Of a DNA stretch of 64,000 nt, positions 1 through 64,000 are shown piece after piece. The DNA is taken from positions 196,033-260,032 of the forward strand of contig CAZOVJ010000001.1 in NCBI GenBank assembly GCA_964583685.1, in the 5' to 3' direction. The stretch comes from an uncultured Gammaproteobacteria bacterium. GTDB lineage: Bacteria > Patescibacteriota > Microgenomatia > UBA8517. The position numbers were made by a program, and so were the translations under genes. The notes below the pieces were generated by a model. That model saw only the letters and a program-made list of their open reading frames with translations. It searched no databases and had not been told where the DNA came from. How positions within the stretch are numbered: position 1 is the first letter of the stretch; each line of letters starts with the position of its first letter.

Positions 1-402
1 CAGTCGCGATCAGAAAAGGACATAGAAATACAGAGAGCCTGAAAAGGGGGCTTGGAAGCAGAGACGAGAGACCACCTTGGTCTTCTCACTTCTTCTTCCT
101 TGCCCCTCAGATTTCCCCCCTTGACTTCGGGTTATATTCGGGATAACTTTAGATTAGTATGCTTCAAAAAATCTCTCAACCAGTATCAGTCAATTTAGTT
201 TTTGACCAGCAAAAAAGAAAAGTTTTTCCAAAATCTCTTATCTGGAACAATCACCTTTATTCCATTAAAAAGATTGGACTTCATCATACCTATCGCCAAG
301 GTAGAACCCTTTATCATGTTTTTTCGGTTAGCAGTAAAAGCTTATTTTTTCGTCTGGTTTTAAATAGCGAAAATCTTCATTGGAAATTGGAGGAAATTTC
401 TG

Positions 403-1644
403 ATGGATTACCAGATTAGTCCCACAGTTGCAGGGCTACCCTTTAATTCTCAACCACCGAGAATAATGCATCTAGACTTAAATTCCTGTTTTGCCAGTAT
501 AGAGCAGCAGGCCAATCCCTTTTTACGCGGCAAGCCGATTGCTGTTGTTGCCTATGACTCGCCGGGAGGATGTATTTTGGCTCCTTCAATTGAAGCCAAG
601 GCCTCTGGCTTGAGAACGGGAATACGGGTTAGAGAAGGAAGGCTTCTCTGTCCTAATCTAATAGTTTTAACCCCGGATCCGGACAAATATAGAAATGTCC
701 ATTTTAAATTAAAAAAGATTTTGGCAAGCTATACAGCTGATTTTCAACCTAAATCTATAGATGAATTTGTCCTTAATCTTGCCCTACAAAGCAGGATTTG
801 CAAGCAAAAAAGCTTATGGGAAATAGCAGTAGAGATGAAAAGAAGAATTAAAAATGAAATTGGTGAATGGTTGACGGTTTCTGTAGGTATTGGCCCTAAT
901 CGCTTTTTGGCCAAAACAGCCTCTAATCTTCATAAGCCGGATGGATTGGATGAGATTAATAAAAACAATTTTTTAGATGTTTATTCTGGTCTTGAGCTAG
1001 TGGATTTGTCTGGTATTGATCGAGCAAACAAAGCAAGACTGAATTCTGTTGGCATAGACAATGTTTTGGACTTTTATCATGCGAGAATGGAAAGGCTTAG
1101 AACTGCTTTTCACTCAATCCTTGGCTATTATTGGTATTTACGGCTTCGGGGGAGGGAGATAGACCAGGTAGAGTTTAGCCGACGCAGCTTTGGCAATTCC
1201 TATGCTCTACCCCATTCAAGTGGCTCGATTAAAGAGCTTTTTCCTATTTTACAAAAATTGGTTGAAAAAATGGGAGCAAGAATGCGTCGGGCTGGCTATA
1301 GGACCCGAGGAATTCACCTTTCTTTGGCATACAGGGATGGTTCTCTTTGGCACAAAGGACAAACCTTAAGGCGGGCTCTTTTCGATTCAAGGGAAGTTTA
1401 TAAACAGGTCTTGGGCCTACTTAGTCTTTGTCCTCATCGTAAGCCTGTTCATACCCTGGCAGTTTCTTGTTTTAACTTGGAAAAAGCCAATCTTTTTCAA
1501 CTAGAGCTTTTTGAGGATGTGGAGAAGAAAGTAAGATTGAGTCAGGCCATTGATGAGATTAATAAACACTGGGGAGACTTTAGTATCATTCCCGCCAGGG
1601 TTGTTCAGGCCCCCACGGCAGTCCAGGATAGAATTGCCTATTGA
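403..1644 (+). CDS. dinB: Y-family DNA polymerase IV (DinB/UmuC family)
   Basis: 413 aa complete ORF; N-terminal 'HLDLNSCFASIEQ' Y-family palm signature and overall DinB-like layout. Confidence 0.85.
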   Translation: MDYQISPTVAGLPFNSQPPRIMHLDLNSCFASIEQQANPFLRGKPIAVVAYDSPGGCILAPSIEAKASGLRTGIRVREGRLLCPNLIVLTPDPDKYRNVHFKLKKILASYTADFQPKSIDEFVLNLALQSRICKQKSLWEIAVEMKRRIKNEIGEWLTVSVGIGPNRFLAKTASNLHKPDGLDEINKNNFLDVYSGLELVDLSGIDRANKARLNSVGIDNVLDFYHARMERLRTAFHSILGYYWYLRLRGREIDQVEFSRRSFGNSYALPHSSGSIKELFPILQKLVEKMGARMRRAGYRTRGIHLSLAYRDGSLWHKGQTLRRALFDSREVYKQVLGLLSLCPHRKPVHTLAVSCFNLEKANLFQLELFEDVEKKVRLSQAIDEINKHWGDFSIIPARVVQAPTAVQDRIAY

Positions 1645-1835
1645 TTATCTTCAGCCTCGGTTTGGCCGCTTAAGATTTTTGACTCTTGTTCTGAAAGAAT
1701 CTCTTTCTTGGAGAATTTGAATGTCAACAAACAAAGAATGAGAATAAAAATAATTGCCGGAATGAAAAGAAGAAAGATGTTGAGATTATCATTAAATCTA
1801 TTAGGGTAGAGGTGTATCTTTTTTGAATGTGTCAT
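1638..1835 (-). CDS. small hypothetical membrane protein
   Basis: 65 aa ORF with one strongly hydrophobic segment; no recognisable domain. Confidence 0.25.
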   Translation of the reverse strand: MTHSKKIHLYPNRFNDNLNIFLLFIPAIIFILILCLLTFKFSKKEILSEQESKILSGQTEAEDNQ

Positions 1836-1844
1836 TATTTAATT

Positions 1845-2621
1845 TTATAATTTAGTTTCAAGGCCGTCAAAGGCAATACCAAAGCGTTGGTCTCCCGCTT
1901 CTTTGACAAAGCTCTCCAGCCTGGTGTGGGTGTCTGTTTTGTGGCCGATATTAGTAAAGAGAATTCTTTTTGCCTTTAATTCCTTTGCCAGCCTTATTCC
2001 TTCTTCAATGGTTTCATGGCCTTTTGCCTGACCGAGCCTTGTTTTGCTTGAACCGTCAATTATCAACAAATCAAGATCGCCAAGCCCTTTTTTGCTTGAA
2101 GGAAGGATTTTTCTAAACTCCGGTGCATAGAAAATTGGTTTGGGAATTTTTATTTTTATGCCCGAGGTTTCCATCTTGCCGTGTTCAACTGGAATAAACC
2201 AATAGCTAAATTTTCCCTTCAAATCTGTCTTTTTAAAGGGTTTTGCCTCTGATATTTCAAAGGCGAGCATAGAAATTCCCAATTTTCTCCGCATCAGGGA
2301 AAGAACGCCGGCGGTGGTAGTTAGTTTTATTTTGTGAGACTTATTATAAATATGGCTCAAATCATAAAGGCCGGCAATGTGGTCATCATGAGCGTGGGTG
2401 ATAAGGATATTGGTGATTTGACTGGGATTAATCTTGTTCTTTTGGAGTTGATGATAAATATCCGGCGGTGCATCAATCAGGATTTGTTTATTTATTAGAA
2501 TCGACGGTCTTAAGCGTTTATCTCTTGGGTCTTTTGAGCAACAAATCTTGCAATTACAACCGAGCCGTGGCAAAGGCCAACCAGCTGATGTGCCCAGAAA
2601 AAGTAAATTATTTTCCCCCAT
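1845..2621 (-). CDS. MBL-fold metallo-hydrolase
   Basis: 'ILITHAHDDHIAGL' HxHxDH metallo-beta-lactamase motif; start moved to internal Met (MGENNLL...) because the upstream 11 codons are a read-through of the adjacent tRNA gene. Confidence 0.7.
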   Translation of the reverse strand: MGENNLLFLGTSAGWPLPRLGCNCKICCSKDPRDKRLRPSILINKQILIDAPPDIYHQLQKNKINPSQITNILITHAHDDHIAGLYDLSHIYNKSHKIKLTTTAGVLSLMRRKLGISMLAFEISEAKPFKKTDLKGKFSYWFIPVEHGKMETSGIKIKIPKPIFYAPEFRKILPSSKKGLGDLDLLIIDGSSKTRLGQAKGHETIEEGIRLAKELKAKRILFTNIGHKTDTHTRLESFVKEAGDQRFGIAFDGLETKL

Positions 2622-2624
2622 TAT

Positions 2625-2713
2625 TGGTGCCGAAGGTGGGAGTCGAACCCACACTCCCGTTAACGGGAACAGGATCCTAAATCCTGCGCGTCTACCAGTT
2701 CCGCCACCTCGGC
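2625..2713 (-). tRNA. tRNA-Leu(TAG), class II with long variable arm
   Basis: Manual cloverleaf on minus strand: acceptor GCCGAGG/CCTCGGC, anticodon loop TTTAGGA, T-arm GGGTTCGACTCCC, CCA encoded. Confidence 0.8.
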
Positions 2714-2740
2714 GTATCCTTATTATATTATAACAAAAAA

Positions 2741-2768
2741 AGACCCCCGTTGCCGGGGGTCAAAAAAG
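2741..2768 (-). terminator. rho-independent terminator hairpin (GACCCCCG-loop-CGGGGGTC) followed by T-run on minus strand
   Basis: Perfect 8-bp GC stem with 4-nt loop and poly-T on minus strand downstream of methyltransferase gene; A-run on plus side too, so possibly bidirectional. Confidence 0.6.
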
Positions 2769-2900
2769 TTCTAACGCTTCACCCGAAAAATCGGAAAGCC
2801 TCAGAACGTGGATATACTATAACAAAATTCTATAAGCTTGTCAAGTTTTCGGATATAATCTTACAGGTTTTATCTATAGGATACTTATGTATATCCTTTT

Positions 2901-3659
2901 CTACCCTTTTTTCTGAGCGAGAATAAAAATGGATGGACCAAAATTGGTACAAGCCAAACATTTCTGGAACTTTCTTTCAATAAACAAAAGAAGAGAGAGT
3001 GGTATATTTCTTTTCAAGAAAGAGTTTCTGATATTGGATACTGACCTGGTTTCAATAATTTGGAAGCCATGCCTTCTCATTTTTTCTTTAATGATTCCCG
3101 GGTGATAATTTAAGAATGGAAGGGAGTTCTTTTTTCGAGCGCTTTTACTTCGTCTATCGATGGGAAAAATATCAATAGGAAAAATAAAGTTCCCTTTTAA
3201 AAAATTACGAAGAAGCGCTTTCCAATGGGTCTTGTTGGGAAATTCCAGAATAAAATACCCCTTTGGTGAAAGGAGTTTTTGAATGATTGTAAAAGCTTTG
3301 TCAGGATTTTTAATATGGTGGATAACTCTGACCATCATGATAAAGTCAAAACTAGCCCGAGGCAATTTCTTGGTCAGATTTTCTAAACCAGATTGTAAAA
3401 ATTTAATTTTCCTATTGGATTTGAATCTTTTTTTGGCCTCTTTTAAAGCTCTGGCTGAGGGGTCACATAAAACAATACTTTTTGACTTGAAGATATAGTA
3501 AGGCGTGTGCCGTCCGAATCCGCAGCCAATATCTAGGATTTTTGAAATTTTGGGAATCTTTAGGAGGAAATTTTTAATGGCGATTACTTCGCTTTCGTGT
3601 TCGTATTTTCTCTCCTGCCAATAAGAAATGTAATCGTAAGTGTCATATGCTTCGGTCAT
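2901..3659 (-). CDS. class I SAM-dependent methyltransferase
   Basis: 252 aa; motif I 'LDIGCGFGRHT' and post-I acidic residue. Confidence 0.7.
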   Translation of the reverse strand: MTEAYDTYDYISYWQERKYEHESEVIAIKNFLLKIPKISKILDIGCGFGRHTPYYIFKSKSIVLCDPSARALKEAKKRFKSNRKIKFLQSGLENLTKKLPRASFDFIMMVRVIHHIKNPDKAFTIIQKLLSPKGYFILEFPNKTHWKALLRNFLKGNFIFPIDIFPIDRRSKSARKKNSLPFLNYHPGIIKEKMRRHGFQIIETRSVSNIRNSFLKRNIPLSLLLFIERKFQKCLACTNFGPSIFILAQKKG

Positions 3660-3681
3660 AATAAGCTATGATTGCCTAGGG

Positions 3682-4305
3682 TTATTGCATTCTGTCCATG
3701 AATTTCCTTACGCCCTCGGCCCAGGAGCCATTTGATAAAGGTGTGTATTTACTCATAATTTCTTCTAATCCAACATATCCTTCATCAACATAGTTTTCCC
3801 TTAAGCCTTTTGTTACTACCTCTATGCCTTCTTCAAAAGATTCAAATCCCAAAACGCCCTTACTATGTATTCCCCAACCCCAGCAATTGTAGCTATTAAA
3901 AGGGATTTTTTTACACAGGCCAGACTCCTTATGGGCAATGGCTGTTGTTAAGCGGAAGTCAATATTATAACGGTCGGAGGCGGTAACAATTTGACTTGCG
4001 AATGCTTCAAGTGGAGAGTTATACTCGGCCAGATATTGTCGGATTATCTCTGTTCTGGCATCTGAGACAGATATTTCCCCTGAAATTTTCGGAATTGTTC
4101 CTGGAAGAGAGGCATAAACCTTAACTCCTGATTTGGAAAATTTTATTGACTCCTCTTTAGCGAGAACCTGATTATTAATTGGTTGGGTTTTTGTCAGAAC
4201 AACGAGAGAAAAAAGGCTTGTTCCCAGAACAAGCGGCGTGATGGTGAAAAAAACAGAAGTCAAAAGGATGTTTTTCCACATTTGAACACTAAGCCAGCAT
4301 GCCAC
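3682..4305 (-). CDS. secreted/membrane-anchored hypothetical protein (possible glucosaminidase-like cell-wall hydrolase)
   Basis: 207 aa; N-terminal hydrophobic signal/anchor; C-terminal 'YNCWGWGIHSKG' region; no firm domain assignment. Confidence 0.35.
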   Translation of the reverse strand: MACWLSVQMWKNILLTSVFFTITPLVLGTSLFSLVVLTKTQPINNQVLAKEESIKFSKSGVKVYASLPGTIPKISGEISVSDARTEIIRQYLAEYNSPLEAFASQIVTASDRYNIDFRLTTAIAHKESGLCKKIPFNSYNCWGWGIHSKGVLGFESFEEGIEVVTKGLRENYVDEGYVGLEEIMSKYTPLSNGSWAEGVRKFMDRMQ

Positions 4306-4389
4306 AAAGAAAGGGGAAAAGTCAAGCTATTATAGACCTTAGATTTTATTTCAGAGGCCTTATTTGTTATAATTAGCAAGAATTTACAA

Positions 4390-4473
4390 GCCAGAGTGCT
4401 GGAATTGGTAGACAGGCACGGTTCAGAACCGTGTGCCCTTTTGGGCGTGGAGGTTCGAGTCCTCTCTCTGGCA
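4390..4473 (+). tRNA. tRNA-Leu(CAG)
   Basis: Acceptor GCCAGAG/CTCTGGC, anticodon loop TTCAGAA, long variable arm, T-arm GGTTCGAGTCC. Confidence 0.8.
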
Positions 4474-4482
4474 CAAGTACTA

Positions 4483-4567
4483 GCGGGAATGGCGGAAATG
4501 GTAGACGCGCAGTCTTGAGGAGGCTGTGCCGTAAGGCGTGGAGGTTCGAGTCCTCTTTCCCGCACCA
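4483..4567 (+). tRNA. tRNA-Leu(GAG)
   Basis: Acceptor GCGGGAA/TTCCCGC, anticodon loop TTGAGGA, long variable arm, encoded CCA. Confidence 0.75.
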
Positions 4568-4570
4568 GAT

Positions 4571-4644
4571 GAACCCGTAGCTCAGTTGGCTAGAGCGCCC
4601 CGTTTACATCGGGAAGGTCGCAGGTTCGAATCCTGCCGGGTTCA
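4571..4644 (+). tRNA. tRNA-Val(TAC)
   Basis: Acceptor GAACCCG/CGGGTTC, anticodon loop TTTACAT, T-arm GCAGGTTCGAATCCTGC. Confidence 0.75.
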
Positions 4645-4688
4645 CCCGAGTTTAACTCGGTGACAAGCAAGCCTAGCTTGCTCACCCA

Positions 4689-4761
4689 GCCGAGGTAGCC
4701 AAGTTGGTCATGGCGGGCGCCTGAAGAGCGTCAGATGGGGGTTCGATTCCCTCCCTCGGCA
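4689..4761 (+). tRNA. tRNA-Phe(GAA)
   Basis: Acceptor GCCGAGG/CCTCGGC, anticodon loop CTGAAGA, T-arm GGGGGTTCGATTCCCTC. Confidence 0.7.
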
Positions 4762-4785
4762 CACCTCACCCTGAAATGACGAGGT

Positions 4786-4858
4786 GCGGGAGTAGCTCAG
4801 TTGGTAGAGTGTCTCGTTGCCAACGAGAAGGTCGCGGGTTCAAATCCCGTCTCCCGCT
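4786..4858 (+). tRNA. tRNA-Gly(GCC)
   Basis: Acceptor GCGGGAG/CTCCCGC, anticodon loop TTGCCAA, T-arm GCGGGTTCAAATCCCGT. Confidence 0.8.
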
Positions 4859-4876
4859 CAAAGGCTTTAATGATAG

Positions 4877-4950
4877 GCCGGTATAGCTCAAGCGGAAAGA
4901 GCGACTCCCTTCTAAGGAGTAGGTTGCAGGTTCGAGTCCTGCTACCGGCA
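4877..4950 (+). tRNA. tRNA-Arg(TCT)
   Basis: Acceptor GCCGGTA/TACCGGC, anticodon stem ACTCC/GGAGT with loop CTTCTAA, T-arm GCAGGTTCGAGTCCTGC. Confidence 0.8.
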
Positions 4951-4989
4951 CAATAACCTAATAGTCCAGGGAGGACAGGTCCCATCCTT

Positions 4990-5061
4990 GGGCCGCTAGC
5001 TCAATGGCAGAGCAACCGGCTCTTAACCGGTAGGTTACAGGTTCAAGTCCTGTGCGGCTCA
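4990..5061 (+). tRNA. tRNA-Lys(CTT)
   Basis: Acceptor GGGCCGC/GCGGCTC (one G-U), anticodon stem ACCGG/CCGGT loop CTCTTAA, T-arm ACAGGTTCAAGTCCTGT. Confidence 0.75.
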
Positions 5062-5733
5062 CTTTAAAGTTACTTCTATAAATTTATGATATGGGGAGCC
5101 CGTTTGGTTACAAGAAATGATTAAATTTCTTACTGGATAAAGCAATTTATTTTTTAATAAGAATATCGACTTCCTTTTGTGACACAAAAATTGAGCTATC
5201 TTTTCGTGGGTTTTGATGTTTATTCCATTGAATATTTCTACTTTCTTTGTTCGGGGTATTTCTTTAAATTTTCTGACAAAACCCTCAACATTAAAAATTC
5301 CATATTTAATATGCTCTTTCAAATGTTTGGAGTAGTAGCCTTTTTTGTTTAAGAACCGATCTAACTTTTTGTCAGACTGGTAGGCAATTGAGCCATTTGG
5401 AACCGAAAGAATAATCTTTTTTTTGGCGATTTTATACATTTGTTCGACAGCAAACATTCTTTTCTTGGGAGTAATGTGTTCTATCACGTCAATGGCGACC
5501 ACAACATCAAAGTGAGGAAAATAATCTGGAAGAGGCTTGGTTATATTCAGATATTCCCATCCACCATTGATGTCTGTTGTCCTAACATTTTTAAACCCAA
5601 AATATTTTAAGCCGTACTCTCCCGCTCCAATTTCAAGGAGAGAAACATCTTTCCTCTTTAGGTTCTTGATGCAAGACTGATATCTTTCGAAAACATCAAA
5701 CCGCCATTTCAAGATATTTCGCAGAGTTTTCAT
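5059..5733 (-). CDS. class I SAM-dependent methyltransferase
   Basis: 224 aa; 'VSLLEIGAGEYG' motif I and 'VVVAIDVIEHI' motif II. Confidence 0.6.
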   Translation of the reverse strand: MKTLRNILKWRFDVFERYQSCIKNLKRKDVSLLEIGAGEYGLKYFGFKNVRTTDINGGWEYLNITKPLPDYFPHFDVVVAIDVIEHITPKKRMFAVEQMYKIAKKKIILSVPNGSIAYQSDKKLDRFLNKKGYYSKHLKEHIKYGIFNVEGFVRKFKEIPRTKKVEIFNGINIKTHEKIAQFLCHKRKSIFLLKNKLLYPVRNLIISCNQTGSPYHKFIEVTLK

Positions 5734-5780
5734 TTCGATAAACCGCTTCAGGATTAATTAGATTTTAACATGAAAAGAAA

Positions 5781-6875
5781 CTAGATAAATCTCACCTGCA
5801 TGCCTTCGCGCACTGGAGTTGTTAGAGAGACCTCTTGGCCCGGATATTTAGCTCCCCTTCCCCAGATTTTTGCACTTTTTTTATTTTCGGCAAATTCGCT
5901 GCCTATTTTTTCAGCAACATTTCTTAAAGTCTGCCTTTTTTTCATAATAATTGGCTTTTCAAGACTTAATTTTTCCTGAGCTTTTACTGGATAGATACGG
6001 ATTAACAATAATCTTTTCCATATTTCCTGCCTAAGTTTTTCTAGTCCGATATTTTGTCGGGCACTGATAAAAAGGGTGCCACGGCCATGAATTGGGGGGT
6101 AACGGTGCTCTTTCGGAGCTAAATCTGTTTTATTAACTACAAAAATAGCTGGAATATAAACCCGGTTTGGACTGAGAGCATCAATTAATCTGTCGATTGT
6201 TAGCTTTTCTTTTATAGTTATTTCAGCGTTTTTGATACCCAATTCAGCGGCCACTGCTTTTATTGTTTCCTTGTCTAATCTCTGCTTGATATTTGAATGG
6301 ATTACTATTCCCCCAAGAGCTTTTTTCTCAAGACTAACTCGGGGGGGCTGGCAATTGATTCTAATACCGCTTTTCCGAAAGGCTGATTTTATCCTTTTAA
6401 AAGCTTGCTTTTTATTGATTTCGCTTATTAAGATAATTAAATCAGCTGCCCTGACAACCGAAAGAACTTCCCTCCCCTTCCCTTTTCCTTCTTCTGCTCC
6501 CTCAATAAGACCGGGAACATCGAGAATTTGAATTTTTGCATCCTTGTATTCCATCATGCCTGGGACTACGGTTAAGGTGGTAAAGGCATAAGGAGCAATC
6601 TTACTTTTGGCATTGGTCAGCTTGTTTAAAAGGGTTGATTTGCCTACCGAGGGGAAACCAACTAGGACAACGGTTGCATCACCTTGTTTTTTGATTGCAT
6701 AACTCCGCCGACTGGCGGATCCACCACCCTTTTTAGATAATCTCTCTAACTGCTTTGCTCGAAGTTTTGAAAGCTTGGCGCGGAGTTTGCCGACATGGTG
6801 CTCGGTCGCCTTGTGATAGGGTGTCTTTCTGATTTCTTCTGTAATTGTCTGAATTTGTTCCTCTATTGAGCTCAT
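5781..6875 (-). CDS. DRG-family (developmentally regulated GTP-binding protein-like) OBG-class GTPase with C-terminal TGS domain
   Basis: 364 aa; N-terminal 'KTPYHKATEHHVGKLRAKLSKLR' DRG hallmark, G1 'GFPSVGKSTLL', 'PYAFTTL', 'DVPGLIEGAEEGKGKG'; distinct from the canonical Obg at 33343-34284. Confidence 0.75.
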   Translation of the reverse strand: MSSIEEQIQTITEEIRKTPYHKATEHHVGKLRAKLSKLRAKQLERLSKKGGGSASRRSYAIKKQGDATVVLVGFPSVGKSTLLNKLTNAKSKIAPYAFTTLTVVPGMMEYKDAKIQILDVPGLIEGAEEGKGKGREVLSVVRAADLIILISEINKKQAFKRIKSAFRKSGIRINCQPPRVSLEKKALGGIVIHSNIKQRLDKETIKAVAAELGIKNAEITIKEKLTIDRLIDALSPNRVYIPAIFVVNKTDLAPKEHRYPPIHGRGTLFISARQNIGLEKLRQEIWKRLLLIRIYPVKAQEKLSLEKPIIMKKRQTLRNVAEKIGSEFAENKKSAKIWGRGAKYPGQEVSLTTPVREGMQVRFI

Positions 6876-6917
6876 TTAGTGTATAATTGTACAGGAAATA
6901 AGGGTTAAGAGACTAGA

Positions 6918-6989
6918 GCACCCGTAGCTTAATGGATAGAGCAGGTGGCTTCGGACCATCTGATGGGGGTTCGACTCCCTCCGGGTGCA
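6918..6989 (+). tRNA. tRNA-Arg(TCG)
   Basis: Acceptor GCACCCG/CGGGTGC, anticodon loop CTTCGGA, T-arm GGGGGTTCGACTCCCTC. Confidence 0.75.
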
Positions 6990-7175
6990 CAGAAATTCAG
7001 AACGTAAAATTTTGCTGGGCGCAGGTGCGGGTTGCGCCAGTAAATAATGTGGTGGAATCGGCGAAAAATCCAGCCGTTTATTTTCTTAACAAAAAAAGAA
7101 TAACGCAAAAATTTTCGGCGCTTATTTAAATTTATATCGTGAAAAGTGAAAAGCAAGTAATAAATTGCTAAAATA

Positions 7176-7811
7176 GTGAAAATAGGAATAGAAAATCCAC
7201 TCTCATTATCTCCCGAAGATTTGGGCCAGCGAGTTCTGGATAGAGACTTTTTTGATAGGAGGACAAAGGAAGTGGCCAGAGGTTTGCTTGGAAAGATTTT
7301 GGTAAGAAAAATAGGAGACAAAATTATTGCCGGGAAAATAGTGGAAGTGGAAGCATATATAGGAGAACACGACCCCGCGGCCCACGTTTCTGCAGGGCGC
7401 ACTGGAAGAACAGAAGTCCTGTACGACGAACCAGGCAATGCATACATCTTTAAAATCCGTGGGCATCATTGTCTCAATGCAGTAGCTGAAGAAGAAAATA
7501 GTCCGGGCTGCGTTCTGATAAGGGCAATTGAGCCTATATTGGGAATCAATGAAATGAAAAAGCTCAGAGGTCTCCATGTCAAAAGAAATAGAGATTTAAC
7601 CAATGGGCCCGGGAAATTGTGTCAAGCTTTTGACATAGATATGGATTTATATGGAGCCGATCTTACTAGCGGAGATTCGTTATTATTTATTGCTGAAAAT
7701 GAGGAGGGTGAAGACTTCAAGATAGAAACTACCAAAAGAATCGGAATAACAAAAGCTTCTGATTGGGAATTACGCTATACTATAAAAGGCAATAAGTTCG
7801 TTTCAAAATGA
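7176..7811 (+). CDS. mpg: DNA-3-methyladenine glycosylase (Mpg/AAG family)
   Basis: 211 aa; 'FFDRRTKEVARGLLGKIL...GKIVEVEAYIGEHDPAAH...PGNAYI' matches methylpurine-DNA glycosylase fold. Confidence 0.8.
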   Translation: MKIGIENPLSLSPEDLGQRVLDRDFFDRRTKEVARGLLGKILVRKIGDKIIAGKIVEVEAYIGEHDPAAHVSAGRTGRTEVLYDEPGNAYIFKIRGHHCLNAVAEEENSPGCVLIRAIEPILGINEMKKLRGLHVKRNRDLTNGPGKLCQAFDIDMDLYGADLTSGDSLLFIAENEEGEDFKIETTKRIGITKASDWELRYTIKGNKFVSK

Positions 7812-8353
7812 AAAAGATTATCTTTGTCACCACAAACGAAAATAAAATAAGAGAAGCATCGGAAATACTTGGTATAAAAGTAGAACCTAAAGATCTTAAA
7901 GTAGATGAGGTTCAAACACTCGACCCCTTAGAATGTGTTAAGAAAAAAGCAGAAATTGCCTATAGACTTGCCAGAATTCCAATTCTAGTTGAGGATACTA
8001 GCTTATTTTTTAGCGCCTGGGGAAAACTTCCTGGTGTATTTATTGATTACTTTATGAAATCTCTTGGTAATCAGGGAATTCTGAAATTACTTTTCGACGA
8101 AAGCAATAGGTCAGCGACAGCTCAGACAAGTTTATGTTACTTCAACGGCAAGAAAAACGTCGTCACAACCGGCAAAGTAAGGGGCAAAATTGCCGAAAAA
8201 ATGCGAGGCGATAAAGGGTTTGGTTGGGATCCAATTTTCATTCCCCGGGGCAAAAATAAGACTTTTGCGGAGATGACCAATCTTGAGAAAAATAGCTTAT
8301 CTATGAGAAAAATAGCTTTAGAAGAGCTAAAAGCTAAACTTGCTGTTCGTTAG
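7808..8353 (+). CDS. rdgB: non-canonical purine NTP pyrophosphatase (RdgB/HAM1 family)
   Basis: 181 aa; 'IIFVTTNENKIREASEILG' N-terminus and 'GFGWDPIF' motif; 4-bp overlap with mpg. Confidence 0.85.
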   Translation: MKKIIFVTTNENKIREASEILGIKVEPKDLKVDEVQTLDPLECVKKKAEIAYRLARIPILVEDTSLFFSAWGKLPGVFIDYFMKSLGNQGILKLLFDESNRSATAQTSLCYFNGKKNVVTTGKVRGKIAEKMRGDKGFGWDPIFIPRGKNKTFAEMTNLEKNSLSMRKIALEELKAKLAVR

Positions 8354-8600
8354 CTTTCTCTATCTTTTTTAAAGCCAGTGCTTCTCTAAACGACATTGAC
8401 TTTCTCATGTGTGAAAACTTGTCATTCTCCCAGGTGACATATACATATTCTTCTTCATCAACAATTTCATCTATTACTCCACGGTCTCCCGGTTCGACTA
8501 TTAAAGGATAGTCGTCGAACTGTTCGACAGTCCAGGAAAGGAGTTTTGTAGCTTCCACTTCATCACCGGGTTCTAATGATGGTCTGCGTTCGCTAGTCAT
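8334..8600 (-). CDS. hypothetical acidic small protein
   Basis: 88 aa ORF translationally coupled (8-bp overlap) to the downstream tmk gene. Confidence 0.4.
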   Translation of the reverse strand: MTSERRPSLEPGDEVEATKLLSWTVEQFDDYPLIVEPGDRGVIDEIVDEEEYVYVTWENDKFSHMRKSMSFREALALKKIEKANEQQV

Positions 8601-9303
8601 AATATTTAACCACCTCCTCTAATACAATTTCTCTGGCCTCTTCATAAACTTCTGGTATTTCTTTCTCCCTTGCGTCAATGACCCTGATTCTGTCCGGGAA
8701 CAGCTGAATTAATCTGTGGTATTGTAGGGCTACTTTCACCTGAGTATCCATAACTTCGTATTTGGAAAGCACCTTAACATCTTTGGCTCTTTCCATCGCC
8801 AGTGCAGGGTCATTATCAATAAGCAAGGTCAAATTTGGAAAAGATAGTAATCCCCGATCAACCAGATTTTGGTTTAGCCCTGTCAAGAATTTCAAGGTAG
8901 GCTCCTCACCACCAAAGTATTTGGCCAATCTTACACTTTGATAAGCAAACCAACTGTCAAGAAAACGATCGGTAATAACAACTACTCCCTTTTGCAGTTT
9001 TGGCAAAATGAGCTTTTCATAATTATCTAATCGAGCTGTCAGGAGAAGGAAGGCCTCGGATATGTGAGTCAAATTCTCACCTCTTTCAAAATGTTCCTGA
9101 AATCTGTCCCAAGGGGAAAGTCCGTAAGGCGGGTCGCGAGTTAAAGCGACATCAAAACCTCTATCAAGAAGGTCCTTTCTTAACCAACGAGCAACAGGAG
9201 TTTTCCCTGTGAAGTCTATACCCTCTAGGCTTGTAAACATCCCAAATTTTCTCTCTGTGTCCGGCATTTCAGCTAATATATACTTAGGCACCCTATAAGT
9301 CAA
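8593..9303 (-). CDS. tmk: thymidylate kinase-like (dTMP kinase)
   Basis: 236 aa; P-loop 'FTSLEGIDFTGKT' and 'LTRDP' dTMP-kinase motifs. Confidence 0.6.
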   Translation of the reverse strand: MTYRVPKYILAEMPDTERKFGMFTSLEGIDFTGKTPVARWLRKDLLDRGFDVALTRDPPYGLSPWDRFQEHFERGENLTHISEAFLLLTARLDNYEKLILPKLQKGVVVITDRFLDSWFAYQSVRLAKYFGGEEPTLKFLTGLNQNLVDRGLLSFPNLTLLIDNDPALAMERAKDVKVLSKYEVMDTQVKVALQYHRLIQLFPDRIRVIDAREKEIPEVYEEAREIVLEEVVKYYD

Positions 9304-9590
9304 ATTAAGCCTGCAGTTTCTTTTTCTATTATATTTTAGTAAAATATACTTACCGTTAGGTAAAAAGTTTGCAAAGCAAACTTATCTGCTCGGCAAAGCC
9401 GAGTCAATTGCACGCGAAGATAATTAGCGGAGACTTCGCTCAGCGGGACCGGAGCTATACAATATGGTGGCTGCCGCTATTCAGCCGCCATACCTTTGAA
9501 GTAAGTTCGAATTTCGCAATATAACGTGCACTTTATTTTTTCTCTTGAATATTTTTTTCTTTATATGGTATTTTGTTATAAGGTCTTCTT
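9304..9590. ncRNA. candidate structured RNA / leader in GC-enriched tmk-pyrG divergent intergenic region (unclassified)
   Basis: 287 nt non-coding, much more GC-rich than flanks; perfect hairpin CTCGGC-AAA-GCCGAG and 10-bp stem ATGGTGGCTG...CAGCCGCCAT; no family identified. Confidence 0.25.
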
Positions 9591-11219
9591 GTGAAATTTA
9601 TTTTTATTAGTGGTGGCGTACTCTCGGGGTTGGGCAAGGGAATTGTCAGTGCTTCTATCGGTCTTCTTCTGAAATCTCAGGGTTTCAAAGTAACGGCAAT
9701 CAAAATTGATCCCTATGTTAGCGTTGATGCTGGAACAATGCGGCCGGCTGAGCACGGAGAGGTATTTGTTACCAAGGATGGAGGCGAACTTGATCAAGAC
9801 ATTGGCCATTATGAAAGATTTTTAAACATCGAGCTTAGCCGGGATAACAATATTACTACCGGCAAGGTCTTTCAAGATGTCATTGATAAAGAACGGCATT
9901 TTTTCTATCAAGGGAGAGATGCGGAGATGATTCCCGATGTTATCAATCAAATTAAAAAGATGATTTATAAACCGTCCAAGGGTTTTGATTTTAGTGTTGT
10001 GGAAATCGGTGGCACGACCGGAGATTTGGAAAACATGCCCTTTCTTCACGCGGCCCGAGAGATAGGTAGAGAATTCCCGGCTGTATATATTATGGTGACC
10101 TACCTCCCTTTTCTCAAGAATATTGGCGAACTGAAAACAAAACCCACCCAGCATGCAGTTGCCCGGCTTCGGGAGATAGGAATTGTGCCTGACTTTATTG
10201 TTACTAGGAATGAGATTCCCATTGATAAGCCCCGAATTGAAACAATTGCTAAAAGGTGTTTTATTTCAGAAGAGAACATTATTGATGATCCGGATATTGA
10301 GATTGTTTATAAAGTTCCCTTGATATTTGAGGAGAAAAAATTTGCCGATAAAATTTTGAGAAAATTTGCTATTAAAAAAACTGGAAAGAAGGATCTTCGG
10401 GATTGGAAACGCTTTGTCAGTCGTTTGGAAAAACCTAAAAAAGAAATCCATCTTGCTTTGGTTGGTAAGTATGTTACCCATGGCAGCAACAAACATAAAG
10501 ATGTTTATATTTCGGTTTTGGAAGCCATCAATCATGCGGCCGCTTTTCATGGTTTAAAAGTGAAGATTCTTGCCATTGATTCAGAAAAAATTGAAAAATT
10601 AAGCCAGAAAAAATTGTCTGAAAGACTTAAAGAGGTTGAAGGTATTGTTGTACCCCAGGGTTGGGGTAGCCGAGGGGTGGAAGGGAAAATTCGGGCCATT
10701 CGTTATGCCAGAGAAAATAAAATTCCCTATCTCGGACTCTGTTTTGGTATGCAGATGGCAACAATTGAATTTGCCAGGAATGTTCTCGGCTTAAAATCTG
10801 CTAATTCTACTGAAGTTAATCCAAGAACAAAACATCAGGTCATTCATGTTATGCCTAAACAGAAAGAATATCTGGCTAAAAAACAATACGGCGGGACGAT
10901 TAGAGTTGGCGCCTGGCCCTGCAAACTAAAAAAAGGGACGAAACTGGAAGCTGTTTATAAAAAATTTGGCCAACGGTCAAGCTTGATTTATGAACGACAT
11001 AGGCACCGCTATGAGTTCAATAATAAATACAAGAAGAATTTTGAGAAATTTGGCTTTGTCTTTTCCGGTACCTCGCCTGATGGAAAACTGGTTGAGGCAA
11101 TAGAGCTTAAAGATCACCCTTTCTTTATCGCTACCCAATTTCATCCAGAATATCTGAGCCGACCTTTAGTTCCCCACCCTATTTTTCTCTCTTTTCTGGA
11201 ATCCATGCTTAGCGGTTGA
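9591..11219 (+). CDS. pyrG: CTP synthase
   Basis: 542 aa; 'MKFIFISGGVLSGLGKGI' N-terminus, glutamine amidotransferase 'GLCFGMQ' active site. Confidence 0.95.
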   Translation: MKFIFISGGVLSGLGKGIVSASIGLLLKSQGFKVTAIKIDPYVSVDAGTMRPAEHGEVFVTKDGGELDQDIGHYERFLNIELSRDNNITTGKVFQDVIDKERHFFYQGRDAEMIPDVINQIKKMIYKPSKGFDFSVVEIGGTTGDLENMPFLHAAREIGREFPAVYIMVTYLPFLKNIGELKTKPTQHAVARLREIGIVPDFIVTRNEIPIDKPRIETIAKRCFISEENIIDDPDIEIVYKVPLIFEEKKFADKILRKFAIKKTGKKDLRDWKRFVSRLEKPKKEIHLALVGKYVTHGSNKHKDVYISVLEAINHAAAFHGLKVKILAIDSEKIEKLSQKKLSERLKEVEGIVVPQGWGSRGVEGKIRAIRYARENKIPYLGLCFGMQMATIEFARNVLGLKSANSTEVNPRTKHQVIHVMPKQKEYLAKKQYGGTIRVGAWPCKLKKGTKLEAVYKKFGQRSSLIYERHRHRYEFNNKYKKNFEKFGFVFSGTSPDGKLVEAIELKDHPFFIATQFHPEYLSRPLVPHPIFLSFLESMLSG

Positions 11220-11263
11220 TTTGGTTTGATACTGAACCCCAAAAAATAGTAAAATATACATAA

Positions 11264-11351
11264 GCCGAGGTGCTGGAATGGTAGACAGGACAGACTTAAA
11301 ATCTGTTGTCGCAATTGCGACGTGAGGGTTCGACTCCCTCCCTCGGCACCA
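11264..11351 (+). tRNA. tRNA-Leu(TAA)
   Basis: Acceptor GCCGAGG/CCTCGGC, anticodon stem ACAGA/TCTGT loop CTTAAAA, long variable arm, encoded CCA. Confidence 0.8.
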
Positions 11352-11427
11352 CGGGGTGTAGCTCAGTTGGCAGAGTGCGCGCTTTGGGAGCGTGAGGTCC
11401 CCGGTTCGAGTCCGGGCACCCCGACCA
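11352..11427 (+). tRNA. tRNA-Pro(TGG)
   Basis: Acceptor CGGGGTG/CACCCCG, anticodon loop TTTGGGA, T-arm CCCCGGTTCGAGTCCGGG, encoded CCA; abuts the paralogue operon (5 bp away). Confidence 0.8.
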
Positions 11428-11431
11428 AATT

Positions 11432-12322
11432 TCAAGAGCCAATTTCTACTGCAATACGAAATCCTACTTCTGGGTACGATTGGTTGGCATATTTCAAAAG
11501 GACGTGGGCAGCACCACCGTCGTATAAATTGCCAACCATGAAACGTAGAGAACTACGGACCTCATGGCGACATTCAGTATTTGTCCATTCGTAGGTGTTA
11601 GTTTTTCCCCAACCAAAACGATTGGCAAGTAGATTCCACGGCAAAATATCCAACAAGTGAACATCACCTTTTACCAATCCTACATCAGAAAGAAATTTCT
11701 GTTTGGCTTCATCAATTGCTGCCTTAATGTCGTTCCAAGAAACATTGAATCTGTCATCAATTCCCAGTCTTTTCCCAAAATTAGTTTCTTGGTATTTCTC
11801 TCCATGTGATGGCTTTTCTAATGTCTCAACCGCAAGCCACTGACCAGGCCGCCTAGGAAAGTCAGCCCAGTCCCCTTGTACCTTTTCCCAGTAGAACATT
11901 TCCAAGTTTCTGTAAATCTGGTATTTATTCTTTTCACTCTCTGACAAACTCTCAAACCGCTTCCAGTTAGGGTATTTTGCAGTAAGCCTTCTTAGATATT
12001 GCGTTAGGTTTTCTCTTCCTAATTGGTAAGGGTCAAGGTCTAAAGGAGGTAAGAAAACAAGAGTAAAGCCTTCCTCTTCTAGTTTCTGCTTTACTTCTTG
12101 GGTAATTTCAGTTGGAAGAGGAGGAATGGTAAAATTTACACCCAGTACCCGCTTCCAAGCTTCTTGTTCTACCATAATTAAGTCTGCCTCAAACTCTTTT
12201 AATTCTGGCTCTCTTGTCTCTCTTTCTGCTAAAAGCTCTTCTAACTTCCTTGAAGCAGGAATCTCTCTTTTCCCGAAAGGATCAAGTCTTGCTACTTCAT
12301 CTGGTGGTATTTTTTCAGCCAT
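11432..12322 (-). CDS. paralogue A1 of a 4-member unknown-function family (C-terminal GFR[IV]AVEIGS)
   Basis: 296 aa; shares N-terminal 'EK..PD.VA.LDPF...IPASR.LEELLA', central 'RLG..DRFNVSW' and 'WNLLANR.GWGKTN..EWTNTE' blocks with ORFs at 12335, 13031, 15664. Confidence 0.7.
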   Translation of the reverse strand: MAEKIPPDEVARLDPFGKREIPASRKLEELLAERETREPELKEFEADLIMVEQEAWKRVLGVNFTIPPLPTEITQEVKQKLEEEGFTLVFLPPLDLDPYQLGRENLTQYLRRLTAKYPNWKRFESLSESEKNKYQIYRNLEMFYWEKVQGDWADFPRRPGQWLAVETLEKPSHGEKYQETNFGKRLGIDDRFNVSWNDIKAAIDEAKQKFLSDVGLVKGDVHLLDILPWNLLANRFGWGKTNTYEWTNTECRHEVRSSLRFMVGNLYDGGAAHVLLKYANQSYPEVGFRIAVEIGS

Positions 12323-12334
12323 AAATCCAATATT

Positions 12335-13018
12335 TCAAGAACCAATTTCTACTGCAACACGAAATCCTATACTAGCAAAGGAATAATTAGATATTTTCCC
12401 AGAAACGTAGGCAGCACCACCACTCTCAAAATCACCAATAGTAAGATGCAAAAGACGTCGTGGATATCTGGTATTGGTCCATTCGGAAGAATTAGTCTTT
12501 CCCCACCCTTCGCGATTTGCCAACAAGTTCCATTCAAGTGCTTCCAGAAGTCTAATGTCTGCTTGGCCAGAAAGACCTATTTCAGAAAGAATACTTTGCT
12601 TCCTATCCTCTATTGCCCTGTTTACATCGTCCCCGGAAACATTAAATCTATCAGAAAACCCTAGTCTGTTTGTCAATGGTGAATGGGGGTATTTCCCCCC
12701 CCCAGCTCCTTTTTCCCGAAGTGCTAAAGCATCTAATTCAAGGGCTGGTATGAATCGTAACTCAAGACCCAAGTTTTTCAGATTAGCTATCACTTCAGGT
12801 GTTATGCCCTCTGGTAGACGTTTAACTTCAATCTCACTTCCCAAAACCTTTAGCCATTCATTTCTCTCGAAGGTAATGATTTCTGACATCTGGGCTTCTG
12901 GTTCTCCTGTTCCTCTTCCTGCTGCCAAAAGCTCTTCTAGCTCCCTTGAAGCAGGGATTCCTCTCACCTTGAAAGGATCAAGGCTTGCTACTTTATCTGG
13001 TGATAGTTTTTCAGTCAT
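12335..13018 (-). CDS. paralogue A2 (short form lacking the central 'AKYPNWK...QWLAVETLEKP' segment)
   Basis: 227 aa; N-terminal half almost identical to A4 and first ~30 codons identical in nucleotide sequence to A3. Confidence 0.65.
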   Translation of the reverse strand: MTEKLSPDKVASLDPFKVRGIPASRELEELLAAGRGTGEPEAQMSEIITFERNEWLKVLGSEIEVKRLPEGITPEVIANLKNLGLELRFIPALELDALALREKGAGGGKYPHSPLTNRLGFSDRFNVSGDDVNRAIEDRKQSILSEIGLSGQADIRLLEALEWNLLANREGWGKTNSSEWTNTRYPRRLLHLTIGDFESGGAAYVSGKISNYSFASIGFRVAVEIGS

Positions 13019-13030
13019 AAATCCAATATT

Positions 13031-13861
13031 TCAAGAACTAATTTCTACTGTAATGCGAAACCCAACGCGGCCTCGACAAAGCCAATGGAGAAAGGTAGTA
13101 TCTCCGATGGCAGAGCAGCCAGCGACGAGACGAGAAGGGATAGCAGATGATACACGGTGTTCTGTATTGGTCCACTCATAAGTATCGGTTCCGCTCCACC
13201 CTTCACGATTCGCCAGCAAATTCCATTCTAAAACATTCAAAAATCTAACATTACTTAGCCCCAGTCCCATATCAAGAAGGAACTTAGATTTAGCTTTCTC
13301 TATAGCCGTTTCAACGTCATACCAAGAAACATTGAACCTGTTATCAAATCCCAATCTTCGGTCAAATGCAGTTTTTTGGTATTTTTCGTCTTTATTTGGT
13401 GGTGGAAGAGTCTCAACTGCAGCCCAAGAATGGGGCAAGGTTGGAAAATTAATATAACCGTTCTTTACCTTTCTCCAAAACCATTTTCTTAAGTTTCTAC
13501 TCCAGTTAGGGTATTTTGCAGTAAGCCTTCTTAGATATTGCGTTATGCTTTCTTTTTCTAATTGGTGAGGTTCAAGGTCTAAAGATGGTAAGAAGACAAG
13601 AGTAAAGCCTTCCTCTTCTAGTCTCTGCTTTACCTCTTGGGTAATTTCAGTTGGAGGAGAAGGAATGTTCAAATCTACTCCCAGGACCCGCTTCCAAACT
13701 TCTTGCTCTACCTTAATTAAGTCTGCCTCAAACTCTCTTAATTCTAGCTCACTAGGTTTATTTTCAGCTAAAAGCTCTTCTAACTCCCTTGAAGCAGGGA
13801 TTCCTCTCACCTTGAAAGGATCAAGGCTTGCTACTTTATCTGGTGATAGTTTTTCAGTCAT
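13031..13861 (-). CDS. paralogue A3
   Basis: 276 aa; N-terminus like A2, middle like A1 ('ELREFEADLIKVEQEVWKRVLGV...TEITQEVKQ'), divergent C-terminus ending GFRITVEISS. Confidence 0.65.
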   Translation of the reverse strand: MTEKLSPDKVASLDPFKVRGIPASRELEELLAENKPSELELREFEADLIKVEQEVWKRVLGVDLNIPSPPTEITQEVKQRLEEEGFTLVFLPSLDLEPHQLEKESITQYLRRLTAKYPNWSRNLRKWFWRKVKNGYINFPTLPHSWAAVETLPPPNKDEKYQKTAFDRRLGFDNRFNVSWYDVETAIEKAKSKFLLDMGLGLSNVRFLNVLEWNLLANREGWSGTDTYEWTNTEHRVSSAIPSRLVAGCSAIGDTTFLHWLCRGRVGFRITVEISS

Positions 13862-13871
13862 ATCAATGTGA

Positions 13872-15674
13872 TTATAATTCTTTAGTAAATTCCCTCAAGA
13901 GCTCAGCTAAGATTTCTGGTAATTGATTTACTTTGTCACAAACTTTGCTCTCGGGTGAATAGGTGTTTTCAATTGCTCGAGCGTGACGAGTGATTCCAAC
14001 ACCAACAACAGTAACACCCATCTGCCGCAACTTTACTAACTCTTCTTGAACCCGATCGGGATTGCTGCTTATGCCATCAGAAAAAACAATGACTGCCTTT
14101 TTAAGTTCACCAGCAGCCAATCTCCTTTGTTTCTCTTGATCGGTATCTTCGCGGATTGCTTCTAAAGATTCATAGTCCCATGTTGCTAAACCTGGAGCGC
14201 TAGCTAGATTCTTAAAGACTTCAATTCGTGTTATTTCCTTAAGTTCAGAAGATAAAGGTTTTAACTCAATCTCAAAATTTCCAAATCCTCTGACTTCACT
14301 TTTAACCCCAAGTTCTACCATCTCTTCCCGATGTGTCTCAGCAAGTTGATGGAAATCTTTAAGTGCTTCAAGGAAAAGAATCACACAGTGACGCTCTTCG
14401 ACAAGTTTTTCTCTTGGCATTTCCATTGAACAGGAAAGATCACAAACTAGAGTAACCTCAAATCCACCTGGAGCAACTACTTCAACCGGCCTTTTTTGGT
14501 AATCCAGCCAAACAGGAGAATCGGAAATTCCCACATCGGCATCTAATTTCGCTTGAGATAAAAGTCCGGGGTCGATAACCGCTCCTTCTCTCCGGCGCGC
14601 CCTGAGCCGTCTTTTATACTCAATCCTCCGACTAATAACCTTTTCAAAAACTTTCCTTAAATATTCTATATAAGGCTTAATGGTTATATACTCTCCATAA
14701 TATCCTTGAATGTCTTCCCAGGACACTCCGTGTTCAAGCTCGTAGGCACGGCGGTCAAGCTCTTCTGGTCCGGCCCCGCGAGCAACTTGATCTTCAAATT
14801 CTCTAATTAACTCTTCTTGGAGCTCACCCGCCATAGGATGGGGCAAGCGATTTTCTTCCTTTTCATACTCTTGACGAAAGCCTTCTTCATTAGGAGCTAA
14901 TTTAAGCTTTCCTTTACTTTTCTCTACCTCTCCTTCGCCTTCTCCTCTAACTTCGACTTCCTCCCCTTCCTTTTCTTGTTTTTTCTCTCCTTGTTTTTTC
15001 CTTTCTTTAAGGTCCTCTTGGAACAGCTCTTCAAAAATTGGTTCAATGAAAAGCCTAATTGCTTTAAGCCGAATGGCAGGCTCAACCCCGGGCTGAGCAA
15101 TCAATTCAAGCAGGTTCTTTCCTTTGATATCCTTCAACCCTTCTATCTCTTGCCTTACTTGCGTATCAATTCTAACTTTTTCTTCTGGCAACATTGCCTC
15201 GCGAAGAATAGCGTGAGCGAACTGAAGATGACGGGGGTGTTGGGTGTAATCGGTTTCTGGGAAAAGACGCTGGCGATATAAATTCCTGATGGTCTCACGG
15301 TGAACGGGCGCTCTATTACCTAGAGTTCTATTAATTAAAGTGTCCTGAAGGCAATTGTGTAAGATTTGATAGCGGAATCCTAAGATCTCTCTTCGATCAA
15401 ATTCCTTTCGGTAAAGTGAGGGAGAGCGGCGGAATTCTCGTAATTCCTCAAGTTCATGAAGGGTGGCGGACATTGCTTGAGAACGACTAAATCCTTTATC
15501 AATAAAAAACTGAGGATCATAAAAAATTGTTCCGGTTTCGAGATCGAATCCCCACTGATTACCTGGCACAATTTGTAAACCAGTAACTTGAGCATAACCG
15601 GCCAGTAACGATTGTTCTTGTGCAAAAAAGTCTTCAGCTTCCTCTCTTTTTCGTCCTTTTTGTTCAGTTGACAT
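13872..15674 (-). CDS. VWA (von Willebrand factor A, MIDAS) domain protein with unknown N-terminal domain and acidic/basic low-complexity linker
   Basis: 600 aa; C-terminal 'FEVTLVCDLSCSME' (DxSxS MIDAS) and 'VIVFSDGISSNPD' VWA motifs; 11-bp overlap with upstream paralogue A4. Confidence 0.75.
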   Translation of the reverse strand: MSTEQKGRKREEAEDFFAQEQSLLAGYAQVTGLQIVPGNQWGFDLETGTIFYDPQFFIDKGFSRSQAMSATLHELEELREFRRSPSLYRKEFDRREILGFRYQILHNCLQDTLINRTLGNRAPVHRETIRNLYRQRLFPETDYTQHPRHLQFAHAILREAMLPEEKVRIDTQVRQEIEGLKDIKGKNLLELIAQPGVEPAIRLKAIRLFIEPIFEELFQEDLKERKKQGEKKQEKEGEEVEVRGEGEGEVEKSKGKLKLAPNEEGFRQEYEKEENRLPHPMAGELQEELIREFEDQVARGAGPEELDRRAYELEHGVSWEDIQGYYGEYITIKPYIEYLRKVFEKVISRRIEYKRRLRARRREGAVIDPGLLSQAKLDADVGISDSPVWLDYQKRPVEVVAPGGFEVTLVCDLSCSMEMPREKLVEERHCVILFLEALKDFHQLAETHREEMVELGVKSEVRGFGNFEIELKPLSSELKEITRIEVFKNLASAPGLATWDYESLEAIREDTDQEKQRRLAAGELKKAVIVFSDGISSNPDRVQEELVKLRQMGVTVVGVGITRHARAIENTYSPESKVCDKVNQLPEILAELLREFTKEL

Positions 15675-16554
15675 GTTTAAAAACTACTGCAACACGAAAT
15701 CCGATATTGAAATTGAAAGAGGAGTAATCAGATCTTTCCCAAATAACGTGGGCCGCACCACCGTACTTAAAATTACCAACAAAGAGATGGCAGTTGACGT
15801 CGAGCGGTCGATATTCGGTATTGGTCCATTCGGAAGAATTAGTCTTCCCCCACCCTTCACGATTTGCCAACAAATTCCATTCAAGTGCTTCCAGAAGTCT
15901 AATATCTCCATGGCCGGAAAGACCTATTTCAGAAAGAATACTTTGCTTCGTATTCCATATTGCCCTGGTTACTTCATCCCAGGAAAGGTTGAATCTGTCA
16001 GAAAATCCTAGTCTGTCTGTCAATGGTGAACGGGGAAATTCCCTTCCCCATGCTGGTTTTTCCAGTGTCTCAACAGCCAGCCATTGACCGGGAAGCTCGG
16101 GGAAATCTATATTCCCTACTTGCTTCCAAAACCAATGATGTAAATTTCTAACAACAGTGTGGTTTGATTTTTCTCTCTCATTTAGAGATTCATATGGTTT
16201 CCAGTTAGGGTACTTTTCAGCAAGTTCTTTCAAGAAAACCACAACTCCTTTTTCCCGAAGTGCTAAAGCATCTAAGTCAAGTGCTGGTATGAACCTCAAT
16301 TCAAAACCAAATCTTTCCAAATTTCTCATCACCTCTTGAATTACAAATGATGGTAAAGGTAGAACTTCAACTTCACTTCCCAAAACCTTTAGCCATTCAT
16401 TTCTCTCGAAGGTAATGATTTCTGACATCTGGGCTTCTGGTTCTCCTGTTCCTCTTCCTGCTGCTAAAAGCTCTTCTAATTCTCTTGAAGCAGGAATCCC
16501 TTTCCCAAAAGGATCAAGAAGTGCTACTTTATTTGGTGGTATTTTTTCAGTCAC
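15664..16554 (-). CDS. paralogue A4 (divergent C-terminus ...GFRVAVVFKHVN)
   Basis: 296 aa; start overlaps stop of AAA+ gene by 4 bp (ATGA), end overlaps VWA gene start. Confidence 0.65.
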   Translation of the reverse strand: MTEKIPPNKVALLDPFGKGIPASRELEELLAAGRGTGEPEAQMSEIITFERNEWLKVLGSEVEVLPLPSFVIQEVMRNLERFGFELRFIPALDLDALALREKGVVVFLKELAEKYPNWKPYESLNEREKSNHTVVRNLHHWFWKQVGNIDFPELPGQWLAVETLEKPAWGREFPRSPLTDRLGFSDRFNLSWDEVTRAIWNTKQSILSEIGLSGHGDIRLLEALEWNLLANREGWGKTNSSEWTNTEYRPLDVNCHLFVGNFKYGGAAHVIWERSDYSSFNFNIGFRVAVVFKHVN

Positions 16555-16556
16555 AG

Positions 16557-18305
16557 TTAGACTGTTTCCCCTCGATAGGCTAATAGTTTTTCTTCAGTTA
16601 GGCCAGGAATTCCAAGATCCTTGGCTTTTTTTTTCTTGAAAAACCCATGGAGACAGAAGATTTTAACTAAATTAGACTGGTCTTGGCGTACAGTTTGAGA
16701 TTGAATAAACTCAGAAAGAATAAAATCTTCAAGCGGACGAGTAAAGTCTTCTGCTTTCCAGGCTTTAATAATATCTAATAGATCACCAATTGAAAGAGTG
16801 GCTTTCTCCAAACTGGCCCCAATCCCTCGACTGGCATCGGCCCCTTCTCCCATAAAGTCAGTTTTCTCGCCAGTAAAGACATCTTGGACAAGTTTAGCCG
16901 CTTGACAGAAATTTTTTAAATCTTCTAAGTCCGTTTGACGATTACCTATTCTTAAAGCTCCCTGGCGATCAATTAGTCCCGCCAGTAAAATATCATGAGT
17001 CTCATTGAGAGGTAAATATGTGACTTCTGTTTGCCAATAACGGCGTAAAAAGGCAGGGTCAAGTTTTTCACGGAAATATTTGCGGGAGCGGATATTACCA
17101 GTTGCCATGACAATAAAGCCTTTAGGGATTAGAATTTCCTCATCGCCATTTTCTTGAATGGTAATCGTGTCTCCGGGACGACGAGTCAGAAGATCTTGAA
17201 TTCTACCAATAATCGAATGAGGAACAAGATCTATCTCATCAATCAGAAGAGGTATTCCTTCTCGTAAGGCTTTGGTAGCTGGTCCGTCTTCAAAATGACT
17301 CCCATTAGGTCCCAGTTGAGTTTTGCCAAGAAGATCATAATGGGTTGCATCCTCAGAACCTGAGAAGAGCTTAGGATCTGCACCAAAAAGCTTACGGGAA
17401 ACATAGCGCGCAGTTTCGGTCTTGCCTGTTCCTGTGTGTCCCCAAAGTAGGATTGGCTTACCTTGACGGACTCGGGCAGCAAGTTTGTTTACCAGCTCTT
17501 CGATTTGAGGTGTTTCCACAAATCCCTTTTTAAGTTGCCTTCTAAATTTAGTTAGCTCTCGTCGTTTTTCTTCGACTAGGAGTTCAGGGTTTTTTTCGAG
17601 AGTAATTATTCGTGCTTTTGCGGCAGCGATGCGTTTATTGTTTCGAGATAAAAACTCCTCATCAGGCTGAGAAAATCCTTTCTCCTGCCGCCTTAAAATT
17701 AATTCAGCATTTGCCTGACTTAGGCTTTCTACCCTTTTTCGCAAATACTCAATTTCTCTCGCTTTTTGAATAATCCTCACTTTCTTGGCAAATTTTTCCC
17801 GATAACGTTCAACTACCTGAGGGTAGGCAACAAGAGTCTTAATCTGAGTTTGTACTATGGTTAGTCGATCGCTTAATTCATGGACTAGCTCTTCTGGCTT
17901 CTCTCTTATCGCCTGGACAGCTCCTCCCTCAGCAATGGCTGCCAATTCTTCTTCTAAAGAACGTTTCTCCCCTTTTCTTTGTAATCGTTCCTCCTCTCTT
18001 CGTTCTGCCTCTAGATTTGCAATGGCTGCCAATTCTTCTTGTTCAATGGCTGCCAATTCTTTTTCTAAAGTAGGTTTCTCATTTTTTTCTTGTAACCCTT
18101 CCTGCTCTCTTCGTTCTACCACTAAATCTGCTTCTTGATTAAGGAGGGAGTGTAGATGAACCTGTTCCAAGGCTAAATTTGCCAGTTGGTCACAAAACTC
18201 GGCCACCTGTTCATTAGATAGCTTTTCTCTGCTAGGCACAATCTCGGAATGCTCACGGAGAGTTATATCGGCTATATTTAGAGACACAAGCTTTTTTTCA
18301 ATCAT
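16557..18305 (-). CDS. MoxR-like (AAA_5) AAA+ ATPase with ~290-aa N-terminal coiled-coil/repeat extension
   Basis: 582 aa; Walker A 'LLWGHTGTGKTE', Walker B 'LLIDEIDL', sensor 'VMATGN', Arg-finger region 'LDPAFLRR'; N-terminal heptad-rich region with internal 29-aa repeats. Confidence 0.8.
   Translation of the reverse strand: MIEKKLVSLNIADITLREHSEIVPSREKLSNEQVAEFCDQLANLALEQVHLHSLLNQEADLVVERREQEGLQEKNEKPTLEKELAAIEQEELAAIANLEAERREEERLQRKGEKRSLEEELAAIAEGGAVQAIREKPEELVHELSDRLTIVQTQIKTLVAYPQVVERYREKFAKKVRIIQKAREIEYLRKRVESLSQANAELILRRQEKGFSQPDEEFLSRNNKRIAAAKARIITLEKNPELLVEEKRRELTKFRRQLKKGFVETPQIEELVNKLAARVRQGKPILLWGHTGTGKTETARYVSRKLFGADPKLFSGSEDATHYDLLGKTQLGPNGSHFEDGPATKALREGIPLLIDEIDLVPHSIIGRIQDLLTRRPGDTITIQENGDEEILIPKGFIVMATGNIRSRKYFREKLDPAFLRRYWQTEVTYLPLNETHDILLAGLIDRQGALRIGNRQTDLEDLKNFCQAAKLVQDVFTGEKTDFMGEGADASRGIGASLEKATLSIGDLLDIIKAWKAEDFTRPLEDFILSEFIQSQTVRQDQSNLVKIFCLHGFFKKKKAKDLGIPGLTEEKLLAYRGETV
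17931..18131. repeat. intragenic ~87-bp tandem repeat (about 2.3 copies) within the AAA+ ATPase coiled-coil region
   Basis: 'GCAATGGCTGCCAATTCTTCTT...' recurs at 17931, 18019 and 18046; encodes repeated 'LE[KE]ELAAI...ERREEERLQRKGEKRS' units. Confidence 0.7.
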
Positions 18306-18447
18306 GATGGCTATTTTAGCTGAAAAAGAAACAAAAACGCAATTTTTTCCCGATGAGTTGTCACAATTGTTGTTAAAATTAACAATTTTTGATAAAATTG
18401 GTTTGAACTATTTTATGGATGGCCGATCAACCCAAGATTTGTTTTTA

Positions 18448-18627
18448 GTGGGTGTAGTACAATGGTAGTACACCTTCCTTCCCCGCCTGCAAGTGCTATG
18501 CGGGATTAGTTGAGTGGTATAACAGCTCCCTTCCAAGGAGCAAACACGGGTTCGATTCCCGTATCCCGCTCAGCTAGCATTGCGGGCAGGCAAGGAGGAT
18601 ATGGCAGTTCGATTCTGCTCACCCGCT
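18448..18627 (+). other. split/interrupted tRNA-Gly(TCC)-like gene: 5' half (18448-18482) and 3' half (18592-18627) separated by a 109-bp insert that contains an intact tRNA-Gly
   Basis: Outer halves pair as a full cloverleaf: acceptor GTGGGTG/CACCCGC, D-arm GTAC-AATGGTA-GTAC, anticodon stem CCTTC/GGAGG with loop CTTCC|AA, T-arm GGCAG-TTCGATT-CTGCT; break is between positions 36 and 37. Confidence 0.5.
18500..18573 (+). tRNA. tRNA-Gly(TCC) (inner, intact)
   Basis: Acceptor GCGGGAT/ATCCCGC, anticodon stem GCTCC/GGAGC loop CTTCCAA, T-arm CGGGTTCGATTCCCG. Confidence 0.8.
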
Positions 18628-18631
18628 CACC

Positions 18632-18895
18632 ATGACCAGCGCCGACGACATTCAAAAACAACATGACGTTTTAATTCCGGAGAAAGATGAAAGAACTCAG
18701 GAAGAGATAGGTGAAGAATCAGCTCTTGGTTCATCACCGGTTCCAACCTCAGATGATGATACTGGAGAAGTACTTGAAGGTGTAATTGGCAATGAACCGG
18801 AACCTGGAAAGCCGTTTACTATTGCAAAGGAAGTTGAAAAGGACGAAAAGGCACGGAGAGATGTGCCGAAAGGCTTGGACGAAGAGGGCAAGTAG
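18632..18895 (+). CDS. hypothetical acidic protein
   Basis: 87 aa ORF rich in D/E; no domain recognised. Confidence 0.35.
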   Translation: MTSADDIQKQHDVLIPEKDERTQEEIGEESALGSSPVPTSDDDTGEVLEGVIGNEPEPGKPFTIAKEVEKDEKARRDVPKGLDEEGK

Positions 18896-18912
18896 GATAT
18901 AATTAGAGACTT

Positions 18913-18985
18913 GGTGGTTGTAGCTCAATGGCAGAGCGTCCCCCTGTGGAGGGGAAGGCTGCGGGTTCGAATCCCGTCAACCACC
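18913..18985 (+). tRNA. tRNA-His(GTG) with G(-1)
   Basis: Extra 5' G, acceptor GTGGTTG/CAACCAC, anticodon stem TCCCC/GGGGA loop CTGTGGA, T-arm GCGGGTTCGAATCCCGT, discriminator C. Confidence 0.8.
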
Positions 18986-19020
18986 CATCGTGTTATAATA
19001 TGAATAAATAACTTATTAAT

Positions 19021-19491
19021 ATGGAAGGTGAAAGATTAAGCGACACAGAAAGGAAAAGGAGAGATGGGATAAGACAAGTAACCGGGTTAATTAATGATGC
19101 TGAAGTTGTTTCAAGATTAGTGCGTAGTAGGTCTGATAAATTAGATTTTATTGGACGAACTGGTACAGGATCTGGTTCATACGCACGTCGAGGAATATTA
19201 CTTGCTAAAGTTCCTGAACGAAGCGGACGTAGAGATGGGATAAATTTGGTGGTCACAGAGAACGGTGTTAGGCAGATTATAATCGGTTCTGATTGGGCTA
19301 GCGGCTCTACTGTTGTACATTTCCCAGATGATATAGTTCCTGATAGACTATTCGAGCAAGGAGAGTGTCTCGGAGATGTTAGCGCTGAAGATTTTCGGAA
19401 TAATGTAGTAAATAAATTGAGTAAATTTTCTGAAGAGGGTGGGGATGAGTTACAAAATGTTATGGAACAATTAAGAGATTTGAAAATATAG
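19021..19491 (+). CDS. hypothetical protein
   Basis: 156 aa ORF, no recognisable motif. Confidence 0.4.
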   Translation: MEGERLSDTERKRRDGIRQVTGLINDAEVVSRLVRSRSDKLDFIGRTGTGSGSYARRGILLAKVPERSGRRDGINLVVTENGVRQIIIGSDWASGSTVVHFPDDIVPDRLFEQGECLGDVSAEDFRNNVVNKLSKFSEEGGDELQNVMEQLRDLKI

Positions 19492-19781
19492 GTGAACTTT
19501 GTAAATTTGATTTTCTGCGGGTAAGGAGGAATACGATAGGTTTAGGTGAATCGTTGGCAATACCAATTATATTAGTATTGATCGGAGGGGCAATTTACTT
19601 AACCATAAAGGCTGGGAGACCGAATAAAACAGGTTAAGTAGAAAAGAACATAACCCCTATTAGAAAACACGTCTTGACTGAGCAAGTAAAAATCATAATT
19701 CAAGCAAGCCAAGGCGCTTTTTTATTGGAGAAAATAATTAGCTAAAAACAATTTTTCCTTATCTCCAGAAGTTATGAAATA

Positions 19782-19810
19782 AGTTCTAACGTCGTTCGGT
19801 AAGTCACCCA
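19782..19810. repeat. S-type intergenic repeat copy 1 (AGTTCTAACGTCGTTCGGTAAGTCACCC)
   Basis: Near-identical copies at 20417-20445 and 22408-22436; degenerate variants at 21781-21809 and 2767-2785; inverted partial copy at 22861-22892. Confidence 0.7.
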
Positions 19811-19844
19811 CAGAATATCCGTATTATTGGGTTTTCTTAGATAT

Positions 19845-19882
19845 AGTTCCCGACAAAGTTTACTAATCCCTGCAATTCAGCC
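19845..19882. repeat. R-type intergenic repeat copy 1 (AGTTCC[TC]GACAAAGTTTACTA[GA]CCCCTGCAATT[TC]AGC)
   Basis: Further copies at 20302-20340, 23811-23856, 24894-24932, 26919-26978, 27643-27692, 28485-28518; each lies between convergent or tandem small genes. Confidence 0.75.
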
Positions 19883-20224
19883 AAATAACTTTCTTAATAT
19901 CTTTTTAGTCCTAGTTCCTGCTCTCCAACCACGTCCAATATCAGAACCCAAATTTCCCAATTGTTCATCATCCATACGACGAATATCTCCAATTGTCACC
20001 TCTTCATGACTGCCAGGTAGCCAGTTGCAACCTCCTAAAATTCTTATAATAGCTGCTCTTTGTCCCTTTGTTAAATTTGCTTTCTCGAGTGTATTTGTAA
20101 ACTCTTCGTTATTACTTACAGATATAAGTGAAGTTTCTTCAGGAAGATTAACTCGAGGAATTCTACTCACATAATCTCTTGTACCACCAAGTGTTTCTAT
20201 AAGTCTTTCCCTTATTGTTGGCAT
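19877..20224 (-). CDS. hypothetical protein
   Basis: 115 aa ORF; no motif. Confidence 0.35.
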   Translation of the reverse strand: MPTIRERLIETLGGTRDYVSRIPRVNLPEETSLISVSNNEEFTNTLEKANLTKGQRAAIIRILGGCNWLPGSHEEVTIGDIRRMDDEQLGNLGSDIGRGWRAGTRTKKILRKLFG

Positions 20225-20301
20225 TTAATCACCCCATAAGAGCAGGTATAATCAAGCACATTATAATTGAGCGTAAGTAAATTTACAAATTCCATGGCAA
20301 T

Positions 20302-20340
20302 AGTTTTTCTGACAAAGTTTACTAGACCTTGTTTGCAACA
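20302..20340. repeat. R-type intergenic repeat copy 2
   Basis: AGTTTTTCTGACAAAGTTTACTAGACCTTG... Confidence 0.65.
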
Positions 20341-20416
20341 CGCATTGAATTACTTCTGAAATTTTCAAGAAGGAGTAGTTTCTTTAATATCTCGTAGCCT
20401 CCAGACGCCTTGTAAT

Positions 20417-20445
20417 GAGTTCTAACGTCGTTCGGTAAGTCACCC
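20417..20445. repeat. S-type intergenic repeat copy 2
   Basis: GAGTTCTAACGTCGTTCGGTAAGTCACCCC, identical core to copy 1. Confidence 0.7.
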
Positions 20446-20514
20446 CAACCGGACATAATTGAAGATACTTCATTATGCCCCATATTGTTGCGGTGTTTTG
20501 GGTTCGAGCCGATA

Positions 20515-20931
20515 TTAATCCCAAAAATAAAACTTTCTAGTGAATATTATTCTGTCTACAAAAGCAGCAAGTAATACTCCCAGTCCATACATTACATAAT
20601 CTATAGGGTCAAACACTCTTGCTAATGCATAAATACCAAAGTATTGTAAGGTTTCAGAAGTAGCAGTTAGAGCAAATATTGCTGCGGATTTCTTCCACAA
20701 AGTATTCAAATATCTACTCTTATTGCCCTTAATTGATAGCAAGAAATAAAACCCAAAAGGGAGGAATATATCGGCAAAGTAACTATGGAAAAGGATGTAA
20801 ACAGAACGACTTGCCCACCCTGCTCCAATAATAAAAAATGAAGCGATAATTAATTCTAAAACCACAACAAGAACAACTCTTTTATTTTGCTTATTCACGA
20901 GATAATTATAGCAAGATGCTATTTTTGACAT
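20515..20931 (-). CDS. hypothetical integral membrane protein
   Basis: 138 aa with ~4 hydrophobic helices. Confidence 0.45.
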   Translation of the reverse strand: MSKIASCYNYLVNKQNKRVVLVVVLELIIASFFIIGAGWASRSVYILFHSYFADIFLPFGFYFLLSIKGNKSRYLNTLWKKSAAIFALTATSETLQYFGIYALARVFDPIDYVMYGLGVLLAAFVDRIIFTRKFYFWD

Positions 20932-20955
20932 GTGATATGCGTAGATAATACGAAG

Positions 20956-21720
20956 CTACTCCTCAATCAATCCAGTACATCGCCAGTTGATTTCTGCGCT
21001 TTCATCTTCAGAAACTACACACGCTGGATTACATCCCGGTTTATCAATATCAAGATCTATCCACCAAGTTTTTGTGCTTTCGTTATAGATAGCAATATCT
21101 TTCAAGATGCCATTGCTGACACATTCGCTCGTTTCTGCGATTGACCTCGCTTTCTTTTCAGACATTGGGGTAGACTCAGAAACAACTAGTTCTTCAGATA
21201 ATGTGGAACAAATAAATCCAAGATCTCTACTTTCTTTTCTTGAATCATCACGAAGATATAATTCACACCCAATGTTGCCGAGCCTTAAAATACTTCTTTG
21301 TGTCCCCACCGGCCCACTTCCGACATTATACATATCATGCTCAAAACCTAACTCTCTTAAATAGATTTGGATTTCGCCGTGTTTATTTTTGAGTTCCATT
21401 TCATTGGTACCCAATCTTTCACCTATTATGTAGCCTTTAGCATCTAGTTTCAGCGTATCATTTTCTGTATTCCAAAGAATTGTGGCTCTAGAGTATTGAC
21501 TTCCCTGCCAATCAACAATTTTGTCTACACCATATAAAACAGTATCAATAGTGATTTCACCCTTATTTACTGGGGTTTCAGCATCTTTTTCCAAGCCCAC
21601 TTCCTGAGGAGTAGGAGTAGGTAAAGCTGTTTTATTCTCTTCAGAAGAACTTCTAATTGCTAGAAATGCTCCTCCTGCAATGATAACCAAGGCTATTCCT
21701 ATCAGCAAAGGCTTTTTCAT
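20956..21720 (-). CDS. hypothetical secreted protein (signal peptide)
   Basis: 254 aa; 'MKKPLLIGIALVIIAGGAFLAI' signal/anchor, Cys-containing C-terminal region. Confidence 0.5.
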   Translation of the reverse strand: MKKPLLIGIALVIIAGGAFLAIRSSSEENKTALPTPTPQEVGLEKDAETPVNKGEITIDTVLYGVDKIVDWQGSQYSRATILWNTENDTLKLDAKGYIIGERLGTNEMELKNKHGEIQIYLRELGFEHDMYNVGSGPVGTQRSILRLGNIGCELYLRDDSRKESRDLGFICSTLSEELVVSESTPMSEKKARSIAETSECVSNGILKDIAIYNESTKTWWIDLDIDKPGCNPACVVSEDESAEINWRCTGLIEE

Positions 21721-21824
21721 AATTGTCCAGATGCATTATAACACTTAAAAATTCTTTTTCTTTACTTTCTTGAAGGTAATAGGTTCGAACATCGTCTACT
21801 AGTCCACCCTCAAGCGTACATAAA

Positions 21825-21920
21825 CTGTTCTTTATACCCCGGATAAGCTTCTTGAAGTTTTATGAACAAGGCTAAATGTGGTTCAAAAGAAAAGTCGTTA
21901 TCCACCTATGGTATTTGATA
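21825..21920. repeat. ~95-bp direct repeat, copy 1 (second copy 22990-23085)
   Basis: '...TTATGAACAAGGCTAAATGTGGTTCAAAAGAAAAGT[CT]GTTATCCACC[TC]AT...' ~85% identical between copies. Confidence 0.7.
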
Positions 21921-21996
21921 GGCTTAATTATGTTCACCAAAGCTGTTTATGCAGGTTTATAATTATCTGCATTTATTCTGATATAATATTTTCACA

Positions 21997-22320
21997 ATGT
22001 CGCCAGAGAACGATGAAATTGAAGGAATAATTCCAGAAGCAGAAGAGTTTGTTAATGAGGTAAATCAAAGAAAAGATTTAGAAAATGATCCTATTTTTTC
22101 AGAACAGGAAGGTGGGGAGTATGGTCATGCTGTTCGTGGTCTTGCCCATTCAGCCATGCTATGTGCACTTAACCGGCATTCACCAGAATATCAGAGAAAT
22201 ATGTTAAAACAAAGAGTACAGGAAATTGTAACAAAGTTTGGCCCAAATATTATTCCCCTACTTCGTGATGAATTGAAGCTTGCACTATCTGAAGATGATC
22301 TGACACCAAAGGATACCTAG
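21997..22320 (+). CDS. hypothetical protein
   Basis: 107 aa ORF. Confidence 0.4.
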   Translation: MSPENDEIEGIIPEAEEFVNEVNQRKDLENDPIFSEQEGGEYGHAVRGLAHSAMLCALNRHSPEYQRNMLKQRVQEIVTKFGPNIIPLLRDELKLALSEDDLTPKDT

Positions 22321-22407
22321 ATCATTACATCACAAAGTTTAGTAGTTAATAATTGAAAAGATATTTTGATAACAAGATATGTTCCTTCTCCCCTGAAGTA
22401 ATGTAAT

Positions 22408-22436
22408 GAGTTCTAACGTCGTTCGGTAGACCACCC
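22408..22436. repeat. S-type intergenic repeat copy 3
   Basis: GAGTTCTAACGTCGTTCGGTAGACCACCCC. Confidence 0.65.
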
Positions 22437-22603
22437 CAGATTTTTAGCCTCGGAAATTATATAAAAGTATAGCAACCCTCTACCGGATTATAAACTTGTG
22501 TCGCCTGTTTGGTAAATGCTCTGTTACACTACTCACCTGAAAGGGTATAATACTAAGACGGAAAGGAGGTGCATACAGATTTAAGCTATAAATCTATAAT
22601 AAT

Positions 22604-22804
22604 ATGAACGGAAAAGTAAAAACAAAAACAGACAAAGGATTTGGATTCATTTCTCGAGAAGGAGAAGAAAAGGATCTTTTTTTCCACTCTAATGATTTGG
22701 AGGGTGTTTCTTTTGATGAACTTCAAGAAGGAGCAGAAGTTACGTTTGATGTAGAACAGGGCGAAAAAGGCCCAAGTGCAAAAAAGGTAAAACTTGCGAA
22801 ATAA
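22604..22804 (+). CDS. cold-shock protein (CspA family, OB-fold)
   Basis: 66 aa; 'MNGKVKTKTDKGFGFISREGEEKDLFFH' RNP1/RNP2 cold-shock motifs. Confidence 0.85.
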   Translation: MNGKVKTKTDKGFGFISREGEEKDLFFHSNDLEGVSFDELQEGAEVTFDVEQGEKGPSAKKVKLAK

Positions 22805-22989
22805 CATTCTTACAAAATAAAGGGTTCCAACAAGGTACAAATAAATTCACGCTGGAGAGAGGTGGGTTATTGTTTTAGTTAGAACGATCCCAAAACATAC
22901 GCTCTCCTTCAGGAATATTGTAAATACTGAATGAAATCGAAGAACTCAGAATTTACAATTAACTAGCCCTTACTCAAACACAAGCAAAC

Positions 22990-23085
22990 TGCTCTTTATA
23001 CTCAGGATATGCCTCTTGGAGTTTCATGAACAAGGCTAAATGTGGTTCAAAAGAAAAGTTGTTATCCACCCATAGTATTTTGATG
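22990..23085. repeat. ~95-bp direct repeat, copy 2
   Basis: see copy 1 at 21825-21920. Confidence 0.7.
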
Positions 23086-23113
23086 TTAAAGAAACAATTA
23101 ACCTCGTTTCTTT

Positions 23114-23155
23114 AGAGGTTCGATTCCCTCCGCCCCTGCAATTTAGCCTCAAGAA
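23114..23155 (+). other. tRNA 3'-end-like remnant (T-arm GAGGTTCGATTCCCTCC + acceptor-like GCCCCTGCA) fused to the 3' half of an R repeat
   Basis: Canonical GGTTCGATTCC T-loop with no matching 5' tRNA half upstream; continues into '...CCCCTGCAATTTAGCCTCAAGAAG' shared with R repeats. Confidence 0.5.
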
Positions 23156-23775
23156 GCCCCAAGAGTATATTCTTTATATGGTTTATGGTTTTTCCACAAC
23201 CATATTGAAGCGACTGGTAATTTTTTGTTAGTCAATTTATCTTTTTCTATCACCTTCCAGGCTTTTTCAATATTTGCTGGACTAACATCATTATAAACAA
23301 GAGTGAAGTGTAATACATCCCTTTTTTCTTTATGTATTGGCGAAAACTCCCCCAGCCTCTCTTTAATTCTCAAAACAAGATTGTCGGCTTCATTGTTTTG
23401 GGCAAATGCAACAAAAATAGTAAAATCCTCTCCATAATCCCCCAACCTGGTTGAATTTAACACAAACGGCTTTGTAGCAGATGCAATTTCTTCCATTCGC
23501 TGTAGCACTTTCATTTCATCTCTCTCTTCTATCATTATTTTTTGTCCAAGTGCTATGTGTGGAAAGATCTCTGTTTCAACAGTCTCTCCGTCTCCTGGTA
23601 TAAAAAGTTTTCGTGGGTTCATTTGCTCTCTCACTCTCAAAACACGGTACACCACTTTATCTGTTTCTTTTCCATAAACCTCCTTAGCAAGCAGAGAGAG
23701 TTGCTCTTTTAGAGAATCTTCCATTTCACCAGAAAGGTGAATCTCTACACGATATTCAATTTCTTTTCCAGACAT
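23149..23775 (-). CDS. 2H phosphoesterase superfamily protein (LigT/2'-5' RNA ligase-like)
   Basis: 208 aa; two H-x-[TS]-x motifs ('HIAL', 'HFTL') spaced as in LigT. Confidence 0.55.
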   Translation of the reverse strand: MSGKEIEYRVEIHLSGEMEDSLKEQLSLLAKEVYGKETDKVVYRVLRVREQMNPRKLFIPGDGETVETEIFPHIALGQKIMIEERDEMKVLQRMEEIASATKPFVLNSTRLGDYGEDFTIFVAFAQNNEADNLVLRIKERLGEFSPIHKEKRDVLHFTLVYNDVSPANIEKAWKVIEKDKLTNKKLPVASIWLWKNHKPYKEYTLGAS

Positions 23776-23810
23776 AGTTATATTTTACATTAACCTGTGG
23801 ATATTCGTAT

Positions 23811-23856
23811 CTGAAGTAGTTCCTGACAAAGTTCACCAGCCCTTACTACACAGCTT
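23811..23856. repeat. R-type intergenic repeat copy 3
   Basis: CTGAAGTAGTTCCTGACAAAGTTCACCAGCCCTTACTAC... Confidence 0.65.
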
Positions 23857-23863
23857 TGAAGTG

Positions 23864-24226
23864 TTAATTTTTTATCTGAATCGTTTTTAATTTTTCAGTC
23901 TTCTCATTCTTTCTTTTAAATATCAAAAAATCTGGCTTGACTACTAAATTGGGTTTTTCAAAGGGTTTTCCGCTAATAGTTTTTACTTTCCCTTGTATCT
24001 GTAATGTTCCCTCTTTTGTTTGGCTATCAATAACTAAGCAAACGATTGAATTTTTCAACACATTTTTATACTTAAGCGACATTGGGTGCGTAGAAATGTA
24101 GATGTTCATTTCATCATCTGATGTATAGTTAACAGTAGCAGCCCAAGGTTTTTCGTCCTTACAAGTAGCAATTACACAATATTTATGAGTTTTTATCCAA
24201 TCTTTAATAAACGCTCTATCTTGCAT
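23864..24226 (-). CDS. pyridoxamine 5'-phosphate oxidase-like FMN-binding split-barrel protein
   Basis: 120 aa; 'HKYCVIATCKDEKPWAATVNY' PNPOx-like signature. Confidence 0.55.
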   Translation of the reverse strand: MQDRAFIKDWIKTHKYCVIATCKDEKPWAATVNYTSDDEMNIYISTHPMSLKYKNVLKNSIVCLVIDSQTKEGTLQIQGKVKTISGKPFEKPNLVVKPDFLIFKRKNEKTEKLKTIQIKN

Positions 24227-24379
24227 ATCTAAATTCTACATCAGAAGTACAATTGTAGTAAAAGAAGTTTCATAAAGCCCACTTAGCCCTTGGTTAAAAC
24301 ATAGGCCAGTTGAGGATTTAGGAATTCTTGGATTCTAATAACCTCCGAAGAGCCTATTTCGTGCCAGAAAGTTCGTAGT

Positions 24380-24892
24380 GTGACCACTAAGGCCTGCAAA
24401 TCAGCTTCAGATGATATAATTGACACTATGTACTCTGTTGGAGTTTTTGCGATTATTCTGAACGAGAAACAACAAATCCTGCTCTCTCACAGAAAAGATA
24501 TGGATGTTTGGAATCTGCCTGGAGGAGGAATGGAACCTGGCGAAGCACCACAAGGTGCACTAAAAAGAGAAATAAAAGAAGAAACAGGATTGGAGGTTAT
24601 TATTAAACATCTAGTAGCCTTAAACCCAAAACCACAAAAAAGTGAGTTAGTTTTAACGTTCGAATGTAAAGTTACACGAGGAAAAATCAAAGAAACAGAC
24701 GAGGCTGATAAACACGAATGGTTCAATTTAGACAACTTGCCACTAAATACCGTCCCCAAACAGGTGGAGAGAATATATCACTTTTTCAAAATGCCCGGAG
24801 AAGTATTTCTAGATGTTCAAAATCAGCCGAGCACTAAGGTGTTACTAGCAGAAGGGAAATTAGAAAAATTTAATAAGAAATTACTTAAATAA
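24380..24892 (+). CDS. NUDIX hydrolase
   Basis: 170 aa; Nudix box 'GGGMEPGEAPQGALKREIKEETGL'. Confidence 0.8.
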   Translation: MTTKACKSASDDIIDTMYSVGVFAIILNEKQQILLSHRKDMDVWNLPGGGMEPGEAPQGALKREIKEETGLEVIIKHLVALNPKPQKSELVLTFECKVTRGKIKETDEADKHEWFNLDNLPLNTVPKQVERIYHFFKMPGEVFLDVQNQPSTKVLLAEGKLEKFNKKLLK

Positions 24893-24893
24893 A

Positions 24894-24932
24894 AGTTCCT
24901 GACAAAGTTTACTAGCCCCTGCTTACAACATC
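24894..24932. repeat. R-type intergenic repeat copy 4
   Basis: AGTTCCTGACAAAGTTTACTAGCCCCTGCTTACAAC. Confidence 0.7.
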
Positions 24933-25571
24933 TACCCCGTAAATTCCACTTAATACTCCAAGAAACTCTTGAAGCAACTCATCTTCTGAGTTTATGGTTA
25001 CAAAAGAACTGTGACCTTCGTATATTTCGATTAACATTCCCTCTACATCATTTTCTATCCGTACTGATTCAAAATGTTTATAAGAAGGCCTTGGTCTCCT
25101 TTTGTCTACTTCCAACCACCATTTCTCTTCTCTGTCTTTCTCTGCTCCAGAATTGAGAAGTGGAACATTAGCTATACTCACAAAATGCAGGAGTATATCG
25201 GCATCGTAAGGATGAGAAGAGCCTAGATTTTGCCTACCCAAAGTGAGAATATAGGCTCTGTTTTCACTTTGCAGTAAAAACTCACCCCCATATTCTCTCC
25301 ACTTTACTGGAATCTTGGGGAATTCGTCATATTCCTCAAGGTATGATGGTCCAATCGTTGTGCGAGTAGTGATATGAATTGTACCGTTTTCGTCCTGAGT
25401 TCTTTCCTCTAAAGACTCCCTATCTCTTTGCAATCCTGGCTTGTATATCGAATATCCTTTTTCCCTAGCAAATGCCATAAGCTCCATTGGGATTCTTACT
25501 GATTCAGAGACAGGGTTAAGTTTGAATTCTCTGCTCTTTAAAGACGGTGTAGTCTTGCGTTCCTTAGACAT
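24912..25571 (-). CDS. hypothetical protein
   Basis: 219 aa ORF. Confidence 0.4.
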   Translation of the reverse strand: MSKERKTTPSLKSREFKLNPVSESVRIPMELMAFAREKGYSIYKPGLQRDRESLEERTQDENGTIHITTRTTIGPSYLEEYDEFPKIPVKWREYGGEFLLQSENRAYILTLGRQNLGSSHPYDADILLHFVSIANVPLLNSGAEKDREEKWWLEVDKRRPRPSYKHFESVRIENDVEGMLIEIYEGHSSFVTINSEDELLQEFLGVLSGIYGVDVVSRG

Positions 25572-25684
25572 TGTTTCCTCTTTAAGTTACGCTGTGAAAA
25601 TTATCGTTAACAAAAACATTTTATACGTTTCAAAACACAGTGCTTGATAAAAAAATGATATAATAATGACAAGATCAAACAGAA

Positions 25685-26818
25685 ATGAACTACCAATTTC
25701 AAGAATCTAGGCTTTCCACCATATTTCGCCAAGAGGATACACTGGCAACAAGAAAGTTAATTAATGAGTCTGTGTCGTTCACAGTTATTGGAATGCCTGG
25801 AATGGGAATCTCCTCTTTTCTTAAATTTCTGGTAACGCAAAATTTCGCTTATTTTATCCATATCGATTTATACGAACTCCCAGAAATGAATCGTCTAAAC
25901 CTTTACAGGCTTATAGCAAACAATCTGGGAGTGGAAGCGTTAGGTAATTTGTATAAACTTCAACAAAATATAAAAGCAAAACTAAGAATCCTTACTCAAA
26001 AACACAAAAGGGTTGTCTTAGTGTTCAACAGATTTGACCAAATTAAGGATGAGTTTAGCACCAGTTTTTTTTCTAATTTGAGAGGTTTGAATGAAGTGGA
26101 TAAAGAAAAGATAGTACTGATTTTTTCAAGCAATAAGCCTTTGTACCAATGGAGTTCTGAGGCCTTCGAAAGATCCAATCTTGACACTTTTGCAAAAGAA
26201 TATTACTTGAAGCCATACTCAAACAAAGAAATGATTCAATTGTTAAAACTGTACATGCCCAACTTGGCTCTCAACAAGAAGGCTGTTAACAAGTGTTTAG
26301 GGTTGTCTGGTGGCCACTTCCAGCTATTTCAGCTTCTCATCAAATCTCAACGCTCAAATCTCTTTCTTTCTGATAAATACATTTTATTGCAAATAAGACG
26401 TATCTACGAAGAATGCTTAACTTTTAGACAAAAACAACAACTTCAAAAAATCGCTCACCATAAAAAAGTTAATGACATAGATCCTTATCTTTTGAAGTTA
26501 GGAATTATCACAGAAATGCCTGACAGATATACCCTATTTTCCCCACTACTTAAAGAATATATCAGAAATTTATGTGTCGTGAACTTGTCTCCCTTGGAAA
26601 TAAAATTACTAAGATTGCTTAAGAAAAATATCGGAAAAATAACAAGTAAAGATGATATTTTCAACGCACTTTGGCCAGATGATCTTGAGAAACAAAGTGA
26701 TTGGGCCCTTAATGCTTTAATCTATAGAATTAGAAAAAACCCTGCATTTTTAGAAGAAGGTTATTCATTAAAGAATCATAAAAAGCTCGGTTATGCTTTA
26801 TCAAATAGGTTTGATTGA
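25685..26818 (+). CDS. putative ATPase fused to C-terminal OmpR/PhoB-type winged-helix DNA-binding domain
   Basis: 377 aa; degenerate P-loop 'VIGMPGMGISSFL'; C-terminal 'LSPLEIKLLRLLKKNIGKITSKDDIFNALW...SDWALNALIYRIRKN' matches trans_reg_C wHTH pattern. Confidence 0.5.
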   Translation: MNYQFQESRLSTIFRQEDTLATRKLINESVSFTVIGMPGMGISSFLKFLVTQNFAYFIHIDLYELPEMNRLNLYRLIANNLGVEALGNLYKLQQNIKAKLRILTQKHKRVVLVFNRFDQIKDEFSTSFFSNLRGLNEVDKEKIVLIFSSNKPLYQWSSEAFERSNLDTFAKEYYLKPYSNKEMIQLLKLYMPNLALNKKAVNKCLGLSGGHFQLFQLLIKSQRSNLFLSDKYILLQIRRIYEECLTFRQKQQLQKIAHHKKVNDIDPYLLKLGIITEMPDRYTLFSPLLKEYIRNLCVVNLSPLEIKLLRLLKKNIGKITSKDDIFNALWPDDLEKQSDWALNALIYRIRKNPAFLEEGYSLKNHKKLGYALSNRFD

Positions 26819-26918
26819 AAAATCAATCATTGTCTGCTTCACAAATACCCCAAACTTTCCTAAGACATCTTTCATTATCAAAAGGCATAACTATGTCCCG
26901 AGAATTCTGTCGGCAATA

Positions 26919-26978
26919 GGTTCCAACAAAGTTTACCAGCCCCTGCAATTTAGCTTCAAGAAGTCTCTGTCAGGAATC
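26919..26978. repeat. R-type intergenic repeat copy 5 (extended, with inverted terminal half CTGTCAGGAATC)
   Basis: GGTTCCAACAAAGTTTACCAGCCCCTGCAATTTAGCTTCAAGAAGTCTCTGTCAGGAATC; ends are imperfect inverted repeats. Confidence 0.7.
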
Positions 26979-27660
26979 TTTCAATATGCTTTATAACTAT
27001 ATTGCATTCTTTTTGAGAGTGTCTAAAGTCATGTCCCATATTGGGCTGCCTGATAACATATGGATTATTTGCATTGGTAACTATTTTTTCAGTTTCTTTG
27101 GGCGGAACACTTTTGTCTTCAAGCGCAATAAATATCATAATTGATTTGTGAATTTTTTTAACTTCTTCCATTGCTGAAAATTGCATTCCATCTTCCGCAA
27201 AGGTATAAGGTATATCAAATACTCTAAACTTTTTTGGATTATTAGGTAAATCTCTTTCTGAATGCCGAAATTCCTTTCCTTCCCAATTTAAAGATGAGCC
27301 AATTCTGTCTGCCACCGAACAAAGCGAAACAATTTTTGTAACTCCCTTAATTCTATTACCAGCGATAATTGCTACAAAAGCACCTAAACTATGCCCAATT
27401 AAAACTACTTCTTCTAAATCCTTATTTTTGTAAACATTAACTCTATCTGCAATTTGATGAATATAATTTGTGATTGTGTAGTTCTTCACATTACCTGTTT
27501 TCCATAAATTACAGGGGTCAAGTCTTTCAACCGTATACCCTAATTCTTTAAGTCTTTTCTCAAAAGTCCTTATATGAAGATAGTCGGGTGAATCCAAATA
27601 TCCTGGGAGTAATATCGCCAATTTCATAATAAGAATTATAACAGAAGTAGTTCCTAACAA
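26956..27660 (-). CDS. alpha/beta-fold hydrolase
   Basis: 234 aa; nucleophile elbow 'GHSLGA'. Confidence 0.6.
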   Translation of the reverse strand: MLGTTSVIILIMKLAILLPGYLDSPDYLHIRTFEKRLKELGYTVERLDPCNLWKTGNVKNYTITNYIHQIADRVNVYKNKDLEEVVLIGHSLGAFVAIIAGNRIKGVTKIVSLCSVADRIGSSLNWEGKEFRHSERDLPNNPKKFRVFDIPYTFAEDGMQFSAMEEVKKIHKSIMIFIALEDKSVPPKETEKIVTNANNPYVIRQPNMGHDFRHSQKECNIVIKHIERFLTETS

Positions 27661-27692
27661 AGTTTACCAGTCCCTGCAATTTAGCTTCAGAA
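27643..27692. repeat. R-type intergenic repeat copy 6
   Basis: CAGAAGTAGTTCCTAACAAAGTTTACCAGTCCCTGCAATTTAGCTTCAG. Confidence 0.7.
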
Positions 27693-27727
27693 TTGAAATA
27701 ATATTGCCTATTAACAATTAAAAGCAG

Positions 27728-28429
27728 TTATTCTTCTAACAATTTGAATTTATTATCCTGTGGTATATTCTCCTCTGTCTCCTTCCCGTCTATTAAGGAC
27801 AACTTAAAAGCCCTTGCATCTTTAGAAGAGATTAATATCCTGTATTTATTATCAATTATTACTATAGCAGAACAATCTTCAAGAGCAATCGTTGGAAGTT
27901 TCACTTTCCGTAAATTTCTCCAGATGAGTTTCTTCTTTTGATTTTCCTTTGGATAATGACAGACATTACTAAAATTGTTGACTAAACCTAGCCCCATATA
28001 AACTTTCTCTTTGCTTGAACTCAGACTTTTCCCAAACCAACAATAAGATCCTGAACTTATTCCCGAAAGAACAATGTTTCTTTTAGCGACGGTTTTCAAT
28101 AATTTATCTACACCAAACTTTTTCCAAATTTTCAACATTCTCTCTGTATCCCCACCGCCAACATAGATTAAATCAGATTTCAGGATTTTATTATTAATCT
28201 CTTGCCTTGTGGGAGTTTCTTTAACTAAGTAAAGGACATCCGTTCTGCATTTTAATTTTTCGCCATAAACTTTGCCAAAATTCTCAAAATAACTTTCTGA
28301 ATCATTACTTGCAGTTGGGATTAAAAGAGATTTCGGCCTTCTCTTACCAGTAAGTTTTACAATTTCCTTATCTATACTTAAGGTTTCAAAACTCTTTAAT
28401 TCTCCACCTCCAATAGCTACTATTCTCAT
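27728..28429 (-). CDS. peptidase E-like (S51 family) dipeptidase
   Basis: 233 aa; 'MRIVAIGGGE...LLIPTAS' N-terminus and 'GISSGSY' serine region. Confidence 0.55.
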   Translation of the reverse strand: MRIVAIGGGELKSFETLSIDKEIVKLTGKRRPKSLLIPTASNDSESYFENFGKVYGEKLKCRTDVLYLVKETPTRQEINNKILKSDLIYVGGGDTERMLKIWKKFGVDKLLKTVAKRNIVLSGISSGSYCWFGKSLSSSKEKVYMGLGLVNNFSNVCHYPKENQKKKLIWRNLRKVKLPTIALEDCSAIVIIDNKYRILISSKDARAFKLSLIDGKETEENIPQDNKFKLLEE

Positions 28430-28484
28430 ATACGCACATTATAGCAAGGGAATAAAGTTTTTGTGACTTCAAGCTCTTGAAACC

Positions 28485-28518
28485 AGTTCCTGACAAAGTT
28501 TACTAGCTACTGCAAATA
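28485..28518. repeat. R-type intergenic repeat copy 7
   Basis: AGTTCCTGACAAAGTTTACTAGCTACTGCAAATAC. Confidence 0.7.
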
Positions 28519-28522
28519 CAGA

Positions 28523-29470
28523 TCATATTATAGTACCCCTTGAGAAAACTGAAGAACGATTTGTAGGCTTTCCTTCTCCTGGCGTGTAGCTACAATAAGA
28601 TGCGACGGCCATAAATTGATGCATGAGATTTCTTCGCGCTTCTGGAAGTTCACCTATCATTTTTTTAAAACGATGTATGTACTCTGCAAGTGTTTCTGGA
28701 CTAAAGGAGTCAGCAATTTGATATGGTTTCATTGAATGAATAACATCGTTAGAAGATATGGCCCCTGAAAATTGTTGCATTTCATTAGGTTCTTCTATAA
28801 GAAGTGCATTGAAAAGGTTAGGTAATTGTCCAAAGTCGGAAACGCTATCAACCATATCATCAGCCATTTGCAGGCCAAGTATCTCATTCCTTGCCACCCC
28901 AATTATTTTTTCAATATCTTCATCCTTTGCGCCTGCAGATATTCCGATAACACGAATTATCATTTCTACCATGTCACCACTAGTTTGTTGCCTGTAGTTT
29001 AATACAGAATCATATGAGGTTTTAGAAGGCTTAAAATCATGAATAAAATTAGAGTGTGCATGAATTGCTTCTTTTTTATATCCAACAACTAATTTCCCCA
29101 GATCCTCTTTCGTCTCTTGAGAAAGGCCACTGCCATTAATTGTATTTTCAACCTTTTGAAAACGATGTTTGTCAGATACTCCTTTATGATGGATTTCCTC
29201 TAATTTAAAGCTGGATCCTGGCGGTTGAGAATCAAGATATGAATCAGCCCAAAACCAATAATCTATTACTTCTAAGACTATTCTGTTCACTCCGATTCTC
29301 TCACTTTCTTTTGGACCCAATTCTAAAAAACGAGAATAAGCTTTAATAAAAAATGTATTTGTTATGCTCGGTGGCTCTTTTCCTTCTAATCCAATTTTCC
29401 CCTTAATTGCCAGCGCCGCTAGTCTTAAAAATGCGCGAGATGTGCCCAGTATTCTTTCATGCTTTAACAT
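28523..29470 (-). CDS. hypothetical protein (possible isoprenoid-synthase-like, single 'DDMVD' Asp-rich motif)
   Basis: 315 aa; 'LGLQMADDMVD' resembles second Asp-rich motif of trans-prenyltransferases but first motif not found. Confidence 0.3.
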   Translation of the reverse strand: MLKHERILGTSRAFLRLAALAIKGKIGLEGKEPPSITNTFFIKAYSRFLELGPKESERIGVNRIVLEVIDYWFWADSYLDSQPPGSSFKLEEIHHKGVSDKHRFQKVENTINGSGLSQETKEDLGKLVVGYKKEAIHAHSNFIHDFKPSKTSYDSVLNYRQQTSGDMVEMIIRVIGISAGAKDEDIEKIIGVARNEILGLQMADDMVDSVSDFGQLPNLFNALLIEEPNEMQQFSGAISSNDVIHSMKPYQIADSFSPETLAEYIHRFKKMIGELPEARRNLMHQFMAVASYCSYTPGEGKPTNRSSVFSRGTII

Positions 29471-29581
29471 TTGGGGAATTTTAACAGAGTATGCATTAAA
29501 AGTCCCGTCTATTAGGTATAGAGAAGTTCCTGGCTAAGTTAAATCCCTATTTAAGAAGATATTGAGAGAATATCACCTTTT

Positions 29582-30016
29582 CTATTCCGTAGCTTCTCTG
29601 AACATCTTTGATCCTATTTGGATATTTTGAGCAGTAACGCTTCCGTCCGAATTTGTTTGCCCGATTACCATTATTTCTATCCCTTCACTTAAGTCTTCAG
29701 TCGAACCTTCTTCGGATTTATTTATTCCGGTAGAATTTGTGAGGATAACAATTTTGCTACTATCATCAGCTAGCCTTACCGTTACACTCGAATCATCCAT
29801 ACTTACAATTTCACCCCTTACGGTATTTGTTCCGCCGGAAACATTAGCTCTTTGGCCGAATTGACCCATTCTTTCTTGAAAATCCGATGGTAAATTCCTT
29901 ATAAATTCGGGGGTTTTGCTTTCTTGGTGTTTCATTCCCCCAAAGAAACCTGCTCCACCTGCAACTATGGCTACCACTAATGCAACTGCTATAACGTTAT
30001 TTTTCATATAAATCAC
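29582..30016 (-). CDS. hypothetical membrane-anchored/secreted protein
   Basis: 144 aa; N-terminal TM 'VIAVALVVAIVAGGAGFF'; first gene upstream of the ABC efflux genes. Confidence 0.4.
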   Translation of the reverse strand: MIYMKNNVIAVALVVAIVAGGAGFFGGMKHQESKTPEFIRNLPSDFQERMGQFGQRANVSGGTNTVRGEIVSMDDSSVTVRLADDSSKIVILTNSTGINKSEEGSTEDLSEGIEIMVIGQTNSDGSVTAQNIQIGSKMFREATE

Positions 30017-30025
30017 CCCCCTTTT

Positions 30026-31261
30026 TTACTCATACCTAAGTGCATCAATAGGTTCTAACTTCGCAGCTTTGCTTGCTGGGTACCAGCCAAATAGAATTCC
30101 GACTCCTGCTGATACTGCGAAAGCAAGTAAGACAGAACTAAACGACAAAACAAAAGGTAAGTTCATTGAGTTTGATATTATTGCCGAAATTGCAATTCCA
30201 ACCAAAGTTCCTATTGCCCCACCAATAAATGTGATCATTATGGCTTCTACTAAAAATTGGGTAGTTATTGTGTTTCTTTTTGCACCCAAAGCTTTGCGTA
30301 GTCCAATTTCGCGTGTTCTCTCAGTGACTGTCACAAGCATGATGTTCATTATTCCAATTCCTCCAACTAGCAAAGAAATTGCGGCAATACCAGAAAGAAG
30401 AGTTGTAAAGGTGCCAGTTATTTGGGTCATGGTACTCAAAATATCTTCTTGAGACATTATTCTAAAATCAGCTTGTTCCGGATTTTTTATTTTGTGTCTA
30501 GATAAAAGCAGGTTGCCTATTTCCTCTTGAGCTCGTACCATAACATCCTCGCTTATTGCGGAAACTGAAATAGAGCTGACATAATCAACACCAAAGAGCA
30601 GTTTTTGGGCTGTTGTTAGAGGAATATAAATAATATCATCCTGGTTCATAAAGCCACTTCCACCCTTTTCTTCAGTCACACCTATTACATTAAAAACTTG
30701 ACCGTTGATTCGGATAGTTTGGCCAACCGGATTTTGTCCTGAACCTGTCGAAGGATCTCCAAATAAATCTGCAGCTGTAACGGGTCCCAGAATGGCTACC
30801 TTGCTCATACTATCCACATTTCTCTGAGTGACAAAAGTACCAAGAGAAATGATGGTGTTTCGAATTCCTGCATACTCGGGAAGAACACCGGTAACGCTTG
30901 TATTGGTATTGTTTTTCCCGGCTACAACTTGAGTTCTTGAGGAATATTCTGCAGAAACTTTATCTACAGTTGTTATTCCAGGTGATGTCATTATTGCTTT
31001 TGCATCATTATAGGTTAACGTTGTTACATTTCCACCACCCCTAATACCACCTGATATTTGGGATCCCGGTGTTATCGTAAGAAGATTTGATCCGAGAGAT
31101 TGAATTTGACTGGTAATAAAAAGCTGGCTTGCTTGCCCCAAAGATACAAGTGCTATAACGCTCCCAATGCCAATTATTACTCCTAGCATAGCAAGTCCGG
31201 TTCTCACCTTGTTAAGGGTCAGAGTTGACAAGCTTTCGGTAACTAATTCAGATAATTCCAT
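30026..31261 (-). CDS. ABC transporter permease, MacB/FtsX-like
   Basis: 411 aa; N-terminal TM, large periplasmic domain, C-terminal FtsX-type 3-TM bundle. Confidence 0.7.
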   Translation of the reverse strand: MELSELVTESLSTLTLNKVRTGLAMLGVIIGIGSVIALVSLGQASQLFITSQIQSLGSNLLTITPGSQISGGIRGGGNVTTLTYNDAKAIMTSPGITTVDKVSAEYSSRTQVVAGKNNTNTSVTGVLPEYAGIRNTIISLGTFVTQRNVDSMSKVAILGPVTAADLFGDPSTGSGQNPVGQTIRINGQVFNVIGVTEEKGGSGFMNQDDIIYIPLTTAQKLLFGVDYVSSISVSAISEDVMVRAQEEIGNLLLSRHKIKNPEQADFRIMSQEDILSTMTQITGTFTTLLSGIAAISLLVGGIGIMNIMLVTVTERTREIGLRKALGAKRNTITTQFLVEAIMITFIGGAIGTLVGIAISAIISNSMNLPFVLSFSSVLLAFAVSAGVGILFGWYPASKAAKLEPIDALRYE

Positions 31262-31263
31262 TT

Positions 31264-31968
31264 TTACTTTCTCTTTCTAATTATTTTTTGTTTTCCGTTA
31301 TGATTATCGTTTGCGATTTTTCCATCACGAATTTTTATTATTCTTTTTGCAAACTGGGCAATTTCTTTTTCGTGAGTAATTATTAGAAATGTATGTCCTT
31401 GTTCGTTTAAATCTTGAAATATTTCCATAATTTCTATAGCTTGTTTTGTGGTAATGTTTCCAGTGGGCTCATCGGCTAATATAATACTTGGATTCATGCT
31501 CAATGCTCTTGCGATTGCTACACGCTGCTGTTGACCTCCAGAAAGTTGATTTGGGGTGTGTTCAATTCTGTCCTCTAAACCTACCATTTCTAGGTAATTT
31601 TTGGCCTTTTTCTCGCGCTTTTCTTTTTGGATGCCGCCATACATCATAGGAATCATCACGTTCTTTAAGGCAGTTACCCTTGGAAGTAGGTTATAAAACT
31701 GAAAAACAAAGCCAATTTTTTTATTTCTAATCTCAGCAAGTTCGTCTTCATCCAGATTCACAACGTCATGTCCGTCCAGTAGATACTTGCCAGTTGTAGG
31801 TTTATCAAGCGCACCAATTATATGCATCAACGTAGATTTACCACTTCCTGATGGACCCATGATTGCAACAAATTCACCCCTTTTTACCTCAAGAGAAACT
31901 CCATTCAATGCTTTTACCGTTACTTCACCGGTTTTGTAGACTTTGGAGACATTTTTTACCTGTATCAT
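31264..31968 (-). CDS. ABC transporter ATP-binding protein (MacB/LolD-type)
   Basis: 234 aa; Walker A 'GPSGSGKST', signature 'LSGGQQQRVAIARAL', Walker B 'ILADEPTG'. Confidence 0.9.
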   Translation of the reverse strand: MIQVKNVSKVYKTGEVTVKALNGVSLEVKRGEFVAIMGPSGSGKSTLMHIIGALDKPTTGKYLLDGHDVVNLDEDELAEIRNKKIGFVFQFYNLLPRVTALKNVMIPMMYGGIQKEKREKKAKNYLEMVGLEDRIEHTPNQLSGGQQQRVAIARALSMNPSIILADEPTGNITTKQAIEIMEIFQDLNEQGHTFLIITHEKEIAQFAKRIIKIRDGKIANDNHNGKQKIIRKRK

Positions 31969-31983
31969 ATTTCATGATAATTA

Positions 31984-33222
31984 CTAATGAATTATCCTTC
32001 CAGCTCCCCCACCACCAAAAATGAAACCACCGCTTCGTCCTTGAGTTTCCTGACTTGTTGAAGTAGTTATTCCGGTAGTTACCATGTCGCCCTCATTTAA
32101 TCCGGATGTAATCTCCGTTTGGGTATCGTTGAAAATACCAGTCTCGACAGGAATATTTAGTTCTCGACCGTTTTTTATTAAGGTTACCGATGCCTGGCCA
32201 TCTTGATATTCAACAGCTTGTGATGGGACAATCAAAACGTCACTTTTGGAATCAATAATTATGTTGGCAGTCGCTGTCATATTGGGTAATATTTGATCAC
32301 TGCTTGTGTCAAATTGAATAATGGTAGTGTAGGTTGTTACGTTATTGGTTATCATACCAACCCTATCGACACTTACCACTTTTCCTGTAAAAGTTTTGTT
32401 CGCGATTGAATCTAATGTAATCGTTGCTTTTTGTCCTGGCTTAATAAGGGATACGTCAATTTCTGAAATATTAAAGGTTACAATGGGCAATCCTTCTGTA
32501 GCGATAGTTGCAACTCTTTGATTCGCGCGAGCACCACTTGCAGTTTCTTGTGTACCAATATTCATGCCTTCGGCAACTGTTACACTTTTTACAACTCCTG
32601 AGGAAGGCGCAGTAATAATTGCGGAGCTGGTTTTATAAGCTAATGATGTCGAAGACAATCTGGCTCCTGCGGTCTTTACTGCATCGTAAGCCTTGTCGTT
32701 TGCAATTTCTGCCCTTGTACGGTCCTCTTTCATCTCTAGGCTCTCATCATCATCGTGTCCCTGTATTTCGTCATAGACAACGGCTAGTGATGCTTGGGTT
32801 AAGCGATAGTTATTGTTGGCAGCATTTAGAGAGTTCACAGCACTGATATAGGTTAAGTACGCAGAAGCTTGGTTTTGTAGTCCTTGAACGTCAAGATCAA
32901 TTTCGGCCAACTTTTGCCCAGCATAAACTTTATCTCCATCGCTTAGGTAAACTTTACTAACTGTTCCGCTTGCTTGGGTTGTAACATTTTCAATATTAGA
33001 CGAAATAATATTGCCTGAAGCTGCGACTGAAGATATAATTGTACCTCTTTCTATTTGTGCAGTTTGAATTATTGGCTTTTCTTCTTTTTTTCCATATTTA
33101 TTAAACAAAAAATATCCACCAAGCACTAGAACAATGATTACAGCAATCAATTTCTTGTGGTCACTTTTTAGCATATCTAGATAAGACAATATTCTCTTTT
33201 TTATATCTTTATACATAGTCAA
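31984..33222 (-). CDS. HlyD/MacA-family periplasmic adaptor (efflux membrane fusion protein)
   Basis: 412 aa; N-terminal TM, long coiled-coil hairpin region, beta-barrel C-terminus. Confidence 0.6.
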   Translation of the reverse strand: MTMYKDIKKRILSYLDMLKSDHKKLIAVIIVLVLGGYFLFNKYGKKEEKPIIQTAQIERGTIISSVAASGNIISSNIENVTTQASGTVSKVYLSDGDKVYAGQKLAEIDLDVQGLQNQASAYLTYISAVNSLNAANNNYRLTQASLAVVYDEIQGHDDDESLEMKEDRTRAEIANDKAYDAVKTAGARLSSTSLAYKTSSAIITAPSSGVVKSVTVAEGMNIGTQETASGARANQRVATIATEGLPIVTFNISEIDVSLIKPGQKATITLDSIANKTFTGKVVSVDRVGMITNNVTTYTTIIQFDTSSDQILPNMTATANIIIDSKSDVLIVPSQAVEYQDGQASVTLIKNGRELNIPVETGIFNDTQTEITSGLNEGDMVTTGITTSTSQETQGRSGGFIFGGGGAGRIIH

Positions 33223-33342
33223 TTTTAGGCACTTGAGAGCAAGTTTAGATATTATACTGAAAAGACATCCTTAAAGCCAAAGAAGTAGTTTATTTAATAA
33301 GATTTTTCCCTACCCCACCCAATATATTTTTTGAGTGCTGGA

Positions 33343-34284
33343 TTAGAGTATTTTAACAAGTTTATCTAAACTTTTTTCATCGTGAGTTGAAGTGGTTACG
33401 ATATTTTTCTTTAGTATTTTCAATTCATTCTCAGTCTTTTTTAAATCTCTCTTGCCAACTAAATCGGATTTTGTAAGAAGAATGACCTCGTTCTTCTTAA
33501 GTAATTTACTACTGAATTTCTCAAGTTCTTTTCTGACTATTTTATAATCCTTCAGCGGGTCAGATGAGTCGGAAGAAATGCAATGAAGTAGTAAGCTCAC
33601 TTTTTGAATATGCTTTAAAAATCTTATTCCCAACCCACGTCCCTCTGACGCTCCTTCAATGAGACCTGGAATGTCAGCTATTATTTTTTTATTTGTCAGT
33701 ACACCTAAATTGGGAGAAAGTGTAGTGAAATGGTATTCGGCGGTTTTAACATTTGCGTTGGTTAATTCATTTAACAAACTGCTTTTCCCCGAACTTGGAA
33801 GGCCAATTAGACCATAATCCGCAATAAATCTAAGAACAATTTTTAAATGACGTTTTTGCCCAGGTTTTGGAGGGATTGTATTCATTGGTGTGGTGTTTTT
33901 CGAGGACCGAAGATCGTAGTTGCCGATTCCACCTATTCCACCCGAACAAAAAAGAACTTTCTCACCAATTTTTTCATAATCAAATACTTCTTTAGTTGTG
34001 AGGTCACTTAACTGTGATCCGACTGGAAGCTGGATTTTTAAATCGCGCCCTCTTTTTCCTGTTCTCTTTTCTTTGCTGCCTCTGCCTCCATTCTCAGCAG
34101 ACAAAACTCCTTTTGGGCGAAACTGGTTAAGAAGGGTAAGATCGGAGCTGATTACCAAGTAAACATTGCCTCCGTCACCGCCATTGCCTCCGTCTGGCCC
34201 GGATTTTGGTCGTTTACCAAAGGAAACAACACCCTCTCCACCATCCCCGGCATTGATTGTAATTTCAATTTCATCTACTAGCAT
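33343..34284 (-). CDS. obg: GTPase Obg
   Basis: 313 aa; Gly-rich Obg fold 'GDGGEGVVSF...GGNGGDGGNVY', G domain 'GLPSSGKSSLL'. Confidence 0.85.
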   Translation of the reverse strand: MLVDEIEITINAGDGGEGVVSFGKRPKSGPDGGNGGDGGNVYLVISSDLTLLNQFRPKGVLSAENGGRGSKEKRTGKRGRDLKIQLPVGSQLSDLTTKEVFDYEKIGEKVLFCSGGIGGIGNYDLRSSKNTTPMNTIPPKPGQKRHLKIVLRFIADYGLIGLPSSGKSSLLNELTNANVKTAEYHFTTLSPNLGVLTNKKIIADIPGLIEGASEGRGLGIRFLKHIQKVSLLLHCISSDSSDPLKDYKIVRKELEKFSSKLLKKNEVILLTKSDLVGKRDLKKTENELKILKKNIVTTSTHDEKSLDKLVKIL

Positions 34285-34342
34285 TAGTGTATGTTATCAT
34301 TTTTTGGTATTTTAGGCTCATAGTGTATAATAATAACTGATT

Positions 34343-35233
34343 ATGGAAATTCCCGAGACATATATAAAGATACCCAACCTTAGAAATTTGGGAAAGATGC
34401 TCCTTCCAGTACTATTTGTTGTTTTTTTATTTCTTTCCTCGTTTCGTGTGATTGGCGCTGGAGAGGTTGGTGTGGTCACAAGATTTGGAAGAGTTACAGG
34501 AAGGGTTTTAGAACCAGGAGCACATCTTATAATTCCTGTTGTTGAAAGAACTTCGAATTACAATACAAAAAAGATAATCTACGAGACTACAGCGTCTGAC
34601 AAACAACAATATTCTGAAGCTGATTACAAAGATTTTCCGGTGGATACAAACACAGAAGATGGTCAACAAGTCGATATCTTCTATACTGTCAGGTTTAATA
34701 TCGACCCAACTAAAGCTGCTTGGGTAGCACAAAATATCGGACCAGAAATAGCTCTGGTTGAAAAAGTGGTAAAAACTGAAAGCAGGATTTGGGCGAGGAA
34801 TGTTCCAAGAAGGTTTTCTGCAGAGACTTTGTATACAGGGGATGGATCAATTCAAGTGCAAAACCAGATATTTGATGCCCTCAAAAACACTTTTGAAGAA
34901 AATGGATTAATTTTGGATTCTGTTGGTATAAGAGAAATCAAATTTACAGAACAATATATAGGTGCAATCGAAGCAAAGCAAATCGAAGCGGTGAAAGTTG
35001 AAACTGAAAAAAACAAAGCAGAACAAGCGAAATTCCAGAAGGAGGCTAGAATTACACAAGCTGAAGGACAAGCTCAAGAACAAAGATTACAAAGAGAAAC
35101 TCTAAATGCGCAAGTTTTAGAAAAGATTAAACTGGATAATCAAAAGGCGTTTATAGATAAATGGAATGGTGTAATGCCGAGAATTGTCGGAGCCGAAGGA
35201 ACACTTTTTGACGTAAGTAGTTTCTTTGAATAA
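34343..35233 (+). CDS. SPFH/band-7 (prohibitin/HflK-like) domain membrane protein
   Basis: 296 aa; N-terminal TM, 'PGAHLIIPVVERT' SPFH start, C-terminal coiled coil. Confidence 0.75.
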   Translation: MEIPETYIKIPNLRNLGKMLLPVLFVVFLFLSSFRVIGAGEVGVVTRFGRVTGRVLEPGAHLIIPVVERTSNYNTKKIIYETTASDKQQYSEADYKDFPVDTNTEDGQQVDIFYTVRFNIDPTKAAWVAQNIGPEIALVEKVVKTESRIWARNVPRRFSAETLYTGDGSIQVQNQIFDALKNTFEENGLILDSVGIREIKFTEQYIGAIEAKQIEAVKVETEKNKAEQAKFQKEARITQAEGQAQEQRLQRETLNAQVLEKIKLDNQKAFIDKWNGVMPRIVGAEGTLFDVSSFFE

Positions 35234-35271
35234 ATAGCTTCATGGAGTATAATTCGTAAGCTAAGGAAATT

Positions 35272-35700
35272 ATGAGGAGTTACAATCAAAACAATAAGTC
35301 GGGTGGTGGAAGATATGGAGGAGATTTTCGTAGGCGTGACACTGGGCGTAGGAGAATGTACAAAGCGGTGTGTGACGAATGCGGAAAAGACTGTGAAGTT
35401 CCTTTTAAGCCAAGTGGAGATAAGCCAATATATTGTAGTGACTGTTTTGAAAAGAAGGGTGGCGGAAGTTTAAAAAGATCAAGTCGAAGAAGCACTGGAA
35501 GATCTGGTTTTGGAAAAAGAGATGATACAAATAAACAGTTATTAGAGCAAGTCAGTTCCCTAAATACGAAACTTGATAGAATTCTTAGAGTGCTTGAGTC
35601 GAGCGTTGAAAAGAAACCAGTTTCAAAAAAAACTGGGGTTAAGAAAGTAGTAAAAAAGGCTACCTCCAAAAAAGTTAAGAAATCCACGCCGAAAGATTAA
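35272..35700 (+). CDS. zinc-ribbon protein with Arg/Lys-rich tails
   Basis: 142 aa; 'CDECGKDCEVPF...IYCSDCF' CxxC-x15-CxxC; basic N- and C-termini. Confidence 0.5.
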   Translation: MRSYNQNNKSGGGRYGGDFRRRDTGRRRMYKAVCDECGKDCEVPFKPSGDKPIYCSDCFEKKGGGSLKRSSRRSTGRSGFGKRDDTNKQLLEQVSSLNTKLDRILRVLESSVEKKPVSKKTGVKKVVKKATSKKVKKSTPKD

Positions 35701-35730
35701 AAAGATTACACCAGGAGTGTATAAATAGCC

Positions 35731-36390
35731 TTGTCGTCTTGCCCCAATATGGCTTATAATAAACACAGTCTTCGTTATCCCATAATTGTGTGGATTAGCG
35801 GGTTTATGAGTAGGAAAAAAACCTTTGATTGGACAGAGTTCTGGCGAGAACGCCCGTTCATTTGGGTAAAACTGTTCTCTTGGTATGAATCTAAAGTTTG
35901 TCTTCGGCTTTTCAAAGTCTTAGATGTTAAAACTTGTTTGGAGCTTGGCGGTGGGCCGGGTTATTTGGCAAAATTAGTTGCCCAGAGGCTGAGGTATAAG
36001 TTGACTCTTGTTGAAAACGACCCAGAAGCTTACAAACTTTTTAAAAAGCATTCTAATTTTGGCCACTATGTTTTCCAAGATTTTTTCAAATACAAGCCCC
36101 AGGAAAAATTTGATCTTGTTTTCAGCTTCGGGGTTATCGAACACTATCCTGATAAGAAAAGAAGATTGGAGGCGATTCGAGTTCATCAAAGACTCTCTAA
36201 TAAATATGTGGCTATTTTTGTTCCCAAGAACTCCTTTTTTGTCAGACACTTTTTCCACTACCCAGAAGAAAAAGGATTTGAAAAATTATATATGCCAGAA
36301 GAACTTAAAGACGAATTAGAGAAGGTTGGACTTAAAACTATTAAGTTTGCCCAGAACTACCACGCAATCGGCTATTTGTGTCAAATTTAA
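35731..36390 (+). CDS. class I SAM-dependent methyltransferase
   Basis: 219 aa; motif I 'LELGGGPGYLA'. Confidence 0.6.
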   Translation: MSSCPNMAYNKHSLRYPIIVWISGFMSRKKTFDWTEFWRERPFIWVKLFSWYESKVCLRLFKVLDVKTCLELGGGPGYLAKLVAQRLRYKLTLVENDPEAYKLFKKHSNFGHYVFQDFFKYKPQEKFDLVFSFGVIEHYPDKKRRLEAIRVHQRLSNKYVAIFVPKNSFFVRHFFHYPEEKGFEKLYMPEELKDELEKVGLKTIKFAQNYHAIGYLCQI

Positions 36391-36421
36391 AAAGAAGCTT
36401 TGAAAAGATATGGGTTTTCTC

Positions 36422-37744
36422 TTATTTCCTAATAACTGTGTAGGAAATGGGGTGGAAAAGAAAGACGGCCGGCGAATCCTCTACTAAAAATCTTTGAAAA
36501 TCAAGATAGATTTTTTTCCGTTCTTCTTGGTCTAATTCCAAACGTCCGTCTTCTAATAATTTATCAATTCGGGGATTTGAGTAGTTTGAAATATTTGTTT
36601 CACTTTGGCTGGAATGCCAGGTAGGATATTGGTCCGGGTCCCTGGGAATATCATATATGGCTAAAAAAGCCTGATATTCTTCGGGTAAGATAGAGGTGAC
36701 TTGGACAGTTGTTTTAATTCCCACCCGTTCCCAGTTATCGGCAATTTTTTCCGCGATATCTAGAAGAACCGGTGTTGTTGCCAACTTAATATTTAGATTT
36801 TCTCTTAATTCTTGGGGCTGATCCGTTATCAACTCTTGGGCTCGTCCCTGGTTGAAATTGTAGGGTTTGGTTTGAGAATTATAAGCCCAAGAATTTGATG
36901 ATAATGGTCCAAGAGCTCTTTTTTCTTTAAATTGTTTTTTGTCGATCGCATAGGCCAGCGTCTGTCTTAAAGACTTATCAGACAAATATTTATCTTGGAT
37001 ATTGAAAAAGATGGCCACATACTGGTTTTCGTTTATGTTTTGCTTAATTTTAACTGTTTTCCAAATATCAAAAGGGTCGGGATTAATCAAACCCTGAATC
37101 CAGTCTATCTCTCCTAGTTTAAAAGCTAATTTTGTTCTTTCTTCACTGGGATAAAATTTAAATATTCGCTTTTCGCCTTCATTATTTATTAAGACCAGCT
37201 TTTGGACGAAGTTACCGGTCAAGGAAAGCTTGCTCACTTTCCATTCTCCTGAGGCCAAAAGGCCCTTTTTAAAAATAGGTCTAGATACAACAGCAGGGAA
37301 AGGAGCCAGTGGGCTATCTAAAACAAAAACAAGAGTATTTTCATTTGGCCTTTGAATCTCTACATCCTGAAAGTTATATTTAATGTTTTCTGAGCTTATT
37401 CTTTCACCGTCCTGCCAATATTTGTTCTCGCAAAGATGGAAAATCCAGGTTTTACCAGAGTCTGGTGTTTCCCAATTTTCAGCTAAGCCCGGAATGACCT
37501 GCCCAGTGGCATCGATGTTTGTTAATCCCTCTCCGATTTGACTTGAGATTATTAGAGGTAGTTCTTCTGGGTGAAACCTACCGCTTACTCCAATCTTTGT
37601 TGTTTTTTTAAGAAATATTGGAGAAAGAAATTTCAAAAAAACAAAAGAGATAAAGCCCAACAATATTCCCAGTAAGATGATTCCCTTAAACCTGGGAATA
37701 AAGGTGGAGAACAGTTTAACTAGATAGCGTATGCTAAACATCAA
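36422..37744 (-). CDS. ABC transporter substrate-binding protein, family 5 (peptide/nickel type)
   Basis: 440 aa; N-terminal TM anchor; 'NPRIDKLLEDGRLELDQEERKKIYLDFQRFLVEDSPAVFLFH' SBP_bac_5 C-terminal signature. Confidence 0.7.
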   Translation of the reverse strand: MMFSIRYLVKLFSTFIPRFKGIILLGILLGFISFVFLKFLSPIFLKKTTKIGVSGRFHPEELPLIISSQIGEGLTNIDATGQVIPGLAENWETPDSGKTWIFHLCENKYWQDGERISSENIKYNFQDVEIQRPNENTLVFVLDSPLAPFPAVVSRPIFKKGLLASGEWKVSKLSLTGNFVQKLVLINNEGEKRIFKFYPSEERTKLAFKLGEIDWIQGLINPDPFDIWKTVKIKQNINENQYVAIFFNIQDKYLSDKSLRQTLAYAIDKKQFKEKRALGPLSSNSWAYNSQTKPYNFNQGRAQELITDQPQELRENLNIKLATTPVLLDIAEKIADNWERVGIKTTVQVTSILPEEYQAFLAIYDIPRDPDQYPTWHSSQSETNISNYSNPRIDKLLEDGRLELDQEERKKIYLDFQRFLVEDSPAVFLFHPISYTVIRK

Positions 37745-37959
37745 AAGGCAATCATCTGGAGCACTGAAGCAAGAATAAAGAGAAAAGCAAGGACAAAGGT
37801 CAATTTAAAAATTAGACCTTCTAACCCTCGTCTGGAAAATGAAGTTAGTTCCTTACCCCAAACCCGACCTAGACCAGTTCCCCGGACTTGTACGAGTATA
37901 AAAACAGAAAGAATTAAGGCGGTGATAATTTGAAAAAACAAAAGCAGATTAGCCATCAC
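37741..37959 (-). CDS. secG: preprotein translocase subunit SecG
   Basis: 72 aa; two TM helices flanking 'LVQVRGTGLGRVWG' Gly-rich loop. Confidence 0.65.
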   Translation of the reverse strand: MMANLLLFFQIITALILSVFILVQVRGTGLGRVWGKELTSFSRRGLEGLIFKLTFVLAFLFILASVLQMIAF

Positions 37960-37980
37960 TTTAATTATTATACCTGATTT

Positions 37981-38385
37981 TTAGTCAATCAGCCAATAAA
38001 TGAAGCTAGTAATAAAGGAAATTGGTAAGGAAAAGGCTATATATGAAAATACTCCGGCTGGAAAGGAAAGCGAAGGAAAATTAAAAAATGCAGAAGAAAA
38101 ACCGCCAAAGTAAAAGCTGTTAATTGTTATTTGGGTTAAAACCATGTCCACCAAGAAAAGGGTTACGGCATTACTCACCCATCTAAAAAAGCCAAAGGTA
38201 ACCAAATTCAGAGGAAGTAAGAGAAGGTTGATTATTGGTCGAGCCAAAAGACTGGCTAAGGCTAAGGCCGCACCGACCAAAAAGATGTCTTGGTTTCCTC
38301 TCTCAAAAATAATTCCCCTGGTCATTTCTGAAACCAGATACAGAGCAAAGATTTCTACGCTAAAAATTCTTAAGATTCTCTTCAC
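37981..38385 (-). CDS. hypothetical integral membrane protein
   Basis: 134 aa, 4 predicted TM helices. Confidence 0.4.
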   Translation of the reverse strand: MKRILRIFSVEIFALYLVSEMTRGIIFERGNQDIFLVGAALALASLLARPIINLLLLPLNLVTFGFFRWVSNAVTLFLVDMVLTQITINSFYFGGFSSAFFNFPSLSFPAGVFSYIAFSLPISFITSFIYWLID

Positions 38386-40199
38386 TTCTTTTTAAAAACC
38401 AATCTATTTAAAATATACACTACAAGAAGAGTGAAAAACAAAATTAAAAATACAAAAATCAAGCTCGTAATTAGCATCATGTGTTTGTTTGTTGGTACAA
38501 CTACTTGTTGTTCGGCAATAACTATTGATAGATTATTGGGAGTTTTTTCTCCGAACAAGCTAAAAGGAACGTTAATCGGTATTCTTTCTACCCCATAAGG
38601 TGGCAGTAGCTCAATATTTTGCGTGAATGATTCTTGGTTGTCAAAAAGGATTTTTACAGTTTGATTGTAAAAAGCAACTGGACCCGTATTTTTAATTTCA
38701 GCAATAAGCTGGACATCGTGGAATGGTATGCTCCTTTTGCTTGTTGCTATAATCTGAGGAAGACTAGTTCTTTTTTCCGGTAGTTGTCCGAAGGTGATAA
38801 AAACATCTTTTTGGGGATTGGGCCCTAATTTATAGGAGCCAGCAGGATAAGGGTAGTGGGGATTTTTGCCGTGAACTACAAAGCTAAAGTGTCTAAGGTC
38901 AAGCTTTGAAAAAAAATCTACGCCGGCAGTGGTATTTCCCCAGGTAGGATCAACTGGAGTCCAAACTCCCAATTCTTTGTTCCAGTACTCAGGCCAGGAA
39001 TGAAGAACATCGGCAACCAAAGATAAGGGTTCTATTGATGGATTTTCAGTATAGGCAAAACCGTTAATTTCTCGGGCTGGAATGCCAGCCGCCCGAGCAA
39101 GGGCGATAAAAAGGTCGGTAAATTCAGTACAAATTGCCTCTTTAGGATTATCAAGGGCCGCTTTGGCCCCCAACCTTTCACTATTCGGCTTAACTCGCTC
39201 ATAACTATAACTAAGAGTTGAGGTTACAAAGTTATATATTGCTTTTGGTGTCTGAAGATTTTCCGCCAACTTTTTAATTTGCGGGTCATTAACTTGCCAA
39301 ACCTCGGTCTCTTTTTTGTTTTCTTCTAGAATATTGAGTGGAGATTTGGGAAATTCCCTTGCCATAGCAAAAATTTGGACTAGTCCGTTTACTTGCACGT
39401 CAACCCGTTCACGGGGCTTTAATTTATAGATAGCCAACCAATTACCCTCTTCATCGTTATAGACTCTCTCAGGTTCCGGACTGATTTTTTGATAATTGAG
39501 TTTTTGGAATGCCGTATCCGGAGGTATGGCAATTTCCACAAAAGCTTGTTTGTTTAAAGGATTTTCAAGATGGTAGGTTAGGTCAAAAGAAAATACCTGG
39601 AACTTACCAAAAGCAGCACTTACACCTTTGTCCTTGATTCTTTCTTTGTCAAAGTAAAAAACCCTTTTTTGGGCAGTCTGACTAGTACGCGAGGCTTGGG
39701 GAGAGATGTATGCTAACTGGTCAAAAGATAGAGGCACAGTCAACATTACGAAGTAAGATTTATAAGAACCGGTATCTGTATGTTTGGGAATAGAAATCTC
39801 CCAGATTTCTCCGGTCCTGGTTGCAATAGAACTGTTTTCAAAAACAAGCTGAAACTGACGCTTTTCCCCTTTGCCAACTAGGGCATCGCTAAAATCAATT
39901 TTAAGAATAACACTACCGTCTGTATTTTCACTTACTTTTAAATCAAGAGCTTGGGAACCTTGAAAGGCCCTGGGGTTTTTGGGTTTCAGGCCTTCTAGAT
40001 AAAGACTATAACTTGTGGCATAAAGATTTGAGAATAGATTGGTTAAGCTTATTTTGTGGGTTATGGTTGTTACTCCCCGTTCGTCAATGTCATAATTTAC
40101 CTCAATATCGGTTGAGAATTCTGATTGGGCCTTGAGTGAAGTAGGCAGAAGAAAAAAACAGGCAAAAAAAAGGCAAAAAAATTTTAGTCTTCTGAGCAT
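38382..40199 (-). CDS. transglutaminase-like superfamily protein, secreted with C-terminal TM anchor
   Basis: 605 aa; signal peptide; Cys-His-Asp core 'CTEFTDLFIALARAAGIPAR...HSWPEYW...PVDPT'; C-terminal hydrophobic helix. Confidence 0.65.
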   Translation of the reverse strand: MLRRLKFFCLFFACFFLLPTSLKAQSEFSTDIEVNYDIDERGVTTITHKISLTNLFSNLYATSYSLYLEGLKPKNPRAFQGSQALDLKVSENTDGSVILKIDFSDALVGKGEKRQFQLVFENSSIATRTGEIWEISIPKHTDTGSYKSYFVMLTVPLSFDQLAYISPQASRTSQTAQKRVFYFDKERIKDKGVSAAFGKFQVFSFDLTYHLENPLNKQAFVEIAIPPDTAFQKLNYQKISPEPERVYNDEEGNWLAIYKLKPRERVDVQVNGLVQIFAMAREFPKSPLNILEENKKETEVWQVNDPQIKKLAENLQTPKAIYNFVTSTLSYSYERVKPNSERLGAKAALDNPKEAICTEFTDLFIALARAAGIPAREINGFAYTENPSIEPLSLVADVLHSWPEYWNKELGVWTPVDPTWGNTTAGVDFFSKLDLRHFSFVVHGKNPHYPYPAGSYKLGPNPQKDVFITFGQLPEKRTSLPQIIATSKRSIPFHDVQLIAEIKNTGPVAFYNQTVKILFDNQESFTQNIELLPPYGVERIPINVPFSLFGEKTPNNLSIVIAEQQVVVPTNKHMMLITSLIFVFLILFFTLLVVYILNRLVFKKK

Positions 40200-40271
40200 T
40201 AAAATTAGTATAAGCTAAATCTTCTTTCTAGTGAAACTGGCACTTGACAACATTCGGGTTTTATTTGTAAA

Positions 40272-40904
40272 TTGGAAAGGATGGCTTTAGTAATTTATAA
40301 AAGACAAAAGCAGATTTTAAATTTTCTTAAACAGTATATCCAAACTCACGGTGTGGCTCCAACATTGAAGCAGATTGCCGATGCCCTAGAAGTATCTTCT
40401 CTGGCAACTGTTCACGAACATCTAAGTGCTCTTGAGGCAAAGGGTTTTATCAAGAGAAAAGCAGGAAAAGTAAGGTCAATTGTTTTAGTAAATCAGAATT
40501 TTAATTTTTCCGGAACTGAAGTGATAGAAACACCTATATTAGGATTCATTGCCGCCGGGAAGCCAATAGAGCCATACACCGACCCAAATGCAACTTTAAG
40601 AATTTCTCCTTCATTTGTTTCAGATAAGAAGAATACTTATGTTTTACAAGTCCGTGGTGATTCGATGATTGAGGAACAAATCAGAGACGGTGACTTTGTC
40701 GTTATAGAGCAAACAGAACAGGCGAAAAATGGAGATATAGTTGTTGCCCTTTTAGATAATGGAATGGCTACCTTAAAAAGATTCTTTAGGGAAGCGACAA
40801 GAGTTAGATTAGAACCGGCTAATTCACAAATGAGTCCGATGTTTGTCAAAAAGGTCCACATTCAAGGAAAAGTTGTTGGATTGATTAGAAAGTATGCTAA
40901 TTAA
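40272..40904 (+). CDS. lexA: LexA repressor (SOS regulator, S24 peptidase)
   Basis: 210 aa; N-terminal wHTH, 'AAG' cleavage site, 'VRGDSMIE' Ser nucleophile, 'LKRF' Lys. Confidence 0.85.
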   Translation: MERMALVIYKRQKQILNFLKQYIQTHGVAPTLKQIADALEVSSLATVHEHLSALEAKGFIKRKAGKVRSIVLVNQNFNFSGTEVIETPILGFIAAGKPIEPYTDPNATLRISPSFVSDKKNTYVLQVRGDSMIEEQIRDGDFVVIEQTEQAKNGDIVVALLDNGMATLKRFFREATRVRLEPANSQMSPMFVKKVHIQGKVVGLIRKYAN

Positions 40905-41527
40905 GTCTTTTTGTGTTTGAGGTGGGTACGAATATAGAAGATAACGGCCAAAATTCCCAGGCCGATAATGACAAATTGGAACTTCCTAAAGTAGGGCTCG
41001 ACAACCAGCCAGTTCTGACCAAATTTCACTCCTAACCAGGCCAAAAATGCGGACCAAATAAGAGAACCGCTAAAAGTGAGCAAACAAAATAAAGGTAAAT
41101 TCATTTTGGTTATTCCGGCTGGTAATGAGATGAAGGTACGAACGACCGGTAACAGTCGTGAGCCGAAAGCAACCATCTGTCCGTATTTCTGGAACCATGA
41201 TTTTGCCTTATCATAATCTTTTTCTCTGATAAGTAGCCATTTTCCCCACTTATCAATGGCCATCCGTACCCAACTTTCTCCCTTGACTGCCCCTAGCCAG
41301 TAAGCAAGTAATGAACCAATAAGATTGCCTAGTGCGCCGACAAAAACTATTGAAAAGAAATTTAGGACTCCCCTTCCGGCCAAGAAACCGGCAAAGCACA
41401 TAGTAACTTCAGAGGGTATGGGAATTAAAGCTGACTCAGCCGTCATCAATATCAAGACAGCCCAAAGCCCGTAAAGGTCGATTAGATGAGTCAAATTGTC
41501 AATAATGATTTTGCTTATGTCTGCCAT
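40901..41527 (-). CDS. DedA/SNARE-associated family membrane protein
   Basis: 208 aa; DedA-like TM topology with 'G..R..P..R' pattern. Confidence 0.55.
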   Translation of the reverse strand: MADISKIIIDNLTHLIDLYGLWAVLILMTAESALIPIPSEVTMCFAGFLAGRGVLNFFSIVFVGALGNLIGSLLAYWLGAVKGESWVRMAIDKWGKWLLIREKDYDKAKSWFQKYGQMVAFGSRLLPVVRTFISLPAGITKMNLPLFCLLTFSGSLIWSAFLAWLGVKFGQNWLVVEPYFRKFQFVIIGLGILAVIFYIRTHLKHKKT

Positions 41528-43182
41528 ATGCCTTGAAGTAAATTTCTTCCTGTCATACTCAAAGGAGCTTTTAAAGATAAAAGCTTGAGAACTGTTGGGG
41601 CTATATCGGCAAGAATACCTGTAGCTAAGGTTTGAGGCCGGCCCAAGAATTGTTGAGAAACAGCAATGAAGGGAACCGGGTTGTCACTATGCTCAGTATC
41701 AATTTCTCCAGTTTGACTATTGATCATCTCTTCCACATTTCCGTGGTCAGCGGTGATGAGGAGAACTCCTTGGTAGCCAAGAACAAAGTGGGCAATTTTG
41801 CCAAGGCATTCATCAGTTATTTCACAGGCTTTTACGGCCGGTCCAATACTACCTGTATGCCCTACCATGTCCGGATTGGGGTAATTGACCAAGATAAACG
41901 AGTACTCCAGGGATTTTAGGCGTTCCAATAGTTTATTTGTCAATTCAACAGCTGACATCTCTGGTTGAAGGTCATAGGTGGCCACTTTGGGAGAAGGAAC
42001 GATTAACCTGTCTTCTCCAGGAAAAGGGTTTTCTCTTTGACCGTTAAAATAGTAAGTTACAAAACGTTCTTTTTCCGACTCAGTAGCCCTCAATTGTCTA
42101 AGGTTTGCATCAGCCACCACCCGACCCAAAGGCAAATCTATTCTTTCCGGCTGGATGGCCACTTTTGCACCGGCTTTTATCAAGGAACGGCTGTATTCGG
42201 TCATGGTAGCGAAATAAAGGTTTTCAAGAAGTTTACCCCTTTTAAAAATAGGCAGAGCTTTTCCTTTGCTGGGAATGCTCGTTTTTTTATATTTTTCCAA
42301 AAAAGGGTCAAAATCCAATTCCAGGCTACCGATGGAGAAATCCTTAACGATAAAGGCAGCAGTTAGCTGCCTTGGTCTGTCAATTCGAAAATTTAAGAAA
42401 ACAACCGCGTCATTATCCTTTATTAAGGCTAAAGGATTGCCTTGAGAGTCGCACATTAAGGATGGTTCTATAAATTCGTCTGTTTGGCCCTCAGCATAGG
42501 AAAAATCGATTGCTTCTTCGGGGGTTTTTACTAAACGACCTTGGCCCTGGGTTAGGGCAAAGTAAGCCTTGGCAGTTCTTTCCCAGCGCCTATCTCTATC
42601 CATGGCCCAATATCTCCCTATGATGGAGGCGATTTCACCAATACCTTCTTTTTTGATTACCTCTCGAAGTCTAGCAATGTAAGTCTTTGCCGCCGTTGGC
42701 GGCGAATCTCTTCCATCAGTAAAAAGATGTAAAAATACTCTTTTGCATCCTCGTTCTTTAGCTAGGTTAATCAGAGCGAAAAGATGTTCTATGTTGGAAT
42801 GGACGCCGCCGGCTCCTATCAAACCCAGGTAGTGTAAGTGAGAGTTATTCTTCTTGGCATGCTCGATTGCTTCTATAAGAATTGGATTTTTGAAAAAACT
42901 GCCATCAGCTATTGACATGTTAATCCGTTCTAAGTCTTGGTAAACAATTCTGCCGGCACCGAGGTTTAGATGGCCTGTTTCACTGTTTCCTGCCTCTTTT
43001 CTGGGTAATCCAACCGCCCTTCCGGAAGCCAGGAGTTGAGCATGAGGAAAAGAAGCCCAAAAGCGATCCATGTTGACAGTTCTAGCTAGGGTTACCGCAT
43101 TACCCGGACCTTGAGGAGCAATACCCCATCCATCAAGAACAAGCAAACAAACAAATTTATGCGGCCTGTTTGGGGTTTTCAT
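41515..43182 (-). CDS. gpmI: 2,3-bisphosphoglycerate-independent phosphoglycerate mutase
   Basis: 555 aa; 'LLVLDGWGIAPQGPGNAV' N-terminus, metal-binding 'DGRD' and 'TADHGN'. Confidence 0.9.
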   Translation of the reverse strand: MKTPNRPHKFVCLLVLDGWGIAPQGPGNAVTLARTVNMDRFWASFPHAQLLASGRAVGLPRKEAGNSETGHLNLGAGRIVYQDLERINMSIADGSFFKNPILIEAIEHAKKNNSHLHYLGLIGAGGVHSNIEHLFALINLAKERGCKRVFLHLFTDGRDSPPTAAKTYIARLREVIKKEGIGEIASIIGRYWAMDRDRRWERTAKAYFALTQGQGRLVKTPEEAIDFSYAEGQTDEFIEPSLMCDSQGNPLALIKDNDAVVFLNFRIDRPRQLTAAFIVKDFSIGSLELDFDPFLEKYKKTSIPSKGKALPIFKRGKLLENLYFATMTEYSRSLIKAGAKVAIQPERIDLPLGRVVADANLRQLRATESEKERFVTYYFNGQRENPFPGEDRLIVPSPKVATYDLQPEMSAVELTNKLLERLKSLEYSFILVNYPNPDMVGHTGSIGPAVKACEITDECLGKIAHFVLGYQGVLLITADHGNVEEMINSQTGEIDTEHSDNPVPFIAVSQQFLGRPQTLATGILADIAPTVLKLLSLKAPLSMTGRNLLQGIWQT

Positions 43183-44447
43183 TTTATACTTTGTAATTCC
43201 AATTCAATGGAACTCAAGCGGTTGTATTTTGCTACCCTTTCACCCCTGGCCGGTGCACCGAATTTGACATAATCAGCTCCGGCTCCTACGGCAAAATCGG
43301 CTATAAACCAGTCATTGGTTTCACCGGACCGGTGAGAGACGATTACTTTCCAACCAACCTCCTTTGCCCTTTTGATAACTTCCAGCGTTTCGCTAATTGT
43401 CCCTACCTGATTTGGTTTAATTAAAATTGCATTACAAGCTTTCTCTTTAATCGCCTTTTCAACTCTTTTGAGGTTGGTAGCCAAAAGGTCATCGCCGACA
43501 ATGATTATTTGATTACCCAAAAGTTGAGAAAGCTTTTTCCAGCCTTCCCAAGAGTTTTCATGAAGAGGGTCCTCTAATATAGCCAGGTGATAAGTATCAT
43601 TGAGCTCTTTGTAATAATCAATCATGGCGTTTTCATCCATGGGAGCTGACTTGTCGCGGATGGAATAAGTGTTGTCTTTAAAGAATATTGAGGCGGCAAC
43701 ATCAAGGCCTAAAAAAACATCTCTGCCAATTTCATAGATTGTTTGTTTGATAGTTTCCACTAGCATCTCTAGGGCATCAGCATTGGTAAAAAGATTGGGA
43801 GCATAGCCCCCTTCATCACCGACTGAATGAATCGCTCCCCTTTGGGCCAGGTTTTCTCCTAAGTTTAAATATATCTCAGCCGCCAGACGCAAACCTAGAC
43901 TAAAGGATTTCGAGGAAGCAGGTATAATCCAGAATTCTTGAAAATCCAAGTTTCCCGCTCCATGTAAGCCTCCGTTTATCATGTTAAAAATAGGTATTGG
44001 TATACCAGTTTTAGGTGTCAAGCCCTTTTTTTGGGCTAATGTGTGAATCCAGTGATAGAGAGTTGTTTGATTGGCCATGGCGCCTACTTTGGCAATTACC
44101 CCGGAAACGGCCAGAATACTATTTGCTCCCAGTTTTGCCTTGTTTTCGCTACCATCAAGTTTTTTCAGGAGAGTGTCAACTTTCTCCTGTTCTGAGGGGT
44201 TGTATCCAACTAAGGCCGGTCCAAGTATTTTATTGACATTATTGACAGCCTTAAGTACACCTTTACCTTTATATTTTTTTTCATCACCATCTCTAAGTTC
44301 TAAAGCCTCATAAGTTCCGATTGAGGCCCCAGAGGGAACAGAGAATACAGCTATCTGGTCACTATCAAGCTGACATGCGGCTTCAATTGTCGGTATACCT
44401 CTTGAGTCAAGAATTTCTCTGGCCCAAATTTCTTTAATTTTGCTCAT
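43179..44447 (-). CDS. eno: enolase
   Basis: 422 aa; 'IKEIWAREILDSRGIPTIEA', 'SHRSGETNDWFIADFAVG'. Confidence 0.95.
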   Translation of the reverse strand: MSKIKEIWAREILDSRGIPTIEAACQLDSDQIAVFSVPSGASIGTYEALELRDGDEKKYKGKGVLKAVNNVNKILGPALVGYNPSEQEKVDTLLKKLDGSENKAKLGANSILAVSGVIAKVGAMANQTTLYHWIHTLAQKKGLTPKTGIPIPIFNMINGGLHGAGNLDFQEFWIIPASSKSFSLGLRLAAEIYLNLGENLAQRGAIHSVGDEGGYAPNLFTNADALEMLVETIKQTIYEIGRDVFLGLDVAASIFFKDNTYSIRDKSAPMDENAMIDYYKELNDTYHLAILEDPLHENSWEGWKKLSQLLGNQIIIVGDDLLATNLKRVEKAIKEKACNAILIKPNQVGTISETLEVIKRAKEVGWKVIVSHRSGETNDWFIADFAVGAGADYVKFGAPARGERVAKYNRLSSIELELQSIK

Positions 44448-46735
44448 TTTATCAATTTTTTCTCTGTCTCGGCTATAACTCCGCGCACCCTATTTATGGC
44501 ATCCAGATTAACCGAAATACTGGAAATTCCTATTTTAACCAAATGTTCAACTAAATCATCATATTCTGATGGAGCTTGTCCGCAAATAGATGAACTTACC
44601 TTATGTTTATTACATAATTTTATCACTCTTTCAAGTGCCCAATAAACAGCGGCTGAGCGTTCATTAAAAGCTTTGGCGACCTCGGCGTTATCTCTATCTG
44701 TTCCTAAAATAAGCATCGAAAGGTCATTTGAACCAATTGAAACACCATCTAATCCCACTTTAATGAAATCTTTTAAAAGAATGACATTGACTGGAAGTTC
44801 AACCATCATCCAAAACTTAAACGAAGGAGATTGGAAAAGCCCTTCTGCAGCCACGAGTTTTCTTACATCAGCTAGTTCCTGAGGAGAGCGAACAAAAGGA
44901 ATCATTAAATAAAGATTTTTGTATTTTTGACGCACTTTTTTAATGGCCGAAAGTTCGAGGTTAAAGACATCTGGCTGGGCTAGGTAACGAAAGGCCCCCC
45001 TAAATCCAAGTAAAGGATTGGGTTCCAGTGGTTCCCACGCTTTCCCCCCTTTTAGCTGTCGGTATTCATTGGTTTTAAAATCTGTTGCCCGATAAACAAT
45101 CGGTCTGGGACTAAATGCTTGGCAAAATCTTGTCAGCCTATCAGTAAGCTTTTTAATGAATTCCTTATGTTTTTTAAGCTTAATCGCTTCTTTGGGATGA
45201 ATTCCAATGTCAGCAATCATAAACTCAGCTCTGAGTAAACCAATCCCATCTACATTGAGTTTGGCTATTTCTTGAGCCCGATCCGGCTCGGCCAGGTTAA
45301 CATAGAGCTTGGTGGCTGTTTTAGTACGAACAATTTTCTCTTTAGCTTTATGGCTGACTTTCAGTTTTATTTTACCGCCGAGAAAAACCTGTCCACTTGA
45401 GCCGTCTACAGTAACGACAAATCCATTTTTAAGTTTTTTAGTTGCCTCTTTTGTTCCGACTACACAGGCTAGGCCCATTTCCCTTGAGACAATGGCTGCG
45501 TGCGAGGTCTGGCCTCCTTGGTCAGTAATGATTGCTACTGCTTTCTTCATGGCTGGGACAAAATCAGGTGAGGTCATGGTGGCCACTAGAACATCACCTT
45601 TTTTGACTTGGTTAATTTCTCTGGTACTCTTAACAATTTTGACATACCCGGTGGCTATTCCCGGACTAGCTGGGCTGCCGCTTAAAATAGGGGTTAAAGC
45701 TAGCTTGGATGCCTTTTCCTTGACCGTCTTGCCAATTGTCGTCACCGGTCTGGTCTGGACTAAAAAAATATTCTTATTGTCTTTGGCCCATTCAGCATCT
45801 TGGGGGAAATAATAATGTTTCTGAAGCTGCTGTCCTAATTTGGCTAATTTGACAATTTCCTGATCGCTTAACTTTTGCCCATTTCTTTTCCTTTGGGGAA
45901 CTTTAACCTTTTTCGTTTTACCTTTTCTTCTGACCAACTGTATTGACTGTTCCGAGACTTCTTTGGAAAGAATATAAAAAGTATCTTTTTGGATAATATA
46001 CTTATCTGGTATTACCAACCCCTGAACTATTAATTCACCCAGGCCCCAAATAGCTTCGATGACAATTCTATCTTTTTCATTAGTAACCGGGTCTATGGTG
46101 AAAAGTACTCCAGAGACTTGCGATTGAATCATTTTTTGGACAATTACCGAAATTTTTACCTTTAGATGGGAAATTTTATTTTCTTCTCGATAAAAAATAG
46201 CTCTGGCAGTAAAAAGGGAGGCAAGGCACTTTCGAACGCTTTCAAGAAGATTGGCTTCTCCCTGAATATTAAGAAAAGTTTCTTGTTGACCAGCAAAAGA
46301 AGCGCTTGGTAAGTCTTCAGCCGTAGCTGATGAGCGAACAGCCAAAAGATTGGTCTTAAAAGGTTTTCTAAGTTGACGGTATCCTTTGATTATTTCTCGA
46401 CTAACCTCGTCAGGAATTTTGCCAGAGAGAATTTTCTTATTAATATTTCTAGAAGCTTGAGTCAACTGGTTGGGATCGTTGGGGTCAACAGTTTTTAAAA
46501 TTTCTCTGATATATTTTTCTAAATTGTTTTCTTTTAAAAATAAATCGTAGGCATGGACAGTAATAGCAAAACCATTGGGAACAGGAAAACCGGCTTTGAC
46601 CATTTCACCCAAGTTAGCAGTTTTTCCACCAACAAGGTTAATATCGTCTTTATCTATTTCCTTAAAGAAGACTATAAGTGGGTGGGCAGACATAATTTCA
46701 TAATAATCTATTAAAGGAAGGGTAACAAGCTTCAA
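44444..46735 (-). CDS. ppsA: phosphoenolpyruvate synthase (pyruvate, water dikinase)
   Basis: 763 aa; 'VGGKTANLGEM' ATP-grasp start, phospho-His domain 'GGQTSHAAIVSREMG', PEP-utilising C-terminal TIM barrel. Confidence 0.85.
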   Translation of the reverse strand: MKLVTLPLIDYYEIMSAHPLIVFFKEIDKDDINLVGGKTANLGEMVKAGFPVPNGFAITVHAYDLFLKENNLEKYIREILKTVDPNDPNQLTQASRNINKKILSGKIPDEVSREIIKGYRQLRKPFKTNLLAVRSSATAEDLPSASFAGQQETFLNIQGEANLLESVRKCLASLFTARAIFYREENKISHLKVKISVIVQKMIQSQVSGVLFTIDPVTNEKDRIVIEAIWGLGELIVQGLVIPDKYIIQKDTFYILSKEVSEQSIQLVRRKGKTKKVKVPQRKRNGQKLSDQEIVKLAKLGQQLQKHYYFPQDAEWAKDNKNIFLVQTRPVTTIGKTVKEKASKLALTPILSGSPASPGIATGYVKIVKSTREINQVKKGDVLVATMTSPDFVPAMKKAVAIITDQGGQTSHAAIVSREMGLACVVGTKEATKKLKNGFVVTVDGSSGQVFLGGKIKLKVSHKAKEKIVRTKTATKLYVNLAEPDRAQEIAKLNVDGIGLLRAEFMIADIGIHPKEAIKLKKHKEFIKKLTDRLTRFCQAFSPRPIVYRATDFKTNEYRQLKGGKAWEPLEPNPLLGFRGAFRYLAQPDVFNLELSAIKKVRQKYKNLYLMIPFVRSPQELADVRKLVAAEGLFQSPSFKFWMMVELPVNVILLKDFIKVGLDGVSIGSNDLSMLILGTDRDNAEVAKAFNERSAAVYWALERVIKLCNKHKVSSSICGQAPSEYDDLVEHLVKIGISSISVNLDAINRVRGVIAETEKKLIK

Positions 46736-47806
46736 CTACTGGTCCAGTTTTTGTTTGAAATAATCAACCCAGGGAATTGGTAAGGGGTCAATGTTATAAA
46801 GCATGGCCAAATAAAAACTGACGAACGAACCAAAAACCAGGATTTCAAAGATTTGTTCAAGTTTTTTATCTGACCTTGATAAATAGGTTCTAAATGGTAT
46901 TTCATTTTTTTCAACTACATCCTTGGTCACAGCATATCTTTTTCTTATCTGAGGAGAATAAAGCTTTGATTCCAAGAAAAGAAAATTGAGAAACTTTTTC
47001 GCTGGGGCCGGATTTCTCAATCCTTCCATGAGATGGTGATTAAGCTCAGGAATATCAAAAAGGACGGAAAAGGTTTTCGAGCTTTCATTTAACTGATTTT
47101 TAAAGGTATGAGCACTTCCCACCAGGTGTTCGCTAGCAATCAAGACCGGGATTCCCCCATATAGATTTTTGGCCATTCTCTTAGGCAAATTTTTTTCTTC
47201 GGATTCCTGAACACCAAATTCCTTTATAAATTTTTGGCATGTTTCAATGGCCTCTTGGATATCCTGGTCATAAATAGACAAAAATTCGCATCTCGCCAAA
47301 ATAGATAGACAGGCGGCGATAGAATAACCAAGGCCCATTCTAGGCTGTTTTGAAGGATTTGCTCGTGGCTTAAGAATATAGCCGGCCAGGTTCTCTTTTC
47401 TCAAAAACTCGGCTAATTTACCGCCAGTTGTAATAACAAAAATTTTGGCATTTTTCTTTAGAGCCTCGCGGGCCATGGAAAGCGCCTCTTCAGTATTCCC
47501 TGAGTAGGAAGAGACAATTACCAATGTTTGGGAGCTAACATAATTGGGAAGGTGATATTCGGTGAAAACCTCAACAGGCACCCTCACTCGGTCAGTGATG
47601 AGAGAATCAATAATCCTTCCGCCTAAGCTAGACCCTCCCATTCCCGAGATAACAATGTTTTTGGCTAAATAACATGCTTGGGGAAGATTCAATTTCTTAA
47701 CTTCCTGCCAGGATTGTTCTATTTGTTCAGGCAGTCTTTTAATAGACTGAAGAACTTTGCCTTTGTCTAACTTTTTGATCTTTTTTTCCCAATCAAGATT
47801 AATCAT
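46736..47806 (-). CDS. bifunctional phosphoglucose/phosphomannose isomerase (archaeal-type SIS-domain PGI/PMI)
   Basis: SIS motif 'GMGGSSLGG'; start moved to internal Met (MINLDWEKK) so it no longer overlaps the upstream PMM gene by 149 bp. Confidence 0.65.
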   Translation of the reverse strand: MINLDWEKKIKKLDKGKVLQSIKRLPEQIEQSWQEVKKLNLPQACYLAKNIVISGMGGSSLGGRIIDSLITDRVRVPVEVFTEYHLPNYVSSQTLVIVSSYSGNTEEALSMAREALKKNAKIFVITTGGKLAEFLRKENLAGYILKPRANPSKQPRMGLGYSIAACLSILARCEFLSIYDQDIQEAIETCQKFIKEFGVQESEEKNLPKRMAKNLYGGIPVLIASEHLVGSAHTFKNQLNESSKTFSVLFDIPELNHHLMEGLRNPAPAKKFLNFLFLESKLYSPQIRKRYAVTKDVVEKNEIPFRTYLSRSDKKLEQIFEILVFGSFVSFYLAMLYNIDPLPIPWVDYFKQKLDQ

Positions 47807-49148
47807 TTGATGAAACAACACTTTTGACAAGCTCAAGACCCTTTTTAAGCAATTCCTTAGATTTCTTTTCTGATTCACTTTCGCTAAAAACCCTAAATTC
47901 AGGAGCATTTTTCGATGAGCGAAATAGTATCCAAGTGTTATTGTCAAGCCATATTTTCAATCCATCTATTTCCTCAATTCTTTCTCCTTTAAATTGCTTT
48001 TTGGCTTCTTGAATAATTTTATCTTTAAGTTCCCATTGATAATCAACCTTAGTTCTGAACACATAGAACTTAGGTAATTGATTAACCATTTCTGAAAAAG
48101 TACCCTTAAATTCTGAAAAGAGATTGAGAATTTTCATGGTCATGGAGCCTCCGTCCCTGGTGTACATAATATCTGCCCAAATTGCACCGCCATTTGGTTC
48201 AAAGCCAAAAGAGGTACTCACCTCTTTCATTTTAGCTATTACATAGGGTGAACCAACTTTTGTTCTTATCACTTTTTTTCCAAGGTTATCAACAACCTGC
48301 GAAGCACTGATTGTTGTCACCAATACATTTCCTGATGAATTCTTGGCAATTAAACTACAAGAATATTCACCCTGTACAAAACTTCCCTTTTCATCTACAA
48401 AGACCACCCTGTCTCCATCTCCGTCAAAAGCGATCCCAAAATCACAAGCCTCCTTTTTTACTATTTTTTTAAGCTCTTCTAATTTGGCTTTATCATCAGT
48501 ATCCGTGTCTCTGGCAATAAAATTCTTTTGGGGATTACAGTTGACCTCAATAACCTGTAAGCCTAAGTTTCTTAATAGTTCGGGCATGATGAGTGACTGG
48601 CAACCATTGGCACAATCCAGGCAGACCTTCCATCTGGGCAATGGTTTAACAATTAACTTGAAAAGCATCTCAAAATAAAGTTGGCGGGCTCGCGATTCCA
48701 GATGAACGGTGGGAAAAAGTTTAGGAGGCTTTTCTTTATTTTTTATCTTTAGATAAATATTTTCAATTTCCTTTTGGTCTTTTAAGGAGATCTCTTCGTT
48801 ATGAGCATAAAATTTGAGACCATTAAGTTCAGGAGCAATATGACTGCCGGTTACCATGATGCTAGCCGCTATTGGAGTTGCTTTTATCAACCAGTTCAAA
48901 GAGGGAACAGGGGTAACTCCTTCATCAAAAAGCTTAACCTTTCCTGTTGCCAGGCCTTTAAATACTTGCTTTTTAATTCTTGGGCTTGATTTTCTCGGGT
49001 CCATACCGACAGCAATTGGCCCAAGAAGTCTGTTTTGTTTAAGAAACTCAATAAAAGTTTTAGCAATATCAAAGCAAAATTGTTCAGTAAGGAAAGTATC
49101 AACAGGCCCGCGTATACCACTGGTGCCAAAAAGAGATTTTTTTTGCAT
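47799..49148 (-). CDS. phosphomannomutase/phosphoglucomutase family protein
   Basis: 449 aa; 'FGTSGIRG' N-terminal motif, active-site Ser loop 'TGSHIAPE', 'GDGDR' metal site. Confidence 0.8.
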   Translation of the reverse strand: MQKKSLFGTSGIRGPVDTFLTEQFCFDIAKTFIEFLKQNRLLGPIAVGMDPRKSSPRIKKQVFKGLATGKVKLFDEGVTPVPSLNWLIKATPIAASIMVTGSHIAPELNGLKFYAHNEEISLKDQKEIENIYLKIKNKEKPPKLFPTVHLESRARQLYFEMLFKLIVKPLPRWKVCLDCANGCQSLIMPELLRNLGLQVIEVNCNPQKNFIARDTDTDDKAKLEELKKIVKKEACDFGIAFDGDGDRVVFVDEKGSFVQGEYSCSLIAKNSSGNVLVTTISASQVVDNLGKKVIRTKVGSPYVIAKMKEVSTSFGFEPNGGAIWADIMYTRDGGSMTMKILNLFSEFKGTFSEMVNQLPKFYVFRTKVDYQWELKDKIIQEAKKQFKGERIEEIDGLKIWLDNNTWILFRSSKNAPEFRVFSESESEKKSKELLKKGLELVKSVVSSND

Positions 49149-49152
49149 ACCT

Positions 49153-49830
49153 TTATTCTAATTTCGAACTAATTAAAAGGTCAAGAGAAATAGCCAAGGA
49201 AACTTTAGATGTTTTTGCCTTTATGTCTATATCTGAAAGTTGGTTAATGATTTCTTTTAGATGTTTTCTTGAAAACTTAGATGCCTGTTTTTTTAACCTT
49301 TGCAAACGCCAGGCCGGGTAATTTAAGGTTTCAGGTTCAATTTTTGTCCAATATAGGTCTCGGAAATATCTTCCAGACAAAGCAAAAATAAATTCAATTG
49401 GTTCAAATTCAAGTAATTGGTGAAGTAAAATAAGAGCTTTTTGAGAGTTTCCTGGATAAAGCGAAGCAAAAAAGGTAAAAATTATCTTGGGTAGATCAAA
49501 ATTTTCCACCTTTGTATCCTTAGGTAGTGCTTTTTTTAATTTTTGAGAAGCCCGGCCCTTTTGCCAAAGAAGTAAATGGGCAGGCAGATAAGAATCATTA
49601 TTGGAAAGCTGGGAAAGGTCGGAAGAAGAAAGCTTATTTGCTTCTTCCACAACATAGAGCATTTGATTTTGGAATAGTGAAGCTAGTCTTAGCTTTTCAA
49701 CTAAACTAAATTTATCTTTTGTTGAGATTCTGATAATTTCCCAATTTTTTTTCTTAGCCGAAGTGATAATTTCAAGAAACCGTTTTCTAGAAGGTACCGT
49801 ATGTTCTCCCTGAATTAAGATAACTTTCAT
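49153..49830 (-). CDS. DNA polymerase III delta-subunit-like (HolA-like) clamp-loader protein
   Basis: 225 aa; N-terminal RFC-box-less AAA+-like fold 'MKVILIQGEH...' typical of short HolA; weak. Confidence 0.4.
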   Translation of the reverse strand: MKVILIQGEHTVPSRKRFLEIITSAKKKNWEIIRISTKDKFSLVEKLRLASLFQNQMLYVVEEANKLSSSDLSQLSNNDSYLPAHLLLWQKGRASQKLKKALPKDTKVENFDLPKIIFTFFASLYPGNSQKALILLHQLLEFEPIEFIFALSGRYFRDLYWTKIEPETLNYPAWRLQRLKKQASKFSRKHLKEIINQLSDIDIKAKTSKVSLAISLDLLISSKLE

Positions 49831-50249
49831 TTATTTATCTTTCGATAATTTTCCATCATCTTTCTTAATTTATCTTGAAAATTGCCTGTTCCTTTCCTTC
49901 TATGCGGAAATAAAGCACCGGAAAAAGTTTTTGGTATATGGCAAAGTTCATGTAAAAGCACCTTTTCCTTTTCGGACTCCTTTATTTTATCAAACTTTTC
50001 AGAAATTACCTCGATGATATAGCCAGGATTTTGTTTTAGAGCTTTTTGCCAGATTCTAGGTAATCCCCAAATTCGTGCGCAGGCACGCGTTTTACTATTT
50101 GTTGACCTGAAGCCGTAAACTTGCGACTTTTTAACCCAAGAAAGCCCAAGAGAAGTTACTAAACGATTTATTCTTTGCTGTATATCAGGAGCAGAAACCC
50201 AATCAATTTTCTTAATTCGGCTCTTTTTAAACCTTGTATACCTCGGCAC
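49827..50249 (-). CDS. putative HExxH zinc metallopeptidase-like protein (SprT/DUF45-like)
   Basis: 140 aa; 'LLHELCHI' HExxH motif near C-terminus. Confidence 0.45.
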   Translation of the reverse strand: MPRYTRFKKSRIKKIDWVSAPDIQQRINRLVTSLGLSWVKKSQVYGFRSTNSKTRACARIWGLPRIWQKALKQNPGYIIEVISEKFDKIKESEKEKVLLHELCHIPKTFSGALFPHRRKGTGNFQDKLRKMMENYRKINK

Positions 50250-50478
50250 CCTCTTTTACCTCCTTATCTACCTTTAAACCGATAAAATCGCCTTTTTTAG
50301 CTGATTTAACTTGTTTATGTTCAATTTGTATAGATGTTACTTCCTGCTCAAAAAGGTCTTCTCCTCCTCTTTTAAAAATAATCTTATCCCCTATAGACAA
50401 GCTTGCACCTAACTCAATAATAGCAACACCTATCTTATCGTAAAAATGGGTAATTTTACCTATTTTAAGATCAGCCAT
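50227..50478 (-). CDS. hypothetical small beta-barrel protein
   Basis: 83 aa ORF tightly packed between neighbours. Confidence 0.4.
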   Translation of the reverse strand: MADLKIGKITHFYDKIGVAIIELGASLSIGDKIIFKRGGEDLFEQEVTSIQIEHKQVKSAKKGDFIGLKVDKEVKEGAEVYKV

Positions 50479-50484
50479 TAATCT

Positions 50485-50988
50485 TCACCTCCTTTCTTTC
50501 TCTTGGAGCTGAAAAACATGACATAGAGCTACAGCCAAAGCATCAGCTGCATTATCAAAGTGGGTTTTTTGATGCACCCTGCTTCTCACTTTCGGTCCAA
50601 GAACGTTTCTTAAGGATTTTTGGATATCTTTTTTATTAGCTTTCCCGTTTCCGGCCACAATTTTTTTTATGGTTTTAGGTGCATATTCAGCCACTTTAGT
50701 TTTATTTTTAGCCGCACTAAAAAGAATCACTCCCAGTGCTTGACCCACCCGCATGGCTGTTTTTGCATTAGCAGCAAAAAAGAGCTTCTCAACAGCCATT
50801 ATGTCAGGCTTGAACTTTTTAATAATTGTCCCCATTTGTTTGTAGATATCGGCAAGCCTTATTTCAGGGGCTCCGTTTTTATCGGTTTCAATCAATCCGA
50901 ATTCAACAACTTGATAATTGTCTTTATTAACATCAATCACGCCGTATCCAGTGGTTGCCGTTCCCGGGTCAATTCCCAAAACAATCAT
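50485..50988 (-). CDS. ruvC: Holliday junction resolvase RuvC
   Basis: 167 aa; 'IVLGIDPGTATTGYGVI' catalytic Asp start. Confidence 0.85.
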   Translation of the reverse strand: MIVLGIDPGTATTGYGVIDVNKDNYQVVEFGLIETDKNGAPEIRLADIYKQMGTIIKKFKPDIMAVEKLFFAANAKTAMRVGQALGVILFSAAKNKTKVAEYAPKTIKKIVAGNGKANKKDIQKSLRNVLGPKVRSRVHQKTHFDNAADALAVALCHVFQLQEKERR

Positions 50989-51380
50989 TTCTTTTTTGCC
51001 TCTTCTCTGTGTTTCGAACGAGTGTAGATTTTTTCCACTTCACGTTTGCTTATTTTCCGAGTATAGTAAAGCTTCGCTCTTCTTACGCCCCGAGTTCCTC
51101 TTCTAACTACTTCAAGTTTCTCAATGATAGTAGCTGCCAAAGGAAAAATTCTTTCAATTCCTATTTTCTGGGAACCTATTCTTCTCAGAGTAAAAGATTT
51201 GCCTGGGCCTCTTCCTTTAATCCCAATTACCATTCCCTCAAAGACTTGCTTTCGCGTTTTGTCTCCTTCTTTAGTCTTGAGGTAAAGACGAATAGTATCT
51301 CCTACACCGAATTCTGTTTCCCCGTGTTTTCCTTTTAAGCTCATAGAAGAATTATAGCTTAGAAATTGGTACTTCTTCAA
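50985..51380 (-). CDS. rplS: 50S ribosomal protein L19
   Basis: 131 aa; 'FGVGDTIRLYLKTKEGDKTRKQVFEGMVIGIKGRG' L19 core. Confidence 0.9.
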   Translation of the reverse strand: MKKYQFLSYNSSMSLKGKHGETEFGVGDTIRLYLKTKEGDKTRKQVFEGMVIGIKGRGPGKSFTLRRIGSQKIGIERIFPLAATIIEKLEVVRRGTRGVRRAKLYYTRKISKREVEKIYTRSKHREEAKKK

Positions 51381-54300
51381 GAACCTTCTCTTTGTTTTTT
51401 GATGCTTTCGAGGGTTTCAACAGATTCAAGAATCAAGTTTGTTGACTCTTCCCTATTGTCAGTTCTTCCTTGAACTAAAACACATTTATAATCTACCCAG
51501 ATTTCTTTGGTTGTTGCAAAAATTTTGGGAAAAACAATTACATCAAGACTACCGGTTTCATCTTCAACTTTAACAAAAGCCATTTCCTGTCTAGAGCGCT
51601 TGGTAATGACTGTTTTCACCCCGGTTATCACCCCAGCTATTTTAATTATCTCACCCTGTGTCTGATCTGGAAAAATCTCATTAATCCGATGAGTGGAATA
51701 GCTTAAAAGAGGACTGATAATTTCAGATAAGGGCTTACTAGAAAGAGATAATCCCAAGAGCTGTCGCTCCAATTTTTGTATCTCTTCTTCTGAAAACTCA
51801 CGAATTTCTGGGGCTACCTGTCCCTGGGGATTAGTTCCTGGTTTCTCTATTTCTCCCTGAGAAAAGAAATCCTGTTGACCCCGAGCAACTTTGCTTTTAG
51901 TTTTTGCTCTAATTTTATCCATTGAGGAAAGCAGGCCTGCTCTTGAACCAAAGTCAGATAAGGCACCAACTTTTATTAAGCTTTCTAAGACTTTTTTATT
52001 TACTCTCCGAGCATCGACCCTGGTGCAGAAATCGGCCGCAGAAATAAATTTACCCAATTTTCGTCCTTCCAAAATAGCCTCAATGGCTGCTTTACCTACG
52101 TGTTTGATGGCATTCAGACCAAAGCGTATTGCTTTATTGTCTAATGACTTCTTGTCGGCGACAACTTTAAAATCAACCCAGCTTTCATTTATATCAGGTG
52201 GCAATACATTAATTCCTATCCGGCGGCATTCATTAACTGCCGCGGAAATCTTTTCCAAATCACGAGACTCTGCCGTTAATAAGGCACACATAAATTCAAT
52301 TGGGTAATTAGCTTTCATATAGGCACTCCGATAGGCAAGCATTCCATAAGAGGCTGCATGAGCTTTGTTAAAACCGTAACCAGAAAATGGCTCAATAAGG
52401 CTAAAAAGCTCCTCTGCTTTCTTTTTTTCTAACCCTCCTTTAATAGCTCCTTGAATAAACTTTTTTTTCTGTCTCTCCATTTCTTCGGGAATTTTCTTAC
52501 CGACTGCTTTTCTAAACTTATCAGCTTCCTCCCATGTATAACCAGCTATCTTGATGGCCGTTGTAAAAACATCATCCTGGTAAACCAAAAGGCCATATGA
52601 TTTTTGTAAGTACTCTTTCATTCGAGGGTCAAAATATTTAATTTTACTGGGGTTATTTTTTCTTTCGATATATTCGGGGATATGGGCAATAGGCCCTGGT
52701 CTATATAATGCAACCATGGCCATAATATCCTCAATTCTATTTGGCTTAAGCTCTTTTAAATATCTGGTCATTCCTGACCCTGAGAGCTGGAAAACACCCA
52801 TAGTTTCCCCATGAGCAAGCTTATCAAAGGTTTTTTTATCCTTTAAGGAAATCTTATGAATATCAATTTTTTTGCCATAGGTTTTTTCTACAATTTTTAT
52901 GGTTGACCCTAGGATTGATAGATTTCTTAATCCCAAAAGATCAAATTTGAGCAAGCCGACAGCTGCGCCGGGAGAAACGTTTGGGTCTAGGGCATCCATG
53001 TCGTATTGAGTAATGACTCGTTTACCTTCTGGGTCTAATTGGATTGGTGTGAAATTTGTTATTTTTTTGGGAGCGATAACCAAACCGGCTGCATGAACAG
53101 AGATATGTCTGGCATTACCCTCTAATTGTCGGGCTAAATCAATAACGCTCCTTGAATCAGAGTCAGATTGATAAAGCATTTTCAGTCCAAGAGAGAGCTT
53201 TATAGCCCTGTTAATATTCATCGGATGTCCCTGTGAGCCAAGGGGAATAAGCTTGGCAATCTGATCTCCGGTGCTGTATGGATAACCTAAAACTCGAGCA
53301 ACATCTCTAACCGAAGCCCTAGCAAGCATTCGGCCAAAAGTACATATTTGAGCTACATGATCAATGCCATACTTTCCAGTTATATAGTTAATTACTTCCT
53401 CTCTTCGATTATCGGCAATATCAAAATCTACATCAGGAGGAGAAGGTCTCCAGGGAGTCAAAAATCTCTCAAAAGGCAAATCATAATCTAGAGGATTGAT
53501 ATTGATAATACCCAGGGCATATGAAACCAATGATCCGGCAGCCGAACCTCGAGTATTGGTGGCAATTTCCTTTTTCTTGGTCCACCGGGCTATATCGGCC
53601 ACTATCAAAAAATAGGTTGAATATCCTTTTTGGGTAATGATATCCAGTTCATACTTGATTCTCTTCTTAATCCTTGGCGTCATTTTTTTCACTCGCCGAC
53701 GGATTCCAGACCAAGTTTGATCCCTTAATTCTTTATCCGCACTTTTACCTTTTTGCAGTTTATATTCTGGGAAAAACCATTTGTTCAAAGTAATTGAAAC
53801 ATGGCATTTTTCGGCTATCTTAAGCGTGTTTTCCAGGGCTTCAGGAAGATCGGAAAAAAGTTTGGCCATCTCTTGAGGTGTTTTTATATAAAATGTAGGT
53901 GTATCAATATAGCGCAAGCGTTTGATATCATTGACATTTTTTGCCGTGGCAATACAAACCAGGGCATCTTGGGCATGTGCATCTTCTTGTCTGACATAAT
54001 GGGCATCATTGGTAGCTATAATAGGCACTCCTAATTCTCGACTGAGTTTAATTATTCCCTCTGAGATGATTTTTTCATCCTCTGCTTGTTTAAGGACATT
54101 TTGGCGAATTTCCAGGTTTTCGATTCCATCAACATACTGGCTAAATTGATGTCTTTGTATTTCTAGGTAGTAATCTTTACCAAAAACATCTAAATACCAA
54201 TTAATGATTTTTTTTGCCTCCAAATAATTTCCCACAATAAGAGCCTGAGGTACTTCTCCTCTAGAGCAGCCGGAAGTACAGATTAGACCTTTCGAGTACT

Positions 54301-54682
54301 TGGCAAGGGTTTTTTTGTCTATTCTTGGCCGATAGTAAAAACCTTCAATATGAGCAATTGAAGTTAATTTCATTAAATTTGCATAACCCCTTTTGTCCTT
54401 AGCTAGAAGAACTTGGTGATAATTTGGAGTTCTTTTTTTGCTATCTTTGATTTTATGGTCAATGTTGGTTATATACCCCTCGATCCCGATTATTGGTTTT
54501 ATGTGTCGTTTTAAGGCCTTTTGATAAAATTCAATTACTCCATACATTACCCCGTGGTCAGTGATAGCTAGGGCATCCATCCCGTTCTTTTTAACATAAC
54601 TTAGAAGATCATCTATTTTTGATAAACCATCCAGAAGAGAATATTCAGTATGAACATGGAGATGGACAAACTTAGCAGACAT
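51377..54682 (-). CDS. dnaE: DNA polymerase III alpha subunit
   Basis: 1101 aa; PHP domain 'FVHLHVHTEYSLLDG', palm/fingers and OB-fold C-terminus. Confidence 0.95.
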   Translation of the reverse strand: MSAKFVHLHVHTEYSLLDGLSKIDDLLSYVKKNGMDALAITDHGVMYGVIEFYQKALKRHIKPIIGIEGYITNIDHKIKDSKKRTPNYHQVLLAKDKRGYANLMKLTSIAHIEGFYYRPRIDKKTLAKYSKGLICTSGCSRGEVPQALIVGNYLEAKKIINWYLDVFGKDYYLEIQRHQFSQYVDGIENLEIRQNVLKQAEDEKIISEGIIKLSRELGVPIIATNDAHYVRQEDAHAQDALVCIATAKNVNDIKRLRYIDTPTFYIKTPQEMAKLFSDLPEALENTLKIAEKCHVSITLNKWFFPEYKLQKGKSADKELRDQTWSGIRRRVKKMTPRIKKRIKYELDIITQKGYSTYFLIVADIARWTKKKEIATNTRGSAAGSLVSYALGIININPLDYDLPFERFLTPWRPSPPDVDFDIADNRREEVINYITGKYGIDHVAQICTFGRMLARASVRDVARVLGYPYSTGDQIAKLIPLGSQGHPMNINRAIKLSLGLKMLYQSDSDSRSVIDLARQLEGNARHISVHAAGLVIAPKKITNFTPIQLDPEGKRVITQYDMDALDPNVSPGAAVGLLKFDLLGLRNLSILGSTIKIVEKTYGKKIDIHKISLKDKKTFDKLAHGETMGVFQLSGSGMTRYLKELKPNRIEDIMAMVALYRPGPIAHIPEYIERKNNPSKIKYFDPRMKEYLQKSYGLLVYQDDVFTTAIKIAGYTWEEADKFRKAVGKKIPEEMERQKKKFIQGAIKGGLEKKKAEELFSLIEPFSGYGFNKAHAASYGMLAYRSAYMKANYPIEFMCALLTAESRDLEKISAAVNECRRIGINVLPPDINESWVDFKVVADKKSLDNKAIRFGLNAIKHVGKAAIEAILEGRKLGKFISAADFCTRVDARRVNKKVLESLIKVGALSDFGSRAGLLSSMDKIRAKTKSKVARGQQDFFSQGEIEKPGTNPQGQVAPEIREFSEEEIQKLERQLLGLSLSSKPLSEIISPLLSYSTHRINEIFPDQTQGEIIKIAGVITGVKTVITKRSRQEMAFVKVEDETGSLDVIVFPKIFATTKEIWVDYKCVLVQGRTDNREESTNLILESVETLESIKKQREGS

Positions 54683-54705
54683 AATCTAATAATATTACAA
54701 TAATT

Positions 54706-56034
54706 TTATTGCTCTAGTTTTTCAAGGAGTAACTGACGGATTTGACTAGGATCTCCTTGTCCCTTAAGGATTTTTTGAACCTGACCAATTAAAAAGCCAA
54801 TCACTTCAGCTTTACCTTCTTGAAAATCTCTGATTGCCTTTTTTTGCTCAATAAACACCCGGTCAATTGCCATTATAACCTCTTTAGATTTGGCAAAACC
54901 TTTTTTTGTTAATTCAAATATTTTTTTAATCAACAAAGCTGGTTCAAGAAAATCTTTATCCAGATTTTGGTTAACCATCAAATCAGCAATCGTCTTCGGG
55001 GAAATATGATAAGTTTCTGCTAACTCAACTGCCTTTTCAAAGTAATCAGCTCGACTAGTAGTTTCACTTAATATCTGGGCGTAACCTAAAGGTAACAAAA
55101 AATCTTTCATAAACCTTTTCTTCTTGGCTGTTGGTAATTCGGGTAATCCTTTCCTAAGTCTTTCTATTTCATGCTTGAAAATTTTTAGAGGTGGGATGTC
55201 CGGTTCGGGAAAATATCGGTAATCTTCAGTTTTTTCTTTTATTCTTTGGCTAACCGTCCTATCTTTCGACTCATCATAGCCTCTTGTTTCTTGAATAACT
55301 TTTTGTCCTGAACTCAATATTTTCCTTTGTCTTTTAATCTCTGCCAGTATTGCCTTTCCCAAAAACCTGAATGAATTGATATTCTTTAACTCAACCTTAT
55401 AATTTGGTAAAGTTCTAAGATTAGATTTTTGCAAGGAGATATTGGCTTCAATTCTCATTGAGCCTTTTTCCATATTCGCTCTCGAGATAGCCAGATAACG
55501 AACTACTTGTTGGATCTCCTGAGCAAACCCCCTTGCACCTTGATCATTCCTGAAGTCCGGCTCAGTAACCAATTCCATGAGAGGTACCCCACTTCTATTA
55601 AAATCGACCAGGGTTACTTTCTTTCCTTTTAATTTCAAGTGAACTAGTTTGCCAGTATCTTCCTCAAGGTGAATTCGGGTTATTCTAATTTTTTGCCCAT
55701 TTTCTAAAGTCCATTGACCGCGACGGCAAAGAGGTAAGTCATACTGACTAATTTGAAAACCCTTGGGTAGGTCGGGATAAAAATAATGCTTGCGGTCAAA
55801 TTTTGAGAATTGAGCAACCTTACATCCAAACACTAGTCCAAGCTTAATTACTGATTCAATGGCGGTTTTATTCGGGTAAGGCAATGCTCCGGGTAACCCC
55901 AGACATATTGGGCAAACCTGACTATTGGCTTCTTTGGCAAAATGGTTGACTGAGCAGCCACAAAACATCTTGGATTTAGTGGCCAGCTCGATATGGATTT
56001 CAAGACCAATTATTGGTCTAAAACTTTTAAGCAT
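54706..56034 (-). CDS. gatB: Asp-tRNA(Asn)/Glu-tRNA(Gln) amidotransferase subunit B
   Basis: 442 aa; '[20 protein letters not shown]'. Confidence 0.9.
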
Positions 56035-57274
56035 TTTGAATTAAAAATTTATCATATACTTTAGAAAAAATTAGGCCGCCAAGGCTTACACAACCCAAGA
56101 GAAATAGTAAAGTTCCTACACCCAGAATATCGGTTATTGTTGCTGAGCAAAGAACGGGAAAGACCATTGCTACTGTCGTTAAAAACCAAAAATTACCAAA
56201 GACTCTAGCCATCATCTGTTTGGGGGTTACTTCTTGAACATAGGTTTGGGTTAAAATAACAATGCTTAAGAATGAATAACCCATAACCAGGAAGGCTGAA
56301 ACGGCTGTCAATATTTTTATAACCAAAGGAAGTAAGGGGAAAATAAAAACCATTAACCAGATACCCAGGGTGAGCAAGGCCAAAGAAGTTTGTATTAACC
56401 TTTTCTTTCTTATTCCGGTAGATAAAAGTTTTGGTACAAGCAAAGCAGCAAACATAGCCCCTACCCCTGCAGGAACAACCATGAAAATACTCGAATAACT
56501 GGGTTTCACTTCTATTATCTCCTTTGCTATAACAGGCATGTTAGTTGTTACGACGGACAATGATACCTGTAAAACAAGAAGGAGTGAAAAACCCATTAAA
56601 ACATTAGTTTCCCTTTTGATAAATTTATAGCCTTCGAGTATTTGACTAAAAAAATCTGTGACCCCTTTTTCAAAACCTTCTACTAGCTTTTTCCCTGTAC
56701 GCATGACCGGTAAAAAACTGGAACTAAAGAAAGCTAGCAAAAGAAATAAGGAGGGGATGAATAAAGTTAAACCAAAACCAAGGAGCTCACTAATCAAGCC
56801 GGCCAAACCAAAACCAACAACTATGGCTGCTTGTTGGGTGATGAAAAATAAACCATTGGCATATGGTAGCTTCTTTTTGGATACCAAGAACGGCAGACTG
56901 GCAGATTCTGCTGGGTCGTTAAATTGATTAAAAAACGAAAATACAATAGCCAGAGCATAGGCAAGATATACAGTCCTCTTGTAAAAAAGAGCGAAAATAC
57001 AGACTGCCAGTGATTGGGCAAGACTGGTTAATACTAAAACTTTTCTTCGGTCAATAAAATCAACATAGGTGGCGGCAAAGGGACCGACAATCATTGCTGG
57101 TAATGCGTATGACACCCAAATTAAGGATGCGGCCAGGGTCGAATTAGTGCTTTCATATAATCTTATGAGCAGGAGAAATAAAAGTAGGTTTGAGGCTAAT
57201 TGAGAAAACAATTGGGATATCCAGAGATAAACAAATTTTTTATTTTTAATCAGTACTAGATATTGTTTAATCAT
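56027..57274 (-). CDS. MFS transporter
   Basis: 415 aa, ~12 TM helices; sits between gatA and gatB. Confidence 0.65.
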
Positions 57275-58677
57275 AGTTCTGGTTCTTTCCAGTGCCAGTC
57301 CGTCTGTTTTTGATAAAGTTTTCCCAAATTAAAAAGAATTTTTTCTGAAAACTTTGGCCCAAGGAGCTGAAAACCCAGAGGTAAACCTTTACTGGTTATA
57401 CCAGCCGGAAGGGCCAACCCAGGTATACCCGCTAAATTGGCGGCAACGGTAAATATATCCATCAGATACAATTGAAGAGGTTTCTCCACCTTCTCGCCCA
57501 ATTTAAAGGCTGGTGTGGGGGAAACTGGAGTGATAAGGACATCAACTTCCTTAAAGGCTTGCTCAAAATCCTCAATTATCTTGGAACGAACTTTCATTGC
57601 CTGGAGGTAGTAAGCATCATAATAACCAGCAGAAAGAACATAACTTCCAAGCATAATTCTTCTTTTAGCTTCTTTACCAAAATAATCTCTATCATAGCCA
57701 AACCTGACTCCATCATAACGAGCAAGATTTGAAGATACTTCGGCAGGTTGAACTATGTAATAAACAGAAATGGCATATTTTGTTTGGGGCAAACTAACTT
57801 CTTTAAATTCTATTTTTTCCTTTTTAAAAACCTTGACAGCATCTAAAACTGCTTTCTCCACCTCCTTATTAATTCCCTTGGTGAAATATTCTTTAGGTAT
57901 GCCAATTTTTAATTTGGCATTTTTATTTTTTAATTTTGCATTTTTCAATGTACTATCTTTTCCATCTTCTCCTTTAATTATTTTAAAAATCCGGCTAGAG
58001 TCTTCAACGGTTCTGCTCATATGTCCAATTGAATCCAATGAAGAGGCCATGGCTATTACTCCGTATCGTGATACAAGGCCATAGGTGGGCTTAAAACCAA
58101 CAATTCCACAAAAACTGGCTGGTTGACGTATTGAGCCACCGGTGTCCGTACCAGTAGCCACTAAAGAAAAATTGGCCGAAACAGACACGGCCGAGCCACT
58201 TGAAGAACCGCCGGGAGCATATTTTTTATTCCAAGGATTTTTGGTTGGTCCAAAATCTGAATTTTCTCCTGAAGTTCCATGAGCCCATGCATCACAATTC
58301 GTTTTACCCAATAAAATCGCGCCGGCTTTCTCCATTTTTTCAACAACGGTGGCTGAATGGCTCGGAACATAATTTTGGAGAACTTTTGCACCCGCCGTAG
58401 TTCTCACTCCTTTGGTTAAAAACAAATCTTTATGGCTGACCGCGACTCCTAGAAGTGGCTTTTCGCTTAAGGCCTTTTTTGCCAATTCCTGAATTATCTT
58501 ATCTACATTTTTTGCCTGCTGGTATGCTAACTCATCAGTAACTGTGATAAACGCATTTAAATCTTGGTTGTGTTTTCTGATTCGTTCAAGATAAGTGTCT
58601 AGAAGTTCAACAGCGGAAAACTTTTTTTTCAGTAACCCGTCTTGAGTTTCTTGAATGGTTCTTGGCAACTTCATCAA
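57271..58677 (-). CDS. gatA: Asp-tRNA(Asn)/Glu-tRNA(Gln) amidotransferase subunit A
   Basis: 468 aa; amidase signature 'GGSSSGSAVSVSANFSLVATGTDTGGSIRQPASFCG'. Confidence 0.9.
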   Translation of the reverse strand: MMKLPRTIQETQDGLLKKKFSAVELLDTYLERIRKHNQDLNAFITVTDELAYQQAKNVDKIIQELAKKALSEKPLLGVAVSHKDLFLTKGVRTTAGAKVLQNYVPSHSATVVEKMEKAGAILLGKTNCDAWAHGTSGENSDFGPTKNPWNKKYAPGGSSSGSAVSVSANFSLVATGTDTGGSIRQPASFCGIVGFKPTYGLVSRYGVIAMASSLDSIGHMSRTVEDSSRIFKIIKGEDGKDSTLKNAKLKNKNAKLKIGIPKEYFTKGINKEVEKAVLDAVKVFKKEKIEFKEVSLPQTKYAISVYYIVQPAEVSSNLARYDGVRFGYDRDYFGKEAKRRIMLGSYVLSAGYYDAYYLQAMKVRSKIIEDFEQAFKEVDVLITPVSPTPAFKLGEKVEKPLQLYLMDIFTVAANLAGIPGLALPAGITSKGLPLGFQLLGPKFSEKILFNLGKLYQKQTDWHWKEPEL

Positions 58678-58679
58678 AA

Positions 58680-59018
58680 TTACTCCTCGGTTTTGCTTCT
58701 CGTTTCTTGCTTCTCGCTTCTTGCTTCAAAAACATAGGGTACGACAAAATAATTATTCCTGCTTTTATCTGTTCCGGAAAGGGTTTTCTCAATTGTTAAA
58801 GTTTGGGAAATATCCAGTTCATCTTCTCTGAAGACATTAATTAAACCAGTTGTCTGGCTGGTTGGTTGAATATTTGAAGTATCAACTTCACTCAGCTTCT
58901 CAACATAGCTAATAATTTCCGATAATTGCTTTTGAAATTTTCTTATCTCTACCTGGGAAAGTTTCAATTTGGCTAGCTTGGCTAAATGGAGAACCTCCTT
59001 TTTCTTCAGTTTGCCCAT
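58680..59018 (-). CDS. gatC: Asp-tRNA(Asn)/Glu-tRNA(Gln) amidotransferase subunit C
   Basis: 'LSQVEIRKFQKQLSEIISYVEKLSEVDTSNIQPT' GatC pattern; start chosen at internal Met (MGKLKKK) rather than the ORF-track start. Confidence 0.6.
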   Translation of the reverse strand: MGKLKKKEVLHLAKLAKLKLSQVEIRKFQKQLSEIISYVEKLSEVDTSNIQPTSQTTGLINVFREDELDISQTLTIEKTLSGTDKSRNNYFVVPYVFEARSEKQETRSKTEE

Positions 59019-59140
59019 CACTCTATAATAGCCCCTGACTCCCGTTAATGGCAATAATAAAAAGTGAATGGAGAGGGTGTTGGCTCATATATATTAAGGA
59101 GGATCAGCTGGGAGGTAGCTAGTTATTCTTACTATGTAAC

Positions 59141-59905
59141 CTAAGTAATAAGACTATCAGTATGCTCCCGAAAATAATCTCCGTGAAGATCAACAGCATT
59201 AGCTATGGCGCGAGATCGCAAAAGTTTTCTTATCTCCTCTGGCTCTTGCACAAGGCTTATTATATTTTTATCTCCGATGTAACGCATACTTTTGTATCTC
59301 ATCATCTCCAAAGCTGCAGCGGGATGCTGGGGAAATTGCTCTCGTAGGACCTCTATATCAATGTACTCATAGGAAATTGCGTTATCTTCGCCAAGTTTAA
59401 AAATTCCTTCATCAGAACGCCTAACATAAACCGTATTCGTGTTTATGGGCCGATAAATTGATATTCTTCTTTTAAACCCGGGGACCACAAGATGGGTTTC
59501 TAAAACTTCTACTTCGACATCCAAATATTCAGTGACTTTTACTATTTCTCCTTCACTCCGTGATTCTTCCCACGAAAAACTATCCGTGTATTCATAAGTT
59601 TTTGGTTTCCACTTAACTACTCTTCCCCTTCCATCAAAAAGTTCTGTATTAATTTGCCTTAGTAGAGCTAGGGCAAATTCTTTTACTTCCTCAAAATTCT
59701 GCTCTGCGAGTAATCGTACTCTTTCTGCTTCTTCTTGTTTTCTTTTTCTAATCTCTTCCTCCAACAACAATATTTGTTGTTCTTTAGCTCTCCTAGCTTT
59801 TACCTCTAAAGCCCACTTAACCTCCAGTTCCCTTTTTTCTTCTATTTCTCTTCTTGCTCTGTCAAACTCGCTCATTTGAGGCAAGTGTAGTAGAACAACA
59901 GCCAA
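59141..59905 (-). CDS. hypothetical protein with N-terminal coiled coil
   Basis: 254 aa. Confidence 0.4.
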   Translation of the reverse strand: MAVVLLHLPQMSEFDRARREIEEKRELEVKWALEVKARRAKEQQILLLEEEIRKRKQEEAERVRLLAEQNFEEVKEFALALLRQINTELFDGRGRVVKWKPKTYEYTDSFSWEESRSEGEIVKVTEYLDVEVEVLETHLVVPGFKRRISIYRPINTNTVYVRRSDEGIFKLGEDNAISYEYIDIEVLREQFPQHPAAALEMMRYKSMRYIGDKNIISLVQEPEEIRKLLRSRAIANAVDLHGDYFREHTDSLIT

Positions 59906-59951
59906 AAGTCAAACTATAGGTATTCATTTCTCTTCGTGTATGAGATTTGAA

Positions 59952-60575
59952 CTAGTTTAAGTGTGGGTTACTACTCCCTGGTGGTGGGTTGCCTAAAAAT
60001 GGGTCGTCTAAAGATGCTGATTCTTTCTTAGGGGATTCCTTAAGGTTTTGTAAAATTGATTCGGCTTCCTCAAGCTTTCTTGCATTAAATAAGGCGGTAA
60101 TTAACATTCCAGTTAGTTGAGGCACCCGTGCATTCGCAGAAATCTGTGCAATAAGTAATAGTCTAGCTGCATTCTCATTGATCCTTCTGACATCAAACAG
60201 TTCGGCGCTACTTATATCATAAAAACCGGCCGGGTCGGGCTCATTTTTTCTGATGATATTTTCAGCTTTAGCCCTGTGGGCCCTAGCTTGCTCATAGAGG
60301 CCGAGGAGTTCAAATAGTTTAGTATTGTTAGGGTATTCTTCAGTGAGGTTGGCGTAAACATTTGAAATTCGTTCTTCAGCCACACCTAAATCCAGACCTT
60401 CATCTTTTACTGCTTTAACTATTTCTTGACATGTCTCTGAGGTAGATTGAAAATCCTCATAGGCCGATGAGGTAAGATCTAGCCGGGAAATCCTCTTGTT
60501 TTTGGGGATTGCTAGATAATTACTCACTAGCTCCTCCGTGGTAGAATCCTTTCCTGCTAAAGATTCAATACTCAT
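59952..60575 (-). CDS. hypothetical protein
   Basis: 207 aa. Confidence 0.4.
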   Translation of the reverse strand: MSIESLAGKDSTTEELVSNYLAIPKNKRISRLDLTSSAYEDFQSTSETCQEIVKAVKDEGLDLGVAEERISNVYANLTEEYPNNTKLFELLGLYEQARAHRAKAENIIRKNEPDPAGFYDISSAELFDVRRINENAARLLLIAQISANARVPQLTGMLITALFNARKLEEAESILQNLKESPKKESASLDDPFLGNPPPGSSNPHLN

Positions 60576-60610
60576 TTTATTAGCAATATTCTATCTTATA
60601 GTGGAAGAAA

Positions 60611-61537
60611 TTACAACATGTTTTCTAGTGCCTTGATACGTTTGGGGATTGGCGGATGGGTGTTGAACAAATTGGCAAACCAGCCAACAGCCGAATGTCC
60701 CTTTTTTCCTTTAAAGGGGTTAATAATATAAAGATGGGCTGTTGCCTTATTGGCAACCTCAAGGGCTTCTCTATCTTGAGATAGCTTTCCTAAGGCTTGA
60801 ATCAAACCCCGAGGTTGTCTGGTGATAGCCACTGAGCTGGCATCAGCTAAAAATTCGCGCCGTCTAGAAATAGCCAAGCGAATCAACTGAGCAAAAATCG
60901 GTGAGAGAATTGCGAAAATTAAACCAAGAATTAAAAATATTGCTCCAGCATTACTTCGCCCCCGCCGACCTCTTCCTCGGAAACTTACTCTCAAAAACAA
61001 ATCAGCCAAAAGAGCAACTATACCCAGTAAAACTGAGACAACTGACATCAAACGAATATCATAATTCTTAATATGACTCAGCTCGTGACCTATAACACCT
61101 TCTAATTCTGTCCGTGAGAGTTTATCTAGAAGCCCGGTAGTTACACAAATCACAGCGTGTTCTGGATCCCTACCCGTAGCAAAGGCATTGGGTGCAGAAT
61201 CTTCAATAACAAAGAGTTTAGGTGTGGGTAGACCCGAAGCTATACTTAAATTCTCGACAACCGTGTAAAAATTAAAATCCCGCTTTCTATCAACTGGCCT
61301 GGCACCGGAAATACTTAAAATTATCTTGTCACTGTAATAATAACCAACAAAAGCCATTAGACCGGAAATAATTAAAGCAATTCCCACTACTCCCAATCCA
61401 CCGGGTTCATATCCCAAGTAAACAGTAAATGCTTGAGAAATTATATAAACGGTTATTGTTACAAAAAGAACAAAACCAACAACTACAAAGTTGCTTTTTC
61501 TTTTATTATTAGCAACTGATTCGTAGATATTTAACAC
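60611..61537 (-). CDS. htpX: zinc metalloprotease HtpX (M48 family)
   Basis: 308 aa; 4 TM helices and 'HELSHIKNYD' HExxH. Confidence 0.8.
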   Translation of the reverse strand: MLNIYESVANNKRKSNFVVVGFVLFVTITVYIISQAFTVYLGYEPGGLGVVGIALIISGLMAFVGYYYSDKIILSISGARPVDRKRDFNFYTVVENLSIASGLPTPKLFVIEDSAPNAFATGRDPEHAVICVTTGLLDKLSRTELEGVIGHELSHIKNYDIRLMSVVSVLLGIVALLADLFLRVSFRGRGRRGRSNAGAIFLILGLIFAILSPIFAQLIRLAISRRREFLADASSVAITRQPRGLIQALGKLSQDREALEVANKATAHLYIINPFKGKKGHSAVGWFANLFNTHPPIPKRIKALENML

Positions 61538-61543
61538 TATTCC

Positions 61544-62128
61544 TTATTCAAGCTTAATCTTAGGTGTTTTTAAGTCTCCTCCAGAAACTTCTACATGTTC
61601 TCCAGCTTCAGGGGTAAGAATTCCCGGTAACTCCTTGAAACTAAATACGTTGGCTACAAGCTTTGATGGAAAACTTACTCTTTTAACATTAAAGTCTGCC
61701 GTTAAGTCAATAACCAACCTTCTTGAATACATAATTTTGTCAGCCGTATCTCTTAACTCATCCATAAGCTTTGTCACAACTTCCGAACCTTTAATTTCAG
61801 GGTTACTTTCTACCAAAACCTGAATATTAGGTAAAACCGAAGCAAGCTTGCTTCCTGCATCTACCATTTTTTGCAGGTCACCGGATTTTACAGCTGAGTC
61901 AACAGCTTTCCTAGCATCCGTTAAGGCTTTGAATATGCCTTTCTCGTGCTTTAGATAACCCTTAGCAGAGGCTTCAAGGTTTGGTATTAGGCCGGCCTGT
62001 CTTTTAAGTTGATTTCCAATTTCCTGAACAGCGGCTTTAATCCTTGCTTTGCTTGAAACGAAAAAGTTATAAGTAACTACTCCCCATACCAATAAAAGGA
62101 CAAAAATAGCAGCTAAAACATAAATCAT
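61544..62128 (-). CDS. lemA: LemA family protein
   Basis: 194 aa; N-terminal TM then LemA helical domain. Confidence 0.7.
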   Translation of the reverse strand: MIYVLAAIFVLLLVWGVVTYNFFVSSKARIKAAVQEIGNQLKRQAGLIPNLEASAKGYLKHEKGIFKALTDARKAVDSAVKSGDLQKMVDAGSKLASVLPNIQVLVESNPEIKGSEVVTKLMDELRDTADKIMYSRRLVIDLTADFNVKRVSFPSKLVANVFSFKELPGILTPEAGEHVEVSGGDLKTPKIKLE

Positions 62129-62149
62129 AAATTACTCACCTCCAATCAA

Positions 62150-63946
62150 TTATATTAACATTTTTTGAAAGTCATTCAAGTTTTTAGTATTGATGATATC
62201 CTCTTTTCTTGCCCAACCGCGCTGACCAACAAAAACACCATAAGGCATGTTATCAAGGCCATCTTTATGATGAGCATCAGTACTGATCGTTAATTTCACG
62301 CTGCTTTTCACGGCTTCATGGGCAATAACATCTGGTATGTCAAGTCTTAGTGGATTAGCATTTATCTCTAGCCAGATATTTTTTTCCTTGCAGACTGCAA
62401 ATAGTTTTGGCCAATTAAACTCCACTCCTTCTCTACGATTTAAAATTCTGGTAGTAGGATGGGAAAATATTTTAACTTTGGGGTATTCAAAACTAGAAAG
62501 AACTCTTTTGGTCATTTTCTCTTTACCTTGCCTTAGGCTGGAATGTAGGGCAACAAGAACAAAATCAAGAATCTCTAAGGCTTTCTCTGAAAGAGGAAGT
62601 TTCCCACTTGGCAAAATGTCTAGTTCAAGGCTATTGAACACTTTTTTTACTCCTACCTTTCTACCTTTCACGAGTGAGGAATTTAATTTATCAATTCTTT
62701 CTCTTTTCCTCTTTAACAGGTCAATTATTTGTTTATCGGTATGTCCCCTTTGGCTGGGATTATGTTCGGTGAAAGCAATATACTCATATTGCAAACCCGA
62801 AGCTTTTCTGACAATCTCTTCCATTGAAGACTCACCTAAATCATGACTAGTTTCAATATCAAAATCCGAATGAATATGTAAATCTCCCCTTATTTCTTCC
62901 AGCTTTACTAACCTGGGAAGTTTGTGAGAAAGGGCGGCTTCAATTTCTCCACTATCTTCCCGAAGTTCAGGAGGTATCCAATCCATGCCCAATTTTTTAT
63001 AAAGTTTTTCCTCAGTGCTAAATTTTTGCAATTTCTTCCTTCCTCCGGCAAGATTCCGCTTGATCCCGTACTCGGATAGGCTCATCCCCTGCTTCTGCGC
63101 ATATTCGCGAAGGGCAATATTGTGGTGTTTTGAGCCTGTAAAATGTTGAAGCATGGCTCCATATGAGTCTAAATCTGAGACCATTAAATCGACTTGCCTG
63201 TTTCCGGAGATAATAATCGAAGCACTTTTAGGGCCTTTTTCCACTATTCTCTTGGTCTTCGGATATAAAGTAAAATGATTGACTACCGCCTGAGGGTTAT
63301 CTGTAGCTACGGCAATATCAACATCCCCCACTGTTGCTGTCTTTCTTCTTAAGCTTCCCAAAACATCTATTTCTTTGGCAAACTTACACCTTTTCAACCA
63401 AGATGTCAGTTCTCCAGAAATGTTCAGCGCTTGAGGAAGTAAAAGCCTAATATTCCTATCCTTAGTTTCACTGATAGATTTTTTAATACTGACTTCTGAT
63501 TGCTGACCAAAGCCAGGTATATCGGAAACTTGACCTTTCTCAACCGCTCTTTCAAGTTTTTTAAACGCCCCCTTTTGTTCTTTAATTCCCAATTTTTTGG
63601 CTAATTTCAAGGCTGTTTTTGCTCCTATGCCTGAGATTTTCATCAACTCAAACATCGCCGGTGGCAAACCTTTCATAACGAACTTAAAATGTTTTGACTT
63701 TCCTGTTCTGAAAATTTCATCTAAATGTTTGGAGATATTTTCCCCAATACTGGGGATTCCTTGTAGCTTTCCATCATCCCACAAATCTTTTACTTCTGAA
63801 GTCAAGTGTTCAACTGCATCAGCCGCCCTGCGATAGGCAATTATTTTAAAGCGATTCTTGGCCTCATTCTTAACTTCATAAGCAGCGGCTACAGATCTGA
63901 GAAGCTGGGTAACCTCTATATTGGTCATATTTTTGTAAATCTTCAT
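62150..63946 (-). CDS. family X DNA polymerase with C-terminal PHP phosphoesterase domain (PolX)
   Basis: 598 aa; N-terminal HhH/8-kDa domain, 'GSLRRKTATVGDVDI' Pol-beta palm, PHP 'LHIHSDFD'. Confidence 0.8.
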   Translation of the reverse strand: MKIYKNMTNIEVTQLLRSVAAAYEVKNEAKNRFKIIAYRRAADAVEHLTSEVKDLWDDGKLQGIPSIGENISKHLDEIFRTGKSKHFKFVMKGLPPAMFELMKISGIGAKTALKLAKKLGIKEQKGAFKKLERAVEKGQVSDIPGFGQQSEVSIKKSISETKDRNIRLLLPQALNISGELTSWLKRCKFAKEIDVLGSLRRKTATVGDVDIAVATDNPQAVVNHFTLYPKTKRIVEKGPKSASIIISGNRQVDLMVSDLDSYGAMLQHFTGSKHHNIALREYAQKQGMSLSEYGIKRNLAGGRKKLQKFSTEEKLYKKLGMDWIPPELREDSGEIEAALSHKLPRLVKLEEIRGDLHIHSDFDIETSHDLGESSMEEIVRKASGLQYEYIAFTEHNPSQRGHTDKQIIDLLKRKRERIDKLNSSLVKGRKVGVKKVFNSLELDILPSGKLPLSEKALEILDFVLVALHSSLRQGKEKMTKRVLSSFEYPKVKIFSHPTTRILNRREGVEFNWPKLFAVCKEKNIWLEINANPLRLDIPDVIAHEAVKSSVKLTISTDAHHKDGLDNMPYGVFVGQRGWARKEDIINTKNLNDFQKMLI

Positions 63947-64000
63947 TAAAATTATCTTAGCACGGAGCTTGTTTTAATCTCAATTTTGACGTATAATTTT

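Follow-up and report, generated by a model that had tools for sequence, protein, structure and literature searches.

Two long direct repeats in a stretch of DNA of 64,000 nucleotides (the window) enclose about 1.1 kb with two genes, and a piece resembling the 3' end of a tRNA lies just beyond the second repeat. Do such repeats mark the two ends of one inserted module, or do they belong to a larger arrangement? A repeat search placed the copies, which we call DR, at 21798-21916 and 22962-23080 (119 nt, 83% identity, spacing 1164). This bears out the original prediction of direct repeats, whose 95-nt core (21822-21916 and 22986-23080) is 89.5% identical between the copies. Inside this core lies a stretch of 34 identical nucleotides (21862-21895 and 23026-23059), and the likeness of the two repeats far exceeds chance. 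They flank, as predicted, a 107-aa open reading frame (21997-22320, plus strand) and a cold-shock-domain gene, csp (22604-22804, plus strand; Pfam CSD, E=7e-21).

Junction elements downstream of tRNA-His

The repeats lie within an array that spans ~19.7-28.5 kb of the window and starts just downstream of its anchor, a tRNA-His(GTG) gene recognized by ARAGORN and Rfam (18914-18986, plus strand). Three families of elements, all on the minus strand here, punctuate this array: DR (~100-130 nt), R (~45 nt) and D8 (~55-87 nt). Nearest to the anchor is a D8 element located with nhmmer (19756-19811), with an R element 28 nt later (19840-19886). The flank of this D8, CCGTATTATTGGG plus R, matches the flank that follows the real tRNA-His in contig L015. 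The R repeat has seven co-oriented copies in the window, the other six at 20301-20345, 23813-23860, 24890-24932, 26913-26959, 27644-27691 and 28480-28526, where the array's last R element in the window lies. A second D8 element found with nhmmer (20392-20448) sits in an intact 53-aa open reading frame with an ATG start (20325-20483, minus strand). A diverged D8-like element (21719-21808; tblastn with the D8 peptide, E=8e-5) abuts DR copy 1, and the same DR-0-D8 juxtaposition is present in other contigs. Each DR copy contains a conserved 31-codon open reading frame on the minus strand (21810-21905 in copy 1, 22974-23069 in copy 2). Copy 1 ends on the plus strand in ...GTCGTTATCCACC, and just before copy 2 on that strand is a diverged R-like element (22943-22973, minus), homologous to the R-like piece that precedes DR in contig L128.

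Searching with nhmmer identified 128 R, 126 DR and 118 D8 copies across 81 metagenomic contigs, and within each contig the elements share one orientation (372/372). DR often occurs twice or more per contig; a scan with a DNA pattern for DR hit more than 120 contigs, with ~95 of the matches being copies of the element. Median gaps between junction elements are 400-800 nt. Besides the window, arrays lie downstream of tRNA-His in 7-8 other contigs (L015, L029, L066, L006, L053, L072 and L033), and the relative orientation of tRNA-His and array is constant in all six of the R-bearing contigs measured. A genome scan at the level of the species yielded a single 5-kb contig of doubtful binning.

Judged by its sequence, each junction is composed of a left half whose end resembles a tRNA 3' end and a right half that contains TTAGCCTC, a layout that copies the end of the native tRNA-His and its flank. 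In L066 the native tRNA-His and its flank read ...GTCACCCCA GGATCT TTAGCCTCA, which places the right half of R after the gene. The native gene is followed by TTAGCCTCA in L066 and L006, and by a spacer plus R in L015 and L029; DR and D8 ends are succeeded by the same spacer plus R, or by TTAGCCTC, just as the native tRNA-His is. The earlier suggestion that R is related to a tRNA 3' end is upheld by L066, where the native tRNA-His runs on into the R right half. The left halves of D8 and DR terminate in ...CCACCC(C)A, like tRNA-His, and that of R terminates in ...GCCCCTGCA. At the same position relative to spacer and R, D8 matches 12/13 and DR 11/13 of the last 13 nt of tRNA-His. Apart from these ~13 nt, comparison with 41 tRNAs and shuffles revealed no significant similarity between tRNAs and DR, D8 or the R left half. 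We rejected the idea that these elements are whole tRNA-His or tRNA-Trp pseudogenes, for which alignment to the 41 tRNAs was no better than for shuffled sequences; all that they have in common with tRNAs is their last ~13 nt and their positional context. The right half is strand-specific, with TTAGCCTC occurring 46 times in the orientation of the tRNA vs 8 times in the opposite one (~5 expected by chance). This sequence follows D8 in 12 cases, DR in 10, an R left half in six and a T arm in three.

A tRNA-Trp T arm can be recognized as the left half in three genomes. Where the R left half would normally be, the window, L058 and L066 have a tRNA-Trp-type fragment of T arm and acceptor strand. 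The window copy is the string GAGGTTCGATTCCCTCCGCCCCTGCA at 23115-23140 (plus strand), one base from where it had first been placed. This sequence is significantly tRNA-like, with a local alignment score of 30 against 41 lineage tRNAs vs 17.6 +/- 2.2 for shuffles (maximum 27), and a tRNA-Trp(CCA) gene on an IMG/VR contig has a 3' end that matches it at 24/24 positions. It is a tRNA 3' fragment and not a gene; the T stem is imperfect in this copy and the 5' half is absent, and neither ARAGORN nor Rfam, even at E<=10, detected a tRNA here. The fragment passes directly into GCAATTTAGCCTCA (23138-23151, plus strand), which is the right half of R. The alignment score, the 24/24 match and GCAATTTAGCCTCA thus confirm the original prediction of a tRNA 3' end that lacks a 5' partner and runs into half of an R repeat. 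The intact tRNA with the same ending that had been proposed as a check was not found by ARAGORN within the window.

Cassettes and the proposed growth of the array

The material between junctions consists of cassettes of 0.2-2 kb, each of which holds one or two genes in either orientation together with their own promoters and runs from a right half to a left half. A 2H phosphoesterase gene (23149-23775, minus strand; Pfam 2_5_RNA_ligase2) illustrates how sharply these units are delimited. Its stop codon is formed by the last 3 nt of the R right half at 23138-23151, and its cassette is 84% identical to a counterpart in L058 (3620-4277) whose neighbors differ. The homology begins exactly at the right half, at GCAAxTTAGCCTCA, and the left halves at this cassette differ between the two contigs, with the window having a T arm and L058 a D8 element. 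The csp cassette also occurs in L129, L117 and L128 with 79-84% identity, again beside other neighbors. Shared cassettes retain both flanking R cores. Across 112 internal homology breakpoints, 42% fall within 25 nt of a junction element vs 13% of random positions, an enrichment that would be equally expected from mere homologous recombination between junction repeats.

Gene content is almost wholly different between genomes, and for the other cassette proteins of the window tblastn found no homologues in the related loci. Among 126 open reading frames from 59 array contigs, the Pfam families include NUDIX proteins, hydrolases, methyltransferases and S51 peptidase. The modular material between repeats in related genomes agrees with the broader part of the original prediction, a landscape of att-like recombination tied to tRNA 3' ends and modular content. 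Other assemblies of the same strain (L001-L005 and L017) are collinear with the window, and neither a circular form nor an empty site was seen among them.

We favor, with a probability of roughly 60%, the explanation that small cassettes, with DR, R and D8 as their junctions, form a polar array that grew downstream of tRNA-His by repeated site-specific integration. Modules without an integrase would integrate serially at a tRNA-type att site, and every event would add one more copy of that site. The recombinase would act in trans, encoded at another place in the genome or on a helper element, and homologous recombination between the repeated junctions may contribute extra shuffling. We infer the step of serial site-specific integration, since the recombinase was not found. 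Pfam searches of ~57 of the 69 called open reading frames in the window detected no recombinase gene, nor is one among the Pfam families matched by at least two of the 126 open reading frames from 59 array contigs, a comparison in which families with a single member are invisible. Pattern searches of IMG/VR found no R, DR or D8 sequence, and so no candidate donor element carrying attP.

Homologous recombination by itself is a rather unlikely explanation for the array, although several observations agree with it. It would hold that R, D8 and DR are conserved sequences with some other function, such as small open reading frames or protein-binding sites, and that incoming DNA is exchanged at the 45-130 nt of homology that they happen to offer. 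A similar exchange has been proposed for the repeated regulatory cassettes (PeSL) of T4-type phages. The length of the junction elements suffices for RecA-dependent exchange, the retention of both R cores is compatible with it, and the failure to find a recombinase in the open reading frames of the window and the array contigs points the same way. The junction families also have a coding-like signature, described below, which could reflect a function of their own. Homologous recombination does not, however, predict that 372 of 372 elements are co-oriented, that the array is constantly anchored at the tRNA-His 3' end, that left halves copy the 3' ends of tRNAs or that TTAGCCTC is biased 46 to 8 toward one strand. 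It also fits poorly with homology of the 2H cassette that begins exactly at the right half despite the T arm on one side of the comparison and D8 on the other.

Possible coding content of the junctions and the segment between the repeats

On the strand antisense to the tRNA, all three junction families appear to carry a weak to moderate protein-coding signature. The lowest pN/pS falls in one antisense-strand frame of each family, at 0.45 for DR, 0.43 for R and 0.65 for D8. The other frames of DR have values of 0.65-1.26, and stops are far rarer in the favored DR frame (8 in 76 copies) than in the others (88-296). This shared signature suggests a small open reading frame of ~55 codons that would span the att site in its joined form, as R-spacer-core-DR or R-spacer-core-D8. 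In L071 and L020 the frame runs without a stop across R and DR. Most junction copies lack a clear start codon or ribosome-binding site.

The DR peptide forms the last ~31 residues of 10 called open reading frames, with one exception, and the sequences upstream of it are unrelated. A Pfam match to it was not found, and a search for a master gene that ends in the DR or D8 peptide uncovered only short open reading frames. We considered whether DR is a fragment of PrmC/HemK, as the DNA pattern caught ~40 true, full-length PrmC genes through codons for EPHLALF that they share with DR. The likeness to DR stops at EPHLALF (motif FEPHLALF), a string obtained by reading the GGTTC-containing segment of DR in antisense, and the similarity is therefore a coincidence of the pattern. 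DR was also rejected as a structured or tRNA-like RNA; RNAalifold gave -0.4 and -1.1 kcal/mol for 73 copies, with only a trivial 5-bp helix on either strand, and Rfam returned no match.

DR, and D8 with it, could instead be real genes for small proteins of ~31-55 aa that travel as very common cassettes, much like the abundant small cassettes of chromosomal integrons, making the copies in the window paralogous mini-genes. This is improbable. The frame is open in almost all 76 DR copies with the low pN/pS given above (0.45 vs 0.65-1.26), the stop codon keeps its place, and P0010 starts with ATG at the conserved V. The continuous frames of L071 and L020 and the intact 53-aa D8 frame at 20325-20483 with its ATG would likewise be accounted for. 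Yet neither a conserved ribosome-binding site nor a promoter precedes the GTG, the upstream sequence is unrelated between copies and often contains in-frame stops, the frame from R to DR is lost in many copies, and Pfam offers no match. Moreover, this alternative is compatible with growth of the array by site-specific integration, since it concerns what the junctions encode and not how the array formed.

What, then, of the 1.1 kb between the repeats? The original prediction read them as attL and attR around a single module; on this reading, or as a target-site duplication, the segment could be excised as a circle. The repeats are indeed direct and bracket two genes, and the tRNA 3' fragment adjoins copy 2. 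Nevertheless, this explanation is largely refuted, and we regard it as very improbable. The two copies are only 83-85% identical (85% over a 100-nt core), and when the relatives of each are ranked, its partner comes only 14th or 30th of 80, the best relatives being copies in other contigs at 90-93%. The DR family has at least 126 members. Furthermore, the bracketed segment is itself divided by a junction at 22383-22451 (minus strand), where a D8 element (22383-22438) is fused to a right half (TTAGCCTC, 22444-22451). Contig L128 has csp between two DR copies and lacks the 107-aa gene, which indicates that the segment is two cassettes. L129 has csp followed by DR. A Logan contig, L002, corresponds to window positions 21862-23055 and ends in the 34-nt core with a 30-nt overlap. 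Judging from the length of the overlap, this is probably the k-1 break expected of an assembly with k=31, and not evidence of a circle.

The first of these two cassettes holds the 107-aa gene with its D8 junction and extends from ~21917, including a promoter region; it is this unit that is missing between DR and csp in L128. The second comprises csp and the R-like junction, and its body (22508-22860, plus strand) contains a promoter, GTTACA-17-TATAAT, at 22523-22551. The two repeats in the window are thus best read as two members of a dispersed family of DR junctions (~100-130 nt), and not as scars of a single insertion. Direct repeats on both sides of a set of genes do not by themselves make an attL/attR pair.

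Two further origins for the repeats were tried and rejected. The 14 differences between the DR copies in the region of the open reading frame are of all types, and neither adenine-specific mismatches nor a reverse transcriptase domain, as in the template and variable repeats of a diversity-generating retroelement, were found. The ends of DR, R and D8 lack the inverted repeats of a MITE or IS element, and no transposase was found in the window or the array contigs. Duplication of a promoter or regulatory region, the fallback of the original prediction, can hardly be correct: copy 1 does precede the 107-aa gene, in an intergenic region between divergent genes, but copy 2 is flanked by the convergent 3' ends of csp and the 2H gene, sigma-70-like sites are absent from DR and R and not enriched in the region (33 vs 29 +/- 5 in shuffles), and the cassettes' own promoters are located outside the repeats. 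For a promoter or terminator role of the junction elements in general, we found neither coincidence nor enrichment.

Comparison with known mobile arrays

The proposed mechanism resembles that of tandem islands at tRNA or tmRNA genes and of cis-mobilisable elements, scaled down to the size of integron cassettes. In Dehalococcoides, genomic islands are arranged in tandem at ssrA, and some of these 'cis-mobilisable' members have no integrase (PMC3146451, PMC2764846). Both systems form a hypervariable region in a streamlined genome that starts at the 3' end of a small RNA gene, with many co-oriented direct repeats of that end downstream and extra conserved nucleotides beside the repeat. Both contain units without integration genes, and strain-specific cargo lies between the repeats. 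However, the units described here are 0.2-2 kb long with one or two genes, whereas the ssrA islands are roughly the length of a phage genome. Unlike those islands, the 81 contigs show no integration module (among Pfam families with at least two members in 126 open reading frames from 59 contigs). The repeat also differs, being a simple 20-bp copy of the gene end at ssrA and three long families here that share ~8-13 nt with tRNA-His. The antisense coding signature at the junctions and the representation of a second tRNA type, Trp, are further departures from the ssrA islands.

Integron cassette arrays are polar series of co-oriented sites as well. Their attC sites are imperfect palindromes that fold as hairpins, and CALINs are arrays of this kind without an integrase. 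Like integrons and CALINs, the array has polar, co-oriented sites of recombination type at intervals of 0.3-2 kb, units with one or two small accessory genes and a gene content that is almost wholly specific to each genome. In both, one part of the site stands at the start of a cassette and the other part at its end. In contrast to attC, the seven R sites show no propensity to fold into hairpins as single-stranded DNA on either strand (z -0.95 to +1.3), and the repeat search reported no local inverted repeat at R or DR. The paired RYYYAAC...GTTRRRY motifs and intI of integrons are missing here, the cassettes have promoters of their own and lie in both orientations, and the array ends at a tRNA-His gene instead of attI. 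The lack of hairpin propensity at the seven R sites led us to reject attC identity, and no tyrosine recombinase was found among the open reading frames scanned in the window.

The coding signature recalls a third system, the SSV-type integrases of archaeal viruses, in which attP lies inside the gene and integration splits it. In both cases coding sequence apparently runs through the att core, here antisense to the tRNA-derived sequence, and the frame is continuous only where the arms are joined (R-spacer-core-DR, as in L071 and L020). The junction frame, unlike an SSV-type integrase gene, has only ~55 codons and no similarity to recombinases; integrase halves do not flank the cassettes, and the host is bacterial.

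A more ambitious version of our explanation has a lower probability, and we put it forward tentatively. The array may belong to an integron-like acquisition system of an uncultured small-genome lineage, probably of CPR/Patescibacteria type, in which promoter-bearing mini-cassettes are captured sequentially at a site derived from tRNA-His. The left half of this site would mimic a tRNA 3' end of His or Trp type and the right half would be TTAGCCTC, with the recombinase encoded elsewhere and an open reading frame of ~55 codons assembled only across joined sites. A literature search for an earlier description in CPR/Patescibacteria found nothing relevant.

If this is true, these bacteria would keep a dedicated, polar "gene shelf" beside tRNA-His, filled with single-gene modules that are almost wholly different from genome to genome. 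R, D8 and DR, together with strand-specific TTAGCCTC, would be a signature for finding such arrays in metagenomes. An integron-like economy of cassettes would have arisen from tRNA-type att sites, with neither hairpin sites nor a linked integrase, and this would widen the range of known routes for the gain and shuffling of accessory genes in very small genomes.

Direct repeats and a tRNA-like fragment

The window is part of a bacterial chromosome, encoding DnaE, GatCAB, enolase, PPDK, Obg, LexA, CTP synthase, RuvC, ribosomal protein L19 and 13 tRNAs. It is collinear with the strain's other assemblies; a 29.9-kb JGI contig carries identical sequence, and proteins from the window are listed on a 484.8-kb NCBI contig. 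Judging by gene content and contig size, the bacterium may be of CPR/Patescibacteria type. Between 19.7 and 28.5 kb the genes are small, mutually unrelated and on both strands, with repeats in between; they encode a cold-shock-domain protein (csp), a 2H phosphoesterase (2H), PNPOx, NUDIX, an alpha/beta hydrolase, an S51 peptidase, a winged-helix regulator and several hypotheticals. A Pfam search found no recombinase or transposase domains in the scanned window ORFs. Three repeat families, R, DR and D8, form the junctions between these cassettes. R has seven window copies, all co-oriented, from 19.8 to 28.5 kb, and D8 lies at 19756-19811, 20392-20448 and 22383-22438 with 19/19 core positions identical. 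DR copy 1 has a diverged D8 copy (21719-21808) directly beside it, and DR copy 2 an R-like piece (22943-22973).

A repeat search placed the two DR copies at 21798-21916 and 22962-23080 (119 nt, 83% identical, spacing 1164 nt). The 95-nt core originally predicted is 89.5% identical between them and contains a 34-nt stretch without mismatch. As anticipated, they bracket a hypothetical 107-aa ORF (21997-22320, plus strand) and csp (22604-22804, plus strand; Pfam CSD E=7e-21). The original prediction saw in this pair the attL/attR-like ends of a single inserted 1.1-kb module; it was right in spirit about an att-like nature and a tRNA link, and wrong about the single module. The copies are 85% alike over a 100-nt core, yet each has closer relatives (90-93%) in other contigs, and the partner ranks only 14th and 30th of 80 family members. 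Judged by these similarities, they were not made by duplication in place. In the comparison contig L128, the csp promoter follows immediately after a DR end (...TTATCCACCC) and a second DR lies beyond csp, with neither the 107-aa gene nor its D8 junction present. The window segment therefore consists of two units, the 107-aa gene with D8/TTAGCCTC and csp with an R-like element. A Logan contig, L002, equals window 21862-23055: its start coincides with that of the identical 34-nt core in copy 1, and its end lies 30 nt inside this core in copy 2. Logan presumably uses a k=31 assembly, which yields a 30-nt overlap at repeats, so this overlap is probably the expected repeat break; it gives no evidence of a circle.

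The tRNA 3'-end-like string GAGGTTCGATTCCCTCCGCCCCTGCA exists at 23115-23140, one base from its predicted position, and runs straight into the R right half (GCAATTTAGCCTCA, 23138-23151) as proposed. Neither ARAGORN nor Rfam at E<=10 found a tRNA gene that includes it, and its resemblance to tRNAs is significant (score 30 against 41 lineage tRNAs; shuffles 17.6 +/- 2.2). It matches the 3' end of a tRNA-Trp(CCA) gene on an IMG/VR contig at 24/24 positions; E. coli tRNA-Trp ends in ...CGCCCCT-G-CCA too. That tRNA-Trp is one of 35 tRNA genes predicted by ARAGORN within 7.7 kb (1-7688) of a very large viral contig (L132, IMGVR_UViG_3300010429_000387, 407 kb). Patterns for R, DR and D8 were absent from IMG/VR. 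In the window the Trp-type fragment occupies the usual slot of the R left half, after DR and spacer and before the right half, and diverged forms fill the same slot in L058 and L066. It is thus an old variant of the junction site rather than a recent accident.

Junctions resemble the end of tRNA-His

Arrays in L015, L029, L066, L006, L053, L072 and L033 start just downstream of tRNA-His(GTG) in a constant relative orientation, usually with this tRNA in a conserved Leu-Pro-Gly-His block; in the window it lies at 18914-18986. The native tRNA-His end and flank read ...GTCAGTCACCCCA GGATCT TTAGCCTCA in L066 and ...GCCACCCCA TCCTTA TTTAGCCTA in L006, and a full R follows tRNA-His after 28 nt (CCGTATTATTGGGAT...) in L015 and R after 38 nt in L029. 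On the tRNA strand, D8 ends in GTAAGTCACCCCA and DR in TCGTTATCCACCC, agreeing with tRNA-His at 12 and 11 of its 13 terminal nt, respectively. These ends are followed by the same spacer and R, or by ...TTAGCCTC directly. In array contigs TTAGCCTC occurs 46 times on one strand and 8 on the other, with ~5 expected by chance, and is preceded by D8 (12), DR (10), an R left half (6) or a T arm (3). Taken together, the tRNA-His-like ends, the shared flank and this bias define a junction with a left half resembling a tRNA acceptor 3' end and the right half TTAGCCTC, which copies the native tRNA-His end and flank. Further in than the terminal 13 nt, DR, D8 and the R left half show no significant similarity to tRNAs, so we do not call them tRNA pseudogenes. 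Several cassette genes have their ends inside junction elements: the 2H stop codon (23149-23151) is the final 3 nt of the R right half, the last codons of a 219-aa gene (..SRG*, 24912-24922) are read from the R core, and a 115-aa gene stops within R (19877-19881).

A second tRNA 3'-end-like fragment, GGCAGTTCGATTCTGCTCACCCGCTCACCA (18600-18632), comes directly after tRNA-Gly(TCC) (18500-18571) and is followed by an 87-aa ORF (18632-18895). The interval 18572-18913 has the look of a further small insertion at the 3' end of a tRNA; in L066 only 12 nt separate tRNA-Gly and tRNA-His. Two nucleotides past tRNA-Pro begins a block (11429-16504) of paralogous minus-strand genes (296, 227, 276 and 254 aa) with DNA repeats D1-D7, D11, D14 and D17 (65-92%), and VWA and AAA_5 genes come next. 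Pfam gave no match for any scanned paralogue. Since tRNA-Pro and tRNA-Gly are only 4-208 nt apart in L015 and L066, the window holds ~7 kb extra here. Within the 582-aa AAA_5 ATPase gene (16557-18305, minus strand), an 88-nt direct repeat (17933-18131; 83% identical, spacing 111 nt) duplicates a Glu/Leu/Ala-rich (EELAAI...) protein segment.

Ordered junction elements and exchangeable units

DR is not private to the window genome. Profile searches of the fetched loci found at least 128 R, 126 DR and 118 D8 copies in 81 contigs, and within each contig all elements found (372/372) share one orientation. A metagenome scan with a 19-base DR pattern, GAACCACATTTAGCNTTGTT, matched at least 120 contigs; the matches listed include ~95 DR element copies, none with a long upstream ORF, and ~40 genuine PrmC genes that share the EPHLALF codons. 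Full-length PrmC/HemK genes of unrelated bacteria (FEPHLALFV.D.NPL.FY) match the pattern in L018, L022, L026, L041, L045, L087 and others. The coincidence lies at the codon level and makes any element count based on the pattern too high. On the window minus strand, R is followed after ~29 nt by D8 or DR, DR after ~0 nt by R or D8, and D8 after ~47 nt by R, so DR has R-type sites on both sides and acts as an array mini-unit. The R to D8/DR spacer has two variants, ATCCCAATAATACGG... and AAAACACGAGGCTAATTGAGGC..., and composite junctions (D8-spacer-R-like-DR; DR-D8-R) keep their order across genomes (L128 1-900, L058 4343-4468, L014 11115-11339).

The units themselves recur elsewhere beside different neighbors, and homology breaks at the junctions. 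The 2H cassette (23138-23792) is 84% identical to L058 3620-4277, with homology starting exactly at GCAAxTTAGCCTCA; in the window a T arm forms the preceding left half, in L058 a D8 does. Homology stops ~35 nt upstream of the start codon, where R comes next in the window but D8 plus DR in L058. The csp cassette (22508-22860), with its own promoter (GTTACA-17-TATAAT), is found in L129, L117 and L128 at 79-84% identity. Several shared units have R cores at both sides, such as one of 456 nt that is 95% identical between L014 and L066. Across 112 internal ends of inter-contig homology, 42% fall within 25 nt of a junction element, compared to 13% of random positions (median distance 47 nt versus 238 nt). 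Apart from shared units, the genomes have almost nothing in common in gene content, which is of accessory type (NUDIX, hydrolases, methyltransferases).

R, DR and D8 also carry a coding-like signature antisense to the tRNA. Across 76 DR copies the ORF frame has a pN/pS of 0.45 and 8 stops, compared to 0.65-1.26 and 88-296 stops in other frames, and entropy by codon position is 0.72, 0.62 and 1.02. The R frame GLVNFVRN and D8 frame GDLPNDVRTH give pN/pS of 0.43 and 0.65. Some copies have one open frame of ~55 codons across R, spacer and DR (L071, L020) or D8 (L076), and a putative small ORF would span the joined site. In the commonest R variant, GAGG-N5-TTG could be a ribosome-binding site and start; the coding signal is moderate and most copies lack a clear start. 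The DR minus-strand peptide VDNDFSFEPHLALFMKLQEAYPEYKxQFSYA* occurs in 10 small called ORFs, in nine as the C-terminal ~31 residues after unrelated sequence. The minus-strand ORF at 20325-20483 is intact, begins with ATG, encodes 53 aa and holds a D8 element (MGHNEVSSIMSGWGDLPNDVRTHYKASGG...); it is a gene call in public assemblies, with an identical protein on a 484,806-bp NCBI contig and a 41-aa homologue (74% identity) on another contig.

Proposed serial integration at a tRNA gene

The polar array has its anchor at tRNA-His, and its junctions copy that gene's end and flank. We propose that units were added serially by a site-specific recombinase acting at a tRNA-type att site, with D8 and DR as element-side arms and spacer plus R, or TTAGCCTC, as the flank-side arm. 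Because no linked recombinase was found, the enzyme would be provided in trans. The main rival, homologous recombination between junction repeats, may well contribute, but alone it leaves the strict polarity, the tRNA-His anchoring and the mimicry of the tRNA end unexplained. We put the probability of the integrative reading as a whole at 0.6; the descriptive claim, that the junction family belongs to a cassette array anchored at tRNA-His, stands on much firmer ground than the enzymology.

Other identities for the elements were rejected: structured RNA (RNAalifold on 73 DR copies, only -0.4 and -1.1 kcal/mol; no Rfam match), attC-like hairpins (z -0.95 to +1.3 for ssDNA folds of seven R sites, each strand), promoters or terminators (no coincidence with the elements, no enrichment), MITEs (terminal inverted repeats absent), DGR repeats (mismatches between the DR copies not specific to adenine) and PrmC fragments (coincidental EPHLALF codons).

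Of the systems described so far, the tandem islands of the Dehalococcoides tmRNA gene come closest; there, many co-oriented 20-bp copies of the gene 3' end lie downstream with extra conserved bases beside the repeats, cargo is strain-specific, and some units without integration genes are interpreted as cis-mobilisable elements (PMC3146451, PMC2764846). In contrast, the present arrays have single-gene units of 0.2-2 kb, junctions of three long families with an antisense coding signature, a second tRNA type, and no integration module in 81 contigs (Pfam families matched by at least 2 of 126 ORFs, 59 array contigs). Integron cassette arrays and CALINs are alike in scale and cargo, but the defining attC hairpin and intI/attI are missing here. 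We found no prior description of such arrays in the searchable literature, a weak negative. The importance of this reading rests on finding the recombinase and on direct evidence of mobility; so read, the array is tRNA-anchored serial integration at the scale of cassettes.
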